From: Bacteroidota bacterium
GTDB lineage: Bacteria > Bacteroidota > Ignavibacteria > UBA10030 > SZUA-254
Direction: 5' to 3'
Assembly (NCBI GenBank): GCA_044449065.1
Contig: JBIOHP010000003.1
Span: forward strand, 2,019-66,018
DNA length: 64,000 nt
Positions 1-64,000 of this stretch are shown piece by piece; the first letter of the stretch is position 1; each line of letters opens with the position of its first letter. The position numbers and the translations under genes were made by a program. The notes beneath the pieces were generated by a model that was given only the letters and a program-made list of their open reading frames with translations, searched no databases and was not told the DNA's origin.

Positions 1-79
1 TATGGAGCGATGTTCCATAGAACATGAAACAAAAAACAAGAATAAAGAACCTCGAAATACACTGATGCGTTTTCATATG

Positions 80-1711
80 TTATTCCTTCGGTTTGTATTC
101 AAGAATTTCCAATAATGCGGCGTGCGCTTTTTCTGTTCCGATTTGTCCGAGCGCGTTCACGGCAGCGCTGCGTAATTTTTTATTCGATCCTTTCTTCGCG
201 ACCTCGGCAAGAGCTGGAACGGCGTCATCATTCCCTGAATTACCCAGCGTGTAGATCGCGGTAATTTGCAGCTCGGGGTCTTTTTCTTCCCGAACGATCT
301 TCACCAACGCATTGACAGACGCTTTCTTGTCCGCGTTCGCGATCTGGTAAATCGCCTGTTTCCGGACTTCGGGTAATGAAGATGATTGCGCTATCTTCAG
401 CATTAACTCCGGATCATCGCCGCCGGGGCAACTGTTTAACGCATACACGGCAGTTTTTGCTAACCTTTCATCGGTGCTCGACATTGCCGTCGCGACGAGA
501 AATTCTTTCGCCGATTCTTTACCGACATTTCCTAAGGTGTATAGCGCGGCTTCCTTCGCTTCATTCCCTTTGGCATTCTTGACGATTTCTTCCAACGCGG
601 AGACAACCTGCTTGCCATCGATATTACCCATTGCATACGTCGCTGCTTTTTGCATTTCCTTGTCGGGATCATTTAATGCGATATCTTTCAAAACGGAAAC
701 GGCTACTGTATCGCCGCGGTTGCCAAGGGTATACATTGCGGCTTTCCGTATCTCCACCGATTTTGCTTCTTTAAGAATACGCTTGAGCTCGCGTGATGCT
801 CCTTCACCTTCGGCGTTGCCAAGTGAATACGTCGCTGCTTTGGCAAGTTCATCGTCGGTTCCCATTCTCCCAATTTCACCGAGGAATGGAACGATCTCCT
901 TCGAATCAGCATTGGCAAGGGTATAGAGCGCTGCTTTGCGGACTTCCATGTCGGCATTCGATTTCACAATTTGTTGCAAGGAGGAGATAACTTGTTTTCC
1001 TCCCTGGTTTCCCATCGCATAGATGGCGTCTTTACGGACCTTGGAACTGGCATCAGTTAACGCGATTTCATCGAGCTTTTTCGCCGCATTGGGCGATTCG
1101 ATGTTCCCAAGCGCAAACACAATCTTGCTCCGCATTTTTTCACTCTGCGTATGATCATAGAGGTCAATAATCGCCGCGTACGCCTGCTCGCTTCCCATAT
1201 TTCCCAGAGCGTTGAGCGCAGCGATTTTGAGGTCTTCATCGTCTTCATTCTCAATGCCTTTTAAGCTGGCTTCGTATTCCGGCTTGCCTTTTTTCGATAA
1301 ATCATAGGCGATCTTTATCATGTTGGATTTGGCGTCATCGACCCACTTGCTTTTCGGATATTGCGCGATGAACGTCTTGTAACATTCGAAGACCGATGCT
1401 TGATTCCCGCCTAACTTATCGCCGGTATAACATCGCCAGTAATGAGCGGCATCCGCATTCTTGCTTTTCGGATAACTCTTGATGTATTCATCGAACGCCG
1501 CTTGCGCCTCGGTCCATTTTTCATCGAGAATGTATCCATACGCTTTCGAATACGCCTCTGCTGATGGATCCGATTTTTTACCGGCGTCTTTCTTTGTCGA
1601 ACTTTTTTGTGCATTCGTAATAGTTATACAGAGCGCGATAAGTATAACGAGTTCAGCTATAGTCCTGATTCTGATATTGTTATTTCGTTTTTGTGTTTGG
1701 AATATGTTCAT
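80..1711 (-). CDS. Secreted HEAT-repeat protein with N-terminal TPR/BamD-like domain
   Basis: Signal peptide, a YPKSK..DDA TPR-like segment, then many 'AAxYALGN' HEAT repeats. Start moved to ATG 1711 because AGGAG lies just upstream; the ORF-track start at 1741 is TTG. Confidence 0.85.
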   Translation of the reverse strand: MNIFQTQKRNNNIRIRTIAELVILIALCITITNAQKSSTKKDAGKKSDPSAEAYSKAYGYILDEKWTEAQAAFDEYIKSYPKSKNADAAHYWRCYTGDKLGGNQASVFECYKTFIAQYPKSKWVDDAKSNMIKIAYDLSKKGKPEYEASLKGIENEDDEDLKIAALNALGNMGSEQAYAAIIDLYDHTQSEKMRSKIVFALGNIESPNAAKKLDEIALTDASSKVRKDAIYAMGNQGGKQVISSLQQIVKSNADMEVRKAALYTLANADSKEIVPFLGEIGRMGTDDELAKAATYSLGNAEGEGASRELKRILKEAKSVEIRKAAMYTLGNRGDTVAVSVLKDIALNDPDKEMQKAATYAMGNIDGKQVVSALEEIVKNAKGNEAKEAALYTLGNVGKESAKEFLVATAMSSTDERLAKTAVYALNSCPGGDDPELMLKIAQSSSLPEVRKQAIYQIANADKKASVNALVKIVREEKDPELQITAIYTLGNSGNDDAVPALAEVAKKGSNKKLRSAAVNALGQIGTEKAHAALLEILEYKPKE

Positions 1712-1737
1712 TTTATGATCTCCTGTTCTCATCCAAT

Positions 1738-2571
1738 TCAAGATTTTTGATCGTTCTTTGCGGGCCGATCATGTCCCGGTATCCGGGTTCCAAGCGCACG
1801 GATTTGTTCTAAATTAATTTTCAGTAAAATTGATTTCTTATCAACGCCCTCTTTCACAAGCTCGACAAGGGGAACGCCGGTCTCATTGCTGTAGTTTGCT
1901 AATTGCATCAGGACAACCTCCAGGTCGCCGATGAGCTGCCTGACCTGTTCCTGGGATGGTTTTTTCAGCGCGGTCTTAAGATAGTTCGCCTGTTGAATCA
2001 GCTCGCGGGAGATTTTCTGCTGCCGGTCATAATTTGTCGGAGCCGGTTCCTCTGTCGGTGAATTGATGACGCCAAGGAGCACTACTCTCGACCGGTCGAG
2101 ATAGTCGTTCACCTTACGGTCGATGGCGGTATCGGCGGCACTATTGGTGTTTTTGTTCACTTCGGCATTTCCGCTATACGTTGGTTGGTTCTGGTTGTAG
2201 GGTCCTTTTGTAAAAATTGTCCTTCCGAGGTACACACCGAGAGCTAATATAATCATGGCAGCGATGCCGTATGCCCATGCCGGTAGGGGACGGAAGAAAA
2301 TTATCTTTCCGTCGGTGGGTGCCGTATGAACATCTTCCTTCTTCTGTGCGATCTTCGGTTTAAGAGTTTGCCAGTAGTCTGCCATGAATTTTTCATCCGG
2401 CTCGATTTGAGTCCGCGTATTCATCAATCGCAATGTCCGGACCATCTTATCGTATGCCGAAGCACATGCTGCGCACGCGGCGAGATGATTCTCGAACGCG
2501 GAGCGGTCTCCAGTATTCAATTCCTTGTAGTACGCTTCCACAAATAAATTTTTACATTCCCGACAGTTCAT
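1738..2571 (-). CDS. Zinc-finger (zf-HC2) anti-sigma factor
   Basis: N-terminal MNC...HLAACAAC (HxxxCxxC) and one TM helix; overlaps the sigma factor stop. Confidence 0.85.
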   Translation of the reverse strand: MNCRECKNLFVEAYYKELNTGDRSAFENHLAACAACASAYDKMVRTLRLMNTRTQIEPDEKFMADYWQTLKPKIAQKKEDVHTAPTDGKIIFFRPLPAWAYGIAAMIILALGVYLGRTIFTKGPYNQNQPTYSGNAEVNKNTNSAADTAIDRKVNDYLDRSRVVLLGVINSPTEEPAPTNYDRQQKISRELIQQANYLKTALKKPSQEQVRQLIGDLEVVLMQLANYSNETGVPLVELVKEGVDKKSILLKINLEQIRALGTRIPGHDRPAKNDQKS

Positions 2572-3158
2572 AATTGTTCATCCATTCCGAGTTCTTTGCG
2601 ATAAAACGAAAGCTCTTGTTGTAAATGTTGTATTGCCCTGAAGAGATACGATTTAACCGTACCCTCAGCGATTTCTAATGTTTGGGCAATTTGTTTCAAT
2701 GAAAAATCGTGATAGTGGCGAAGGACGAAAACCGACCGCTCTTGCCGTGAAAGCGTATTCAACGCCGATTCGATGTGTTGTTGAATCATGCTCGATTCCG
2801 CTTTCCGGTCAGGAGTGATGGGATTGTGAGAATGAGCCGATCCTGTCGGCGGCTCGTTATTTTCACTATCATAGGGAATTTCCGCCGATCGACTTGAAGT
2901 TGATCTGCCATGATCCATGCACGTATTTACGGTTATCCGGTACAGCCATGTATTCCATTTTGCATCTCCACGAAAATTTATAAGTGAACGGTACGCTTTG
3001 ACAAAGACATCCTGCGACAGATCTTCCGCATCGTGGCGGTTGCCTGTCAGATTGTAAGCAAGCCCGAACACCATACGTTTGGATCCTTCGACGAGCTCAC
3101 GGAATGCTTGCATATCGCCGCGCTTTGCGCGATCGATCAGCAGTTGTTCTTCCAGCAC
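2568..3158 (-). CDS. ECF RNA polymerase sigma factor
   Basis: Region 2 (DAEDLSQDVF, WLYRITVNTCMD) and region 4 (IAQTLEIAEGTVKSYLFRA). Confidence 0.95.
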   Translation of the reverse strand: MLEEQLLIDRAKRGDMQAFRELVEGSKRMVFGLAYNLTGNRHDAEDLSQDVFVKAYRSLINFRGDAKWNTWLYRITVNTCMDHGRSTSSRSAEIPYDSENNEPPTGSAHSHNPITPDRKAESSMIQQHIESALNTLSRQERSVFVLRHYHDFSLKQIAQTLEIAEGTVKSYLFRAIQHLQQELSFYRKELGMDEQL

Positions 3159-3182
3159 TTCATATCCATTTCTACTTCATAA

Positions 3183-3209
3183 GACGGGATTCCGGAATAA
3201 AAGGTTTAC
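3183..3209 (-). promoter_or_regulatory. Putative ECF-type autoregulatory promoter
   Basis: Minus strand reads GTAAAC-N17-CGTC, matching the AAC/CGT ECF consensus, 25 nt upstream of the sigma factor start. Confidence 0.6.
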
Positions 3210-3435
3210 GTGAATATACGGGTATTTTGGGAGATTATTGGGTTAATTTACTCTCGAAATGAATCGAAAATGGCTTGACTCTCAGAGTGCGTTTCGCTAA
3301 TTTTCGGTGCCGTTATCAAGGCGGTGATTTCCTTCTTGGAAAAGGGGGAAACATATTTTTTCTGATATTGGTTAAATATTAACCGGCGGAAATAAAACCT
3401 ATGGATTTCAGAAACGTATCTAATACCGATAAAAC

Positions 3436-4653
3436 ATGAATACTCAGTCAGTAACTCCGAAACGTCTCGCTCTCTTTTTCGACGGGACATGGAATGAACC
3501 CGAGAACAACACAAATGTGTGGCGCTCGAAGCTGATGCTTGCGGACCGGAGCGGTGACGGTTTGATTCAGAAAGCGTTCTATGACGAGGGCGTCGGCACT
3601 CATTGGTGGGATGCACTCACAGGGGGAGCGTTTGGCGCGGGATTATCCGCCAACATCCGGCAGGGGTATCGCTGGTTGATGGAGAATTATGATCCCGGCG
3701 ATGAAATATTTGTCTTTGGATTCAGCCGGGGCGCTTTTACCGCCCGTAGTCTCGTGGGCTTAATTGCAAAATGCGGTTTGTTGAAACCCGAAGCGCCGAT
3801 GTCGTTCGCGCAGGCGTTTGACCGGTACAAGAAGGGAAAAGATGCCCTGCCGATCTACACCTTGAAATATCTGGAGAACATGGGAGAGCAGAAGTTTAGT
3901 TTTGAAGAGGAAGTCCTCCTCAAACATTCATACTATCACCGCGATCTGATAAAATTGGTCGGCGTGTGGGATACTGTCGGATCGATCGGTGTTCCATTCG
4001 GCGACATTAAAGGAATCAGCAGCAGGACGCTGCAATTCCACGATACGCATCTCAGCAAAGTTGCGCAGCATTCGTATCAGGCGCTCGCGCTCGATGAATT
4101 TCGCAAGCCGTACTGGGCGATTCTCTGGACAAGGTTTATCCCCGACATACCTGATCCGGTACGTCAATCGTTGGAAGAGAACAGATTCGTGGAACAACGC
4201 TGGTTTTCCGGATCGCATTGCAATATCGGCGGCGGCTACAGGGATGATTTGATGATGCAGCGTCCCTTGGCGTGGATACAGGGGAAGGCGAACGGATGCG
4301 GATTAGCGTTTCGAAGCGAGATAACGTTGGATGAGGAAGACCTTACGTATCTGCCCCGCGATTCATATTCAGAATTTCTGTGGGGGTTATGGAAGATGCT
4401 GACGTTAGAGCGCCGCTACGTGAGATGGGTGCAACCGGAACCGGTGAAAAAGGAAAAGGGTATGGTTCGCACAGTAAATGAAAGAATTGATAAATCCGTT
4501 TTTGAGCGGTGCAAAATGCTCGCGGAATACCGACCGGCGAGTTTACAAGAATGGTCGAAACGGAAGGGCATTGATCTTGAATCTGTCATCCAAAACCCCG
4601 ATGAGTTTCCTGCATTATGGTCGCCTGTCGCCACAATAGGACTTGATAAATAG
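3436..4653 (+). CDS. DUF2235 / Tle1-like alpha/beta hydrolase
   Basis: Motifs FFDGTWN, GFSRGA, GVWDTVGS, HxxALDE-like QALALDEFR and WFSGSHCNIGGG. Confidence 0.9.
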   Translation: MNTQSVTPKRLALFFDGTWNEPENNTNVWRSKLMLADRSGDGLIQKAFYDEGVGTHWWDALTGGAFGAGLSANIRQGYRWLMENYDPGDEIFVFGFSRGAFTARSLVGLIAKCGLLKPEAPMSFAQAFDRYKKGKDALPIYTLKYLENMGEQKFSFEEEVLLKHSYYHRDLIKLVGVWDTVGSIGVPFGDIKGISSRTLQFHDTHLSKVAQHSYQALALDEFRKPYWAILWTRFIPDIPDPVRQSLEENRFVEQRWFSGSHCNIGGGYRDDLMMQRPLAWIQGKANGCGLAFRSEITLDEEDLTYLPRDSYSEFLWGLWKMLTLERRYVRWVQPEPVKKEKGMVRTVNERIDKSVFERCKMLAEYRPASLQEWSKRKGIDLESVIQNPDEFPALWSPVATIGLDK

Positions 4654-4906
4654 AATTGCTGCCTTTATATTGATCTGAAGCGAAAGGGGCGGCTGTTACT
4701 GCCTTACTCCTTATCCCTATCCTAAAATTTCACCAATAACATTTTCCGCATCTGCGAAAAATATTTTGGTGGATCGCTTTTGGTTAGGCGAATTAATTGA
4801 AATATGGCAGGAAGAGCAGCATGCCAGCAGTGTTGTTGCCCTCTTCGTGCGGTGATACATCACCCCGGTCTCCTCTGACCACGAGGGGACCGGGATGAAC
4901 AATAAA

Positions 4907-5371
4907 TTATTTCAGGATTGCTCCTTCACCCTGGATCGTAATAACTGTTTTGGGACCTGTAACGCTGGTGCTATCGAATGCCTTGCCGGTTTCTTCCGCT
5001 TCGTGTTTTTTAACCGTCATGAGGTCCTCTTTGGAGAGGTCCGCGATGGTGATTTTCCCCTGCGCTTTTGCTATTTTACCTTTGGAATCTTTCGGGAAGA
5101 CAATTACTCCGTCTTCGACCTTGAATTTGATAGATTCGCCGCCCTCTTTTTCAGCGATATTAATCCAGCATCCCATTTTTTGGCAGACGTCGGTGACCGT
5201 GCCCTCGATCATCACACGTTTGCCGTCATACTTTTTTGGATCGCTGAGAATCGAGGAGATGGATGTCGCTTTTTTTACGGTTATCTTTTTGCCGTACTTC
5301 TTACCTTCGGCTGCAAAGAGGAGAGTGGCAGCGAACAGGAGTATCAAGATAAAGAAAAATTTAGTTTTCAT
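4907..5371 (-). CDS. DUF4920 family OB-fold secreted protein
   Basis: Signal peptide and motif GTVTDVCQKMGCW...FPKD. Confidence 0.8.
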   Translation of the reverse strand: MKTKFFFILILLFAATLLFAAEGKKYGKKITVKKATSISSILSDPKKYDGKRVMIEGTVTDVCQKMGCWINIAEKEGGESIKFKVEDGVIVFPKDSKGKIAKAQGKITIADLSKEDLMTVKKHEAEETGKAFDSTSVTGPKTVITIQGEGAILK

Positions 5372-5498
5372 TGTAGATATCCCTATAGTGTTGAGTGATT
5401 AAGATGAATTACGATGATTGGTCCAACGAACAATTTTAATATACTTAATTTTGTTGAGAATATCATGATTCACGGTTACTCACGATTTTATCTAAAAA

Positions 5499-5536
5499 CA
5501 AAAAGCCCGAACTATCATTGTTTAGCCCGGGCTGTT
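5499..5536 (-). terminator. Possible intrinsic terminator after the SnoaL gene
   Basis: AGCCCG...CGGGCT stem followed by a T-run on the minus strand; the loop is long. Confidence 0.4.
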
Positions 5537-5557
5537 AAGAATTAATTTCTGAAGTGT

Positions 5558-6163
5558 TTACTTCGCTAATCCGATCTGTCTCATATACGTTTGGTTATCC
5601 CAGAATAACGATTCCTCGATCATCACGCCGTTTTTCCAATGCCCGATTGTGCACATCGGCATATTGAATGCCTTGCCCGTCGGCGGAATGAATTTTCCGT
5701 TCCCAATCGGCATTGGCTTTGTGAATGTTCCTTCAAAGACTCCCGTTACGCAGGTCCATTCGCCGGTGTTGCTGCCGAAGCGTATGGGATGTTGTTTAAT
5801 CCGTGTATCGGGTGCGTAGACAAACATCGCTTTCAAATCTTCAATATGTTTTTCGATGCCATTGGTATGGTGTCCATCGGGCCAGTTGACGACAATATCC
5901 TGCGCATGACTTTCATGGAGGCGGACCCATTCCTGGTTGCTGAAGACGGTGTAATCGAGCGTATCGAATGTCTCCAGATTTTTTTCGAGTGTTGCGTTTC
6001 CCTCAGCCATGGTTTTGAGCACGGTCTCCATCGAATCTATTTTCGCCTGCATCTCGGGAGAAGTTCCCTTACCGCCGCCTGAACAGGAAGTTAAAAAAAA
6101 TGATAGTACTCCAAGCGAGAGCGTTAAAATTATTCCAAGATACTTAACTTTTAAATTTTTCAT
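5558..6163 (-). CDS. SnoaL-like ester cyclase family lipoprotein
   Basis: Lipobox-like FLTSC, plus GTFTKPM...IPPTGK and EESLFWD. Start set at ATG 6163 after AAGGAG. Confidence 0.8.
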   Translation of the reverse strand: MKNLKVKYLGIILTLSLGVLSFFLTSCSGGGKGTSPEMQAKIDSMETVLKTMAEGNATLEKNLETFDTLDYTVFSNQEWVRLHESHAQDIVVNWPDGHHTNGIEKHIEDLKAMFVYAPDTRIKQHPIRFGSNTGEWTCVTGVFEGTFTKPMPIGNGKFIPPTGKAFNMPMCTIGHWKNGVMIEESLFWDNQTYMRQIGLAK

Positions 6164-6227
6164 AGTAAATCTCCTTCCGTTTTGTGTGATATTCATTTAA
6201 TCTATATCGATACTCTCCCGGATGATC

Positions 6228-6773
6228 TTACGCCGCTTTCGTTTGCTGTTGTGCCTTAACAAATTCAGCCAAAATTTCTATTTTCACTTCGTTGCTCACG
6301 ACTACGCCGCCTGTTTCCGTCAGAGCGCTCCATTGCAAACCGAAGTCAAACCGATTCAGTTTGGCGCGGATTTCAAACCCGGCGACCTGACTTCCGCCGA
6401 ATCCGCTCACTGTTCCGTTGTTGATAACATCGAGCGTGATTTCTTTCGTAACGCCCCGCATGGTGAGTTTGCCGGTAACCTGCAATTCGTAATCAGAGGT
6501 AGGTTTTACCGATGTTGAAACAAACGACATCTTCGGATAGTTTCCTGCGTCGAAGAAATCGGGTGATTTCAAATGCCCATCGCGCTGTTCGTTGTTCGTG
6601 TTAATGCTGTTGACGTCCGCTTCGAAGGTAATCTTTGCATCGCCGAAATCGTTCTTCTCGGATTCGATCGTCGCTTCAAATGTGTTGAAATGTCCTGTTA
6701 CGGCCGAGACCACAAGGTGTTTCACTTTGAAGTTAATTTCTGAGTGTACCGGATCAATTTTCCAGAGTGCCAT
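6228..6773 (-). CDS. YceI family polyisoprenoid-binding protein
   Basis: WKIDPVHSEINFKVKHL, RDGHLKSPDFFD, NRFDFGLQW. Confidence 0.95.
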   Translation of the reverse strand: MALWKIDPVHSEINFKVKHLVVSAVTGHFNTFEATIESEKNDFGDAKITFEADVNSINTNNEQRDGHLKSPDFFDAGNYPKMSFVSTSVKPTSDYELQVTGKLTMRGVTKEITLDVINNGTVSGFGGSQVAGFEIRAKLNRFDFGLQWSALTETGGVVVSNEVKIEILAEFVKAQQQTKAA

Positions 6774-6855
6774 GGTATATTTCCTTTCGTTCTATTGTTG
6801 GTTGAGTTTCAATTAATAACACTACTAATATACCACAACAGGGCGTCCCTGCGCA

Positions 6856-6892
6856 TTCACACAGGGTAAGAAATAGCGTTAACATACGGTAA
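6856..6892. promoter_or_regulatory. Two putative Crp/Fnr-family operator sites upstream of yceI
   Basis: TTCAC-ACAG-GGTAA (6856-6869) and TTAAC-ATAC-GGTAA (6879-6892): similar imperfect 14-bp palindromes between the Crp/Fnr gene and its downstream operon. Confidence 0.5.
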
Positions 6893-6901
6893 CGCCGGGG
6901 A

Positions 6902-7483
6902 TCAGTGTTTCCGGGAAAGTTCTTTCCGGATGCGGCTTAAGGATTGCGGTGTGACGCCGAGATACGATGCAATTTGGTTCTGGGGCACCTGTTCAACCAG
7001 GGAAGGATAGGTCTTGATGAATCCAAGATAGCGTTCTTCGGCAGATGCGCTCAGCGATTCATTGATGCGTTTGCGCATGGCGACGAAATGCGCTTCGATG
7101 AGTATACGGAAAAATCGCTCCATTTTTGGGACTGCCTCGAACATGTGATCCCGATTATCTTTCGTCAGCATCAATATGTCGGAGTCTTCTAATGCATCGG
7201 CATTATGTGCCGATATTGATCCGCTTAGGAAACTGTTAATATCTGAAATCCACCAATCGGCAATTGCGAATTCGAGGATGTGCTCATCTCCCTTATGGTC
7301 TATGCTATACTCGCGCAGGCAGCCGGAGTTAACGAATGACAGATGCTTGCAAACATCGCCCTCCTGAAGAAGGAATTGCCGTTTCCTGACCTTCTTTGGT
7401 ATAAAAAAATTGGTGCAGAGAGTAAACTCATCTCCGCTCAGGTGGATTCTTTTTTCTATATGTTTGCGCAGCAAATCGAACAT
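6902..7483 (-). CDS. Crp/Fnr family transcriptional regulator
   Basis: cNMP-binding domain (LLQEGDVC..FVNSGCLR) and HTH IASYLGVTPQSLSRIR. Confidence 0.95.
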   Translation of the reverse strand: MFDLLRKHIEKRIHLSGDEFTLCTNFFIPKKVRKRQFLLQEGDVCKHLSFVNSGCLREYSIDHKGDEHILEFAIADWWISDINSFLSGSISAHNADALEDSDILMLTKDNRDHMFEAVPKMERFFRILIEAHFVAMRKRINESLSASAEERYLGFIKTYPSLVEQVPQNQIASYLGVTPQSLSRIRKELSRKH

Positions 7484-7745
7484 GACTTCTCAGTAGCAAA
7501 TATACAAATCTTCTCGACAGCATACCATTTCATATCCATGTCCACCTTCGCCGTTTTTTTGGTTTTCGACGTAAGCCCTTAAGATCTCAATGCTTACGAA
7601 TAGTACAAGCTTTTCATAATATTTTTATATCATCATTCAACTTGTAACCGGCAAATATTATTACAGACGAGATTATCCTTAATCGTGGACCTTATACGCA
7701 TCTTGAAGATAAAGGATGAGGAATAGTACTTTTTTCCCGGCGGAC

Positions 7746-7800
7746 TTGACAAATTACCCGGCTGTTTGTATATTATACATACAAGTACGTTAATACATAC
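7746..7800 (+). promoter_or_regulatory. Sigma-70 promoter with ATACATAC direct repeats (likely AbrB-family operator)
   Basis: TTGACA-N17-TATATT (7746-7774), then ATACATAC at 7775-7782 and 7793-7800. Confidence 0.6.
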
Positions 7801-7822
7801 TTATCATATTTAGGACATAACG

Positions 7823-8065
7823 ATGAAATTACATAAAGATCAGCACTTTTTCGGTTCTGTGAAGGTCGGGGAACGGGGGCAAATTATCATTCCCAAAGAA
7901 GCCCGTGATATTTTCGGGATTAACCCGGGAGACAACCTGTTTATTCTCGGCGATAAGAAAAAAGGACTGGCTATAGTCAAAGCAGATTCGTTTAACGGTT
8001 TTTTAATGAAAATGTTCAAGCATCATTTCCCTCATTCAGGGAGCCACCAGGAAGATACCGAATAG
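7823..8065 (+). CDS. AbrB/MazE/SpoVT family DNA-binding protein
   Basis: VKVGERGQIIIPKEARDIFGINPGD. Confidence 0.9.
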   Translation: MKLHKDQHFFGSVKVGERGQIIIPKEARDIFGINPGDNLFILGDKKKGLAIVKADSFNGFLMKMFKHHFPHSGSHQEDTE

Positions 8066-8074
8066 GAAAAACAC

Positions 8075-8533
8075 ATGAAAATTAAAATTATTACAATCAG
8101 ACCGCCGCGCCTGGCAATGATGTATTTGCTTCTGGCGCTCGTAATTTACTTTTTATCTCCGGCAGGAACATTATTGCACATTCCATCCATCGTTTTAGCG
8201 ATCATTATCTTTGTTGCAGGATTCATGGTTATGATGTGGGCTTGGGGACTGTTTCAAAAAGAAAAAACGGAGGTTTGCCCGCTTTCAGAAGCGAATAAAA
8301 CATTGATAACCCGTGGACCGTACAGTTTCAGCAGAAATCCGCAGTACTTAGGGATGGTTTTCATGCTCGCCGGCGTCGCGTTTCTATTCGGAAGCGTGCC
8401 GATGTTTTTAGCTCCGGTTGCTTTCTTTATAACCATCAATAACGTTTTTATTCCGTACGAAGAATCTAAAATGCTGAAGCAATATGGGAATAAATTTGAA
8501 GCGTACCGAACTAAAGTGCGAATGTGGCTTTAA
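8075..8533 (+). CDS. Isoprenylcysteine carboxyl methyltransferase / PEMT family membrane protein
   Basis: TM helices; GPYSFSRNPQYLG; EE...YG..F..Y...VRMWL. Confidence 0.9.
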   Translation: MKIKIITIRPPRLAMMYLLLALVIYFLSPAGTLLHIPSIVLAIIIFVAGFMVMMWAWGLFQKEKTEVCPLSEANKTLITRGPYSFSRNPQYLGMVFMLAGVAFLFGSVPMFLAPVAFFITINNVFIPYEESKMLKQYGNKFEAYRTKVRMWL

Positions 8534-9365
8534 AGGGAACAACAAAGCCACAAAATCGAATAAATCAATGTTCTTGGTTTCTGCCGCTGGCAACAATTCC
8601 CCCTAAATGTTGCTTTCGTTGTGATTGAAAAAGAAATTTGAAACCCTCGGTTGATGATGGGAGCTCATTACCGCTCTAAATCAAACCTGCTGAACGAAAT
8701 TGCGGGAATTGTGATGCCGCTCAAATATAATTTCATAATAATTTGGTAATCAATTCTCAACAGTTCTATAATATTTGATGTGCATATTGCTTACCATGCA
8801 ATATGCATAACGACCAGTCCAATTCAAATTGGCTCGCTTGTTGTTCGGATGTCTTTTATCGGGGGAAAAGGAGCATTCGCCTTCTTCATCTTCCGGGCGG
8901 GCGAAGTTTGCGGGGAATTAATCTATTATCGCGCAAATACGGGACATTTGTCGGGATCCCTAAAAGTTTATCCATCCTTCCTTGTGATAAATCCTTCAGA
9001 ACGAAATGTTTTGCGTGCGGTCAGAAAGGATGATAAAATTAAAAAGATTTAAAAGGAGTGAATTTAATGTATTAGAACACTCGAACCGGAAGAATGTATT
9101 GGATCGCCCCGTTCGTCATAGAAATGCAACTTTTACCATTTATCGACTTCTTTAAAATATCATCAAAAATCGCATTTGTTCGCGGAATCCATAGACATGG
9201 ATTATACGTGTGAAGATATTAAACTGACAACGTTATTGGTTGTCAAAACTATAATGAAACATTTTGGATTGATCGGGATTGATGAAAAACGTCTGATAGC
9301 GGTAATTTCTAGTATTAGGCAATCCCTGTATGAGCAAATGATTAGAGAATGTGCTATAATGATAG

Positions 9366-10502
9366 GTGAATGAAATGAAACTAGAGAAGATTAACCGCGG
9401 AGAACTCAAACTCTTAGGAGAGATTCCTCTTTTATTTAAACTACGGTTAAAGAAGATTTTTGGCAAAAAAGCGCAGAGTGATGGGGGAATTCTTGCTATT
9501 GACGTCTGCATCATCGGTGATTTTGTCGGGACGCTCCCCGCATTAAGAACCTTTATTGAGAATCAGGGGGAGGAGGTCGATCTGGTCGTTATCCCGCCGC
9601 TTAAATCTCTTGCCCAATCGATTAGAGGAGTGAGGAAAGTTTTTACGGCAAAATCAATGTATCAGAGAACCAATGAAAACTACGAGAAGCTTGAGTCGAT
9701 GCCTGCAAATTACAGCCAGGTCATGGTTCTGCGAATAAGCCCTGAAACTTACCAAAGACTGAACAGCATAAAATATTCGAAAATCGAAATCTATGATATT
9801 CCGTATTTCAAATATTGCGGTCATCTTGTAAAAACCATCATGCTACGAAAAGAATTCAAACAGTGGAGCGAGGTCAACTTCGAGATGGTGGGAATCAAAA
9901 AACCCGATAGAAAAATAGGATTTGATGATATCTTCAGCTTCAGCGAGTCTGATTACGCGCGGGTTGGCGAACTGCCGGAAATGGACGGAACGAGTAAAAA
10001 AATCATAATTCATACCGGTTCCGGATGGAACGTGAAGTTGTGGGACAACGACAAATGGATTGAATTGATACGGAAGATAAATACTCTTGGCGATTTTAAG
10101 TTTATTCTGATCGGAGCGAGCGACCTGGAAGAGAAGTCTTTCAATTACATCCAGAACCATCTTGATTTCAAAATATTTTCCTTGATAAATAGAGTCGACT
10201 TGAAGACAATCCTGCTTGTAATGAGGTACAGCGACTATTTTATCGGGATCGACAGCGGGCCCAGAAATTTGGCTCACCTCGCAGACCTAAGAAGCATAAC
10301 TATGCTGGGTCCGGCGCCAAAGAATTTTATGCCTATGAACAAGAACGACATCGTCATAGACAAATTCACCTGCAAGTGCAAAAGCTTATACTACCTTCAC
10401 AAAGAAAGCGCAATGCAAAAAATATCCGCGGAGGAAGTCTTCGAGGGATTTATGCGGCTTTCAAAAACCGATCGACCCCATTTAGTGTACCAGCTGGGAT
10501 AG
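9366..10502 (+). CDS. Glycosyltransferase family 9 (heptosyltransferase-like)
   Basis: IGDFV..LPAL, HTGSGW..KLW, FIGIDSGPRNLA. Confidence 0.85.
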   Translation: MNEMKLEKINRGELKLLGEIPLLFKLRLKKIFGKKAQSDGGILAIDVCIIGDFVGTLPALRTFIENQGEEVDLVVIPPLKSLAQSIRGVRKVFTAKSMYQRTNENYEKLESMPANYSQVMVLRISPETYQRLNSIKYSKIEIYDIPYFKYCGHLVKTIMLRKEFKQWSEVNFEMVGIKKPDRKIGFDDIFSFSESDYARVGELPEMDGTSKKIIIHTGSGWNVKLWDNDKWIELIRKINTLGDFKFILIGASDLEEKSFNYIQNHLDFKIFSLINRVDLKTILLVMRYSDYFIGIDSGPRNLAHLADLRSITMLGPAPKNFMPMNKNDIVIDKFTCKCKSLYYLHKESAMQKISAEEVFEGFMRLSKTDRPHLVYQLG

Positions 10503-10522
10503 CGAAACCCCGCATCACAGCG

Positions 10523-11590
10523 TCAGTATCGCGGGATGGAGGGATCGATCCGTCTTGACCATGCATCAATTCCCCCCACAAGTGTTTTCACATTTTTAAA
10601 TCCGGATTCATACAAAAATTCCACTGCGCGCGCGCTGCGGCTCCCCGTGTGGCAATAGACGATAATTTCCTGATCGGGGTTGAGTTCCGTAATGCGGGGC
10701 ACGAGCTGCGGCAGGGGCAGTAGGTATCCGCCGATATTCGAAAAAGCGTGTTCGCTGGTATTTCGCACATCGAGGATAAACGGGCTCTCGCCGCGATCAA
10801 GCCGCTGTTTCAACGTTTCCGGCGTAATCTCGAGGGAATGGAGATCGAACGTTTTTTCAATGGGCGGTTCGGCGAGGAAGCCAAGATTGAACGCCCTGAC
10901 CTTTTGGAATCGCGGCGGCTGAATGGGCAGATCGGCCTGGACGAATTTCACAAAATCTTGTTTCGTCCTGAATTGGAGCGCGAGATTGAATTTACGTTCA
11001 AACCCTATGGTGGAGCTCGGTTTCGGACTCAGCGATTTTCCACACACGGAACCGGCGTAGTGAGTGGGAAAGACCTCCACATCATCCGGTAGTTTCATCA
11101 ATTTCATATGGAGACTATCGTACAACGCCTCCGGGTCGCCGTCTAGATCGGGTCTCCCGACGTCGCCTACGAACAAGGTATCGCCGGTAAGCACAAACCA
11201 GGGATCGTCGCTGCGCGTTGTGTCGCTGACAATGATGCTCACGCTGTCGCTTGTATGTCCGGGAGTATGGAGAATTTTCAACCGGATGTTGCCGACCATG
11301 ATTTGATCTCCATCTCTAAGATGATTGAAGGGAAAATTTGCAACCGCAGAATCATGGTAATGGATGGGCGCTCCGGTGGCGGCGCATAATCCGGGCGCGC
11401 CGGAAAGGTGATCTGCCTGGGCGTGAGTCTCAAAAATATGCGTCAGCGTGAGCCGGTGGTCGGCGAGATACCGCTGGTATGGTTCAATATCATGCTGTGG
11501 ATCGATGATTGCCGCTGCGCCGGTACGCGTGCATCCAAGGACGTATGAGAGACACGCTCCTTCTTCATGTTGAAATTGTTTGAATAACAT
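10523..11590 (-). CDS. MBL-fold persulfide dioxygenase-like protein fused to rhodanese
   Basis: ETHAQADH, HTPGHT, TGDTLFVGDVGRPDL; C-terminal rhodanese with active loop YCHTGSRS and GGIDAW. Confidence 0.85.
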   Translation of the reverse strand: MLFKQFQHEEGACLSYVLGCTRTGAAAIIDPQHDIEPYQRYLADHRLTLTHIFETHAQADHLSGAPGLCAATGAPIHYHDSAVANFPFNHLRDGDQIMVGNIRLKILHTPGHTSDSVSIIVSDTTRSDDPWFVLTGDTLFVGDVGRPDLDGDPEALYDSLHMKLMKLPDDVEVFPTHYAGSVCGKSLSPKPSSTIGFERKFNLALQFRTKQDFVKFVQADLPIQPPRFQKVRAFNLGFLAEPPIEKTFDLHSLEITPETLKQRLDRGESPFILDVRNTSEHAFSNIGGYLLPLPQLVPRITELNPDQEIIVYCHTGSRSARAVEFLYESGFKNVKTLVGGIDAWSRRIDPSIPRY

Positions 11591-11781
11591 ATTCTATCCT
11601 TCCTTCTTGTCAATAAGATATATTACTCCGATATGATCGTATGCTCCGGAGTACTATAAAGCCCATTTGAATTATTAACAAATCCTATCCATTACCCTAA
11701 TACTCGGTCCTTAAAAAACAAGGGGTTGCGAAACTCAACGGGTGAATGGTTGCTGCATCAGGTGATTGTTTATATAAACAC

Positions 11782-13512
11782 TCACTCACCAAGTATTTGT
11801 TCCAATACCTTTCCCCTGCAGTGATCGGGCGCTCCTGCTTTCAGAATGCGGGCGAGGGTCGGTTCAATATCCAGGGGTGAACATTCGCCGCCAAATGTTG
11901 TATGCGGAAAGCTCTGTCCATAAAATATCAACGGCACAGCCCTGTCGTACCAGTATGGGGTTCCATGCGTAGTGCCGGTCGACCCGCCTCCAAAAAACGA
12001 ATAGGGGGTAACCACCACAGCCACATAACCGCTTCGGGCGGAATTAAAACTTTTACCGATTCTTGATAAGATCGAATCGTCGCCGCTCCCTTTCGCAAGG
12101 GATTCCTCAATTTGTTCGCGTGTATAACATTGCGCAATATGATCGTCTTTCATCATAATTTGAACGATGACGTTTTCAAATGAAGCCCTGGGAATATTCT
12201 TTTGATTCAGCTTTACCGTGTCAATATAAAAGTAATTATTGGAGAAAGCGGTAATAAAATTGTCAACGCCTTCGTTATAATCGAAGCGTTGACCGGCGAT
12301 CGTTTTCACCGTGGCAACGTAATCCCCGCTGCTGAGCCGCTGGGCATTTTTCGCATTGCGTTCTTCGGGCAGGGGGCAAACTCCATGATCGCTTGTAAGG
12401 ACGATGATCACATTTTCTAAACCGATCCGGTTATCGATAACATGAAAGAACCCCTCAAGCTGGCGGTCCAACCGGACATAGATATCTTCTATCTCATAAC
12501 TGTTTGGTCCAAACGTGTGTCCGCAGTAATCGGGCGAGGAAAAACTCACGGAAAGAATATCAGTTGCATCGCGTTGACCGAGCGAATCGCCCTCGATGGC
12601 GGCTTCGGCAAATTGGGTCGTGAGTTCATTTCCGTACGGCGTGTAGAGGATGGGATCATATTTTCCTGCCGGCGCGGAACCCTGATTGGGCAGTTCGGAT
12701 TCGTTATAAACCTTATGCGGAAAAACCGGTGATGACTCGCCCAGGAGATTACCCTCGCCGGGCGCGTTATCGATTCCCGAACGAAGATAGGATGAATCGG
12801 CGAGGAGTTTACCCCACTCTTTTCCAAGATAACTATCCGGGAGGCGTTTGTTGTTGAAGGCGTTAACCCAATCGGGAAGTGCGTTTTTATAATATGTGCT
12901 CGTTACCCAAAATCCTGTCGCCGCATCGAACCAGTACGCGCCATCCGGATGGATGCCCGATGGAAGAATCGCTGCGCGGTCTTTAATTGCGATCCCAATC
13001 ATTTTTGAAGATGGCGAGACGCGCTTCAATTCGTCCCCTAACGTTGTTCCGTTGAAATTGCGGGGGGACATTTTTCCTTCAGGACGATTTGGATCAATGC
13101 CGACTCCCCGAACAGTAGAATCTTCGACCGCATAATAGGATCGACGGAGCGAGTTATCGTACCACTCATTGCCGATAATACCGTTTGCTCCCGGTGTAAT
13201 GCCGGAAAGTATGGCTGAGTGACCGCAGGCGGTCAGAGTGCTGCTGTAGGGATATTGGCTGTTCGTACATACAGCGCCGTTATTCATGAGCAGGTTGAAT
13301 CCGCCGGCAGAAAAAAGATCACGGAAGCGCCACAGATAATCGGCTCTCATCTGATCGATAATGATCGCTAAAACTAATTTTGGTTTTTTTGGAGCAGCGG
13401 AAGCGGTCGGGTGACCGAAAGCAAAAAGAAAAGCTGCGAGAAGAAAGCGGGAAAAATTCTTTGAAAGAAAAGCTTGAAAATCGAGTTGGGGCTCTATCAT
13501 CCTCCTTATCAC
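11782..13512 (-). CDS. PafA-type alkaline phosphatase family protein
   Basis: IIDQMRADYL, Thr nucleophile T-ACGH, KDRAAIL, DYCGH, TSDHG, THG. Exact start is uncertain (13512 or 13500). Confidence 0.9.
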   Translation of the reverse strand: MIRRMIEPQLDFQAFLSKNFSRFLLAAFLFAFGHPTASAAPKKPKLVLAIIIDQMRADYLWRFRDLFSAGGFNLLMNNGAVCTNSQYPYSSTLTACGHSAILSGITPGANGIIGNEWYDNSLRRSYYAVEDSTVRGVGIDPNRPEGKMSPRNFNGTTLGDELKRVSPSSKMIGIAIKDRAAILPSGIHPDGAYWFDAATGFWVTSTYYKNALPDWVNAFNNKRLPDSYLGKEWGKLLADSSYLRSGIDNAPGEGNLLGESSPVFPHKVYNESELPNQGSAPAGKYDPILYTPYGNELTTQFAEAAIEGDSLGQRDATDILSVSFSSPDYCGHTFGPNSYEIEDIYVRLDRQLEGFFHVIDNRIGLENVIIVLTSDHGVCPLPEERNAKNAQRLSSGDYVATVKTIAGQRFDYNEGVDNFITAFSNNYFYIDTVKLNQKNIPRASFENVIVQIMMKDDHIAQCYTREQIEESLAKGSGDDSILSRIGKSFNSARSGYVAVVVTPYSFFGGGSTGTTHGTPYWYDRAVPLIFYGQSFPHTTFGGECSPLDIEPTLARILKAGAPDHCRGKVLEQILGE

Positions 13513-13886
13513 ATTTCTCTGAGTTCGATTTTCCTGATCGCAGCGCTGATGCGATTAATCATGAGCTCAACATCCCAGGATTTCTCGATATATTCGATAG
13601 CGCCAAGCTGGCGGGCGGCTTGCTCCGATCCCTCGGAACCATAACCGGTGATGAGCATAACGCGCGCATTCGGATCGAACGCCCGTATCTCTTTCAGAAC
13701 TTCGATCCCGCTCATGCTGGGGAGCCCAAGGTCGAGAAAAACAATTTCAGGTTTGTGGTGTTTGTACAGTAAAATTCCTTGTGGACCGTCTGCTGTTGAA
13801 ATAACACTAAATCCTTCTTTTGATAGAAGAATCTTCAGCAGCTCCAGATCCATCTCATCGTCGTCAATAATGACTGCTTTTTTCGT
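13509..13886 (-). CDS. Single-domain response regulator, apparently with a non-ATG start
   Basis: Receiver motifs VFLDLGLP and EYIEK. The conserved beta-1 KKAVIIDDD lies upstream of the first ATG (13853), and the frame is closed by TAA just before GGA GTC ATT ACG. Confidence 0.8.
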   Translation of the reverse strand, partial: TKKAVIIDDDEMDLELLKILLSKEGFSVISTADGPQGILLYKHHKPEIVFLDLGLPSMSGIEVLKEIRAFDPNARVMLITGYGSEGSEQAARQLGAIEYIEKSWDVELMINRISAAIRKIELREM

Positions 13887-13925
13887 AATGACTCCTTACT
13901 ATTTACTCGTGATAGATATCAACAC

Positions 13926-15155
13926 TTATTTGCCGAATTCCTTTTCCAGTTTGTTATCATGGAGTTCGCGTTTCGTCCTCACCCATTTATTTGGACCGCC
14001 GTGGATGATCAATTTACCATAGAGACCGATTTTCCATACTGCATATCGCGGCACATACAAGATTGATTTATAAAGAAACTTATCGGCTTTCGCGGCAAGA
14101 AGACCGAAGAGCGCGTGAATGCATGCCGCTCCAAAGATTCCCGTCCAGATCCACAGGTATATTCCGAAACTGCCGAGTCCGCTGACTGCCAGAATCACAT
14201 GTAGTAAGATAATAAAGACGATGATAACACTCAAATTTACAAACGGCGGTATTATCAAATCTAAAAATGCGTCGAATAAAGGATAGGACATTTTTTTGAA
14301 TGACGAGGAAAGCAGTTTTGGAGCGTAAAATTTCACCAGGGGTTTTCTTCCCGATTCCCAGCGTGTTCGTTGGGTTTCGCTATCTTTTGGTTTATCGGGC
14401 ATAGATGATACCACCCTTGCTTCGGGGGCAAAATCAACAGAGACGCCTTTTAATAGAAGATTCAATCCATATTCGAGATCTTCGGCGTATGAGAATGCCT
14501 GCCACGGGATATCGCGCAGCACGCCAGTGGAGAGGCACATGCCGGTACCGCGTAATCCTACGGAACATCCGATTTTTCTTTTTCCGAATGGACGAACAAC
14601 ATTATAGAGCGTAAAGCCGAGGCGGACAATTTCTGAATTCCATGCGCCGGGATTTGGCTTCACGAGATCGGCAATTTGAACGGCCCGCGCACCCCGATCG
14701 AGGTGAGAATCAAGAACGGCGAGGGTATTCCGGCTTACCTCACAATCTGCATCAATAACAACAACTGCGTCATAATGCTTGGACGAATTTAACAAGGAAT
14801 CGAAGCACCAACGGAGCGCGAAACCCTTGCCGGTGTTCGTGAGATTATTTCTGACAAACACTGTCGCCCCCAAAGAACGGGAGATTTCTGCAGTCTGATC
14901 TGTGCAGTTATCGGCAATAATGATGATTTCGAATTGGTCCCTCGGATAGTCGAGGGAAAACAAACTTTCCAATGTTTTACCGATGACTAATTCCTCATCG
15001 TGGGCGGGAACGACAACGGCGAATGATCGTTTCGGCGGAGATAACTTTTTGCCTGGTTTATAAGGGAGCAATGCCAGAATACTCAACAACGCGAGGTAGA
15101 TCGGAAAGACGCCGAATATTGCTAAAAGAAATAATTCTAAAATGAGGAGGATCAT
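13926..15155 (-). CDS. GT2 family glycosyltransferase with TM helices
   Basis: VPAHDEE, ADNCTD, GKG, DAD, ED, QRTRW (QxxRW). Confidence 0.9.
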   Translation of the reverse strand: MILLILELFLLAIFGVFPIYLALLSILALLPYKPGKKLSPPKRSFAVVVPAHDEELVIGKTLESLFSLDYPRDQFEIIIIADNCTDQTAEISRSLGATVFVRNNLTNTGKGFALRWCFDSLLNSSKHYDAVVVIDADCEVSRNTLAVLDSHLDRGARAVQIADLVKPNPGAWNSEIVRLGFTLYNVVRPFGKRKIGCSVGLRGTGMCLSTGVLRDIPWQAFSYAEDLEYGLNLLLKGVSVDFAPEARVVSSMPDKPKDSETQRTRWESGRKPLVKFYAPKLLSSSFKKMSYPLFDAFLDLIIPPFVNLSVIIVFIILLHVILAVSGLGSFGIYLWIWTGIFGAACIHALFGLLAAKADKFLYKSILYVPRYAVWKIGLYGKLIIHGGPNKWVRTKRELHDNKLEKEFGK

Positions 15156-16936
15156 TATTTGTCGTTCATCCCGGAATCCGTGGCTGAATTTCCCGCGAGG
15201 TTCGCAAGATATCCGGCGAGGTAGACAAATGGCGCCGTATAATTGATAGCAACTTCATTGACGTAATAATTTTTTTCATTATCCTCGTAGCATTTTCCCG
15301 GGAATTCCGAGATGACGATGCCATTCAGTTGGCTGTTTTTGTTTGGTCCTCCCACCAGCAAACCCGGAACAGGCGACCCCGCATTGAGCATCATGGAAAA
15401 CTGATGATATGGATGTTGGACGGGATTGGCGCCCACCCCCGTTTCAAAGGACAACGAAAAAGTATTTCTTCCGAGTAAGTAATGAAGCTGGTCGATTGCG
15501 CCGTTGAGATAGGTTACAGATTTTGTCGTTTGATATGCTCCAAGAAGATCGAATGTATAAGCGGCGTCTACACTATTTGATCCCCAGTAGAATTCACCCG
15601 ACTTGAGAACGCACCGATATCCGCCCAATTCAATTTTCTTCAGGAGCAGATCGCAATATCCTGTCAGCCGTGCGACCAATAACGATCGGGCTGTGAAATC
15701 CGTTTGTTCTGCCGGGATCTTGAGATAAGAATTCACGGCAAAATTCTGAACCATTTCCCAGCTTACAGGATTCAGTGTGCCGAGTTCCTTGTACATTTGC
15801 ACGAAATAATGATGATACTCCTGATTATCGGTAGTTCGGTATAATTCAACCGCAGCCCAGAGTCGTTCATCTGTATCCTCGATATCCCCATATTCACCGC
15901 CGCTGACGTCGGGAGGGTTGTGAAATCCGCCCTCGGGGACGATCGTGCGATGGTTTTGTAAATATTGCCATGCATTGATTGACGCTCGTAATAAAATTTG
16001 TGAGAACGGTTTATCCCATTTCCCGAAGATGCGCGCGCCGAGCGCCGTGACTGCCGCAAAAGAGCCCGTAGCTGTGCTGCTCACTGCATAAACATACCGT
16101 TTATCGGGGTCATCCTGTGGAAGGTATTCGCCGGTCCATTGTTTCGTTGATACTTTGTGATAAACCGCGCCCTCGTTATTCTGCATTTTCAGAAGCCAGC
16201 TAAGCTCCCACCGCACCTCATCGAGTATGTCGGGTATTTTATTTGCAGTTTCTGGTATATTCAATTGATGGTCTAAGAATTCATCCGATCGATCTTCATA
16301 CAGATAGAGCAGGAATGCAGCGCTGATTGTACCGGTGGCGGTAAATTTTCCATAATCGCCCGCATCATGCCATCCGCCGGTAAGATCGATTTTATTCGAT
16401 GGGTCGACATAAAAATATGCATCATCAAGATGGCAGGCAGGATGCTGCCATACTGTTCCGTTTTTGACTTCCGTACCGCATCGCTGATAGTAGAAACTTT
16501 CAAGCCCACGGGTAACCGCTTCATTATATACTTCATTTGAAATTCTGAATACGGCTGATTGCACCTGCAATCCGGGTATTGCGATATAATAGGAACCCGG
16601 CGCCGTTAAATCAGAAAAATCGAGATTGAAGACGTCGTCTCCCGTGCCGTCATCTGGTGAGCCGATGGCTGAGATATGATGCTCAAAAGAGACTTTTTTG
16701 GTCAATATATTTATAACCTGGAAATTGCCATTATATGCCTGCCGGATAAAGGCGATCTTAGGATCGTTGGGGCGGTACCCGAGTTGATCGATAATGATTC
16801 CGGTTTGGGATAATAAAAGTTCAGCGTGAAAAAAAAGAATCACGCCAAATACTAAAATGCACGAATGTCTCGACCCGACTTTAGCAAAGTGAAAGATCCT
16901 CCTTCCTCTCGGTAAAAACCTAACGGAATAATTCAT
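15155..16936 (-). CDS. GH9 glycoside hydrolase with N-terminal Ig-like domain, no T9SS CTD
   Basis: DQLGYRP, FYYQRCG, GGWHDAGDYGK, YLLGRN, HPYH, NEVAINY. Confidence 0.92.
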   Translation of the reverse strand: MNYSVRFLPRGRRIFHFAKVGSRHSCILVFGVILFFHAELLLSQTGIIIDQLGYRPNDPKIAFIRQAYNGNFQVINILTKKVSFEHHISAIGSPDDGTGDDVFNLDFSDLTAPGSYYIAIPGLQVQSAVFRISNEVYNEAVTRGLESFYYQRCGTEVKNGTVWQHPACHLDDAYFYVDPSNKIDLTGGWHDAGDYGKFTATGTISAAFLLYLYEDRSDEFLDHQLNIPETANKIPDILDEVRWELSWLLKMQNNEGAVYHKVSTKQWTGEYLPQDDPDKRYVYAVSSTATGSFAAVTALGARIFGKWDKPFSQILLRASINAWQYLQNHRTIVPEGGFHNPPDVSGGEYGDIEDTDERLWAAVELYRTTDNQEYHHYFVQMYKELGTLNPVSWEMVQNFAVNSYLKIPAEQTDFTARSLLVARLTGYCDLLLKKIELGGYRCVLKSGEFYWGSNSVDAAYTFDLLGAYQTTKSVTYLNGAIDQLHYLLGRNTFSLSFETGVGANPVQHPYHQFSMMLNAGSPVPGLLVGGPNKNSQLNGIVISEFPGKCYEDNEKNYYVNEVAINYTAPFVYLAGYLANLAGNSATDSGMNDK

Positions 16937-16938
16937 TG

Positions 16939-18240
16939 TTAATTCTTGATCGGAGAGAGCGCGGGTTTATCCGTTTTTGATTCGATAATATTGTTGTTAT
17001 ATGACGCTGTAATCGCTGGGGCGTTTGCAGGGTACGAATTCGGTTCGGCCGAAGAATTTTTATTCAATTTTTTGAGAACATGCATCTTGCACATTGAGAA
17101 AAACGGCGCTAAATCATCCTTTGCGAAATATCCCGCCTCCTGCACGCCTTTAAATGATGTGAGCCACTCCCAAAAATGTAATTTGCCATCGCGGAAATAC
17201 TTGTAGCAAGATCGTATATCCTTATCCTCGACGAACCATTTGCGACCTTTACGTTGAACAACCGGCAGAACTTTTTGACCGGTTAAATCAAGATAGAGAG
17301 CGCGGATAACATCCATTCCGTTCTCAGCGACAAAAAGTCTGAACGTCGCGCCAACCCGGGGATTAATATCCAGAACTTTGTATTGCCCATCGCGCGCATC
17401 GTAACGATAGCCAAGATCCAAAATTCCCCGATACCCGATCGCTTTCATAAATTTCTTTGTGGTTTCTTCAACCGTAGTATTTGGCAGACAAATACCAAGC
17501 GAGGTCATGCCGGTATAGACCGGGTTTTGGCGGATTTTTTTTCCGCTGAATGCAGCGAGGCATTCCGATTGTTCGTTGAAATATCCGTCAAACATCCACA
17601 CCGAATCTTCTCCGCCGGGAATATATTCTTGCAGCATGAGATTTGGATCCGATGGGTCTTCGAGAAGATCGTATTGTCCCAATAGTTCCTGCTCATTTTT
17701 CACTTTGACCATCTTTTTACCGGTACGTCCTTCGAGTTTGTTTCCATCTATCCCCTTCAGCATTACAGGAAACATTGCGTGCTGAGCATACGTGACAACT
17801 TCGTCGCGGTTTTGCGGGAAATCCGTTATCGCGACGGGGATTCCATATTTTGTCGCGAGGAAATGCATCTCCTTCTTATTGCATAAAGAACGCACAAGTT
17901 GCGCGTTATACTTCGGAACGATATACCATTGCTGCAACCGCTCGATGCTATCCGCTACAAACATTGCCAGGTCGTCGCTGGTCGGGATGAGGATCGACCG
18001 TTTCCCTATTTTTTGTCCGATATCCAGTAGGAACTTGATGCTCTCCTCCCGTGGAGCGCCGTCGATATCCCAGAGGAATTTACCGGCGCAGTACCTCGAT
18101 TGGAATCCCGGAGCGTTTGGATTAGGATCAACGCCATATACCGGAACACCTAATCTGCCGAGAGTACGTGTAATACCCAGACTGCCGTAATGTTCAAGTT
18201 TTAAGATGACTACCGGGGTGGTTTCTGTTGAATTATTCAT
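16939..18240 (-). CDS. ATP-grasp carboxylate-amine ligase (D-aspartate ligase-like)
   Basis: LGITRTLGRLG, SRY, LIPTSD, NK, FPVMLK, LQEYIPG, KIRQ, DARDGQYKVLDINPR. Confidence 0.85.
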   Translation of the reverse strand: MNNSTETTPVVILKLEHYGSLGITRTLGRLGVPVYGVDPNPNAPGFQSRYCAGKFLWDIDGAPREESIKFLLDIGQKIGKRSILIPTSDDLAMFVADSIERLQQWYIVPKYNAQLVRSLCNKKEMHFLATKYGIPVAITDFPQNRDEVVTYAQHAMFPVMLKGIDGNKLEGRTGKKMVKVKNEQELLGQYDLLEDPSDPNLMLQEYIPGGEDSVWMFDGYFNEQSECLAAFSGKKIRQNPVYTGMTSLGICLPNTTVEETTKKFMKAIGYRGILDLGYRYDARDGQYKVLDINPRVGATFRLFVAENGMDVIRALYLDLTGQKVLPVVQRKGRKWFVEDKDIRSCYKYFRDGKLHFWEWLTSFKGVQEAGYFAKDDLAPFFSMCKMHVLKKLNKNSSAEPNSYPANAPAITASYNNNIIESKTDKPALSPIKN

Positions 18241-18623
18241 GTTGTAATATTTTCTCCGTTATTGAACAGATAAGGGCATGTTAATCAATTGTTCTGGAGT
18301 TATCGTCCGGAAATGCATCTCGATTTCCGATTCAATCAATGATGAATGTTTTCATTTAAAATCATTCATCGAGCCAATTTTTTGCCCGTGTTATTATTTA
18401 AGTTCTATACTCTAAATCGATTAAATTCCGTTTATGGATTCTCTTATTTATCGGGTTGCGTTCCAGAGCGTACTCTAAATCTACCAAACCCGGTATTGAG
18501 TATATGTTATTGAAGGTAAATCACCATATTAAATCAACTATCCAAACCTCCCAACTCTTCTATGATAGAGATGGTCAGCTTTTGAAAGCCAGATAATGTA
18601 ACACCGGATGTTCCAATCCGCAA

Positions 18624-19415
18624 TCACGAACGCATCTGGTTGATAGTGTGTTTTGCGAATTCATCCTTTCCGGATGACGAATTATCCATAGATACTGGAA
18701 TCATGGTAACTTCTTTCGAAGTTACTTTGAATGCCGCATTCACATCGTTAACATGCGAGAGGATAAACTCGAGATCTTTTTCCTGACCTGATTTTCGCAA
18801 ATACTTGACGCTATTGCTGATCAGACAGGCGTCTGCAGTCGCGCCGCTCCAGCGTCTCACTATTTCGGATGTATGTTGATCTACGGGCACGAATCCTGAT
18901 TGAATAAGAAATTCCGCTATCCAGGCGCAGCACATCTGGTCCTCCTCGCGGAATTCTCCGCGTGTTCCTGCGCCTATGATTGCTATATTGGAATTTTGCA
19001 TCGATAAATATTTCGCCGTAGCTTTATAATTTCTGAAACAAGCAATATATGTGCCGTGCCTGCCCGATTGAGCGTTGTGGATTAATTGAGTTCCAGATGA
19101 CGAGAGCAAGATCAATGGACGGCCGTGATCAATTCCATTTGCCATTACCGCCGGGCTATTATTGAGATCGAAACCGTACGGGACGTTCCCACCCAGCTCG
19201 CCGGCAAGATAAGGATTATGCAGAATTGTTGAAAGTGACTGAGCGTCTTCCAACGTAGGTACGGGATAACAACGCTGACCCATAACAACAGATGTGATTG
19301 CGGTTGTCGTTGCGCGAATGACATCGATGGCGACGATTGCGTAATCTTCCCTGTAGCGTTCAACGCTTTCAGGAAAACAATCGATAACGACTTTTCTCTC
19401 AGATTGATTGTTCAT
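18624..19415 (-). CDS. comB: 2-phosphosulfolactate phosphatase
   Basis: AIDVIRATTT, GELGG..GFDLNNSP, LSSSGT, EDQMC; adjacent to comA. Confidence 0.9.
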   Translation of the reverse strand: MNNQSERKVVIDCFPESVERYREDYAIVAIDVIRATTTAITSVVMGQRCYPVPTLEDAQSLSTILHNPYLAGELGGNVPYGFDLNNSPAVMANGIDHGRPLILLSSSGTQLIHNAQSGRHGTYIACFRNYKATAKYLSMQNSNIAIIGAGTRGEFREEDQMCCAWIAEFLIQSGFVPVDQHTSEIVRRWSGATADACLISNSVKYLRKSGQEKDLEFILSHVNDVNAAFKVTSKEVTMIPVSMDNSSSGKDEFAKHTINQMRS

Positions 19416-19428
19416 ATAATGTTCCTTT

Positions 19429-20262
19429 CTACGAATGTACTTCCTGGCGGATTTGCGGGTGGAGCTTTTCTTTTGAAAATGCGTCAGAATGCAAGCCGCG
19501 TCTGTAAATTTCCACTCTTAGTAATTCTTCGAGACGGATATTGCATAAATGAACGTCGTGGCCGAAGTGATCGAGAAGCGCAAACTGACTTGGCTTATTG
19601 GGCGCTTCAAACATGACCGTATGCAGTCCGAATGCGTCGGCGAAACGATCCGCGTAATTAGGATTGAAACGACCCTTATCGTCGAACAGACCGACAGATT
19701 GCGCGCTTTCTCTCGCTTCAACAACAAGCTGTAATGCGCCCGCATCAAGCCATTCTTTTCCCTGTTCAATCAATTCTCCGACCGTCGCATCGGTGAACGC
19801 CCCGGTGTGTTTTTTGCCGAGTTCAAACTGAGCTTCGAGCCCGCGTTCCCGCGCCATATTGATGACTGCAGTGGGTTTCAGATCCATATCCGTAAATCCC
19901 ATTCCACATTCAATGCGCGTGAATCCGATATCGGCGCACAGATCGAGATAATCCGGAAGAGCATGTTGAGCGACTGCGATTTCGAATGGACCGCCGCCGA
20001 CAACCGTGGGTACTCCATGACGATTTGCAGCCGCAACTTTTTGGCGCGTCGCTTTTTCGCTTGCCACCATCCAGCATGCCATTGAAATTTTCAGTATTGA
20101 AATCAAATGCGAACTTTGATCGAGGTGACTTTCGAGAGTCGTGGGATCATAGCCCGGATCGAACGGACTGGTTAAGGGCGGCAACTGCGCCACTCCGATT
20201 TTTTTCAGATAATCCGATGTATGAAATCGGTTTTTTATTATGTATTCCTGTCGTGTTGTCAT
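19429..20262 (-). CDS. comA: Phosphosulfolactate synthase
   Basis: DPG, GGGPFE, ELGKK, VEARES, FEAP.K..Q, NI...VE..RRGL.SD. Divergent KISMACW where KFGWGT is usual. Confidence 0.85.
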   Translation of the reverse strand: MTTRQEYIIKNRFHTSDYLKKIGVAQLPPLTSPFDPGYDPTTLESHLDQSSHLISILKISMACWMVASEKATRQKVAAANRHGVPTVVGGGPFEIAVAQHALPDYLDLCADIGFTRIECGMGFTDMDLKPTAVINMARERGLEAQFELGKKHTGAFTDATVGELIEQGKEWLDAGALQLVVEARESAQSVGLFDDKGRFNPNYADRFADAFGLHTVMFEAPNKPSQFALLDHFGHDVHLCNIRLEELLRVEIYRRGLHSDAFSKEKLHPQIRQEVHS

Positions 20263-20342
20263 TTTGACAACTCCTTTCTAATTAATGTGGTGAAGGTAAA
20301 TTAAATTATAAAATAAAAAAGTTGATGAACGATGATCTTTCA

Positions 20343-21242
20343 TTATCGTGAATTATTCTTTTTCGATACAATGCGTTGTGCAACAATGATGTAATGGGAG
20401 CCTGTTGACCGAATTCCCGGGAAATGGTGGTCGGTTAAATATTGAAGAAACCGATTGACCTTTTTTCCCCAACGATCAGGGAGAATTTTTTTGCCGAAGA
20501 ATGTGAATGGTCCAAATCCCAGCGTGAATCCGTCTATTTTCTCCAAACCAAGCGACGCGAACATCGAATCGATTTCACCAAGAGAGTGCATTTGAGGGAG
20601 AGAGGGAATAAATTTTGCATCTCTCAAGCGCAGTTTTACAAATATCCGTTTTATGAATTCCCGCAACGGCGCAATAACCGGATTCAACCGTGGATCCAGG
20701 ATATGATTCAGGCGCCATTTATTATCGACCGTAACGATAAGAAATCCGTCTTGTTTGAGAACGCGGGATATTTCGCGGACCGCTCTTTCCGGTGAATGCA
20801 GCCAGGGAAGAACTCCGAGCGCGATTCCAACGTCGAATGTTTCGTTCTGAAAACTCAGATCGTGGACATCTTCAAGCGTAATATTCACATAATCGCTCAA
20901 TCCGACGCTTTTTGCCCGTTCCTCGGTGAGATTCTTCATCGCTTTGACTTTATCAAGAGCCGTGACTCGATAACCGCGCCTGGCAATCGCGATTGTAAGG
21001 ACTCCCGCGCCGCTGCCGATCTCAAGCACCTTTGATTGGCTTGGTAATCCCAGCTCGTCGAGCAGCTTTAGTGCAATTGCCTGTCGATACTTATAGATGG
21101 TGCTTTGCAGGTCGGTGCTGTTATAGATCGCTTCCCAATAGGTAGACGTCGTTTCAAAATACTCATCCACCAATACTTGCTGGTTATCGCCGCGTGAGGA
21201 TTTTTTTTCATCGATTTCCGCGTGGTGTTTAATTGTTGTCAT
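20343..21242 (-). CDS. Class I SAM-dependent methyltransferase
   Basis: VLEIGSGAG, LSF..ETFD, EISRVLKQDG. Confidence 0.9.
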   Translation of the reverse strand: MTTIKHHAEIDEKKSSRGDNQQVLVDEYFETTSTYWEAIYNSTDLQSTIYKYRQAIALKLLDELGLPSQSKVLEIGSGAGVLTIAIARRGYRVTALDKVKAMKNLTEERAKSVGLSDYVNITLEDVHDLSFQNETFDVGIALGVLPWLHSPERAVREISRVLKQDGFLIVTVDNKWRLNHILDPRLNPVIAPLREFIKRIFVKLRLRDAKFIPSLPQMHSLGEIDSMFASLGLEKIDGFTLGFGPFTFFGKKILPDRWGKKVNRFLQYLTDHHFPGIRSTGSHYIIVAQRIVSKKNNSR

Positions 21243-21288
21243 CGTGTGGTCCCGTTATTATGAAATATTTGGAGTAACATGAGTTCTT

Positions 21289-22638
21289 TTATCCCTTTGT
21301 TTTGAATATTCTCTTCAGCCGGAATTGAATATAACGGACGAGAAAGAGCGGTGAATGTGATTGACGATACTGCACCTGTAATGTGGACGATTCGAGAAAG
21401 AGGCGGTAGCGAATCCATTCATAAACGTTCACGAATTTCGCTAAGACACTTTTCAGGGATTTGGCCGCCGTTGGATTTAATAAACGGATATGCCAGATAG
21501 TTGTTTGCACCGAGGTTAACTCGTATTTATATTGTTCGTTGCCGCGTAAAAATTCTATGGATTCGCAGCCGGATTGCGATGCGTCCTCTATCATTGAAAG
21601 GAGCAAGGCAAGACCGGGGCGGTATTTTGATGATGATTGCTGATCATCAAAGCCTGAGAGGTAATCGTACATTATGTCTTTGTAATTGAAACCCAAACGG
21701 GCGGCTGTACAATTGCCATCCATGCGAACAGTTTTAAACCACAACCAACCTTGATTATGAAATGCCCGGATCACATCTTCCTGAAAATTGACGAAACGTG
21801 AATCGGAGAACACACCGGGGTATCCAAGTTTATTCCATCTTGATTGATGCAACCCCATGAGCTCGTTAAACGAGTTTTTTATCTCCGGGTATGTAGAAAT
21901 CGTTTCAAGTGTAGAAACGCCGGTTCCGTTTTCAAGCTTACGCGCTTGCGAAAATCTCCGCCGGACGCCTGAGCTTAACGATCCTAAATATTCTTTCATC
22001 GATGTTGGGGTTTTAAGCCGTGGACAAACGTCGGCAACTGACGCAGCATAGGGGAATTTCTCATGATCGAGCAGCGATAAAAGTTCACGTTTGAATACGC
22101 TTTCATCCGGGATATTATCAAGTTCCACTTCATCCCATAACTCGTAGTTGTTTTGAAGATAGTTGAGAAATTCCCGAACCACTCTCTGAGCATCCTCCGG
22201 TTTAACGATCCCGTCTAAAAAATCCGACGGACAATAGCGATCGAACAATCCGCGTGAATGTGAACTTCTCACATCACATCCAAGAAACCTCAGCAAGGTT
22301 TGCGCCCCGTATCCGAGAATGGTTTTCTGCTCAAGAAAGAGTGGAATAACCCCGCTCACGACGTCGTCAATTCGTATGACAAGAATATTGAGCGTGCGAT
22401 GGCATTCATTGCCAAAATGTTTCCACCAATAATACTGCCAATCAAACGATTGATAGATCGTTGAGGGAACCTGTGAAACCAACGTATCCCATGATTCCCG
22501 GAGCGACGCGAATTGTTCCAGAGTATTGATTACTTGTATCGAAGCAACCGGATGGCTTTCATTCTTCGCGTCGAATTCACGATCGCGAAGAACAGTCGTT
22601 CCGCCGGAGGATTCAATATTTCTGTACAGAACGGTCAT
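21289..22638 (-). CDS. CelD/BcsL-like GNAT acyltransferase (Acetyltransf_6)
   Basis: W..L......YQSFDW..WW, SDFLD, LH..RW, YLSGFD..YRPG, FLRGNEQYK. Confidence 0.85.
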   Translation of the reverse strand: MTVLYRNIESSGGTTVLRDREFDAKNESHPVASIQVINTLEQFASLRESWDTLVSQVPSTIYQSFDWQYYWWKHFGNECHRTLNILVIRIDDVVSGVIPLFLEQKTILGYGAQTLLRFLGCDVRSSHSRGLFDRYCPSDFLDGIVKPEDAQRVVREFLNYLQNNYELWDEVELDNIPDESVFKRELLSLLDHEKFPYAASVADVCPRLKTPTSMKEYLGSLSSGVRRRFSQARKLENGTGVSTLETISTYPEIKNSFNELMGLHQSRWNKLGYPGVFSDSRFVNFQEDVIRAFHNQGWLWFKTVRMDGNCTAARLGFNYKDIMYDYLSGFDDQQSSSKYRPGLALLLSMIEDASQSGCESIEFLRGNEQYKYELTSVQTTIWHIRLLNPTAAKSLKSVLAKFVNVYEWIRYRLFLESSTLQVQYRQSHSPLFLVRYIQFRLKRIFKTKG

Positions 22639-23516
22639 AACGACTTTTGTTCAGCATCCACTGATTGGGGTTCCAACACTTCTTGTTTATGTCCGTTACC
22701 CTTGACCGGTTTGAACGTTCCGCGGAAGGCATCGCCAGCTTTGCGGCGGGTCCATTCATAATACTGGAACGGCGTCAACAACCGGAGGGCAAATCCCGCG
22801 GCGGTAGTTCTCCCTAAGATCGTAATACGCCGAATTTCAAAATGGTCGTCTCCAAATATTGCCGGTCCGCTGCCAACGCCGCATCCGAAACGGTATCCGG
22901 CATGTTTTGTCGCTTCTTTGATTGAATCATTGATCAAGCCAAAGGGATAAGAAATAGTGTGTACGGGAGCGTCTAATAGAATTTCCAAAAGAATCCTGGA
23001 ACGGCAAATCTGTTCCCAGGTCTGGTCTTCGGTTAATTCTGTTAACCGTGGATGCGAAAGTGAATGCGAGCCAATTTCAAAACCGGCTTCATGCATTTCG
23101 ACTATTTGTCGTCCATTCATCAATGGCGCATCGGGAATTTCCGGGTTATGATCCCAATAATTTGTTTTAACATTCTTATCCCCGAGAACAAAGATGACTG
23201 CTTTAAAGCCGAATTCCTGCATGACGGGAAATGCTACCTCGTACGTATCAAGGTAGCCGTCGTCAAAGGTAAGAATAATGGGTTTCTTCGGAAGATCGAG
23301 TCGACCTTCAAGGAATAACCTGTAATCACGGAACGTGATTGGCGTGAAGCCCCATTGCTCCAACAATTCTAATTGGCGACGGAAGTCGTCGACATGGACT
23401 GACGTCCAGTGTTTGTCGCTGATCTTCCTATCATCAACTACCCTATGGTACATGAGGACTTTAATTGCGCGGGGGTTCCCCTCGCAATGAATTGCGTGTC
23501 CGTTATTGTTGTGCAT
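22635..23516 (-). CDS. Polysaccharide deacetylase (CE4/NodB-like)
   Basis: LMYHRV, TFDDGYLD, GSHSLSH, SYPFG. Start set at ATG 23516, overlapping the end of the GT4 gene. Confidence 0.9.
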   Translation of the reverse strand: MHNNNGHAIHCEGNPRAIKVLMYHRVVDDRKISDKHWTSVHVDDFRRQLELLEQWGFTPITFRDYRLFLEGRLDLPKKPIILTFDDGYLDTYEVAFPVMQEFGFKAVIFVLGDKNVKTNYWDHNPEIPDAPLMNGRQIVEMHEAGFEIGSHSLSHPRLTELTEDQTWEQICRSRILLEILLDAPVHTISYPFGLINDSIKEATKHAGYRFGCGVGSGPAIFGDDHFEIRRITILGRTTAAGFALRLLTPFQYYEWTRRKAGDAFRGTFKPVKGNGHKQEVLEPQSVDAEQKSL

Positions 23517-24717
23517 AAATTTCCACTTCCTTATGTTGTGAAAGAGTTTGTAATATATTTTCAATTTCTTGCCCTATCGCACTCCATTCATACCCGGTGC
23601 GTGCAATTTCATAACCATTCTCGGCAATTTGACGATGGTCGACACGGTCGCGAAGAACATCGATAACAGCATCTGCGAATTGCCGGGGCGTATCGGCGAT
23701 CAATACTGATTTACCAGCTTCTACGGTAATCCCCTCGCAGCCAATGCCGGTAGTGATAACCGGTTTCTTCATCGCCATCGCTTCCACGACTTTTAACCGC
23801 GTTCCTCCACCCATTCGGAGAGGAACGACATACGCCTTTGAGCGCCGTACATACGGTCGTACATCATCGACAAAACCCGTGACGATAATATTTTCGGATG
23901 CGCGTTTTTGGAGGAATAACGGTGGTTGGTTCCCGACAATATATATTTTTGTTTCCGGGATTTCTTTGAGAATTAATGGAAATATCTCATCAAGAAAGTA
24001 CAGAATGCCATCGTAGTTGGGAGTATATCCCATCATGCCCGTAAAGACGAGGGAATATGGTTCAATCTGATCATTGTTCGGGAAGAAGTACGACGTATCA
24101 ACTCCGTTCGGGATAATATACTTCGGTAAATCTGGAATTAACGCATCAAAAACGGTTTTGTCTCTATCCGAAGTTACAAACAATGCGTCTTGTTTCCGGC
24201 AGGCATTCTGTTCTTCGTTATAGAGTTTTTTATATTCTCGAAGGTAATGGTTCTTCCTGAGCGAGGTGTTGGCATGTTCTGCCATCCGCGCAAAGTTATC
24301 ATGTTCAACATTATGCGCGTCTAATATTTTAATCGCTCTCGTATTCAACCTGTACCAGCCCATCATGCAAAATTCTGAGATGACGAGATCGAAGTCATCA
24401 GCGCTTAACACTTCGTCGATTGTTTTTTGCATTTGCTTTGAATAGCAGGCGCATTGGATATAGCTCATATTCGTAAAACGTGAATAGATCTGGCCTATAC
24501 GCCGATATCTTCCGGTCCACGGATACGGGACCACAAAAACCTGTTTGGGTGGTGAATCAAACGCCGCCATTAGTTGATCATGCGCTTCCGGCTCTCCGAA
24601 ACAGACAACGGTGACTTCGTGATTCTGACAGAGTTGTTTCAATAAATGATGAACTCGCAGCGCTCCGCCGTATACCGGCGGTTCGGGTGAATAGGTCATC
24701 ATGTGAAGAATTTTCAT
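23503..24717 (-). CDS. GT4 glycosyltransferase
   Basis: GG..R, HNVE, IPNGVD, GGGTRLKVVEAMA, GCEG. Confidence 0.92.
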   Translation of the reverse strand: MKILHMMTYSPEPPVYGGALRVHHLLKQLCQNHEVTVVCFGEPEAHDQLMAAFDSPPKQVFVVPYPWTGRYRRIGQIYSRFTNMSYIQCACYSKQMQKTIDEVLSADDFDLVISEFCMMGWYRLNTRAIKILDAHNVEHDNFARMAEHANTSLRKNHYLREYKKLYNEEQNACRKQDALFVTSDRDKTVFDALIPDLPKYIIPNGVDTSYFFPNNDQIEPYSLVFTGMMGYTPNYDGILYFLDEIFPLILKEIPETKIYIVGNQPPLFLQKRASENIIVTGFVDDVRPYVRRSKAYVVPLRMGGGTRLKVVEAMAMKKPVITTGIGCEGITVEAGKSVLIADTPRQFADAVIDVLRDRVDHRQIAENGYEIARTGYEWSAIGQEIENILQTLSQHKEVEIYAQQ

Positions 24718-26213
24718 TAATTTACTCCCCGTTCGGACGCCAAAGTTTTTTCATGCCGGTTCATTAATAATGCTTCTCGCAATATGACGATATCGGAGAA
24801 CGGGAAACCTTTTAAAGCCAGCAATCCGCCGATATAAACGAATAAACCGATGATCGCTTGTATCACGAAGGGTATATTTTTTGTGGAAACCAGAAACAAC
24901 ACTGCAATCATCAGGACGCCGGCGGCAATCCCCTTTACCTGAGCGGAAACTTTTGAGTGCTGAAAAATACTTCGCGGGACTAAATATAATGCCATGCACA
25001 TCACGGCAAATTCCGTAATATGCGTCGCGATTGCAGATCCGATGCCGCCATTTCCCATATGCACTTCAGTATAGGGGATGAAGAAATAATTTAAGAGCGG
25101 ATTCAGGAGCATTGCAAAAAATGCGGCAATAGTCCATTGACGGGTTTTCTCGGACGCGATGATGGTCGAGACCAGAATGAAATCGATATATACCAATAAC
25201 AATCCGACGGCAAAAATTTGGAGTAATACAACCGATGGACCGTATTCTTTTAAGCCAAACAATAATTCAATAATTTGCCTGGAGAAGGTGAAGATTATTA
25301 TACTTATTGGAATTCCAGCCAGAAGAATGTAATCAACGCTTTTCTGGGTTGTCTGGGCAAGCACCTGATCGTTTTTGCCCCAGGATTTTGATAACACAGG
25401 AAACAGGGCAGTAGAATAAATACTTGGTAAAAACATCAGCACATCAAATAACCGATAAGCGGCGCCATACCATCCGACGACCCGTTCGGGCGCCATAAGA
25501 GAAAGCATGACTGCATCGATTCTATAATAGATAATCGCGCAGACCGACCAAAGGAAATACGGGACGCCTGCTTTAATTAAATATCGCACTTCCGACCAAT
25601 CAAACGGTGGAATACGAGGGATCAGTCTCCGGATATAAAATGCCTGGATCCCAAAATTAATAAACGTACTCATAGCCATAATAATCGCAATGAGAATTGC
25701 ATGGAACCCGGTCAGAAGAGCCGCAACGCCAAGCGCCGCAACCACAATTTTCTCAACAATCGCGCCTAAGGATGGAAACTGCATCATCTCGAAACCCTGG
25801 AAGCAGCTTGAAATTACCCTTCCAGATCCTTCCCACAATTTGGATATTCCGAGAATGGCGATGAGCAATCTAACCTGGGATGAATATCCGAATGCGAATG
25901 AGATTCCGATAATGGCGAGGGTTGATATAATCCATAACGTGAAGCGCAGAATCAATGAATTTGACAACATCATAGCCGCTTTATCGGCAGATCGGGAGAT
26001 TTCTTTTGCAACGAGAAAAGGGCCGCCGAATTCGATCACCGACTGGGAGATCAATGAAAGTGAAATAGCAAGGTACAATCTACCGTAATCTTCCGTGCCG
26101 AGATACCGCGGTAGGAGCAGCATCAGAATGAAGCTGGAAATCCAGGTTATCACCTGAGACGCCATCATCACCGATGTATTTTTTGCTATTGACCGGACGA
26201 CGTCAAGACTCAT
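24717..26213 (-). CDS. wzx: Wzx-type flippase
   Basis: Many TM helices; RYLG..YG, IYYRID.VML, GWYGAAYRL. Confidence 0.9.
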   Translation of the reverse strand: MSLDVVRSIAKNTSVMMASQVITWISSFILMLLLPRYLGTEDYGRLYLAISLSLISQSVIEFGGPFLVAKEISRSADKAAMMLSNSLILRFTLWIISTLAIIGISFAFGYSSQVRLLIAILGISKLWEGSGRVISSCFQGFEMMQFPSLGAIVEKIVVAALGVAALLTGFHAILIAIIMAMSTFINFGIQAFYIRRLIPRIPPFDWSEVRYLIKAGVPYFLWSVCAIIYYRIDAVMLSLMAPERVVGWYGAAYRLFDVLMFLPSIYSTALFPVLSKSWGKNDQVLAQTTQKSVDYILLAGIPISIIIFTFSRQIIELLFGLKEYGPSVVLLQIFAVGLLLVYIDFILVSTIIASEKTRQWTIAAFFAMLLNPLLNYFFIPYTEVHMGNGGIGSAIATHITEFAVMCMALYLVPRSIFQHSKVSAQVKGIAAGVLMIAVLFLVSTKNIPFVIQAIIGLFVYIGGLLALKGFPFSDIVILREALLMNRHEKTLASERGVN

Positions 26214-27097
26214 ATCGATACACCTTCGCTGAGATCAATGGATTTTCCCTGAGGGTGTCTTATCGATTCAACCGCCACCAACGAAAGAAAGAGCGGTATC
26301 TCAACAAATACCCGCTGCCACTTCGTAGAGGGATCTTGCAAGAATCTGTATATCCATTCAATGCCGGTGTTTCTCATCCATACCGGGGCGCGCCGTTTGG
26401 ATCCGGCGATGAAATCGAATAGACCGCCGACGCCGAGACAAACACGAACGTTAAGCTCGTCAAAATGCTTCGATATCCATTCTTCCTGAAGCGGCGAGCC
26501 GAGCGCTGTGAGTAATATATCCGGTTGTTTTACATTAATATCCTCAATAACAAAACGCTCCATTTCCTTCAGCGAATATCCATCATGGTATCCGAGAATT
26601 TTCAATTGGGGGAACATTTGCAGGAGCCGTTTTTGACATTGTTCGATTACATCCGGAAGGGCGCCAAGTAAATACACGCTCCATCCTTTTGCCATTGCAG
26701 TGCCAAGGAGTTTGGGTGTAAAGTCGGTGCCGTTCAAATTTTCGATTATGGGAGTGCGGAAAAGTTTTCCAGCAAGCTTTAATCCCGATCCATCGGGGAG
26801 CACTAAATCTGCATTATTGATATGGTGTTTGAACACCGGATCATTTTTTGCTAGATGGATGGTATGAACATTAGCAAAAAATACGCTCATTCTGGACGTC
26901 TGGTCATTATCCATGACGCATGTTCTGATTTTTCCCATGGCGGTTTGGCAATTAATGTTGTCCACGTTTACGCCGAATATCCGCACAGTTTCTTTCAATT
27001 TTGAACGATTATTCTCGGTAAGTAAAGAAAAATCCATTTTACGATCGTGATCCAATTTTGTCGATATTGTCGTTTCAAACCTTGACATTAAACGCAT
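26210..27097 (-). CDS. WecB/TagA/CpsF family glycosyltransferase (GT26)
   Basis: ADLVLPDG.G, NGTD, LGSPLQE.W, VGGLFDF.AG..RAP.W..EW.YR. Confidence 0.92.
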   Translation of the reverse strand: MRLMSRFETTISTKLDHDRKMDFSLLTENNRSKLKETVRIFGVNVDNINCQTAMGKIRTCVMDNDQTSRMSVFFANVHTIHLAKNDPVFKHHINNADLVLPDGSGLKLAGKLFRTPIIENLNGTDFTPKLLGTAMAKGWSVYLLGALPDVIEQCQKRLLQMFPQLKILGYHDGYSLKEMERFVIEDINVKQPDILLTALGSPLQEEWISKHFDELNVRVCLGVGGLFDFIAGSKRRAPVWMRNTGIEWIYRFLQDPSTKWQRVFVEIPLFLSLVAVESIRHPQGKSIDLSEGVSI

Positions 27098-27806
27098 CCG
27101 CAGTTTCTTTTAAGGGAGAATAATTTTCCAAAGATTTGAAATAAACGTCGTTTTGTGTTACAATGGCAATCTCGCCATTTTTGAGAAACACAATCCGGTT
27201 TGAATAATTATTTATCGCAATAGGGTCGGAGGCGATGAAAAATTCCCTCGTGCCGTAACCGATTGCGAGAGGGGCGCCGCATCCCACGGCAATGAGTTTA
27301 TCAGGTTCATTCTGACTCATTACCGTAATTGCAAATGATCCTTCAATTTCGCTTATTGCCGATCGTACCGCCGATTCGAGTTTGTCTGTTTTTTTAGAAC
27401 TTTCTTCGATCAGATGTACGATCACTTCGGCGTCCGTTTTGGTGGTGAACTGATGCCCGTTCGCTTCGAGTCCATTTCGCAAAGAAAGATAGTTATCAAT
27501 GATACCGCTTAAGACAAGAGTTAGTTTTCCAGTACAATCGATATACGGCAGGACTTTAGTGCTATCCGAATCACCGTCGTTTTCCGAGTGTGTTTGACCA
27601 ATTCCCATAGTAGAATCGCCGTCAACGGCATTCCATATCTCTGCTAATTTTGCGACACGTCCTTCAACCATTCGATTTAAGAGGATGCCATTATTCAAAA
27701 TCGAAATACCGGCAGAGTCATATCCGCGATACTCCAAACGTTTTAGTCCTTCAAGGAGAATGGGTACCGAGTACCGAGTACCGATGTAACCGACAATTCC
27801 ACTCAT
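27075..27806 (-). CDS. Stand-alone, degenerate GlmS-type glutaminase (Ntn) domain
   Basis: MSGIVG...LEGLKRLEYRGYDSAGI...TDAEVIVHL...PL.IG....FIASD. No SIS domains, and catalytic residues are altered. Confidence 0.8.
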   Translation of the reverse strand: MSGIVGYIGTRYSVPILLEGLKRLEYRGYDSAGISILNNGILLNRMVEGRVAKLAEIWNAVDGDSTMGIGQTHSENDGDSDSTKVLPYIDCTGKLTLVLSGIIDNYLSLRNGLEANGHQFTTKTDAEVIVHLIEESSKKTDKLESAVRSAISEIEGSFAITVMSQNEPDKLIAVGCGAPLAIGYGTREFFIASDPIAINNYSNRIVFLKNGEIAIVTQNDVYFKSLENYSPLKETADAFNVKV

Positions 27807-27825
27807 ATGATTTCTTCTTTAATAA

Positions 27826-29394
27826 TCAGTTATATATTAAACTTTTATTTACTTTACGATCTCCGCCATCCATGCCCTGGAGCGCTGATAATAACCCAAG
27901 GAGGGTTCCGAGGAACACCATGTTTCGATAATATGTAAGCTGGAGATCGTAATTTGAAACGACAAGCTGATTGATGATTGCGCAGATTGCCAACGCGCCG
28001 ACGCTTTTTAAATATGGGTCTTTCAGTTTGGTCACGATTGCGGATCCCTGGAACCCTATCGAGTTCAGGAAGAAGCAGAATAAACAGAAACCAATTCCCC
28101 CTGTCTTGACTAACAGCCATAAGATCTCATTGTGAGGGATATAATCCCGTAGTGTGAAATCAATATGGATCAGCGGAATAGGCATCTCGTATTTACGTCC
28201 AAATCCAAGCCCGACAACAGGATTTATTTGAACATTCTGGGCGAGGTCGTATTTTTCATATTCGCGATATAAATTTGAATAATAACGTTCCCCCGCAGAT
28301 TCGCGGTCATTGCTCAAACCCGATTTGACCAATCTTACCGGCGAACCTAATTTACTGGAACTATTCCAGAAGGCAGCAAAGTACAGGGCTAAAAACAGGA
28401 GGACCCATGCAGAGGTTTTAAATACCTTCTTCTGAACATCTCCCGGAAGAATGGTAATAAGACCTGCGAAGGTTGGGACAATTGCAGCATACGCAGCCCG
28501 CCGTTCACCCGCAAAAAATCCCAGCACCATCGGCAGTAGCATTAAGATAATCGCGTAAACTTGATTGCTCCGTGCCTGGAATAAAACGAGCGCAAAAAGA
28601 AAAATTAATACATCGAGGATGAAAACCGGATCTTCATGATTTGTAAGGGTTTCGTACCCTCCGGTGCTGAACCCAAACACGGTAAATCGTAACGCGCCTT
28701 GAAATGCCTTGTACGAAATAGCGAGAATGATGACCCAGAACAGCGTGTGAACCTGTTTTTTAGTTTGGATAATCTGCGGAACGAAGATGTACAATAGACC
28801 CATATAAAAAATTGCGCGCACTTCCCATAAAGCCGGTAAAAATTCGCCGCCATTTTTAAGTCCATAGAGCAGTGAAAAAACGATTCCCATGAAAAAAAGT
28901 AAAGCTACAGGCCAGACTTGAATTTTATTTGCCCGCCGATTTCTCTGTGCAGCTAAAACAACAAACCAGATGATGAATAATAGAAATAGTTGAAGTTCCA
29001 GAGGATTAACGACTGCAGCGCCCAGATTCGGAAAGAAGGGAGATTCTTTCAAATTCTTGAAATAGTAAACTTTCGTAGTCCATGGCATGAACCCCGGAAT
29101 AGGAAACTGATCGAATACCAGAACCATGCCCATGAAAATGTAAAAACCCCACTCAAGCCGGTAGATTGAGGAAAACAGAATGATTATTGCTGCCAAATAA
29201 GCTGTACCAGCCATGAAACTTCCGTTTGTTACAACAACAATTAGACCGGCGCCAACAGCAGTTATCAGGGTGATGAGTATTGTGAGAAACGCAGCACCGC
29301 GTGAACCAAACCTAAGAGTGGAGACACTCTCGGGATATTGCCATTCAGGCTGAAACGATATGGTTTTTGTTTCCATCGTTTTTTTTTCGTTCAC
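27826..29394 (-). CDS. Wzy polymerase / O-antigen ligase family protein
   Basis: Multiple TM helices; RRAAY, NP..GLGFG, PHNEILWLLVKTGGIG. Confidence 0.85.
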   Translation of the reverse strand: MNEKKTMETKTISFQPEWQYPESVSTLRFGSRGAAFLTILITLITAVGAGLIVVVTNGSFMAGTAYLAAIIILFSSIYRLEWGFYIFMGMVLVFDQFPIPGFMPWTTKVYYFKNLKESPFFPNLGAAVVNPLELQLFLLFIIWFVVLAAQRNRRANKIQVWPVALLFFMGIVFSLLYGLKNGGEFLPALWEVRAIFYMGLLYIFVPQIIQTKKQVHTLFWVIILAISYKAFQGALRFTVFGFSTGGYETLTNHEDPVFILDVLIFLFALVLFQARSNQVYAIILMLLPMVLGFFAGERRAAYAAIVPTFAGLITILPGDVQKKVFKTSAWVLLFLALYFAAFWNSSSKLGSPVRLVKSGLSNDRESAGERYYSNLYREYEKYDLAQNVQINPVVGLGFGRKYEMPIPLIHIDFTLRDYIPHNEILWLLVKTGGIGFCLFCFFLNSIGFQGSAIVTKLKDPYLKSVGALAICAIINQLVVSNYDLQLTYYRNMVFLGTLLGLLSALQGMDGGDRKVNKSLIYN

Positions 29395-29558
29395 GGAGTT
29401 GGAATCTTTCTGGTAAACATATCGAACAAGAGTATGCCGGTTTGGGCGATCGCGAAGAGGAGGAGCAATAAAAATGTCCCGAAGTTCAAGGGTCGGCCTT
29501 TTTTTCCCGTCCTAAGAGCGACGAGATAAATGAAAATTATTCCGAGCAGGGAAGTCAT
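29391..29558 (-). CDS. Small two-helix membrane protein (55 aa, not in the ORF track)
   Basis: Read by hand: MTSLLGIIFIYLVALRTGKKGRPLNFGTFLLLLLFAIAQTGILLFDMFTRKIPTP. It starts 6 nt after the kinase stop, and its TGA overlaps the wzy GTG. Confidence 0.75.
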   Translation of the reverse strand: MTSLLGIIFIYLVALRTGKKGRPLNFGTFLLLLLFAIAQTGILLFDMFTRKIPTP

Positions 29559-29564
29559 AAACTC

Positions 29565-30344
29565 TTAACCTTCATTCTCGGAGAACCGATTAAACACAAA
29601 TCCCAGCACCTGGTTTTTATTTACATGACGAAATATTTTGTCAATATCCTGCCGTTTTGTTTTTCCCATTTCCACGACAACAAGGAGTCCGTTGAGATGA
29701 TTAACAAATAAAATTGGAAATTCCCGGGTTATAATTGCCGGCATGTCTACAATCACAAAATCAAATTCCTGCCCAAGCGCCGCGAGAATTTCACCGAACG
29801 CATTGGTGTGTTCTACGCCTATTGGCGTTTGAAGTTTTGCCGTTTTGCCGTTTTTTTTCAGCGGAGATGAAATTCCGGCTGTCAGTAAGTAAAGATTGTC
29901 TAATGACGTGGCGGTAAGATTAATTGCTTCTCCGTGCAGCGCGTCAATTAAGCCCGGTCCCTGAGCCGCTCCGAAAATCTTATGAAGTTTTGGCGACCGG
30001 AAATTCATATCTACCAGAACGGTTCTTTTTCGGTAGCCCATTGTGAGCGAGACGGCAAGATTAGACGCCGTTAAAGTTTTTCCTTCTCCAGAATTTGCGC
30101 TCGTTATGCCGAGGTTTAGTTTTACGTTAGTTTTTGTGTCCGAAAGAAGCGCGTAATTAAAGCTATTATAGTACTCAAATTTCACAATTTCAGGATCGAC
30201 AAATTCTCCCGGTTTCGCGCTAACAACAATTGAGCGTTGAACTTCAACAAGCGAATTATTCTTTGGTATAAGAGCATGACCAGTATTCACTTTTTGAGGA
30301 TTATCAATTGATGATTTCTGGTCCTGCGACTCGATGGTGTCCAT
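29565..30344 (-). CDS. CpsD/CapB family tyrosine kinase (BY-kinase)
   Basis: Walker A GEGKT, A' VLVDMNFRSP, B VIVDMP, GFVFN. Confidence 0.88.
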   Translation of the reverse strand: MDTIESQDQKSSIDNPQKVNTGHALIPKNNSLVEVQRSIVVSAKPGEFVDPEIVKFEYYNSFNYALLSDTKTNVKLNLGITSANSGEGKTLTASNLAVSLTMGYRKRTVLVDMNFRSPKLHKIFGAAQGPGLIDALHGEAINLTATSLDNLYLLTAGISSPLKKNGKTAKLQTPIGVEHTNAFGEILAALGQEFDFVIVDMPAIITREFPILFVNHLNGLLVVVEMGKTKRQDIDKIFRHVNKNQVLGFVFNRFSENEG

Positions 30345-30386
30345 TATGCTTTCAAATTCTAAAGTTTATCGTTATTTATTAATTGA

Positions 30387-31724
30387 CTATTTCGGGCTTT
30401 CAGGTAAGAATGCTACGACGCGTTTCTTATACACATAGATATCGTGCGGATTTCGAATAGTCGGATCGAGAAGTTCCGCAAGCCCTGTTGAAAAAACTCC
30501 CACTAGAAGACCAAGTCCCAACCCCCCTAAAATGATCATTAACCGATTTGGTTTTGAAGGTTTGGTCGGCACCACGGGTGGATCGATGATGATAAATTGT
30601 TCGCTCCCCTTTCTTCCCAGGTCGCGGGTAGTTCGCGCTTGTTCTAATTTAATCTTCATATCATCGTAGAGATTGCGGGCAATATCGAAATTCGATTTTT
30701 TATCCTTGTCGAGTTCCTGATAGGCGGCTGATTGCTTCAGGTTGTCGACAATTTGAAATCTGTTTACTTCCAATTCGGTACGATGCTTTAGCTGTTTTGT
30801 TAATTCTTCCTGTATTGCGCCTTCCATCACGAGGAGAATTTCCGATATCTGGCTTGAAAGTTTTCTTGCTTCGGGATATTTAGACGTATAGCGGCGGGAA
30901 AATTCATCATATTTTAAAATCATTGGGCGTAAATCACCGACATGCGGCAGGTCGGTCCGTTGGAGCTCAAACAAAATTTGGGTATTTTTACTCGCGGGTT
31001 GATCTTCCGAAAATTGTTCAATCAGCGACTGCCCATGTTTTAATTCTTTTGATTGTTCATCAATTGCTGCTTCCTGCTTATTGATGGTTTCCAGATCACC
31101 CCACAGCGTTTGGTTTTCAACCGGCATTTGACTGACCCGGTCGCGCATCAAAGTGACTATATTCTGTTGTTCTTCCTGAAATTTCTGCTGAAGTTCAGCT
31201 AATTTATTTTCAAAAAATTGTACGGCGGATTCATTGCGCTGATTCTCTACCCTGAGCACAGTCCTGATGAAATGCCGCGCAAGAATGGAGACGCCCTGCT
31301 TGGCTCGTTCCGGATCGGTATCGATATAGGTGATTTTGAAAGTTGTTTCACCGGGGCGTTCAGTCTCGACATTTTTCTGAATTTTTTTTATTAATTCCTG
31401 CCGATCCTCTTCATTTTTTATGTTATCGTCGAGTTTCAAACTATCCACAAGTGTTTGGATGGAGGATAGACTGAAGACAATTTCATTAAATGTGCGTAAA
31501 CGATCCTCGGTCGCCATTGTCACTGCCATGGTGTAATTAACCAGCGGATTGAGAACTTCATCGCGCTGCGCCATAATGGTTGTTGACGATTCGTACTTTC
31601 TAGGTAACAAGAACGCGCCGCAAATGCTGACGAGGACGACAACCAACGTTGGAAAAATGAAATATTTCCGTCTTCGCCGAAAGACGTTTTTTATTTCCTG
31701 AGCTGTTACTTGAGCTGACCGCAT
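30387..31724 (-). CDS. Polysaccharide co-polymerase / chain-length determinant (GumC-like)
   Basis: N-terminal TM plus P..YES, coiled coil, YTSKYP, IIDPP..P..PSKPN plus TM. Confidence 0.9.
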   Translation of the reverse strand: MRSAQVTAQEIKNVFRRRRKYFIFPTLVVVLVSICGAFLLPRKYESSTTIMAQRDEVLNPLVNYTMAVTMATEDRLRTFNEIVFSLSSIQTLVDSLKLDDNIKNEEDRQELIKKIQKNVETERPGETTFKITYIDTDPERAKQGVSILARHFIRTVLRVENQRNESAVQFFENKLAELQQKFQEEQQNIVTLMRDRVSQMPVENQTLWGDLETINKQEAAIDEQSKELKHGQSLIEQFSEDQPASKNTQILFELQRTDLPHVGDLRPMILKYDEFSRRYTSKYPEARKLSSQISEILLVMEGAIQEELTKQLKHRTELEVNRFQIVDNLKQSAAYQELDKDKKSNFDIARNLYDDMKIKLEQARTTRDLGRKGSEQFIIIDPPVVPTKPSKPNRLMIILGGLGLGLLVGVFSTGLAELLDPTIRNPHDIYVYKKRVVAFLPESPK

Positions 31725-31780
31725 TGTCTATTTTTTTCTTTGATTTAAATGTTCGATGATGGTTTGTGGTTCTTTTGATA

Positions 31781-31796
31781 TGCTAATGATATGCCA
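31781..31796 (-). promoter_or_regulatory. Sigma-54 (-24/-12) promoter of the polysaccharide operon
   Basis: Minus strand TGGCATATCATTAGCA: GG-N10-GC with exact spacing, about 57 nt upstream of the 31724 start. Confidence 0.7.
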
Positions 31797-32374
31797 ACTC
31801 TTAAAAGTGCTAATAATCCTCGTTTTAAAGCCAAAAATGTCAATTATTCATATCCCACCATATGATAATTATTACAAAAATGTGTATTATTTACCCACCT
31901 AATCTAATTGTGGGTAAGAATGAATCAAGGCATTTGGGTATTAAAAAAGGATGAATCATTGAACACCTTCTCAGATTCTTATTTCTACTTGCTTTATGAT
32001 GATGTTGTTCCCCAAAATCTTGTTGGCATAACTTTTGTCTAAATACCATGTGCAACACACTCAAGTTCGTTTTGAAAAAAACCCTTAAATCCTTCAAAGA
32101 GCATTTAAACTAAAAATACTCTCGTTCCAGCGATTATTAGGAAAATGGTCAGGGATTTGAGAAGGAGTAAATTTTGGGGATTCACCAGAATATCCATGAC
32201 GCCGGATTTTATAGTGTAAAAAATTCCCATTAATGCTAAAAACAGGAGCAATTGAAGGTTGATATTTAATAATCCAAATGAGTATAGAACTCATTGTGTC
32301 TTTTGAAGGGCAATGATGTGAATATTTCATCAATTGATTTTTTATACGTTAGTTCAAGGAAAAATAACAAAAAG

Positions 32375-33088
32375 ATGAAGCATAAGCTGAACATATATAA
32401 TATCCTCCCAATACTTTTTCTCAGCAGCTTGTTTTGGAGTGGATGCTCGCCGAGCACTGAAACGGTTCAATCTTCATCCTCGCGATCTACCACAGGATCG
32501 ATTAAGGCCGACACTATAAGAACGAACTATATTATAAAGGTTGGAGATCAGATAGAATTATCGGTATGGGGTTACCCCGAATTTCAAACATCTACGACTG
32601 TAAAGGAATCCGGCATTATTACGCTGCCATTAGCCGGAGATATTAGGGTTGCCGGACTTTCAAAACAATCCTTAATTGATGTCGTACGGAAAAAATTAGC
32701 CGATTTTATTCAGGGAGAACCTGAAATTACCGCCAACATCACATCGCCATCTTCCGTTCGTAAAATAAGCGTTCTCGGCGCTGTTAACCGCCAGGATAAT
32801 TATCCGGTTTCAGGGGATGTAACATTGCTTGAGATACTCTCCACAGCCGGTGGAAGCACTGCTGAATCGGATTTTTCTCACATAAAAATAATTCACAAAG
32901 GAATTTCAAAATCATCTTCCGAAGTTGATCTTAGTGAAACGATGGAAAACGGTAATTTTGACGATTTGCCGAAAGTGCATCCGGGGGATGTTGTGTTCGT
33001 GCCCAAAAAGGAAAATGTTATACGATCGTTCTCCGATTTTATCAGAGACGCGGTATTGTTGTTCGGTATGTTCAGAATTTTTTATTGA
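32375..33088 (+). CDS. wza: Wza-type polysaccharide export lipoprotein
   Basis: Lipobox FWSGC, Y.I..GD.I..SVWG, G.I.LPLAG, SLBB domain, PGD.VFVP. Start set at ATG 32375. Confidence 0.88.
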   Translation: MKHKLNIYNILPILFLSSLFWSGCSPSTETVQSSSSRSTTGSIKADTIRTNYIIKVGDQIELSVWGYPEFQTSTTVKESGIITLPLAGDIRVAGLSKQSLIDVVRKKLADFIQGEPEITANITSPSSVRKISVLGAVNRQDNYPVSGDVTLLEILSTAGGSTAESDFSHIKIIHKGISKSSSEVDLSETMENGNFDDLPKVHPGDVVFVPKKENVIRSFSDFIRDAVLLFGMFRIFY

Positions 33089-33095
33089 TCGAAGC

Positions 33096-34016
33096 ATGAT
33101 AAACCGGAGTCACAAAATATCCTTTTTACTACTAATCGTCATACTAATCTTCATGGCAGATTCTCCCCGGGTTTACGCTCAATTGCAGACGATCGATGGT
33201 GCTCGGCCGCTGCTCATGGGGGCTCGCGCGGTTGCATTAGGCGACGCGTACACTGCGGATAACTCAGATGTTTCAGCGCTTTACTGGAATCCCGGAGCTC
33301 TTTATTCCCTGGAAAACGCTTCAGTAGTCGTAGATGAATATTATGAAGTCGAAACAGCCATCAATAATGATATGGCTGCGGTGGCAATTCCTCGTGTGAA
33401 TGAAGGAACTGTCGCGCTTGGTGTATCGGTGAGTCATGTAGGTTATATAAAAACGAATCATCCGAATAATTATCATGCCGCCGCCTATGGTTTCGATATC
33501 GGATACGCAACTTCCTTTAGTCCGGGCTTTAGCGCCGGTCTTCGATTCCACGGTCAATTCGGCCATACACAGGGGACAAATTTATTAACGAACAATTGGT
33601 CATTAGGCCTTTTATACAGGCCATCTTCTGAAATTGCGTATGGTCTAACCTATGGAGGGGTCGGGGATGGTTTGTTCATCGCCGATTCCGTGACCATGAT
33701 ACGAGAAGTACTGCCCCATCGCCTCGAAATCGGCATTGCCATGCGATACCCCGCCGGAAGAAGTCATCAACTAATCATGATATCTCTTTCGAATGAAAAA
33801 ATTTTCGGTGAAACCGGATTATATTACAAAGCGGGAATGGAAATTTTACCATATGAATTTTTAGCATTACGTTTTGGATATAACGTAGGACCGGTTACAC
33901 AAACACCTCGGCTCGGAGCCGGCTTGAGAACAGATATGTTCCGGCTTGATTATGCGATTGCCCCGAGCACACAGAGTCTCCGTTTTCAACAAATAACATT
34001 ATCATTAAATATCTAA
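33096..34016 (+). CDS. PorV/PorQ-family outer-membrane beta-barrel
   Basis: Signal peptide, GARAVALGDAYTA..SD.SALYWNPGAL, then C-terminal LALRFGY...GAG...FRLDYA. Start set at ATG 33096. Confidence 0.8.
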   Translation: MINRSHKISFLLLIVILIFMADSPRVYAQLQTIDGARPLLMGARAVALGDAYTADNSDVSALYWNPGALYSLENASVVVDEYYEVETAINNDMAAVAIPRVNEGTVALGVSVSHVGYIKTNHPNNYHAAAYGFDIGYATSFSPGFSAGLRFHGQFGHTQGTNLLTNNWSLGLLYRPSSEIAYGLTYGGVGDGLFIADSVTMIREVLPHRLEIGIAMRYPAGRSHQLIMISLSNEKIFGETGLYYKAGMEILPYEFLALRFGYNVGPVTQTPRLGAGLRTDMFRLDYAIAPSTQSLRFQQITLSLNI

Positions 34017-34094
34017 TATGTTAAAAAATAGCTCTACCCGGGTTTTATTAAAATACCCCAGACAGCGAGTTCAAGAAAGTCGAGGGAATAAATT

Positions 34095-36107
34095 ATGTTG
34101 ATCCGTCTCCTAGTCGATGTAAGCTTACCCCTGATATTTTCCTTACTCTTGACTCCGTTGGTCATGCGTCTCGCACGCGCCATAGGTGCAATAGACCTGC
34201 CCAACGAAAGGAAAATTCATCGTCATCCGATTCCTCGGCTCGGCGGTGTAGCTGTCTGGGGGAGTGTTTTTCTTACATACGTAGTAGTAGTTATTTTTGA
34301 TCCAGCCCAGTTGGCTGCATCAAACCTGTTCTCCGTGGATGGCGCGTTATTAGCGGCGGCTATACTCATCGTTCTGGTGGTGGGGGTCTCTGATGATATT
34401 CACCCATTGCATCCCGGACCAAAATTTATAGCCCAGCTCATCGCTGCAACGCTCTGTTATGTCGCAGGATTCCGTATCTCTAATATTACGAATCCTTTCG
34501 GCGCAGATTTAATTCATCTGGGAATATTCGATTATCCCATTACCATTTTGTGGATTGTTGGAATTACAAACTCATTCAACCTGATCGATGGCCTCGATGG
34601 GCTTGCTTGCGGGGTGGGTGCAATTGCGTTGGTGACTATTTTCTCCATTTTATTGCTGAAAGATGACATATCAACGGCATTCGTTGCAATCATTGTTCTT
34701 GGAGCAATTTTGGGTTTTCTCCGGTATAATTTCAATCCCGCGCGAATATTTCTGGGAGATTCCGGAAGTCTCTTTATCGGGATGACACTTGCGCTGCTCT
34801 CGATAAAAAGTTCAGCAAAAGGATCGACTGTGGTAGCCATAGTAGTACCTCTTCTCGCACTCGGTCTGCCTATTATGGATACGCTGCTTTCTATGGTGAG
34901 AAGGTTGTTAAATTCTTTCCTTCCCGATCGCGATCCGGAGAAATTATTGCATAAGATCCATGCCATGTTTCTGCCAGACCGGAAACATATTCATCACCAA
35001 TTAGTGTCACTCGGTCTTTCCCATCGAAGAGCCGTTTTAATCCTCTATCTTGTTTCCTGCGCTTTCGGACTCGGCGCTTTTGCTATTACCATGACGAACA
35101 ATATTGGCGCGTCGTTGATACTTCTCGCCATTACATTCGCCACAATTGCCTGCGTTCGGCAGTTACATTATAAAGAAATGGCAATTTTGCGAAACGGAGT
35201 CTTATTGCCGATTTATGAATGGCCCGTAATTAATAGATCGATGTTTCAGGGCTTCCTCGATTTAGCGTTCACAGTCTTCGCCTTTTTATTGGCATATAAT
35301 TTTACACTTTTTGGACATATTCATCAGGGTGCGAAGGGACAATTAACATCCATCCTTCCCCTGATCTGTGGAATTCAAATTTCTGTTTTTTATTTCTCCG
35401 GATTATACCGGGGGACGATCCATACCCCCGGGATCGATGATCTTCTGCGTATCGTGCGCACTATCGGTTTATCAGTATTTATCACTGCAGCCGTAGTTAT
35501 GCTCTATCCCAAAAGCGACCCGGTGTATAATTCTATCTTTTTTCTTCTCGATTTCTATTTATTGCTCACCTTGGTTGCCGGATCGCGTCTTTCATTTCCC
35601 ATCCTCAATTATTTCTTCAAACGAGAAACGAAGGTTGGGAAAAATGTTTTAATCTATGGCGCCGATAATTATGGGGTTCTCACCCTACAGCACATACTTC
35701 ACGACGATAATCTGAACCTGAAACCCATCGGCTTCTTAGATGAACATCCGCATCTTGAAGGAAAACGGATAAATGGTTATACGGTATTTGGCGGACACTG
35801 GAAACTCCCCAAGTTAATGAAACGGCATCAGATTGACGAGATAATCCTCACGACGAACGATCTTCGGGAGGAAGTATTAATCCGGGTCAAAAATTTTGGC
35901 AGGGCGAACGGTATCGTTATCAGAATTCCAAAAATGCAATTGGAAGAGATGCCGTTGTCCCAAAACGGGCAGGAAACACATCCGCACCAACCGGAATCGC
36001 ACAACGGAGATTTTGAAAGATCCCTCACCGAGGCGTCTCAAATGGCGGAATTGTTATTCCAATCTCAAGCGATGAAGACGAAGAAAAATGGAGATAACAA
36101 GGGATGA
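34095..36107 (+). CDS. WecA/MraY-family initiating phosphotransferase fused to a TM plus CoA-binding (CapD/WcaJ-like) region
   Basis: D.P..RKIH..P.PRLGG, DD, NSFNLIDGLDGLA, YNFNPARIFLGDSGS, DRKHIHH; C-terminal GLYRG, VLIYGA, GFLDE. Confidence 0.85.
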   Translation: MLIRLLVDVSLPLIFSLLLTPLVMRLARAIGAIDLPNERKIHRHPIPRLGGVAVWGSVFLTYVVVVIFDPAQLAASNLFSVDGALLAAAILIVLVVGVSDDIHPLHPGPKFIAQLIAATLCYVAGFRISNITNPFGADLIHLGIFDYPITILWIVGITNSFNLIDGLDGLACGVGAIALVTIFSILLLKDDISTAFVAIIVLGAILGFLRYNFNPARIFLGDSGSLFIGMTLALLSIKSSAKGSTVVAIVVPLLALGLPIMDTLLSMVRRLLNSFLPDRDPEKLLHKIHAMFLPDRKHIHHQLVSLGLSHRRAVLILYLVSCAFGLGAFAITMTNNIGASLILLAITFATIACVRQLHYKEMAILRNGVLLPIYEWPVINRSMFQGFLDLAFTVFAFLLAYNFTLFGHIHQGAKGQLTSILPLICGIQISVFYFSGLYRGTIHTPGIDDLLRIVRTIGLSVFITAAVVMLYPKSDPVYNSIFFLLDFYLLLTLVAGSRLSFPILNYFFKRETKVGKNVLIYGADNYGVLTLQHILHDDNLNLKPIGFLDEHPHLEGKRINGYTVFGGHWKLPKLMKRHQIDEIILTTNDLREEVLIRVKNFGRANGIVIRIPKMQLEEMPLSQNGQETHPHQPESHNGDFERSLTEASQMAELLFQSQAMKTKKNGDNKG

Positions 36108-39100
36108 GGTGGATCCGCCTAATCGCCGCGAGCGTGGTAATACTGGAATTATTTATGGTAGATTCTCTTACTGCACAGATGAATCCTCCTCTTCTATTAT
36201 CACCGGTAAATGCTGCGATGGGACAACCCGTCGTTTCAATTGTGAATTGGCATTCGGTTGCAGGAGCGCTAAGTTATCAGATTCAATTATCAACGACGTT
36301 AAATTTTAGCCCGCTTATAATTAATGATTCTTCAATTACCGATACCGCGCAACAGGTAGGGCCCCTGCTTAATGATTTTATTTATTATTGGCGTGTGCGC
36401 GCAATCAATGCTACACAAATCAGCAGCTGGTCTGCAATTTGGTTCTTTAAAACTGTTGTCTCACCGCCTGCGCAGCCTCAATTGATTTCACCCGCAAATA
36501 ACTCGAATGCAATTTCTACACACCCATGGCTGAATTGGATGCCGGCTTACGGAAGTGCGCTCTATCATCTTCAAATATCCAAGGATACTTCCTTTGCTAT
36601 ACCGGTATATGATAATGCCGCGCTTGCGGTCGATTCCCAACAGGTTAGTTCGCTTATGAACAATACGGCGTATTATTGGAGAGTAAATGCAACCAATTCC
36701 GGTGGAACCAGCGCCTGGTCGGCGACATGGAAATTTACAACTATTGTGGCAATTCCACCAGTGCCTACTTTGCTGAACCCGCTCAATGGATCAATAAATC
36801 AGCCCGCATCGATAAATCTTCAGTGGAGTGATGGAGATAATACGGCTTACTATCGCCTCCAGGTTGACACGACTTCAGCTTTTAGCGCACCGAGAGATTT
36901 CAACGGAATTCTCAGTCAATCGTTTTCGATCAATAATTTGGATTTGGGGAAAACCTATTACTGGAGAGTAGCCGCAATCAATCCCGGTGGGACAAGTCCC
37001 TGGTCGATTGTTTGGAGTTTCACTACGGAAATTGAAAATTCAAACGCTCCGCCGCCGGTTCCGATATTAATAGATCCTGTAAACGGAAGCGCGGATTTAT
37101 CATTGAATATTATTTTACATTGGGTTGATGGCGATACTAATTCCGTTTATCGATTGCAGGTTGCCATGGATTCCGCTTTTACACTTCCCTTGCTTGATAG
37201 TACCGGAATCATCCTCAGATCAGCTCAGCTCAATAATTTAACCGCCGGTACAAAATACTACTGGAGATTAAACGCGACAAACGGAGGAGGTTCAAGCACA
37301 TGGTCAATGATATGGTACTTCTCAACCAAATTAATTCCTCCAGCCGTGCCGGTATTATTAAATCCCCCATCGGGGGCTCCGAGCGAATCTACAACGGTCT
37401 CGTTGATTTGGAGCGCTTCAACCAATGCGGCTACCTATACTCTCCAAGTCGCTTCGGATGCAGGATTTAATATCCTGATATATAGTGACTCCACGATAAC
37501 GACAACAACGAAGATTATTCAATCCTTAGCATATAATGCAACCTATTATTGGAGGGTTAATGCGAAGAATGCCGCCGGTTACAGTGGGTGGTCAAATTCC
37601 CGGTCATTTACAACCCGTACGGCTTCAGGACTGCAACAAGGTCCTACTCTCGTTTCTCCCGGCGATGGGGCGATAAATCAACCCGTAACCCTCACACTTC
37701 AATGGAACTCCGTCTCAGGATCTACGAATTACGAACTGCAGCTTGCCCTTGTGCCGGATTTTTCCGTTACGACCTATGATAATGCAACTATTGTGGGAAC
37801 CTCGCAGGTAGTGGGTGGACAGCGAAATGACACAATCTATTATTGGCGGGTGAGAGCGTATAACCTCTCCGTACCCACAGATTGGTCGTCGAGCTGGAGT
37901 TTTAAAACCATGCCCGTTCCTCCATCCGTGCCGGTGTTACAATCGCCTGCCAATGGCTCGATTAATCAGCAACCAATGCTGCATCTTTTATGGAGCGGGG
38001 TGTCGACTTCGTCGGTTTACCAGGTCCAGCTCTCCACAAGCTTAACGTTCAATACAAAACTTATCGATTCGTCGATTGTCGGACTGGATACGCTTTCAAT
38101 TGGGCTCTTGACGTTTAACTCAACATATTACTGGCATGTACGCGCGAGTAACGTTGCAGGATCGAGTAATTATTCAGACGTTTGGAGTTTTACCGTAGTC
38201 GGAGGGATAGCGCCGGCTGCGAAAACGTTTGCGCCTCAAAATATTGGATTATATTCCGTGACTTTCCTCGCTTCCGTGAATCCAAATGGCGATAGCACAA
38301 GAGTTGCGTTTCAATGGGGAACGAACACTTCTTATGAAAAAGGTTCAATTGACGCTATTCCTTCGCTTGTGTTGCCGAATGTTCAGGCGCCTGACACCGT
38401 ATATGATAATTTATTAGGTCTCAGCCCAATCACGACATATCATTATCGGGTGGTGGCGACAAACAAATACGGGGCTGTCTATGGCAATGATCAAACATTT
38501 ACCACCACGTATCCGACCTCCCCTTATCGGGTAACTACATCGCAAATATTTCCGGCATATGCCAGCCCCTCTGAGTACAGTTCAACTGATTATCGATTAA
38601 TCGGATTACCGGGCGCGAGCAATGCGTCGGTGAATAATTTTATTCCCGGTTATCAGAATGTCGATTGGCAGATTTATTGGGATAATGGCGCTGCTTCAAA
38701 CGGAATCGTTGCGTACGATGGGAGTCCAAATTTTAAATGCACCGCCGGGAAGGCATTCTGGGTATTATATCGGGACACGTTGTCAATCGATACCACGTTG
38801 ACGCCTGCGCCTTTAGATTTAGCGCAAAATATTAATATTGCCTTACATTCGGGATGGAATCTTATCACGAATCCATATCCATCAACAATTCCATGGTCCT
38901 CGGTTCAAATTGCGAACCACGATACCTCTGAACCCATCTGGTCATTCAACGGGACGTTTGCAAAAGATACGACCTTTCGGCCATTTGCCGGGTATTATTA
39001 TTTCAATACCGATAGTTCCCGTCATCTGCTGAAGATTCCCGATTCATTGTATTTTACACAGCAACAATCGAGACAATTTATACCACCCGTGGATTGGGGA

Positions 39101-39832
39101 GTGAATATAGGAGTTTCCACCGGTCAACAATTTGACCGGACTGCATGGATCGGAGTTTCTTCCCGGATCATTCGGAAGGGCGACAAAATAAATTATCATA
39201 AACCAGCGGGTTTAAGTTCATTGCCGCGGATTGTTTTTTCCAGACCCGACTGGGATGCTGTGTATAGTTCGTATGCTACCGATATCCGTCCGGAATTTAC
39301 TAAACTTGAGAAGTGGGATTTTGATGTTTTTTCAAAAACAAACCGGAGTACGCATCTTGATTTCAGCGGAACGGATAAAATTCCCTCAAAGTTTAATGTT
39401 TTTTTAATTCAACAGAGTCGCAGTAAATATATTGATTTACGAAATGATACCGGTTATAACTTCGTTCCGGATGTTGAAAAGTCTAGGTTTTCAATTATTG
39501 TCGGTTCGGAAAGCGATACCCGCGCTTATCTGAATTCAATCGCTGTTCCGCGGGCGATTGCATTGCTTCAAAATTATCCCAATCCGTTTAATCCGACGAC
39601 GTCTTTTCAGGTTGAAGTTCCCTCTCGCACAAGAATCTCGTTAAAGATATTCAATATTCTCGGTCAGGAAGTCTCCACCGTATATAATGGAGATGTGGAC
39701 GCGGGATGGTATACATTTAAATGGAACGGTCAGGATGAAAACGCGCAAACTCTTCCATCGGGTGTTTATTTTTCTCGGCTCGAGTCTTCCATCAGTCGGC
39801 CGATAATCCGAAAAATGTTGATGATAAAATAA
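36104..39832 (+). CDS. FN3-like repeat protein with T9SS type A C-terminal domain
   Basis: Seven P.L.xP.N...YYWRV.A.N..WS..W.F.T repeats, one further FN3, a GWNL domain, and the CTD QNYPNPFNP...SGVYF...KMLMIK. No catalytic motif seen. Confidence 0.85.
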   Translation: MRWIRLIAASVVILELFMVDSLTAQMNPPLLLSPVNAAMGQPVVSIVNWHSVAGALSYQIQLSTTLNFSPLIINDSSITDTAQQVGPLLNDFIYYWRVRAINATQISSWSAIWFFKTVVSPPAQPQLISPANNSNAISTHPWLNWMPAYGSALYHLQISKDTSFAIPVYDNAALAVDSQQVSSLMNNTAYYWRVNATNSGGTSAWSATWKFTTIVAIPPVPTLLNPLNGSINQPASINLQWSDGDNTAYYRLQVDTTSAFSAPRDFNGILSQSFSINNLDLGKTYYWRVAAINPGGTSPWSIVWSFTTEIENSNAPPPVPILIDPVNGSADLSLNIILHWVDGDTNSVYRLQVAMDSAFTLPLLDSTGIILRSAQLNNLTAGTKYYWRLNATNGGGSSTWSMIWYFSTKLIPPAVPVLLNPPSGAPSESTTVSLIWSASTNAATYTLQVASDAGFNILIYSDSTITTTTKIIQSLAYNATYYWRVNAKNAAGYSGWSNSRSFTTRTASGLQQGPTLVSPGDGAINQPVTLTLQWNSVSGSTNYELQLALVPDFSVTTYDNATIVGTSQVVGGQRNDTIYYWRVRAYNLSVPTDWSSSWSFKTMPVPPSVPVLQSPANGSINQQPMLHLLWSGVSTSSVYQVQLSTSLTFNTKLIDSSIVGLDTLSIGLLTFNSTYYWHVRASNVAGSSNYSDVWSFTVVGGIAPAAKTFAPQNIGLYSVTFLASVNPNGDSTRVAFQWGTNTSYEKGSIDAIPSLVLPNVQAPDTVYDNLLGLSPITTYHYRVVATNKYGAVYGNDQTFTTTYPTSPYRVTTSQIFPAYASPSEYSSTDYRLIGLPGASNASVNNFIPGYQNVDWQIYWDNGAASNGIVAYDGSPNFKCTAGKAFWVLYRDTLSIDTTLTPAPLDLAQNINIALHSGWNLITNPYPSTIPWSSVQIANHDTSEPIWSFNGTFAKDTTFRPFAGYYYFNTDSSRHLLKIPDSLYFTQQQSRQFIPPVDWGVNIGVSTGQQFDRTAWIGVSSRIIRKGDKINYHKPAGLSSLPRIVFSRPDWDAVYSSYATDIRPEFTKLEKWDFDVFSKTNRSTHLDFSGTDKIPSKFNVFLIQQSRSKYIDLRNDTGYNFVPDVEKSRFSIIVGSESDTRAYLNSIAVPRAIALLQNYPNPFNPTTSFQVEVPSRTRISLKIFNILGQEVSTVYNGDVDAGWYTFKWNGQDENAQTLPSGVYFSRLESSISRPIIRKMLMIK

Positions 39833-39847
39833 AACTGGGCATCGCCG

Positions 39848-40387
39848 ATGATTTTACAAAATTTTTCAAAACAGAGTACTCTTTTAATTCGATTTCTCAT
39901 TCTGTCTTTGCTTTTACAGACTGTCTCGATTGCTTCATTTGCGGATGATAAGGGAAAATCCCAAATCACCAATGTTCGATTCGAAACAAAGGAAAATATC
40001 GTGACGGTTCAATACGATCTGGCAGCTCCCAAAGGGGATAAATATAAGACCGTGCTCATCCTTCGAAAAGACAGCGACAAGGGATACAGCTATCTGCCGA
40101 GAGATGTAGAGGGCGACATAGGCAGCGGAACGCTTCCCGGCCAGAATCGCGTAATCAGATGGGATACCAATGAAGAGTTCCCGCAAGGTATAGTAGGAAA
40201 CGATTATTATTTTGAAATCACAGCTGAAAAAATTGCAAAACAATCATTTTCTGTCCCATGGATCGGGATAGGATTAGCGGCTTTAGCCGGAACGGCGGCA
40301 TTGTGGTACGGGTCTTCATTATCAGGAAGCCAGACTTTCCCGAATACTCCTGCAGCATTTCCTGCGCCGCCGGGAAGACCGCATTAA
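39848..40387 (+). CDS. Secreted hypothetical protein with C-terminal hydrophobic segment and Pro-rich tail
   Basis: Signal peptide, V.YDL..GDIG..I.WD beta domain, WIGIGLAALAGTAALW, ending FPAPPGRPH. Confidence 0.7.
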   Translation: MILQNFSKQSTLLIRFLILSLLLQTVSIASFADDKGKSQITNVRFETKENIVTVQYDLAAPKGDKYKTVLILRKDSDKGYSYLPRDVEGDIGSGTLPGQNRVIRWDTNEEFPQGIVGNDYYFEITAEKIAKQSFSVPWIGIGLAALAGTAALWYGSSLSGSQTFPNTPAAFPAPPGRPH

Positions 40388-40413
40388 AAAACATAATAAA
40401 CGGATTATATATA

Positions 40414-42045
40414 ATGAAATCATCTCTAAAACCTACGATTGAAAAATCGATATCATTAAATCTCCCCGAGGGAGCGTATGTTCGCTCGTCCAACGTTCAG
40501 AATGTCGTACGCGTGCTCACCCCTGCCGCGTTGACGTTTATTTCAAAATTGGAAAGGCAGTTCCGTGAACGCCGGCGGATACTTCTTAAAAAAAGAATTG
40601 AACGGCAGATTGAGATCAATTCGGGGAGGATGCCTGATTTTCTTCCCGCGACGGAACACATCCGAACCGGGTACTGGAAAATTTCCGAATGTCCTGCCGA
40701 TCTTCTCGACCGGAGGGTCGAAATCACCGGACCGCCGGAAAGGAAGATGATAATCAATGCGCTCAATTCCGGAGCTAATGTCTATATGGCGGATTTCGAG
40801 GACGCTCTTTCGCCAACATGGCAAAATGTTATTGATGGGCAGTGCAATCTTCAGGACGCCGTTGATCGCACAATAAGCGTCGATGATTCCGGAGGAAAGC
40901 AGTATGCATTAAATGAGCATATCGCAACGCTCATGGTTCGTCCGCGCGGATTACACCTTGAAGAGAAATATGTAACGATTGATGGTCAACCTATTTCTGC
41001 ATCGATTTTCGATTTTGGCCTCTTCTTTTTCCATAATGCGCAAAAGCTGATTAATCGCGGTAGCGGTCCCTATTTTTATCTTCCGAAGATGGAGAATCAT
41101 TTGGAAGCGCGGCTCTGGAACGAAATCTTTAATATGGCCCAGGATGAATTGGGAATTCCCCGCGGAACGATCAGGGCGACTGTTCTTATCGAAACCATTC
41201 TGGCAGCATTCGAAATGCATGAGATTCTCTATGAATTGAAGGAACATTCGGCGGGTTTAAATTGCGGCAGATGGGATTACATCTTCAGTTTCATAAAAAA
41301 GTTCAGATATCATCATGAGTTCCTTCTCCCCGATAGGGGACGGGTTACCATGCTGACCCATTTTCTGCGATCATATTCTACTCTCCTTATCCAAACGTGC
41401 CATCTCCACGGCGCTCATGCCCTCGGAGGTATGGCAGCGCAGATACCCATCAAGGCTGATCCGGAAGCAAACGAGGAAGCGTTGAGAAAAGTACGCCAGG
41501 ACAAAGAACGCGAAGTGGCGGATGGTCACGATGGAACGTGGGTTGCCCATCCGGGTCTTGTGCCGATTGCAAAACAGGTTTTTGATGAAAAAATGCCATC
41601 ACCCAATCAAATACATCGCCTCAGAGACGACGCCAGAATATCAGCGGGTGATCTGCTAAGAGTTCCAAAGGGGGAGATCACTGAAAGCGGTATGCGTCTC
41701 AATATAGAAGTTGCGCTCCGTTATATTGAATCATGGTTAAATGGCTCTGGATGCGTCCCCATACACAATTTAATGGAAGATGCAGCCACCGCTGAAATTT
41801 GCCGGGCACAACTATGGCAATGGGTTCATAGTCCTAACGCAACATTTTCAGACCATCGGAGAATTAATCCCGAGGTGTTTGATAATTTCTTTACAAATGA
41901 ATTAGGTGTAATTCAAGAGACTCTGGGCCCGGAACAATTTAGAGACCGAAAATTTAATCGGGCAGCTTCAATCCTTAAAAAACTGGTTCTCGGTAGAGAT
42001 TTTGCAGATTTCTTAACGCTTTCGGCATATGAATATCTCGACTAA
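40414..42045 (+). CDS. aceB: Malate synthase A
   Basis: DRRVEITGP, MADFED, YFYLPK, GLNCGRWDYIFS, DGTWVAHP, LMEDAATAEI. Start set at ATG 40414. Confidence 0.97.
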   Translation: MKSSLKPTIEKSISLNLPEGAYVRSSNVQNVVRVLTPAALTFISKLERQFRERRRILLKKRIERQIEINSGRMPDFLPATEHIRTGYWKISECPADLLDRRVEITGPPERKMIINALNSGANVYMADFEDALSPTWQNVIDGQCNLQDAVDRTISVDDSGGKQYALNEHIATLMVRPRGLHLEEKYVTIDGQPISASIFDFGLFFFHNAQKLINRGSGPYFYLPKMENHLEARLWNEIFNMAQDELGIPRGTIRATVLIETILAAFEMHEILYELKEHSAGLNCGRWDYIFSFIKKFRYHHEFLLPDRGRVTMLTHFLRSYSTLLIQTCHLHGAHALGGMAAQIPIKADPEANEEALRKVRQDKEREVADGHDGTWVAHPGLVPIAKQVFDEKMPSPNQIHRLRDDARISAGDLLRVPKGEITESGMRLNIEVALRYIESWLNGSGCVPIHNLMEDAATAEICRAQLWQWVHSPNATFSDHRRINPEVFDNFFTNELGVIQETLGPEQFRDRKFNRAASILKKLVLGRDFADFLTLSAYEYLD

Positions 42046-42325
42046 TATCCCAAGCTCGATTTACTCATTAATAAATAATAGACGCTAAGTAAGTCATATT
42101 ATATTTCATAAGAAGATTTATCGCATAAATTGAAATCTTCAACTCAATCGCTTGTTTTACGATAGATGCAGTCATAATATTGATCGCACACTTTGATAGT
42201 GGCGAGTGGATGAGTTGCTGCTATCAATAAGAAAAACGTTGAAAATAATTACGCACACTGATGATTATGAATAAGAATTGAACTATGTATTTAACTAAAC
42301 TATTACTATATGAGAGGAATCTTTT

Positions 42326-43603
42326 ATGACAAGCGATCATGTATCTTCATTGACCAAATCATGGGCGCAGTCCAGACGGTGGGAGGGAATAGAACGACCG
42401 TACACCGCCGAGGACGTAGTCCGTTTATCGGGTAGTATTCAACCGGAATGTACTCTTGCCCGTATGGGGGCTGAACGGTTGTGGCGTACCTTGCACGATG
42501 AACCGTACATAAGAGCGCTCGGCGCCTGCACCGGCAATCAAGCGATTCAACAGGTCAGAGCAGGTTTAAAGGCAATTTATGTCAGCGGGTGGCAGGTGGC
42601 TGCCGATGCGAACGGAGCGGGTGAAATGTACCCGGACCAAAGTCTCTATCCGGCTGATAGCGTCCCTAACCTCGTGAGAAAAATAAATAATGCTTTTCTC
42701 CGTTCCGACCAAATCGAACATGCGAACGGAGAACATAAATTCAATTTTTTCGTCCCCATCATCGCTGATGCAGAAGCGGGTTTCGGGGGCACGCTCAACG
42801 CTTTCGAATTGATGAAGGATATGATTGAAGCGGGCGCCGCCGCAGTGCATTTTGAAGATCAGGCGTCGGCGTTAAAAAAATGCGGACATATGGGCGGTAA
42901 AGTCATTGTGCCGGCGAAAGAATTTATTTCGAAATTGGTCGCTGCTCGTTTGGCGAGCGATATCATGGGGATACCCACCCTCCTCATTGCTCGAACGGAT
43001 GCGTTAGGCGCCCGCTTGATCCAGAGTGATGTTGATCCGGTCGATCAACAGTTCTTCACGGGGGAACGAACCCCGGAGGGATACTTTGGCATTAAAGGCG
43101 GCCTGGAGTGCGCAATCACCCGCGCAATTGAATTTGCGCCTTTTTCGGATATCCTATGGTGCGAAACGTCAACTCCGGATTTAGGTGAAGCCCGCGAATT
43201 TGCTCAAGCGGTGCATGCAAAATATCCGAAAAAATTATTGGCATATAATTGTTCCCCCTCCTTTAACTGGAAAAAGCATTTAACCGATCAGGATATATCG
43301 ACGTTCCAGGACCAACTGGGGTTGATGGGTTATAAATTCCAATTCGTAACCTTAGCGGGTTTTCACACATTGAATGCGTCGATGTTTGAGCTCGCGAAAG
43401 CGTACGAGAAAGAAGGCATGACTGCATACACCGGTTTGCAGGAACATGAATTCGCGATGGAATATAAACATGGATATTCTGCGGTAAAGCATCAACAGTT
43501 CGTAGGGGTGAGTTATTTTGATGAAATTCAACTTGCGATTTCCGGCGGACAAGCAACAACAACCGGATTAAAAGATTCGACCGAGTCGCATCAGTTTGTA
43601 TAA
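42326..43603 (+). CDS. aceA: Isocitrate lyase
   Basis: [35 protein letters not shown]. Confidence 0.98.
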
Positions 43604-43640
43604 ATAAACTGGTTCTGGATTCATAATAAAGTTTGGGGAT

Positions 43641-43679
43641 ATGTCACTCTTCAGTATGCCCGAAGGGGACATTTCTATT
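43641..43679 (+). terminator. Probable intrinsic terminator after aceA
   Basis: Imperfect ATGTC..CTTC / GAAGGGGACAT stem followed by TTCTATT. Confidence 0.45.
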
Positions 43680-43779
43680 CGGACTGTACGGTTACGCTTC
43701 AGGTTGCGCTCATACGCGCTGCGCGTCAAATTTTTGAAGCAAAACCGAATTATCTAAATATTTTATACACTTCAAACGA

Positions 43780-44562
43780 ATGGAAGAAAATATTCTCGAG
43801 TTGAATCGAGAACTTGAGCAGCTCGTAACCCGGCAAACTGCCCGGCTCCGTTCCGCTACTGAGGAGCTCGATGCGTTTAGTTACGCTATCGCGCACGATT
43901 TACGCGCGCCGCTTCGGGCAATCAACGGCTTCACGTCATTGATTATGGAAAATCATGCGAGCAATCTTGATGAAGAAGGGAAGCGGCTGCTGAATATTGT
44001 CAAACTGAATGCCAACCGGATGGGACAGCTCCTCGATGATATGGTGGCTTATTCGCGGATCAATCGTCAAGAGCTGGAGCCGATGACGTTGGTCGATATG
44101 AACAAAATGGTCAATGAAATTATCGGTGAATTGCAAAAAGACCATCCGGATGATACTCTGTCATTTAAAATTCATGATATTGCTCCGGTCGTTTGTAATG
44201 CGCAAATGATCCACCAGGTTTGGGCAAATTTAATTTCCAATGCTGTTAAATTTACGGCGGGCAGAGCTGAAAAAATTGTTGAAATAGGGTCAACCGAAGA
44301 AAAGCAGGAGATTATTTATTTCGTCAAGGATAGCGGAGTCGGATTCGATATGCAATTTGCCCAAAATATGTTTGGAATGTTTCAACGTCTCCACCCCGCG
44401 AAAGCTTTCGATGGGAAAGGCGTAGGTTTGGCAATCGTTAAACGAATTATCAATAAACACGATGGCAAGGTCTGGTCGGAAGGCGTTGTCGATAAAGGAG
44501 CAACACTCTATTTTTCATTGCCCAGGAATCGTGTTGGGGAAAATACTCCGCGTGAACGCTAA
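43780..44562 (+). CDS. Histidine kinase core (HisKA + HATPase) lacking a sensor domain; probably 5'-truncated
   Basis: FSYAIAHDLRAPLR, NLISNAVKF, DSGVGF, G.GVGLAIVKRI. An in-frame TGA lies at 43735-43737, and the residual 'KRMEE' resembles a post-PAS linker. Confidence 0.8.
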   Translation: MEENILELNRELEQLVTRQTARLRSATEELDAFSYAIAHDLRAPLRAINGFTSLIMENHASNLDEEGKRLLNIVKLNANRMGQLLDDMVAYSRINRQELEPMTLVDMNKMVNEIIGELQKDHPDDTLSFKIHDIAPVVCNAQMIHQVWANLISNAVKFTAGRAEKIVEIGSTEEKQEIIYFVKDSGVGFDMQFAQNMFGMFQRLHPAKAFDGKGVGLAIVKRIINKHDGKVWSEGVVDKGATLYFSLPRNRVGENTPRER

Positions 44563-44773
44563 TTTTACTATATTACTGGTGGAAGTTGTGGTTTTCTCTT
44601 CATCGGCGGAAATGATCGATATCAATCAAAGTTATGTGCTCGGGGCGAATAGTTATATACAAAAACTTATTGATTTTAATAAGTTTGCGAGCGCAGTTTG
44701 AGATTTATCTTCATATTGGACAGAATTATATCATTCTCCCCTCCGTTCGGCGCATCAACTGAATCTGGATTAA
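44552..44773 (+). pseudogene. Rcp1-type response regulator pseudogene (internal deletion plus nonsense codon)
   Basis: GTG-NANFTILLVE joins directly to VVVFSSS..DI..SY.LGANSYIQK..DF..F..AV, then TGA at 44699-44701, then DLSSYW. The phosphoacceptor region is missing. Confidence 0.8.
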
Positions 44774-44821
44774 GGGAGAATTTGATTAGCGAGCAAATCA
44801 CTCAATATTTCGAATAGAGCA

Positions 44822-45940
44822 ATGCCGATAGAATCATCAGCGAAAATGGCGCCCGGTACGATGTGGAATGATCTTCGTATTCTACTTCTGGAAGATAATC
44901 CATCGGATGCAGAGTTGATTAAGATCGAACTCACACGGGGAAACCTGAATTTTACCGTTCGCATCGCCGGAACGGAAGAAGAATTTATCGAAGAGATGAG
45001 CAAGTTTTTTCCCCAGATAATACTTGCAGACTTTTCTCTTCCACAATTCACCGCCTTCCAGGCATTGAAATTACTTAAAGACTTGCATCTGACAACTCCG
45101 GTTATCCTTGTCACCGGTTCTCAATCCGAAGAGGTTGCCGTTGAATGTCTCAAGGCAGGAGCAGAAGATTATATCTTAAAACAAAGCCTGAAACGTCTGC
45201 CGTCGGCGGTGCTAAGCGTTCTGGAAAAAAAGGAAGCGGAGAGACATAAGCGGGAAATAGAACGGCAGCTTTTTCTTTCGAACCGGCAGTTACGCGCCCT
45301 GTCAGCCCGCCTGCAAATGGTCCGGGAAGAGGAGCGTACTCAGATCGCGCGGGAAATTCACGATGAGCTCGGTCAAACCTTAACAGGATTGCGGTTGGAC
45401 CTGGCATATTTAGAGGGGAAATTAAAACTGTACGGTCAGGTGGACAAAGAAATTTTAGATTCGCAAATTCAATCGATGTCCTCGCTCGTCGATTCATCGA
45501 TTCAAACAGTGCGAAGAATTGCCACAGAATTACGGCCGCAAGTGCTTGACGACCTCGGGTTGATACCCGCTCTTGAATGGCAGACCGCCGAATTTCAGAG
45601 CCGAACAAAAATACAGTGCACGTTAAAGAGCAATCTTGAGGACGTCAAACTTGATCAGAATTATTCTACGGCATTATTCCGGATCCTTCAGGAAAGCCTG
45701 ACGAACGTCGCGCGCCATTCGAGCGCAAATAAAGTTAGCGTGAAACTCCATGTGAACGCTAAGACGATAACGCTTTCCATTTCGGATAATGGCAAAGGTA
45801 TCGCCGAAAATGAAATTCCGAGTCTTAAATCGTTAGGGATTTTAGGAATGCGGGAACGCGCGCTCCTTCTCGGAGGGAAATTGAATATTACTGGAAAACG
45901 AGGTCGGGGCACAACTATTTTTGTAGAAATTCCACGATAA
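44822..45940 (+). CDS. Hybrid receiver plus HisKA_3 histidine kinase
   Basis: ILLLEDNPSD, ILADFSLP, IAREIHDELGQ, QESLTNVARHS, DNGKG, GMRERA. The start may be 44860. Confidence 0.93.
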   Translation: MPIESSAKMAPGTMWNDLRILLLEDNPSDAELIKIELTRGNLNFTVRIAGTEEEFIEEMSKFFPQIILADFSLPQFTAFQALKLLKDLHLTTPVILVTGSQSEEVAVECLKAGAEDYILKQSLKRLPSAVLSVLEKKEAERHKREIERQLFLSNRQLRALSARLQMVREEERTQIAREIHDELGQTLTGLRLDLAYLEGKLKLYGQVDKEILDSQIQSMSSLVDSSIQTVRRIATELRPQVLDDLGLIPALEWQTAEFQSRTKIQCTLKSNLEDVKLDQNYSTALFRILQESLTNVARHSSANKVSVKLHVNAKTITLSISDNGKGIAENEIPSLKSLGILGMRERALLLGGKLNITGKRGRGTTIFVEIPR

Positions 45941-45942
45941 GT

Positions 45943-46587
45943 ATGAATACTCCAATTACGAGAATTCTCATTGTTGATGACCACGCCATTGTACGGCGTG
46001 GCTTAAAAAATATTCTCTCGGAACAACCCGATATGACGATAGTGGGCGAAGCCGGAAATTATGATGAGCTAATGAAGATCGTAAGCGCCACAGAATGCGA
46101 TATTGTCATCCTTGATGTTTCTCTTCCTGGTAAAAACGGGTTTGATATTCTGAAAGATTTACGGGTGCAGTATCCTAAACTACCCGTGTTATTCTTAAGT
46201 ATGCTGCCCGAAGAACAGTTCGCCGCAAGGGCGATGAAATCTGGAGCTGCGGGATACCTGAGCAAAGGGAGTCCAACCGAAGAATTAGTGAAGGCAATTC
46301 GGAAAATCATTGCGGGAAAAAAATACGTCAGCCAGGAGTTTGCGGAAAAACTTGCTATGGGATTCAGCTCGAACAACCAAAAATTATCTCACGAATTATT
46401 ATCGGAACGGGAATTCCAGGTTTTGCTCAAGGTAGCTTCAGGTAAATCATTATCCGATATTGCCGCAGAATTGTTCCTGAGTGTTAAAACAGTTGCGACC
46501 CATCGTTCACGCATTTTAGCGAAGATGAATATGCATAGTAATGCCGAACTTGTGCGCTACGCTGTGGAACATAAATTAATCGAATAA
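45943..46587 (+). CDS. NarL/LuxR family response regulator
   Basis: IVDDHAIVR, ILDVSLP, LSEREFQV...LSVKTV.THR. Confidence 0.95.
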   Translation: MNTPITRILIVDDHAIVRRGLKNILSEQPDMTIVGEAGNYDELMKIVSATECDIVILDVSLPGKNGFDILKDLRVQYPKLPVLFLSMLPEEQFAARAMKSGAAGYLSKGSPTEELVKAIRKIIAGKKYVSQEFAEKLAMGFSSNNQKLSHELLSEREFQVLLKVASGKSLSDIAAELFLSVKTVATHRSRILAKMNMHSNAELVRYAVEHKLIE

Positions 46588-46805
46588 CATAACATCTAAC
46601 TCATATTCGATTGTATCGGAAATTCAGGAATATCATAAAGATAACGTTTTTCATCTCCAATATTTTATGATAGCGCTTTGTAAAACTTACATATCCGGAA
46701 GCCCCTTTTATTAAAAATATATTCCAAACTTCTCCGGATTACGCAAAAAATGAAGAAAATGTATCGGATATAACTCTTTAAAGCGCTTTATTTGTTTCGA
46801 AATCA

Positions 46806-49800
46806 TTGATTTTATTAAATTTACATCATATTTTCACAAAAGTATTGTTTTTGAATTTAGCCCATCTTATATTACTGAGACGAGTTGATGTAATCTTTGT
46901 GTTCAGATCACCCATAATCAATACCGTATTATGTGCGTTGAGTTTCCTTGCAATACTCTTCAGCAGCAATCTCCGTGCGCAAACGAACATTTGGGTATCG
47001 GCGTATTACGCCGGTTGGCAGCAAGGATATAATAACTACGGATATCTTCCGGCGCAGAACGTCGATTATTCAGCAGTAACACACATATTCCATTTTGCGC
47101 TCGTTCCTCACAACGATGGATCGCTTGACGACGCTTCCAATAGCGTTACGGCGTTCAACGCGAATGCGTTGATCCCTCTTGCGCACGCCGCGGGGAAAAA
47201 AGTAATTATCACTGTCGGTGGGTGGGGAACCGATGTCAATTTTCGCAGCGCGACAAATCCTGCCACTCTTCCGGTTTTTGTTTCAAATTTAGTCAATCTC
47301 ATGCAGGCGAGAGGTTATGATGGAATCGATATCGATTGGGAAGTTCTCGCCTCGTCCGACTCTACTCAATACAAAGCATTCATTACCAGTTTGCGGACGG
47401 CGCTGGATGGCATTTCGCCCCGACCATTATTAACCGCCGCTACCCAGTGGGAGCCCGCGATTTTTGCTTCGGTCGCCGACAAGTTCGATCAAATAAATAT
47501 AATGACATATGACCTTTCCGGCGCGTGGCCCGGATGGGTTACGTGGCATAACTCCCCCGTATCGGATGGCGGTTTTAACTTCCCAAGTACAGGCCGTCCC
47601 ATTCCATCTGCCAACGGCATGGTTGATAATTTTGCAAGTTTTGGAATTCCCATTACAAAGCTGGGAATCGGCATCGATTTTTACGGATATATCTGGAGTG
47701 GAGGAACAGGCATGCCAAACGGCGGCGCAACCGATCCGCGGCAAAGTTGGACTTCATCTCCGTCCGTTCAAAGTAATGTCGCCTATTACAACATCATGAA
47801 ATCGTATTATCAACCTCAGTATTATCGTTGGGATACGCTCGCGCAAGCTTCCTATCTCAGCATCGATAATCCGGGTTCTGCGAATGATAAATTTATTTCG
47901 TACGACAACGAAATAACCTGTCAAAAGAAAATCACTTATGCCCGCACAAAAGGAATAGGCGGGGTGATCATATGGGAGCTTGGCGGAGGATACCAGGCAA
48001 GCAATCCCCCCGGTCAACAAGATTTATTGTTGCAGGCCGTAAAACATGCGATGAATGGTAACTATGTTCCAGGGGATACGATACCGCCATCCGTTTCCAT
48101 CACAGTTCCGGTGAATAAAGCAACAGTTTCCAATACTATTACAATCAATGCCAATGCATCCGACGACAGCTGGATTGTTGGAGTACAATTTCAACTCAAT
48201 GGAATCAACCTTGGAAATGAGCTCGGCATTCCGCCTTATAGTTATCCCTGGAATACCAGATTAACGGCGAATGGTTCTTACACTCTTTCAGCTATGGCGG
48301 TCGATGCCGGCGGCAATAAAGCGACCTCGTCAATCAACGTGATTGTCTATAATGTCCCGGATACTATAGCGCCGGTTGTTTCGATGTCCTCGCCGTTGAA
48401 CGGGGCTACGGTTTCCACTATCGTGGCGGTGTCAGCTATTGCCACTGATAATGTCGGCGTTGCAGGCGTTCAATTTAAGGTTAACGGAAATAATCTTGGC
48501 GCCGAAGTTCAATTTTCTCCATACACTGTATCTTGGAATACTTCTCTTTTTCCAAATGGCGTCGATACGCTATCAGCGGTTGCGCGGGATGACGCTGGAA
48601 ATACTTCCACTGCCTCTGTCGTCGTAACGGTGTATAATGTTCCCGATTCAATTGCCCCGGTTGTGTCGATCTCAACGCCTTCTAACGGCGCAATTGTTTC
48701 ATCTATTGTCACAATTACGGCTCAGGCAACGGATAATGTTGGAGTTGCCGGAGTGCAATTCAAACTGAACGGTAGCAACCTGGGAAGCGAGGTTGCATCT
48801 CCACCATACAGTTATTTGTGGAACACAACGACGCAAACAAATGGAAGTTATACCATTTCCGCCGTTGCGAGAGATGCTGCGGGAAATAAGTCAAGCGCTT
48901 CTATTACAGTCAACATCAATAACAATGCGTCGTCGAGGTTAGATTCTATTTATCATCTTGTCGTTCAGGATAATTTTGATAGACCAGATGCGCATCCCGT
49001 TTCCGGTGGAAAATGGATAACGTTATTGAATCAACCGGGAGGAGGCCGGATGGATCTTCTCCAGCACGCTATTCAGCCGTATAATCAAAACGGAATAGAC
49101 AACGCGGGAGGCGTTGCATGGGACTCTTTGTTAACAAAAGGTTCGGGCGTGGGCATCACCGTTGCGCGTCGATCATCCGACAACAATTTTACATCGTTAT
49201 TCATTTACCTCCGCATGGCTGGAAAAGATCTGAACACGGGTGATGGATACCGCTTCCGATATTTAGACGATCCTACCGGCAACGCGCTGCTTGCCATCCA
49301 GCGCGTCCAGAGCGGAACTATTGCCACCGATTTAGTTGCGACAAACTACCATGTAACTGTGGGAGATACCTTAAGATTTATTGCGCAGAATGATAGTTCC
49401 GGTACTCTCTTAGCGTTCGTGAACAGCGTTCAGGTACTCACAACAGTTGATACGATGTACAATCCTTCAAGCTGGTATACCTGGTTGAGGGGATTTGTTT
49501 TATCAACTGTTCCCCGGTATACCAATTTCAATATTCTTGGCGTTACACCAACACAACCGGTTTCGTTTCCCTCTATCCCGATTCCTGCCGAACCTGCGAA
49601 CGGCACTATTGGCGTTGCGTGCAACACAACCACGAGCTGGCAAAAATCTCCCCAAACAACATTGTTCAGGTTGCAACTTTCATTGGATTCCACCTTCACC
49701 ACCATTACATTCGACACCGGTGGCGTAACTAATAACATATTTACTTTTAATGGATTACGACAAGCTTCTACATATTACTGGCGGGTTCAAGCTTCGAATA

Positions 49801-51008
49801 TAAAAGGGATAACAACTTGGTCGCCGGCATGGTCATTCGTAACCGGTACAGGATGGACTTCCACTTATTCACTGAACAGGCGATGGAACCTTGTTTCTTT
49901 GCCGGTACGCTTATCCAATCCCCGGATAGACGTACAGTTTCCACTGGCTACCTCGCTTGCGAATAATTTCATTCCAAACAACGGTTACCGCCCGGAGGAT
50001 ACATTGGTGAACGGGGCAGGGTATTGGTTGAAGTTTGACACAGATCAACAGGTGAGCTTAACGGGAGATTCGTTATTGGTTGATACGCTTGACGTAATTG
50101 ATGGGTGGAATTTAATTGGCTCTATTAGTTCTCCCGTTGAATTAAAATCGGTTACAACAATCGGCACATCGATAAGTTCTAAATTTTTCGGATATCGCAG
50201 CGGTTATACTGCCACCGATACTATGAAACCCGCGAAGGGATATTGGGTTAAAGTAAACGGGACGGGTAAACTTGTGATTAATTCATCCGGATCGGCGTTA
50301 AAGGCGGGCGCTGAGGTTCCTTACAATAAATTCCTAAAGCATATGAATTCATTAACGATCAATGATGCGGACGAGAATAGTCAAACCCTCTATTTTGGAT
50401 ACTCTACCGGAGGAAATGTTCCTGTTCAACAATTTGAGCTCCCTCCGATTCCACCCAAGGGAGTGTTCGACGCTCGCTTCGCCACAGGCGGGATCGCGGA
50501 ATTTGCCAATCGTTCCGAAGTTGATAACGTACCGCTGATGATCAGTTCGGATGCATATCCCATTTTGATAACATGGAAAACGGATCAATCCGCTCAGTGC
50601 AACGCAAAATTATCTATCGATGGAAAAGATTTGCCGCTTTCGGGAGAAGGGTATACCTCGATCACTAATACTCATTCTCATATTCAATTAATAATCAATG
50701 ACGTTGCCACAACACTGAAGCCCGTAGAATTTAGTTTGGAACAAAATTATCCGAATCCATTTAATCCGCAGACTATCATCAAGTATGGATTGCCGATGAA
50801 AGCTTACGTGATACTACAGGTCTTTAATATCCTGGGAGAACGTATCGCAACTCTGGCAGACGGCGTCCAGGAATTGGGATTCAAATCTGTGGAGTGGAAT
50901 TCCGGGAATTATCCTAGCGGAATATATTTTTATCGGTTGGAAGCCTCGGGTATCGATAATCCATTGAATCAATTTACACAGGTCCAGAAGATGATTCTGA
51001 TAAAATAG
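46806..51008 (+). CDS. GH18 glycoside hydrolase paralog 1 (GH18, 3x Ig-like, domain X, FN3, WNL domain, T9SS CTD)
   Basis: DGIDIDWE, MTYD, IWELGG; three DT.(A/P)P.VS...GVQF...WNT repeats; CTD QNYPNPFNP. The start may be GTG 46899. Confidence 0.9.
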   Translation: MILLNLHHIFTKVLFLNLAHLILLRRVDVIFVFRSPIINTVLCALSFLAILFSSNLRAQTNIWVSAYYAGWQQGYNNYGYLPAQNVDYSAVTHIFHFALVPHNDGSLDDASNSVTAFNANALIPLAHAAGKKVIITVGGWGTDVNFRSATNPATLPVFVSNLVNLMQARGYDGIDIDWEVLASSDSTQYKAFITSLRTALDGISPRPLLTAATQWEPAIFASVADKFDQINIMTYDLSGAWPGWVTWHNSPVSDGGFNFPSTGRPIPSANGMVDNFASFGIPITKLGIGIDFYGYIWSGGTGMPNGGATDPRQSWTSSPSVQSNVAYYNIMKSYYQPQYYRWDTLAQASYLSIDNPGSANDKFISYDNEITCQKKITYARTKGIGGVIIWELGGGYQASNPPGQQDLLLQAVKHAMNGNYVPGDTIPPSVSITVPVNKATVSNTITINANASDDSWIVGVQFQLNGINLGNELGIPPYSYPWNTRLTANGSYTLSAMAVDAGGNKATSSINVIVYNVPDTIAPVVSMSSPLNGATVSTIVAVSAIATDNVGVAGVQFKVNGNNLGAEVQFSPYTVSWNTSLFPNGVDTLSAVARDDAGNTSTASVVVTVYNVPDSIAPVVSISTPSNGAIVSSIVTITAQATDNVGVAGVQFKLNGSNLGSEVASPPYSYLWNTTTQTNGSYTISAVARDAAGNKSSASITVNINNNASSRLDSIYHLVVQDNFDRPDAHPVSGGKWITLLNQPGGGRMDLLQHAIQPYNQNGIDNAGGVAWDSLLTKGSGVGITVARRSSDNNFTSLFIYLRMAGKDLNTGDGYRFRYLDDPTGNALLAIQRVQSGTIATDLVATNYHVTVGDTLRFIAQNDSSGTLLAFVNSVQVLTTVDTMYNPSSWYTWLRGFVLSTVPRYTNFNILGVTPTQPVSFPSIPIPAEPANGTIGVACNTTTSWQKSPQTTLFRLQLSLDSTFTTITFDTGGVTNNIFTFNGLRQASTYYWRVQASNIKGITTWSPAWSFVTGTGWTSTYSLNRRWNLVSLPVRLSNPRIDVQFPLATSLANNFIPNNGYRPEDTLVNGAGYWLKFDTDQQVSLTGDSLLVDTLDVIDGWNLIGSISSPVELKSVTTIGTSISSKFFGYRSGYTATDTMKPAKGYWVKVNGTGKLVINSSGSALKAGAEVPYNKFLKHMNSLTINDADENSQTLYFGYSTGGNVPVQQFELPPIPPKGVFDARFATGGIAEFANRSEVDNVPLMISSDAYPILITWKTDQSAQCNAKLSIDGKDLPLSGEGYTSITNTHSHIQLIINDVATTLKPVEFSLEQNYPNPFNPQTIIKYGLPMKAYVILQVFNILGERIATLADGVQELGFKSVEWNSGNYPSGIYFYRLEASGIDNPLNQFTQVQKMILIK

Positions 51009-51429
51009 TGATCGTATGACACTTATCAGGAATCATGGATTAATAGGAATAAGGAAAACCATATCGCCGGTTCTCCCCAATCGGCAAAATTAAATATCGT
51101 AATAGCCTTAACAAGATCATTATAGCAAAATTAGATAAATATTATACCCTGATGTTTAATGCCTCATGGCGTAGAACTCCAGGGATTTTAAGAAAAAATT
51201 AACAATGTATTTATCGACAAGATGCATAGTCAGGGGCGTCTCTATGAAACTAACTATTGGAAAAAAACGTTTAAATTGCGAGTTTTCTTCATAAATTAAT
51301 TTCATATGTAAATTTTACGATGATTATTCCTGAACCGTTCACGTTCCAAATAATACTTTAAACTCTTTTTTATTATATTTTTATTGAACTACATTTATAA
51401 AGGGATCATTATCTGAAATATTATCTCTA

Positions 51430-54400
51430 ATGAAGATACCGGGAATTAGTATCACACGAAACGCAGCCAGATATTCCTCTAATTTTATAACAATTATAGG
51501 ATTGGTGGGTATAATTTTGTTCAACGGAACGCCGATTTATGCCCAATCGAGTATTTGGGTTACCGCCTATTATGCCGGATGGCAGCAAGGATATCATAAT
51601 TTGGGGTATCTTCCTGCCCAAAATGTTGACTTTTCAGCAGTAACGCATATAAATCATTTTTCACTCGTTCCGCGATCCGACGGCACGCTCGATGATGTAT
51701 CAAACACTGTCACCGCCGATAATGCCGCCGTTCTTATCCCGCTTGCGCATGCGGCTGGAGTAAAGGTGCTTATTACCGTGGGCGGATGGGGATCGAATGT
51801 GGCGTTCCGGGGTTCAACAGACTCAACTCATCTTCCCCTCTTTGTGTATAATCTCGTTACCCTCATGCAAAGCCGCGGATATGATGGAATTGATATCGAC
51901 TGGGAAGTGCTTGAGCATAGTGATTCCACACAATATAAAAACTTTATCACGGAGTTAAGAGCGGCGCTTGATACAATATCGCCGCGTCCATTGTTAACGG
52001 CAGCCACCGCATGGTTTCCCGAAATATTTTCAACCCTCGCAAATAAATTCGACCAAATTAATTTGATGTCATACGATCTTTCGGGACCCTGGCGCGGCTG
52101 GGTCTCATGGCATAATGCGGCGGTAACAGATGGAGGATATAATTTCCCAAGCACGGGCAGGCCTGTTCCCTCCGCCGATGGAATGGTCGCCGATTGTTTG
52201 AACGCCGGAATACCGATCGCTAAACTCGGCATTGGCATTGATTTTTATGGCTACGTCTGGAGTGGAGGACACGGCACGCCTAACGGAGGCGTCACCGATC
52301 CGCGCCAGAGCTGGATATCCCCTCCGAGCATGAGGGGCAATGTTGCATATTCATCGATTATGCAAACTTATTTTCGACCGGAATTTCATCGATTTGATAA
52401 CGGCGGCCTGGTTTCGTATCTGAGCATCGACAACCCCGGTTCGGTGAATGATAAATTTATTTCCTATGATGATGAACTGACTTGTTATAAGAAAATTCAA
52501 TATGCGCGCTCAAAGGGGATCGGCGGAGTTATTATATGGGAACTGGGCGGGGCGCACCGTTCTGATCTGCCGCCGGGGCAACAAGACCCGCTCCTCGAAG
52601 CAGTGAAACAAGCCGTTAATGGGACCTACGTCTATGACGCAGTGCCTCCAACGATTTCTTTCGCCTCGCCGGCAAATGGCGCCAATATTACCGATACTCT
52701 CACCCTGAGCGCTACTGCATCCGATAACGTTGGCGTGGTGGGGGTCCAATTTCAGTTGAATGGAGCAAATCTCGGTCCGGTTATTTCTTCGCCTCCCTAT
52801 GCGATGAACTGGAATTCTGCTCTCGCTCCGAATGGTTCTTCAACGATTTATGCCATCGCATGGGATGCGATGGGGAATAGCGCTAAAGATTCAGTTACGT
52901 TGAATATTTTCAATGTTCACCCGCCGCCGCCGGTCTTTACCTACCACGCTGTTTGGCAGGATAATTTTGTTGGATCCGATCAAAATCCTTTATCCGGCGG
53001 AAAATGGACAGCCCTCTTAAATCCACCAGACAGCGGAGCTATGGAAATCGTCAGCAATGCCATGCAACCCTATAACGCAAAAGGGTACGGGTATGCTGCG
53101 AGTGTTGCCTGGGATTCATTGCTTTCGAAAGGAGCCGGGGCAAGCTTAGTGGTGACTCAAAAATCAAACGACGCGCAGTTCTCTTCACTCTTGTTATACG
53201 CAAGGATGAATAGCTTAGATTTTAACACCGGCAACGGCTATCGTTTCCGTTATGTTGACGATCCAAGCGGTCCCGATCAACTGTCGATTGAACTTGTGAA
53301 TAATGGAACATTTGGAACCGCGATGGTTTCAGCCCTTCATGAAGTCAATGTCGGCGATACGTTAAAATTTATCGTGCAGGATGATTCTGTCAGCACTCTG
53401 GTTGCGTACGTGAACAGTACCCAGGTGTTATCAGTTGTCGATACGACGTACAATCCACTAAACGGTTATATGTGGTTGGCTTCTTTTGTCTTAAATACCG
53501 TTCCCCGGTTTAATAATTTTAAAATTATCAGCAGCACGGTGCCGGATTCATTGGCGATTCCTGACCCTCCGGTTCTTTTTTCCCCGGTTAGCCAGACGAA
53601 TGGCGTAACGATCAACCCTGTAGTAAGGTGGAATCCATCTATTGCTGCAACGGCTTATAGATTTCAATTATACACCAGCCCGAATTTTTCTTCAACAATT
53701 GTTGATACAACTATTAGCGGAACTTCTGTATCCATCAACAATTTAACCCGGTCATCCTCTTATTACTGGCGCGTAAATGCTGGTAACGCAAAGGGAACGA
53801 GCGATTGGTCGGATATATGGTATTTTGTAACAACGTCTGCGGCAGATGGTTTGCCAATTCAGCTTTCGTCATTCACTGCCAGCTCGAAAGGTTCAACCGG
53901 TGTGGCATTAAACTGGACGACAACGACCGAGACTAATAATTACGGTTTCTATGTTGAACGAAGGGCACAATCTGAAATTGTGTTCAAAATTATCAGTCCG
54001 TTTATACCCGGAGCGGGAACGTCGCTTCAAGAACATCAATATGCCTGGAACGACTCATCAGCGATATACGGAACATATTACTACCGCCTTAAGCAAATTG
54101 ATTTAACCGGATCTTCAGTGTACTCTAATCCGATAGTTATAACTGTCACCGGAGTGACGGGGGTGATTGAGGATGCAGCGCCCAGGATATTCCAGCTTCT
54201 TCAAAATTATCCGAACCCGTTCAATCCGACGACGGAAATCAAATTCAGCGTACAGAACGCAGAACATGCAACGCTTCTGATTTATAATATTCTTGGACAA
54301 TTGGTTGGAACCGTTTTTGACGGATTGGCGCAACCCGGACATTATTATAGAGTGCCGTTTGATGGTTCCCGGCTCGGGAGCGGGGTATACATCTATCGGC

Positions 54401-54450
54401 TTGTTACCAATAGTCATGTCGATACGAAAAAATTGCTATTGGTTAAATAA
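51430..54450 (+). CDS. GH18 paralog 2 (GH18, 1x Ig-like, domain X, FN3, LPIQL domain, T9SS CTD)
   Basis: DGIDIDWE; LPIQLSSF...WTT.TE.NNYGF.VER; CTD. Confidence 0.92.
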   Translation: MKIPGISITRNAARYSSNFITIIGLVGIILFNGTPIYAQSSIWVTAYYAGWQQGYHNLGYLPAQNVDFSAVTHINHFSLVPRSDGTLDDVSNTVTADNAAVLIPLAHAAGVKVLITVGGWGSNVAFRGSTDSTHLPLFVYNLVTLMQSRGYDGIDIDWEVLEHSDSTQYKNFITELRAALDTISPRPLLTAATAWFPEIFSTLANKFDQINLMSYDLSGPWRGWVSWHNAAVTDGGYNFPSTGRPVPSADGMVADCLNAGIPIAKLGIGIDFYGYVWSGGHGTPNGGVTDPRQSWISPPSMRGNVAYSSIMQTYFRPEFHRFDNGGLVSYLSIDNPGSVNDKFISYDDELTCYKKIQYARSKGIGGVIIWELGGAHRSDLPPGQQDPLLEAVKQAVNGTYVYDAVPPTISFASPANGANITDTLTLSATASDNVGVVGVQFQLNGANLGPVISSPPYAMNWNSALAPNGSSTIYAIAWDAMGNSAKDSVTLNIFNVHPPPPVFTYHAVWQDNFVGSDQNPLSGGKWTALLNPPDSGAMEIVSNAMQPYNAKGYGYAASVAWDSLLSKGAGASLVVTQKSNDAQFSSLLLYARMNSLDFNTGNGYRFRYVDDPSGPDQLSIELVNNGTFGTAMVSALHEVNVGDTLKFIVQDDSVSTLVAYVNSTQVLSVVDTTYNPLNGYMWLASFVLNTVPRFNNFKIISSTVPDSLAIPDPPVLFSPVSQTNGVTINPVVRWNPSIAATAYRFQLYTSPNFSSTIVDTTISGTSVSINNLTRSSSYYWRVNAGNAKGTSDWSDIWYFVTTSAADGLPIQLSSFTASSKGSTGVALNWTTTTETNNYGFYVERRAQSEIVFKIISPFIPGAGTSLQEHQYAWNDSSAIYGTYYYRLKQIDLTGSSVYSNPIVITVTGVTGVIEDAAPRIFQLLQNYPNPFNPTTEIKFSVQNAEHATLLIYNILGQLVGTVFDGLAQPGHYYRVPFDGSRLGSGVYIYRLVTNSHVDTKKLLLVK

Positions 54451-54481
54451 AATCACAATATTTATAGAGTACCATAGATCG

Positions 54482-54510
54482 AAGTCCTCTTCTCGCGAGC
54501 AGGACTTTTT
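54482..54510 (+). terminator. Intrinsic terminator
   Basis: AAGTCCT...AGGACTT followed by TTT. Confidence 0.7.
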
Positions 54511-54608
54511 CGTTTGCGTTAATTTCCGTTGTTTGACTGTAAACTCAACGAACGTCCTATGGGATTAATCCAATATTTGAAGCGATATTTCAGTAATATT
54601 ATTAAGGT

Positions 54609-57600
54609 ATGAAGTTTAACACCGTGAGGATAAAATCAACGCTCGTGTTTCTCCTATGCTTGATCGGGTTAGGCAACAATGGTATCATAGTTGCGCAATC
54701 GAGTATATGGGTGAATGCGTACTATGCGGGCTGGCAGCAAGGGTATCATAACTCCGGTTATCTGCCTGCTCAAAACGTCGATTACTCCGCCGTAACTCAT
54801 ATCAATCATTTTTCTCTTGTTCCACGATCCGATGGCACGCTCGATGACGCTTCCAACAGCGTTACCGTGGAGAACACGAATGCCCTCATACCTCTTGCGC
54901 ACGCAGCCGGTGTAAAAGTTCTTATCACCGTAGGCGGGTGGGGATCAAACGTTGCGTTTCGAGGTTCCACCAGTCCGGCGCATCTCCACTCTTTCATTGC
55001 TAATCTCGTTACTCTGATGCGGGCACGTGGATATGACGGCATCGATATCGATTGGGAAGTTCTTGAGGCGTCGGATTCGACACAATATAAAACATTTATC
55101 ACTACTCTCAGGGCTGATCTTGATACAATATCTCCGAGACCGTTGTTAACCGCAGCTACCGCCTGGCAGCCCGCCATCTTCGCGACGCTTGCCGGTAAAT
55201 TTGATCAAATCAATCTCATGTCGTATGACCTTTCCGGCGCATGGCCCGGGTGGGTTACATGGCACAATTCGCCGGTATCGGATGGGGGATATAATTTCCC
55301 CAGCACGGGCAGACCCGTGCCCTCTGCCAACGGAATGGTCCAGGATTGTATCAATGCAGGAATTCCCGTTGCCAAATTAGGAATCGGGATCGATTTTTAT
55401 GGATATATCTGGAGCGGAGGCCAGGGTACCCCGAATGGCGGCGTGACCGATCCCCGCCAAAGCTGGATCTCGGCGCCGTCGGTGTATGGAAATGTCGCGT
55501 ATTCCACCATCATGGATAATTATTATCAGCCGCAATATCATCGCCTTGATACTGCTGCCCAGGTATCGTATCTGAGTATCGATAACCCGGGGTCTGCGAA
55601 TGATAAATTCATTTCCTATGATGACGAAATAACATGCTACAAAAAAATAAATTATGCACGAACCAAAGGTATTGGCGGCGTTATTCTCTGGGAACTTGGA
55701 GGAGGGTATCGCGCAAACATGCCTGCGGGATACCGTGATCCATTATTGCAAGCCGTGAAAAAATCTGTGAACGGTTCATTTAGCTACGATAGTTCAATAC
55801 CAATTGTATCCATTACATCGCCTTCGAACGGCTTCGTTGCCACCGATACCATCACCCTGAGCGCTACCGCGGCGGATCCCGCCGGAATTGTCGGGGTACA
55901 GTTTCGATTGAATGGATCAAATATCGGGACGGTGATTCCATCTCCCCCGTACAGGATTACCTGGAATTCAGCGTATTATCCGAATGGCGCTGCTACTCTC
56001 TCGGCGGTTTCATGGGATACAGCCGGAAATAGCGCGGTAGATTCTATTTCGGTGAATCTATCCAATGTTCATCCTCCCCCTCCTGTATTTACCTATCAAA
56101 CTGCATGGCAGGATAGTTTTAACAGGCCGAATCAACGTCCTCTATCCGGTGGGAAATGGGCGCCCATCCTCAATTTTCCCGGGAATGGAAGTATGGAAAT
56201 TGTTAATAATGTAATTCAGCCGTACAACAGTAATGGATATGGATCTCCGGGCGGTGTTGCCTGCGATACGCTGCTTGCCAAGGGTTCGGGGGCGGCGCTT
56301 ACATTAACGAGGAAAGCGGGCGATGGACAGTTTACGTCTTTATTTATCTACGCGCGCATGAGCAGCAAAGATTTTAACACCGGCAACGGGTACCGGTTTA
56401 GGTACATGGATGTTCCGAACGGGACGGACATTCTTTCGATTCAAATAGTAACCCATGGAACGAACGGTTTTGATCTGGCGGCGACAAATTACGAAGTGAA
56501 TGTTGGAGACACGCTAAAATTTATCGTGCAGAACGATTCGACGAATACTTTAGTTGCATACGTAAATAGCCGCCAGGTTCTCTCTGCCATCGATACAACG
56601 TACAATCCCCCAACCGGATATGTTTGGTTAGCGTCGTTTATGCTATCGACGATTCCTCAATTTGATAATTTTTCAATTATCAACAGCGTCGTTTCGACAC
56701 CATTGTCGATTCCGAAAGCGCCCGTTCTTCTCTTTCCAGCCGATAATACAAACGGGTTGACGCTTAACCCGACACTGATATGGAATAGCTCGCCAACTGC
56801 AACGTCATACCGGATTCAGGCGTTCACGAGTCCATCGTTCACGTCGCCCGTGCTCGATACAACAGGAATAACCGGAGCTTCCTATACGCTGGATAGTTTG
56901 TTTGCTTCGACGACGTACTACTGGCGGGTGAACGCAGCAAACTCGGCAGGGACAAGCGATTGGTCGGATGTATGGTATTTCGTGACAGGTTCCGGATCGA
57001 CGTTTTCGTATACGTTTAACCGGCGATGGAATCTTGTGTCGTTGCCTATTCTTCCCATTAATCCCGGCGCGGACGTCCAGTTTCCTTTTGCGACTTCTTA
57101 CACGTACGAGTATATCCCGAATTCGGGTTATAACGCCGAGGATACGTTGGACCCCGGGAATGGATATTGGGTTAAATTCAACGAGGCGCAAAAGGTGAGT
57201 TTCACGGGAGATCTTCTCCTGAACGATACGATTGACGTGGTGAGCGGATGGAATCTTATCGGATCAATCAGCCGCCCGGTAACCATTCATTCCATTCTCT
57301 CCCTCGGAACTTCGGTAAGTTCTAAATTTTTTGGATTTAACGGAGGATATGTTTCGGGTGATACCATCGTTCCTTCCCGCGGGTATTGGGTAAAGGTAAG
57401 CAGCGCGGGTAAATTAGTATTAACGCCACCGCCTATAATGGGCGCCTATGCTTCGAATGCGCCGCAGGATGATATGGTTAAGAATTTTACGGCATTAACG
57501 ATCAACGATAATGCCGGCAATAGTCAAACGTTGTATTTTGGACTGCCGCCAAATACCGGAATTAATCTTGATCAATTTGAATTGCCGCCTCTACCCCCGA

Positions 57601-58151
57601 AGGGAGTATTCGATGCGCGATTTTCGACCGGAAGATACGTCGAATTCGAATCGCCCGATACCATCAAAAATTTTCCTATCGCTATTACCAACGCGTCGTA
57701 TCCCGCAACGATCACATGCAACGGATTTCCGGCGTCTGCCGGCGACGCAAAAATAGTGGCTGATAATCAGGAATTTTCCCTTGCGCCGGGGGGAAAAATT
57801 ATTCTTTCGCACGCTCCGTCAATTCTCATGCTGCGGTGTGCCGCGTCTTCAATGGCGGGATTGCCGGATAATTTTCAGCTCTTGCAAAATTATCCCAATC
57901 CGTTTAATCCGGCAACGCTGATAAAATATTATTTGCCGGTGAAGGCAAAAGTAACGCTGCAAATTTATAATGTCTTAGGCGAGGTTGTCGCCACGCTCGT
58001 AAACGACGTCCAGCCGGCTGGGTACAGGTCGATTCAATGGCATGCCGAAAACAATTCAAGCGGTATTTACTTTTACCGGCTCCAGGCGTCGGGAGTTGAG
58101 GACGGCACTAAAAGTTTTATGAAGGTGCTCAAGATGGCGCTGATTAAATAA
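54609..58151 (+). CDS. GH18 paralog 3 (GH18, 1x Ig-like, domain X, FN3, WNL domain, T9SS CTD)
   Basis: DGIDIDWE; RRWNLVSLP and GWNLIGS repeats; ELPPLPPKGVFDARF; CTD. Confidence 0.92.
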   Translation: MKFNTVRIKSTLVFLLCLIGLGNNGIIVAQSSIWVNAYYAGWQQGYHNSGYLPAQNVDYSAVTHINHFSLVPRSDGTLDDASNSVTVENTNALIPLAHAAGVKVLITVGGWGSNVAFRGSTSPAHLHSFIANLVTLMRARGYDGIDIDWEVLEASDSTQYKTFITTLRADLDTISPRPLLTAATAWQPAIFATLAGKFDQINLMSYDLSGAWPGWVTWHNSPVSDGGYNFPSTGRPVPSANGMVQDCINAGIPVAKLGIGIDFYGYIWSGGQGTPNGGVTDPRQSWISAPSVYGNVAYSTIMDNYYQPQYHRLDTAAQVSYLSIDNPGSANDKFISYDDEITCYKKINYARTKGIGGVILWELGGGYRANMPAGYRDPLLQAVKKSVNGSFSYDSSIPIVSITSPSNGFVATDTITLSATAADPAGIVGVQFRLNGSNIGTVIPSPPYRITWNSAYYPNGAATLSAVSWDTAGNSAVDSISVNLSNVHPPPPVFTYQTAWQDSFNRPNQRPLSGGKWAPILNFPGNGSMEIVNNVIQPYNSNGYGSPGGVACDTLLAKGSGAALTLTRKAGDGQFTSLFIYARMSSKDFNTGNGYRFRYMDVPNGTDILSIQIVTHGTNGFDLAATNYEVNVGDTLKFIVQNDSTNTLVAYVNSRQVLSAIDTTYNPPTGYVWLASFMLSTIPQFDNFSIINSVVSTPLSIPKAPVLLFPADNTNGLTLNPTLIWNSSPTATSYRIQAFTSPSFTSPVLDTTGITGASYTLDSLFASTTYYWRVNAANSAGTSDWSDVWYFVTGSGSTFSYTFNRRWNLVSLPILPINPGADVQFPFATSYTYEYIPNSGYNAEDTLDPGNGYWVKFNEAQKVSFTGDLLLNDTIDVVSGWNLIGSISRPVTIHSILSLGTSVSSKFFGFNGGYVSGDTIVPSRGYWVKVSSAGKLVLTPPPIMGAYASNAPQDDMVKNFTALTINDNAGNSQTLYFGLPPNTGINLDQFELPPLPPKGVFDARFSTGRYVEFESPDTIKNFPIAITNASYPATITCNGFPASAGDAKIVADNQEFSLAPGGKIILSHAPSILMLRCAASSMAGLPDNFQLLQNYPNPFNPATLIKYYLPVKAKVTLQIYNVLGEVVATLVNDVQPAGYRSIQWHAENNSSGIYFYRLQASGVEDGTKSFMKVLKMALIK

Positions 58152-58186
58152 GAAGCAGCCGTATTTAGATTAATCTTTTCCTGCAC

Positions 58187-58220
58187 AAAGTCCCATTCGG
58201 TCTCCGGATGGGACTTTTTT
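58187..58220 (+). terminator. Intrinsic terminator
   Basis: AAAGTCCCATTCGG-tct-CCGGATGGGACTTT followed by TTT. Confidence 0.8.
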
Positions 58221-58572
58221 ATTATTCCTACCCGTTACGATACCTCCAATAAGGTTAAATTTAACAAAATCATGATCTTGAACCTGCGTTCTCTCTATAT
58301 AATAATAGAGTGATCGTCCATGTGTTGAATCATTCCTTTACCATGATTCGTTAAAGTTCTCCCCCCCCCAAGATTTTTCTTTTTCCTAACGATAAGGTTG
58401 TGACGGCTGTCATCAACTTGTCTCCCTTTTTTTTTCTTTCACGTTGTGATTGTTTTGATAGAGATGTGAAGTAATTCTTCCTCCCAATCGTAAATCAATA
58501 ATCAGTCGCTTCCCAATTTAAATCCCGTTTAAAATAATTTCTTCTCCCGGCTGCGTTTTGTTATGGTGAATT

Positions 58573-58588
58573 TGTGACGCATCTCACC
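58573..58588. promoter_or_regulatory. CRP-like box
   Basis: TGTGA-CGCATC-TCACC matches 9 of 10 positions of TGTGA-N6-TCACA. A second, 8/10 site TGTGA-CGGCTG-TCATC lies at 58399-58414. Confidence 0.5.
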
Positions 58589-58726
58589 ATTAAGCGGGGG
58601 TAGGAATTATCCGACATAAAAAATCATCTCTTCGGTCTCTCTTTTCAGAATTATCCGATAGTAGCAGTTTCCCGCTATAAATATATTGAATACATAGATA
58701 ATGAAGCGCAAAATTAGAATAGAAAT

Positions 58727-59140
58727 ATGGAAAATAATTTAACGAAGGTTTTTATCATCTCCGGTTCTTCAAAAGACTGGAAGCGAATTTACAATATCGT
58801 CCGGCTTGTGAACAACGTGGAGGTTATACGCAGATCCGAGGAGAACGATGGTATGCTCGATTCCATCCGGAGATCGACTCCCAATCTGTTGATCTTTGAT
58901 ATCGATCTTCCGCAAGGATGGAGTCTTGGTCTGTTGAAGCAAATCCATCTTGAAATTCCTTCGCTGGTGATAATAGTTTTATCAAACAATTCAACGCTCC
59001 AGTATCGGAGGATTTGGGCGCAGGAAGGCGCGGCGTATTTCTTCGATAAATCAACTGAATTCCATCGGATCGCGCCTCTTATCACAGGTATTAGATCTAA
59101 TAATAATCAATTATCTAAATGTCATAATGAATATGTATGA
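58727..59140 (+). CDS. Atypical single-domain response regulator
   Basis: LIFDIDLP, IVLSN, GA.YFFDKS are present; the acidic pocket is replaced (KVFIISGS). Confidence 0.8.
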   Translation: MENNLTKVFIISGSSKDWKRIYNIVRLVNNVEVIRRSEENDGMLDSIRRSTPNLLIFDIDLPQGWSLGLLKQIHLEIPSLVIIVLSNNSTLQYRRIWAQEGAAYFFDKSTEFHRIAPLITGIRSNNNQLSKCHNEYV

Positions 59141-59152
59141 GGGGATAATACT

Positions 59153-62077
59153 ATGAAAACAAAATTAAGAATCTCATTTTTAGTTTGTGTACTCATGGTG
59201 CTCGTCGCAGGAACCGGCAGCAATCTATCGGCTCAATCGAGTATATGGGTAACTGCTTATTACGCAGGGTGGCAGCAAAATTATCAAAACAACGGATATA
59301 TGCCTGCGCAGAATGTCGACTATACGGCAATGACGCATATTTGTCATTTTGCATTAATCCCAAATTCTGATGGTAGCGTGGATGATCAAGGGAATAGCGT
59401 CACCGCGTACAATGCCGGTGTTCTTATTCCTCTGGCTCATGCGAAGGGAGTTAAAGTCATCATCACCATTGGCGGGTGGGGAACAGAACCGGCGTTCATG
59501 AGCGCGACAGCCGCCGGCACGTTGCCGACGTTTGTTTCTAACATCGTTAATATTATGACCTCTCGCGGATACGATGGAGTCGATATCGATTGGGAACCAT
59601 TAAGCAGCGGCGATGCGGCGAATTATTCCGCATTTGTCACAGCGTTGAGAACAGCAATGGATAACGCAGGGGCTCCGACAAATACTCACTATTTATTGAC
59701 GATGGCAACCCAATGGTCGGCTCCGATAGCCGCATCGGTGGCAAATCAGATGGACCAAATTAATCTCATGACTTATGATATCGCCGGCTTATGGCCCGGT
59801 TGGGTTACGTGGCACAATTCGGCATTATATAACGATATTTCGATTGGCAGCCAGACAATTTCTTGCGATGGTTATGTGAAAAAATGGAATGCCGCAGGAG
59901 TTCCATTAAATAAGTTAGGCATTGGCATCGATTGGTATGGTTATAAATATTCGGGAGCTACCGGACCCCGGCAATCTATCAGCGGCGCATCGTTAGTTCA
60001 GGGCAATAGACCGTATTATACAATCATGGCAAGCGATTACCCAAGCATGACAAGAGTATGGGACGCGCCTGCCGGAGCAGTTTATCTCACGAGCAGCAGC
60101 GGCTGGGTCACCTATGATGATCAACAAAGCTGTAAAGCAAAAATTAACTACGCCCAGACCCAGGGCATCGGCGGAGTAATAATATGGGAGTTAGGCGGCG
60201 GGTATAGAGCAAGTTTACCGGCAGGACAAAGAGATTCGTTGCTCCAGGCGGTGAAACAGGCAATGGGCGGTCTGCCCTCAGATACTATTGCGCCTGTCGT
60301 TGCGATAACCTCCCCGCTCAACGGAGCCACGGTTTCCAACACGATTACGGTGAGCGCAACGGCTTCCGATAACGTCAGTGTTGCGGGCGTGCAATTTCAA
60401 TTGAACGGCGGTAATCTCGGCGGTGAAGTGACCATTCCGCCGTATAACTATTCATGGAATACGGGGCTGAAAGCGAACGGCGGTTATACGCTGAGCGCCA
60501 TAGCGCGGGACGCTGCGGGAAATAAAACAACTTCGTCGATCAGCGTAACGATTAGTAATGTTCCGGATACGACAGCTCCGAGTATTTCGATAACCGCTCC
60601 AACTGATGGAGCCAATGTCTCGGGTACCGTTACTATTACCGCTAATGCTTCCGATAATGTGGGGGTTGTCGGTGTACAATTTAAATTGAACGGGACGAAT
60701 TGCGGAAGTGAAGTCACAACGCCGCCATACGCCTATTCATGGAATACAACGCAAAATAGCAATGGTGTGTATTCGATTTCAGCAACTGCCAGAGACGCTG
60801 CGGGGAATACCTCAACCGCCGCTATTTCAGTGACGGATACGAATACAACACCGCCGCCGGGCGTATTGCCGTTTGAAGTAGTTTCAGAAGATAATTTTAA
60901 CAGACCAGACCAGCTTCCAATCGCCGGGGCAAAATGGACTACACTGGCGAACCAGCCGGGGAATGGAGCGCTTCAATTAGTCAATCAGAGCGTCCAGGCG
61001 TATTGCGCTAACGGCGTAGGATACGGGGGCGGCATGGCGTGGGATACGGTGATAACAAAGGGATCCGGTGTTACGCTTACGGTCGCACAGCGATCGGGCG
61101 ATAATACCTATACATCCCTATTCCTGTATGCCCGGATGCAAAATAAAGATCTCTCCACCGGAAACGGTTATCGGTTCCGGTATCTCGATAACTCAACCGG
61201 CAATGCATTGCTTGCTATCCAGAAAGTGACCAATGGAACGAATGGCACGGACCTGGTAACTACCAACCATACGGTAAATGTTGGAGATACATTAAAATTC
61301 GTGGTGGAAAATGACGCTAATAATACCCTCGTCGGTTATGTGAACAGCACGCTAGTGCTTTCCGTGGTCGATACCACTTATAATCCCTCGTCATGGTATT
61401 TCTGGGTGAGAGGGATGGTGACATCCACACCGGCTCAATATGACCATTTTGCAGTCATTTCCCAGATTCCCGGCATATTGCCGATTCAACTTTCTTCATT
61501 CAGCGCGCATGCTGCCGGCGCCACAGAGGTTGATTTAGATTGGACTACGATGAGTGAAGTAAATAACTATGGGTTCTATATCGAACGCCGGCTGGAATCG
61601 CAATCCGATTTTTCAACCGTCGGCGGATTTATTCCGGGCGCGGGCACGTCTCTTCAGCAGCATCAGTATTCATTAATCGATACCTCGGTGACGATAGGGA
61701 CATATCACTATCGACTGAAACAAATCGATTTAAGCGGAAAGTTTATCTATTCTACGGAAATCGTGGTTACTGTTACCGGCGTGCTTGGGGTAAAGGATAA
61801 TACGGCTCCGCGTGTGTTCCAGTTACTTCAAAATTATCCGAATCCGTTTAACCCAACAACGACGATTAATTTCACCGTGCAGAATGTTGAACACGCGCAG
61901 GTAGTTGTGTACAATGTGGTGGGACAGGAAGTTATGAAGCTGTTTGAGGGCGTCGCGGAACCCGGAAGATATTATAATTTAACTGTGGATGGCTCTAGAC
62001 TCGGCAGTGGAGTCTATCTCTATAGAATTAAAACCGACTCTCACATGGCAGTGAGAAAAATGTTGCTCATTAAATAA
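59153..62077 (+). CDS. GH18 paralog 4 (GH18, 2x Ig-like, domain X, LPIQL domain, T9SS CTD)
   Basis: DGVDIDWE, MTYD, IWELGG; shorter insertion region than paralogs 1-3; CTD. Confidence 0.92.
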   Translation: MKTKLRISFLVCVLMVLVAGTGSNLSAQSSIWVTAYYAGWQQNYQNNGYMPAQNVDYTAMTHICHFALIPNSDGSVDDQGNSVTAYNAGVLIPLAHAKGVKVIITIGGWGTEPAFMSATAAGTLPTFVSNIVNIMTSRGYDGVDIDWEPLSSGDAANYSAFVTALRTAMDNAGAPTNTHYLLTMATQWSAPIAASVANQMDQINLMTYDIAGLWPGWVTWHNSALYNDISIGSQTISCDGYVKKWNAAGVPLNKLGIGIDWYGYKYSGATGPRQSISGASLVQGNRPYYTIMASDYPSMTRVWDAPAGAVYLTSSSGWVTYDDQQSCKAKINYAQTQGIGGVIIWELGGGYRASLPAGQRDSLLQAVKQAMGGLPSDTIAPVVAITSPLNGATVSNTITVSATASDNVSVAGVQFQLNGGNLGGEVTIPPYNYSWNTGLKANGGYTLSAIARDAAGNKTTSSISVTISNVPDTTAPSISITAPTDGANVSGTVTITANASDNVGVVGVQFKLNGTNCGSEVTTPPYAYSWNTTQNSNGVYSISATARDAAGNTSTAAISVTDTNTTPPPGVLPFEVVSEDNFNRPDQLPIAGAKWTTLANQPGNGALQLVNQSVQAYCANGVGYGGGMAWDTVITKGSGVTLTVAQRSGDNTYTSLFLYARMQNKDLSTGNGYRFRYLDNSTGNALLAIQKVTNGTNGTDLVTTNHTVNVGDTLKFVVENDANNTLVGYVNSTLVLSVVDTTYNPSSWYFWVRGMVTSTPAQYDHFAVISQIPGILPIQLSSFSAHAAGATEVDLDWTTMSEVNNYGFYIERRLESQSDFSTVGGFIPGAGTSLQQHQYSLIDTSVTIGTYHYRLKQIDLSGKFIYSTEIVVTVTGVLGVKDNTAPRVFQLLQNYPNPFNPTTTINFTVQNVEHAQVVVYNVVGQEVMKLFEGVAEPGRYYNLTVDGSRLGSGVYLYRIKTDSHMAVRKMLLIK

Positions 62078-62106
62078 GTTAATCCCTCACATAAACCTCA
62101 AAATAG

Positions 62107-62141
62107 AAAGAGTCCCGTTTGCCTTGTGAGCGGGACTCTTT
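62107..62141. terminator. Bidirectional intrinsic terminator
   Basis: AAAGAGTCCCGTTTGC / GTGAGCGGGACTCTTT between convergent genes. Confidence 0.8.
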
Positions 62142-62160
62142 AATTTTACAACTCATCATA

Positions 62161-63510
62161 TTAGTCTAATTTATATTTATTCAATTTGTTGTGAAGCGTT
62201 TTCCTGCTTAACCCAAGCACTTTTGCCGCCTGCGAACGATTGTTTTTAACGGAACGAAGGGTCTGAAGAATGAGAATACGTTCGGCTTCGTTGTAGGTGC
62301 TTCCTACAGGAATAACAATAGAGTTTTCGGGATGCTTTTGCTTGGAGATTCGCGGCGGAAGAAAATCCGATTCAATGATATTTTCAGATCGCGTGACCAT
62401 CGCTCGTTCGATAATGTTGCGTAACTCGCGGACATTCCCGGGCCAATCGTACGCAAGCAATAATTTTAACGCTTCCTCTGAAAACGATTGTTTCGGTTTT
62501 CCATATTTACGCCCAAAATCTGAGAGGAAATGATCTATTAATAGAGGGAGATCCGAGCGTCTGTTGCGAAGGGGCGGGATATCGATTTCAATAACGCTGA
62601 AGCGGTAATATAAATCTTCGCGAAAATGTCCCGATGCAATCGCATCGGCAATTTTCTTGTTTGTTGCAGCGACCACTCTGACGTCGACTTTCACCTCATC
62701 ATTCCCGCCGAGCCGCCGGAATGATTTCGATTCAATGGCGCGTAAGAGTTTTGCCTGCGTATCGGGATTCATCTCGGCGATTTCATCAAAAAATAAAGTT
62801 CCGTTGTTCGCCAATTCAAAGGCGCCCATTTTTTTATTCAATGCTCCTGTAAATGCTCCCTTCTCGTGGCCAAACAATTCATTTTCGATCACATCCTTGG
62901 GGAGCGCCGCGCAGTTAATGGCGATGAACGGTTGATTTTTCCTCTCGCTTTCCTGGTGAATAAGCCGGGCAACGATATCTTTTCCCGTCCCGCTTTCGCC
63001 GGTGATAAGCACGGCTGCATTCGATTGGGATACCATGGTGATGGCGCTGCGCACCTCGTTTATTGCAGGACTCTCTCCCACCATTGTATATTCTGCAATA
63101 ACCGGTTCCTGAGGATTAATAATGGCAGGATTGGAAATAGACCGGTTATGCCTGAACTCTTCCGGCAGCATGGCGTCAAATATTTGCGCCGTCACTTCCT
63201 CAGCAACGATGAAGTCTCCCGCCCCAAGTTTAATCGCGCGAACCGCTTCTTCTACAGTGCCGTATTTCGGGATATACACCGCGCGGGTTTTCAGGTTGTG
63301 TTTCTTTATCAGGTCGAGGATTTCAACCTGAGATTCATCGAAGTATTCGCACCGGCTCAGGAATAATTGATACTTGTGCGAAAGTAATTCTTTCTTCACG
63401 CTCTCCATCGTTCGTTTTTCTGTGAACGAGAGAGGAGATTGCCGGTATGTTCCTATGAGATGAGTACAGGTCTCCTCGTTTGAATAAAATAAAAGAACAT
63501 TTTTTCCCAT
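62161..63510 (-). CDS. Sigma-54-dependent enhancer-binding protein (NtrC-like) with degenerate receiver
   Basis: GESGTGKD, ELFGHEKGAFTGA, FFDEI, FREDLYYR, WPGNVREL, Fis-type HTH. Confidence 0.95.
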   Translation of the reverse strand: MGKNVLLFYSNEETCTHLIGTYRQSPLSFTEKRTMESVKKELLSHKYQLFLSRCEYFDESQVEILDLIKKHNLKTRAVYIPKYGTVEEAVRAIKLGAGDFIVAEEVTAQIFDAMLPEEFRHNRSISNPAIINPQEPVIAEYTMVGESPAINEVRSAITMVSQSNAAVLITGESGTGKDIVARLIHQESERKNQPFIAINCAALPKDVIENELFGHEKGAFTGALNKKMGAFELANNGTLFFDEIAEMNPDTQAKLLRAIESKSFRRLGGNDEVKVDVRVVAATNKKIADAIASGHFREDLYYRFSVIEIDIPPLRNRRSDLPLLIDHFLSDFGRKYGKPKQSFSEEALKLLLAYDWPGNVRELRNIIERAMVTRSENIIESDFLPPRISKQKHPENSIVIPVGSTYNEAERILILQTLRSVKNNRSQAAKVLGLSRKTLHNKLNKYKLD

Positions 63511-63717
63511 CAGAAAACGCCCGGCTCCCGGTAAAATGTCTCCTGCATCTTAACCATTGTGTCTGGAAAGAAATTGCTGAATCTCTGTTTGGTTATGACG
63601 ATACATGAAAGTCGAAATCGCGCGGTGCAGTACCATAGAACAAGAAGAGTATTGATTTCTAACAGTATACGTGTGACTGTAAGGATGTATTTTAAATGAT
63701 TGAAATCGCAATGAATA

Positions 63718-64000
63718 TTACGTCTTCTTCCCGGGTTCGGTTTTGATAATTCCATTTTCGAGGGCGTATCGCACCAGGTTTGCCGTGTCATGAATATCAA
63801 GCTTTTGCATGATCTTGGCGCGGTGCGTATTGATCGTGTTAAGACTCAGCGATAATTTATCGGCGATTTCACGGTTTGTCAATCCTTGGGAGATAAATTG
63901 GAGCACCTCGAGTTCACGGCTCGTCAGAGTCAGGTCCGGGGGACCATCCTCGCTAACCTCGGTCCGGGCGCGTTGAATAAACTTTTCTATCATGAGCTTT
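63718..64000 (-). CDS. LuxR/NarL family regulator, C-terminal part (runs off the window)
   Basis: LTSRELEVLQ....GLTNREIA..L.LS..T..THR..IM.KL. Confidence 0.9.
   Translation of the reverse strand, partial: KLMIEKFIQRARTEVSEDGPPDLTLTSRELEVLQFISQGLTNREIADKLSLSLNTINTHRAKIMQKLDIHDTANLVRYALENGIIKTEPGKKT

What the first reader, a model, noticed from the sequence alone, without database searches (positions are those of the whole stretch)
16939..23516. Sulfolactate pathway (comA-comB) plus ATP-grasp ligase inside a Wzx/Wzy polysaccharide operon: candidate sulfonated glycan
Seen: a co-directional run of deacetylase, CelD/BcsL GNAT, SAM methyltransferase, comA, comB and ATP-grasp ligase, flanked by wzx, wzy, GT4 and GT26 upstream and GH9 and GT2 downstream. 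No comC or comDE is in the window. Known: ComA adds sulfite to PEP and ComB dephosphorylates the product to (R)-3-sulfolactate, as in coenzyme M synthesis and Bacillus spore sulfolactate. ATP-grasp ligases activate carboxylates for amide formation, and CE4 deacetylases free sugar amines. Inference: sulfolactate is made on site, activated, and amide- or ester-linked to the repeat unit. This would give a strongly anionic C-sulfonated capsule or EPS without any PAPS sulfotransferase. I am not aware of a described pathway of this kind.
Basis: partly seen in the sequence, partly recalled or inferred. Interest (0 to 1): 0.88.

Follow-up and report, generated by a model that had tools for sequence, protein, structure and literature searches.

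The report
Mobile sulfolactate-ligase cassette in glycan loci
A small, widely shared set of genes that should make the sulfonic acid sulfolactate and couple it to something sits inside a sugar-polymer (capsule or slime) gene cluster, pointing to an undescribed way of putting a permanent negative charge on microbial surface sugars.

Summary
Window 16939-23564 (minus strand) encodes a CE4 deacetylase, an Acetyltransf_6 GNAT, a SAM methyltransferase, ComA, ComB and an ATP-grasp ligase. They lie inside a complete Wzx/Wzy locus.

The methyltransferase, ComA, ComB and ATP-grasp form a conserved cassette. I examined the 80 best ComA-seeded loci of 149 relatives. They span about 12 phylum-level groups, including Bathyarchaeia, with ComA 66-85% identical. 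ComB is present in 78 of 80, the orthologous ATP-grasp in 68 of 80 (directly after ComB in 57), and the methyltransferase in 51 of 80. Natural methyltransferase-ATP-grasp fusions exist. ATP-grasp-seeded contigs lead back to ComA-ComB.

Of the loci of at least 9 kb, 49 of 69 carry two or more glycan gene types. Only 10 of 204 control windows of the own genome do.

The genome lacks ComC and ComDE, so this is not coenzyme M synthesis.

Best reading (about 0.55): sulfolactate is made and ATP-grasp-ligated onto the glycan. The amide-to-deacetylated-sugar detail is weak, because only 23 of 69 loci have an amine-generating neighbour. The genome also lacks known sulfite-forming sulfate assimilation genes. 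No description was found in print. Nothing here is biochemically shown.

The parts
20343..21242 (-). SAM-dependent methyltransferase (Methyltransf_11), first gene of the conserved cassette
   Evidence: Pfam 5e-21. A homolog lies beside ComA in 51 of 80 loci. It is 39% identical over 287 aa to the N-terminal domain of natural methyltransferase-ATP-grasp fusion proteins.
19429..20262 (-). ComA homolog, (2R)-phospho-3-sulfolactate synthase family
   Evidence: PF02679 at 165.7 bits against a cut-off of 25.2. End-to-end alignment to solved ComA 1QWG, E 3.8e-31. Below the NCBIfam archaeal equivalog cut-off, 158.8 against 280. It is the only copy in the genome.
18624..19415 (-). ComB homolog, 2-phosphosulfolactate phosphatase family
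   Evidence: PF04029 at 124.6 bits against a cut-off of 26.4. PDB relatives 2Z0J and 1VR0 at about 1e-16. Adjacent to ComA in 78 of 80 loci.
18241..18623 (.). 383-nt AT-rich non-coding spacer between comB and the ATP-grasp gene
   Evidence: Sequence read. No terminator-like site, promoter-like sites at chance level, no Rfam match. Related loci have gaps of 5-202 nt.
16939..18240 (-). ATP-grasp carboxylate-amine ligase of a distinct orthogroup linked to ComA-ComB
   Evidence: AF2 pLDDT 89.8. Foldseek hits to PurK, biotin carboxylase, L-amino-acid ligase and PylC at about 1e-16. K162, E205, D291, N293 and R295 are invariant in 37 orthologs. An ortholog is present in 68 of 80 ComA loci. In 401 phylum genomes, orthologs occur only where ComA is adjacent.
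21289..22638 (-). Acetyltransf_6 (FemAB-like GNAT) protein, a recurrent but not universal partner
   Evidence: PF13480 5e-22. Acetyltransf_6 genes lie near the cassette in 10 of 80 loci from three phylum-level groups. A paralogous Acetyltransf_6 plus ATP-grasp pair stands alone elsewhere in this genome.
22635..23564 (-). CE4 polysaccharide deacetylase without an N-terminal hydrophobic segment
   Evidence: PF01522 7e-28. Translation shows no signal-like stretch by eye. Conserved upstream in Ignavibacteria/Bacteroidota loci L027, L033 and L037.
23503..31724 (-). Upstream glycan genes: GT4, Wzx, GT26 (WecG/TagA), stand-alone GlmS-type glutaminase domain, Wzy, tyrosine-kinase-like ATPase, Wzz/GNVR
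   Evidence: Pfam and NCBIfam hits.
13926..16936 (-). Downstream GH9 endoglucanase-like gene and GT2 (EpsU/PgaC-like)
   Evidence: PF00759 4e-91 and GT2 families. The same pair follows the cassette in L011 and L037.
32294..36107 (+). Divergent genes: Wza (Poly_export), outer-membrane beta-barrel, WecA/MraY-family priming transferase with a CoA_binding_3 domain
   Evidence: Pfam.
10523..11590 (-). Persulfide-dioxygenase-like MBL domain fused to rhodanese, a candidate sulfite source. Not conserved with the cassette.
   Evidence: Pfam. PDB relatives 3TP9 (8e-60), BpPRF 5VE3 (1e-25) and ETHE1 4CHL. No homolog appeared in the 80 loci at the thresholds.

Best explanation
The methyltransferase, ComA, ComB and ATP-grasp ligase form one horizontally spread functional cassette. 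It is plugged here into a Wzx/Wzy exopolysaccharide locus.

Proposed mechanism:
1. ComA adds sulfite to phosphoenolpyruvate to give 2-phospho-3-sulfolactate. This is inferred from family membership.
2. ComB removes the phosphate to give 3-sulfolactate. This is inferred from family membership. LarA-type alpha-hydroxy-acid racemase genes sit next to comA in some loci, which fits a free hydroxy-acid intermediate.
3. The cytoplasmic ATP-grasp enzyme activates a carboxylate, most simply that of sulfolactate, as an acyl phosphate. It joins it to a nucleophile on the lipid- or nucleotide-linked repeat unit before Wzx flipping. This is inferred.
4. The nucleophile may be an amino group freed by the cytoplasmic-looking CE4 deacetylase, or an amino acid placed there by the FemAB-like Acetyltransf_6 protein. 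This is speculative.
5. The methyltransferase, which is fused to the ligase in some organisms, methylates the same substrate or product, for example the 2-hydroxyl of the sulfolactyl group. This is speculative.

The net result would be a glycan carrying a C-sulfonate group made without PAPS.

Shown here: gene content, family membership, fold, conserved synteny, glycan context and absence of the coenzyme M pathway. Not shown: any reaction, the acceptor, the order of the ComB and ligase steps, or the sulfite source.
For: Family assignment:
- ComA and ComB Pfam scores are far above the gathering cut-offs.
- ComA aligns end to end with solved ComA. ComB has solved ComB-family relatives.
- The ATP-grasp fold and its invariant nucleotide- and Mg-site-like residues are present.

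Cassette, from the 80 best of 149 ComA relatives found in one genome per species:
- ComA is 66-85% identical across Ignavibacteria/Bacteroidota, Acidobacteriota, Bathyarchaeia, Methanomicrobiales, Chloroflexota, Binatia, Gemmatimonadota, Nitrospira, Actinomycetota, Calditrichia and Patescibacteria.
- ComB is present in 78 of 80, the ATP-grasp ortholog in 68 of 80 and the methyltransferase in 51 of 80.
- The ligase lies directly downstream of comB in 57 loci, further downstream in 2 and upstream of comA in 8.

Reverse direction:
- Of 13 ATP-grasp-seeded metagenome loci, 9 were informative, and 7 of those have ComA-ComB directly upstream.
- In 401 genomes of the phylum, only G000 and G312 have an ortholog (100% and 62% identity). 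All other matches are 23-29% paralogs. G312 has ComA about 0.8 kb away.
- All three relatives with ComA among 40 have the ligase beside or near it.

Rosetta-stone evidence: 5 of the 120 best ATP-grasp hits are 642-751 aa proteins with methyltransferase domains. In P0060 that domain matches the window methyltransferase at E 5e-72.

Glycan context:
- Recurrent neighbours, by number of the 80 loci: GT4 21, Wza 17, priming Bac_transf 16, Wzz 14, PTK-like 11, UDP-glucose dehydrogenase 11, PIG-L 11, GT2 10, Wzy 9, DegT 7.
- More are added.
- With one fixed query set, 55 of 69 loci have at least one glycan gene type, 49 of 69 at least two and 35 of 69 at least three. The figures for 20-kb windows of the own genome are 24, 10 and 3 of 204.

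Free sulfolactate: LarA homologs, best matching Ni-dependent malate racemases, occur in 8 of 80 loci. In 6 of these they sit immediately upstream of comA.

Not coenzyme M: no Ldh_2/ComC and no ComDE in the 100%-complete genome.

Precedent for ATP-grasp amidation of a capsule sugar: the Cj1438 C-terminal domain (passages of PMC11800379).
Against: - No enzymology or polymer chemistry exists for any member.
- NCBIfam equivalog cut-offs for ComA (158.8 against 280) and ComB (at best 91 against 330; TIGR00298 76.6 against 175) are not reached. Identical substrates are therefore not guaranteed.
- The genome lacks ATP sulfurylase, the PAPS-reductase family and NIR_SIR sulfite reductases. The usual route to sulfite is missing. 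The nearby persulfide-dioxygenase-rhodanese gene is only a candidate source and is not conserved with the cassette.
- Glycan context is absent with my queries in 14 of 69 loci. This includes all 4 'Proteobacteria' MAG loci and the one long Binatia locus. There the neighbours are Acetyltransf_6, a galactonate-dehydratase-like enolase and an amidohydrolase.
- Amine-generating neighbours occur in only 23 of 69 loci, and in 6 of 40 Acidobacteriota loci. A further CE4 cluster adds at most 5 loci.
- In this window a 383-nt spacer separates comB from the ligase gene.
- A paralogous ATP-grasp plus Acetyltransf_6 pair stands outside any glycan locus in this same genome. The wider ligase family is therefore not restricted to glycans.
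- Nine of the 69 long loci lack the ligase ortholog within the flank.
- The control used a single genome, and the queries were drawn from the cassette loci. Related loci are not independent. ORFs in flanks were called naively.
Confidence: 0.55

Rival explanations
1. The cassette makes a soluble, small sulfolactate conjugate rather than a polymer decoration. One version is a bacillithiol-like glycoside. A GT4 enzyme would put GlcNAc on the 2-hydroxyl of sulfolactate (a malate analogue). A PIG-L or CE4 deacetylase would free the amine, and the ATP-grasp would acylate it. Another version is an N-sulfolactyl amino acid or peptide serving as osmolyte, cofactor-like compound or signal.
For: - In 11 of 12 Bathyarchaeia loci a PIG-L deacetylase directly follows the ligase. 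Its best match is the bacillithiol deacetylase BshB1, 5e-27, below the cut-off. GT4 genes follow it.
- The cassette also occurs without recognisable glycan genes, next to Acetyltransf_6, an amidohydrolase and an enolase-superfamily enzyme.
- The core is self-contained and moves between very different genomic backgrounds.
Against: - Most loci place the cassette inside operons with Wza, Wzz, tyrosine kinase, priming transferase, Wzx and Wzy. In Acidobacteriota it sits between the priming transferase and a Wzx-like membrane protein.
- The BshB1 and BshA-type matches are far below family cut-offs.
- No thiol-adding enzyme was seen.
Confidence: 0.2
2. The ligase and the Acetyltransf_6 protein build an ordinary amino-acid side chain on the glycan or another envelope molecule, as Fem transferases and D-aspartate ligase do on peptidoglycan. 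ComA-ComB only supply free sulfolactate for another purpose, such as a compatible solute or sulfite disposal. They are co-located and co-inherited for regulatory reasons.
For: - Sources name many orthologs 'D-aspartate ligase' or 'carboxylate-amine ligase'.
- Acetyltransf_6 plus ATP-grasp pairs exist without ComAB, including one in this genome.
- The 383-nt spacer here could separate transcription units.
Against: - The ComAB-linked ligases form a sharply separate orthogroup, at 41% identity or more against 23-29% for the paralogs in the phylum sample. In that sample, orthologs were found only where ComA is adjacent.
- The ligase is directly adjacent to comB, with a gap of 5-202 nt, in 57 loci across both domains of life. 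Such tight co-inheritance through repeated transfer is hard to explain without a shared pathway.
- Acetyltransf_6 is present in only 10 of 80 loci.
Confidence: 0.12
3. The ComA and ComB homologs of this clade have diverged in substrate, using another nucleophile or another enol-phosphate. The product would then not be a sulfonate.
For: Both proteins score below the NCBIfam equivalog cut-offs. The genome lacks the usual sulfite-forming enzymes.
Against: - The full-length alignment to solved ComA keeps the blocks around ELGKK, EARES and FEAPNK, which are EVGKK, EGRES and FEAPQK in 1QWG. That the lysine block is catalytic is my recollection, not a call.
- ComA and ComB stay paired in 78 of 80 loci, as expected for a synthase and the phosphatase of its product.
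- Pfam knows no other activity for either family. That is the description in the library, not a test.
Confidence: 0.08
4. The genes serve coenzyme M biosynthesis, or spore-type accumulation of free sulfolactate.
For: ComA and ComB are the first two enzymes of the archaeal coenzyme M route, and a ComA homolog occurs in Bacillus subtilis. The pathway assignment is established knowledge that I recall. The control genomes that ring include B. subtilis and M. jannaschii.
Against: - No ComC (Ldh_2) and no sulfopyruvate decarboxylase in a 100%-complete genome.
- The organism groups with Ignavibacteria/Bacteroidota by the names of its nearest protein and locus relatives.
- This reading leaves the conserved ligase and methyltransferase unexplained.
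Confidence: 0.02

Closest known systems
Archaeal coenzyme M pathway, steps ComA and ComB (M. jannaschii ComA, PDB 1QWG)
   Same: Same two protein families, in the same order, and probably the same two reactions giving 3-sulfolactate.
   Different: - No ComC or ComDE in the genome.
- ComA is about 70% identical within this clade across both domains of life, yet scores 158.8 bits against the archaeal equivalog cut-off of 280.
- The cassette is always joined to an ATP-grasp ligase and usually to a methyltransferase, mostly inside glycan loci.
Campylobacter jejuni Cj1438 C-terminal ATP-grasp amidoligase with phosphatase Cj1435 (capsule glucuronamide)
   Same: An ATP-grasp enzyme encoded in a capsule locus forms an amide on a repeat-unit sugar. 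A phosphorylated small-molecule partner is dephosphorylated by a dedicated phosphatase (passages of PMC11800379). This shows that the ligase could act before ComB.
   Different: - There the sugar supplies the carboxylate and the small molecule supplies the amine. Sulfolactate has no amine, so the polarity would be reversed here.
- Cj1438C is described as a TupA-like ATP-grasp. No TupA-like family is among the Pfam hits of the window protein.
D-aspartate ligase type ATP-grasp enzymes (COG3919) and Fem transferases of peptidoglycan side chains
   Same: Source annotations call many orthologs D-aspartate ligase. A small acidic acid would be activated and put on an amine of an envelope precursor. 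A FemAB-like GNAT is a frequent neighbour.
   Different: No comparison with a characterised D-aspartate ligase was made, because no sequence was available from a tool. The context here is a Wzx/Wzy glycan locus, not peptidoglycan. The function of the named enzymes is recalled, not tested.
Bacillithiol pathway (BshA GT4, BshB PIG-L deacetylase, BshC)
   Same: An alpha-hydroxy acid (malate there, its sulfonate analogue here), GT4 enzymes and a BshB1-like PIG-L deacetylase co-occur in the archaeal loci.
   Different: Scores are far below the family cut-offs. No BshC-like enzyme was seen. The bacterial loci carry export and polymerisation genes. The pathway description is recalled.
XrtA/PEP-CTERM-type exopolysaccharide loci
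   Same: The best NCBIfam matches of the GT4, the chain-length determinant, the tyrosine kinase and, in relatives, the FemAB-like protein are to XrtA-associated families.
   Different: All these scores are below the cut-offs. No exosortase was looked for. The window's own Acetyltransf_6 protein has no NCBIfam hit.

Membership tests
ComA, phosphosulfolactate synthase (PF02679 / TIGR03849) | Domain match above Pfam's gathering score over the whole barrel | tested here: met
   165.7 bits against a cut-off of 25.2, profile positions 13-243 of 243. Query 30-264 aligns to 1QWG 15-250, E 3.8e-31.
ComA, phosphosulfolactate synthase (PF02679 / TIGR03849) | NCBIfam equivalog score (same function as archaeal ComA) | tested here: not met
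   158.8 bits against a cut-off of 280.
ComA, phosphosulfolactate synthase (PF02679 / TIGR03849) | Catalyses PEP + sulfite to 2-phospho-3-sulfolactate | not testable with these tools
   Needs an enzyme assay.
ComB, 2-phosphosulfolactate phosphatase (PF04029) | Domain match above Pfam's gathering score | tested here: met
   124.6 bits against a cut-off of 26.4. PDB relatives 2Z0J, 1VR0 and 2YYV at about 1e-15 to 1e-16.
ComB, 2-phosphosulfolactate phosphatase (PF04029) | NCBIfam equivalog score | tested here: not met
   Best is 91 bits against a cut-off of 330. TIGR00298 gives 76.6 against 175.05.
ATP-grasp superfamily | Three-domain ATP-grasp fold | tested here: met
   AF2 pLDDT 89.8, pTM 0.86. 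421 PDB chains at E of 0.001 or better, led by PurK, biotin carboxylase, L-amino-acid ligases and PylC.
ATP-grasp superfamily | Conserved nucleotide- and Mg-binding residues (Lys in the central domain; acidic-x-Asn-x-Arg in the C-domain). The motif definition is recalled. | tested here: met
   K162, E205, D291, N293 and R295 are invariant in 37 orthologs.
TupA-like ATP-grasp amidoligases (Cj1438C type) | Match to the TupA-like ATP-grasp family | tested here: not met
   The Pfam hits at E of 0.01 or better are CPSase_L_D2, ATPgrasp_Ter, ATP-grasp_5 and ATP-grasp_3 only.
D-aspartate ligase (COG3919) | Orthology to a characterised D-aspartate ligase | not tested
   Only source-given names are available. 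No characterised sequence was at hand from a tool.
Coenzyme M biosynthesis pathway | Presence of ComC (sulfolactate dehydrogenase) and ComDE (sulfopyruvate decarboxylase) | tested here: not met
   No Ldh_2 match. TIGR03845 gave only 22.1 bits against a cut-off of 147.95. Genome completeness is 100%.
Wzx/Wzy-dependent polysaccharide locus | Flippase, polymerase, chain-length regulator/kinase, outer-membrane export protein, priming transferase | tested here: met
   Wzx, Wzy_C, Wzz/GNVR, tyrosine-kinase-like ATPase, Poly_export and Glycos_transf_4.
XrtA/PEP-CTERM exopolysaccharide system | Family-level scores for the associated proteins, and an exosortase | tested here: inconclusive
   stp1 236.2 against 316.65; chain-length determinant 169.2 against 278.85; kinase 87.4 against 230.65. 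The exosortase was not searched.

The most novel reading that the evidence does not exclude
A four-gene cassette (methyltransferase, ComA, ComB, ATP-grasp ligase) has spread by horizontal transfer between bacteria and archaea. By record titles the genomes come mostly from soil, peat, sediment and groundwater. The cassette installs a sulfolactyl, possibly O-methyl-sulfolactyl, group on extracellular or envelope glycans.

This would be a PAPS-independent route to permanently anionic, C-sulfonated polysaccharides. It would also be a so far unrecognised biological source of the sulfolactate that sulfite-respiring peat bacteria are equipped to degrade (suyAB in peat Acidobacteria; passages of PMC6018796).
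Probability: 0.45. Interest if true: 0.85.

Novelty: new variant of a known kind. Interest (0 to 1): 0.8.

Why it matters
- **A new glycan chemistry.** Sulfated glycans made with PAPS are known. I found no report of a glycan carrying a carbon-bonded sulfonate derived from sulfolactate. Such a group is not a sulfate ester and stays charged at any pH. It would therefore change metal binding, hydration and degradability of biofilm matrices.
- **Wide distribution.** The scan of one genome per species found 149 ComA relatives. The 80 examined span about 12 phylum-level groups, with about 70% ComA identity between bacteria and archaea. This implies strong selection and repeated transfer.
- **Reinterpretation of annotations.** comA/comB annotations in non-methanogens may need a second look. 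They could otherwise be read as partial coenzyme M synthesis.
- **Sulfur cycling.** It would give organosulfonate cycling in soils and peat a producer side.
- **A defined question for enzymology.** An uncharacterised ATP-grasp orthogroup and its fused methyltransferase now have a specific candidate substrate.

Tried and rejected
- **Coenzyme M synthesis:** rejected, because ComC and ComDE are absent.
- **Chance juxtaposition:** rejected by the conserved synteny.
- **Enolase-superfamily gene as a sulfolactate racemase:** I considered this for the gene that follows the ligase in four loci. I dropped it because its best matches are acid-sugar dehydratases (galactonate dehydratase, 284.7 bits against a cut-off of 311).
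- **ATP-grasp as an ADP-forming acyl-CoA synthetase subunit:** considered because of weak ATP-grasp_5 and 4XYL hits. Not pursued. The hits are at generic-fold level (E about 0.001-0.01) and no alpha subunit is present.
- **Persulfide-dioxygenase-rhodanese gene as part of the cassette:** it is not conserved near the cassette (no hit in 80 loci at the thresholds).
- **Stand-alone GlmS-type glutaminase domain as part of the cassette:** a homolog was seen only in L093 and L094.
- **Sequence search of the PDB with the ligase:** nothing better than E 0.006.
- **Atlas look-alike search:** returned only generically named 'carboxylate-amine ligase' clusters.
- **Spacer 18241-18623:** no Rfam match, no terminator-like site, promoter-like sites at chance level.
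- **RNA evidence:** no RNA holder was listed.
- **Plasmid search with ComA:** found only relatives at 50.4% identity or less. The best, on Streptomyces plasmids, lies in an NRPS/PKS-type cluster without ComB, so it is a different context.
- **Cultured hosts:** none was found among the 80 loci listed; all are MAG records. The other 69 relatives of that scan were not shown to me.

Literature:
- Searches returned 2, 1 and 4 papers. I saw only the listings, except for passages of PMC11796062, which concern a SAR11 transporter island.
- One search returned 8 papers. I read passages of PMC6018796.
- One search returned 27 papers. I read passages of PMC11800379.
- Searches returned none.
- One search returned 246 papers with two of three terms. 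None of the ten listed contains 'sulfolactate'.
- Supplements are closed. Supplementary Table S2 of PMC6018796 might list comA/comB in peat Acidobacteria, and I could not see it.

Limits of my counts:
- Flank ORFs were called by a simple longest-ORF rule. In GC-rich loci this sometimes picked the antisense frame. Such ORFs were excluded as 'antiComA/antiComB'.
- Clusters were annotated through one representative each.
- Taxon groups were assigned by me from the record titles.

Full report
**Observation.** Between 10.5 and 31.7 kb, all long ORFs of the window lie on the minus strand. Pfam and NCBIfam assign them, in transcription order, as follows:

| Coordinates | Assignment |
|---|---|
| 30387-31724 | Wzz/GNVR chain-length determinant |
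| 29565-30344 | tyrosine-kinase-like P-loop ATPase |
| 27826-29394 | Wzy-type polymerase |
| 27075-27806 | 243-aa protein consisting only of the GlmS-type glutaminase domain |
| 26210-27097 | WecG/TagA GT26 |
| 24717-26213 | Wzx flippase |
| 23503-24717 | GT4 |
| 22635-23564 | CE4 deacetylase |
| 21289-22638 | Acetyltransf_6 GNAT |
| 20343-21242 | Methyltransf_11 enzyme |
| 19429-20262 | ComA |
| 18624-19415 | ComB |
| 16939-18240 | ATP-grasp protein |
| 15155-16936 | GH9 with a CelD_N domain |
| 13926-15155 | GT2 |
| 11782-13512 | PafA-like alkaline phosphatase |
| 10523-11590 | metallo-beta-lactamase-rhodanese fusion |

- The divergent strand starts with Wza, an outer-membrane barrel and a WecA-family priming transferase.
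Its end coordinate is the first ATG of the CE4 ORF.
- One point was not noted: 383 nt of AT-rich non-coding DNA separate comB from the ligase gene. This spacer has no Rfam match and no terminator-like site.

**Identity of the parts.**
- ComA scores 165.7 bits against a gathering score of 25.2. It aligns from residue 30 to 264 with residues 15-250 of the solved M. jannaschii enzyme.
- ComB scores 124.6 bits against 26.4 and has solved relatives at about 1e-16.
- Both fall short of NCBI's equivalog cut-offs. They are family members, but not certified iso-functional.
- The ligase has only marginal Pfam hits and no PDB relative by sequence.
- An AlphaFold model built on 37 orthologs is confident (pLDDT 89.8). 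It matches PurK, biotin carboxylases, L-amino-acid ligases and PylC at about 1e-16.
- K162, E205 and D291-x-N293-x-R295 are invariant among orthologs. I read these as the ATP and Mg site from recalled knowledge of the superfamily.
- Neither the CE4 nor the GNAT protein shows an N-terminal hydrophobic segment by eye. All steps could therefore be cytoplasmic.

**The cassette.**
- ComA is rare among relatives. It occurs in 4 of 41 genomes including the window's own. In all three others a ligase ortholog lies beside or near ComA-ComB.
- A scan of one genome per species with ComA gave 149 relatives. I examined the 80 best loci. ComA identity is 66-85%. The records are titled Ignavibacteria/Bacteroidota, Acidobacteriota, Bathyarchaeota, Methanomicrobiales, Chloroflexota, Binatia, 'Proteobacteria', Gemmatimonadetes, Nitrospira, Gaiellaceae, Solirubrobacteraceae, Calditrichaceae and Patescibacteria.
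- By tblastn with the window's proteins, ComB is present in 78 of 80 loci. A ligase ortholog (at least 40% identity over at least 40% of the query) is present in 68 of 80, and the methyltransferase in 51 of 80. Among the 69 loci of at least 9 kb the figures are 68, 60 and 49.
- The ligase starts 5-202 nt (median about 65) after ComB in 57 loci. It lies further downstream in 2 and upstream of ComA in 8.

**The reverse direction.**
- Of 13 metagenome loci seeded with the ligase, one is spurious. Three have under 200 nt upstream.
- Seven have ComA-ComB directly upstream. Two have at least 3.4 kb upstream without them but are cut downstream.
- In an even sample of 401 genomes of the phylum, 20 have a match at E of 1e-20 or better. 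Only the window's genome and G312 (62%) carry an ortholog; every other match is 23-29% identical. G312 has ComA about 0.8 kb from the ligase.
- Five of the 120 best ligase hits are 642-751 aa and carry methyltransferase domains. In P0060 that N-terminal domain is 39% identical to the window methyltransferase over 287 residues (E 5e-72).
- I conclude that the four genes are one functional unit that moves as a unit. ComA identity of about 70% between an Ignavibacteria-like bacterium and Bathyarchaeia argues for transfer between domains of life.

**Context.**
- I clustered 1,154 flank ORFs from the 80 loci and annotated the representatives. Recurrent neighbours, by number of loci:

| Neighbour | Loci (of 80) |
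|---|---|
| GT4 | 21 |
| Wza | 17 |
| priming Bac_transf | 16 |
| NusG-like | 15 |
| polytopic membrane protein without Pfam match, Wzx-like by topology | 15 |
| Wzz | 14 |
| AAA_22-PEGA | 13 |
| BcsQ/kinase-like | 11 |
| UDP-glucose dehydrogenase | 11 |
| PIG-L | 11 |
| GT2 | 10 |
| APH | 9 |
| Wzy | 9 |
| LarA | 8 |
| epimerase | 8 |
| DegT | 7 |

- Further clusters are CE4, a small Bac_transf, Wzc, Wzx, GT4, asparagine synthase, a beta-helix protein and Acetyltransf_6.
- With one fixed set of 22 glycan-gene queries and fixed thresholds, 55, 49 and 35 of the 69 long loci carry at least 1, 2 and 3 gene types. The figures for the own genome's 20-kb windows are 24, 10 and 3 of 204, and one of those windows is the cassette's own.
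- By group, loci with at least two glycan gene types are:

| Group | Loci with two or more types |
|---|---|
| Bathyarchaeia | 12 of 12 |
| Acidobacteriota | 30 of 40 |
| Bacteroidota | 3 of 5 |
| Chloroflexota | 2 of 3 |
| Actinomycetota | 1 of 2 |
| Calditrichia | 1 of 1 |
| 'Proteobacteria' MAGs | 0 of 4 |
| Binatia | 0 of 1 |
| Patescibacteria | 0 of 1 |

- This control is crude. It uses one genome, the queries came from the cassette loci, and kin are not independent. The contrast is nevertheless large.
- The exceptions are real. In 98 ORFs from the 16 loci without a recognised glycan cluster, the commonest families were Acetyltransf_6 (4), MR_MLE (3), subtilase (3), AMP-binding (2), Bac_transf (2), amidohydrolase (2) and Lar_N (2).
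- In the Binatia/'Proteobacteria' lineage the order is amidohydrolase, methyltransferase, Acetyltransf_6, ComA, ComB, ligase, then a galactonate-dehydratase-like enzyme.

**Clues to the mechanism.**
- *Free sulfolactate.* LarA homologs occur in 8 loci and end just before comA in 6 of them. They best match nickel-dependent malate racemases, though below the cut-off. Malate is the carboxylate analogue of sulfolactate. This fits a free alpha-hydroxy-acid intermediate whose configuration is sometimes inverted.
- *Amine-generating enzymes.* Three unrelated families adjoin the cassette in different lineages. CE4 does so in Ignavibacteria, Bryobacterales and some other Acidobacteriota. A BshB1-like PIG-L directly follows the ligase in 11 Bathyarchaeia loci. 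DegT does so with a PseB/CapD-like dehydratase in Bryobacterales and in Calditrichia. This fits an amino-sugar acceptor. However, only 23 of 69 loci show such a neighbour with my queries, and such genes are common in glycan loci anyway.
- *Acetyltransf_6 proteins.* These FemAB-like proteins recur near the ligase in 10 loci of three groups. A paralogous Acetyltransf_6-ligase pair stands alone between nuo genes and an rRNA methylase gene in this genome. The wider ligase family thus tends to work with a Fem-like transferase. By recalled analogy with peptidoglycan side-chain synthesis, this again suggests acylation of an amine.
- *Published precedent.* In the C. jejuni capsule, an ATP-grasp domain amidates glucuronate with a phosphorylated amine and a separate phosphatase acts afterwards (passages of PMC11800379). 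ComB might likewise act after the ligase. I cannot decide the order.

**Sulfite supply.**
- The genome is 100% complete and 0.36% contaminated. It has no ATP sulfurylase, no PAPS-reductase-family protein and no NIR_SIR sulfite reductase.
- This counts against an easy sulfite supply and is unexplained.
- The MBL-rhodanese fusion 5 kb downstream resembles persulfide dioxygenase-rhodanese fusions: 3TP9 at 8e-60, BpPRF at 1e-25, ETHE1 at 3.5e-17. From recalled biochemistry, such enzymes form sulfite from persulfide or thiosulfate.
- It is a candidate source only and is not conserved with the cassette.

**Comparison with what is known.**
- The first two steps work like the start of archaeal coenzyme M synthesis. 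The pathway is not present here, because ComC and ComDE are absent.
- The ligase is an ATP-grasp enzyme of an uncharacterised orthogroup. It is not a TupA-like amidoligase. Its relation to D-aspartate ligase rests on source names only.
- The locus is a standard Wzx/Wzy system with sub-threshold resemblance to XrtA-associated families.
- I found no paper linking sulfolactate or phosphosulfolactate synthase to polysaccharides, glycan clusters or ATP-grasp ligases. The searched library omits most subscription journals, and supplements were closed.
- Peat Acidobacteria are reported to carry sulfolactate sulfo-lyase genes (passages of PMC6018796). Consumers of sulfolactate therefore live where many cassette carriers were sampled.

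**Verdict.**
The core of the interpretation passes its own comparative test and is strengthened by the discovery of a conserved, mobile four-gene cassette.
- The specific chemistry remains inference. This covers the amide to a CE4-freed sugar amine, the role of the methyltransferase and the sulfite source.
- I rate the sulfolactyl-glycan reading at about 0.55 and a soluble conjugate at about 0.2. Decoupled functions are at about 0.12, altered ComA/ComB chemistry at about 0.08 and coenzyme M at about 0.02.
- It is a new variant of known kinds: glycan decoration modules and sulfolactate synthesis. Interest is high because of the breadth of distribution, the implied new polymer chemistry and direct testability.

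Noticed in passing
window 10523-11590 (-): Metallo-beta-lactamase domain fused to rhodanese, resembling persulfide dioxygenase-rhodanese fusions (3TP9 8e-60, BpPRF 1e-25). The genome lacks ATP sulfurylase, PAPS-reductase-family and NIR_SIR proteins. This gene may therefore be the sulfite source for ComA. It is not conserved with the cassette.
   Followed up: partly
window 27075-27806 (-): 243-aa protein consisting only of the GlmS-type class II glutaminase domain (TIGR01135 positions 2-227 of 607, 1.8e-65). Its end overlaps the start of the GT26 gene. A 44% identical homolog lies near the cassette in metagenome loci L093 and L094. Function unknown.
   Followed up: partly
window 18241-18623: 383-nt AT-rich spacer between comB and the ligase gene. 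It is longer than the 5-202 nt gap in 57 related loci. No RNA family or terminator-like site was found.
   Followed up: yes
G000:C7:52341-54844 (L103 6342-8845, +): A second, paralogous pair in the same genome: an Acetyltransf_6 protein followed by a 24%-identical ATP-grasp protein. It lies between NADH dehydrogenase genes and a SpoU methylase gene, outside any glycan locus.
   Followed up: partly
L014 8471-9850, and L024, L033, L041, L056, L068 (also L048, L050): LarA-family genes, best matching nickel-dependent malate racemases but below the cut-off, lie directly upstream of comA in six loci and nearby in two more. They are candidate sulfolactate racemases.
   Followed up: partly
L102 (Streptomyces sp. 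NBC_00211 plasmid, 345066-369845), and five similar plasmids: A ComA homolog 50.4% identical to the window's lies without ComB in an NRPS/PKS-type cluster. That cluster holds an acyl carrier protein, ketosynthases, MbtH, SbnB, an ATP-grasp protein and a cysteine-synthase-like protein. This suggests a sulfonated natural product.
   Followed up: no
L060 and L062 (Bathyarchaeota loci), about 11.5-12.9 kb: Where other Bathyarchaeia loci have the intact ligase gene, these two show only short ORFs of 95-172 aa between ComB and the PIG-L gene. The ligase may be decayed there.
   Followed up: no
window 13926-16936 (-); L011 7303-10251; L037 17006-19858: A GH9 endoglucanase-like gene and an EpsU/PgaC-like GT2 follow the cassette as a conserved pair in the window and in two Ignavibacteria/Bacteroidota loci. 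This is reminiscent of synthase-plus-glucanase pairs of beta-glucan operons.
   Followed up: no
window 36104-39832 (+) and 40258-43603 (+): A 1,242-aa multi-Ig/fn3 protein with a type IX secretion C-terminal sorting domain follows the priming transferase. Malate synthase and isocitrate lyase (glyoxylate shunt) lie just beyond.
   Followed up: no
L027 7353-8930, and L016, L033, L037, L068: An AMP-binding (adenylate-forming) enzyme lies upstream of the cassette in five loci, between the Acetyltransf_6 gene and the methyltransferase where I read the order (L027). It is absent from the window.
   Followed up: no
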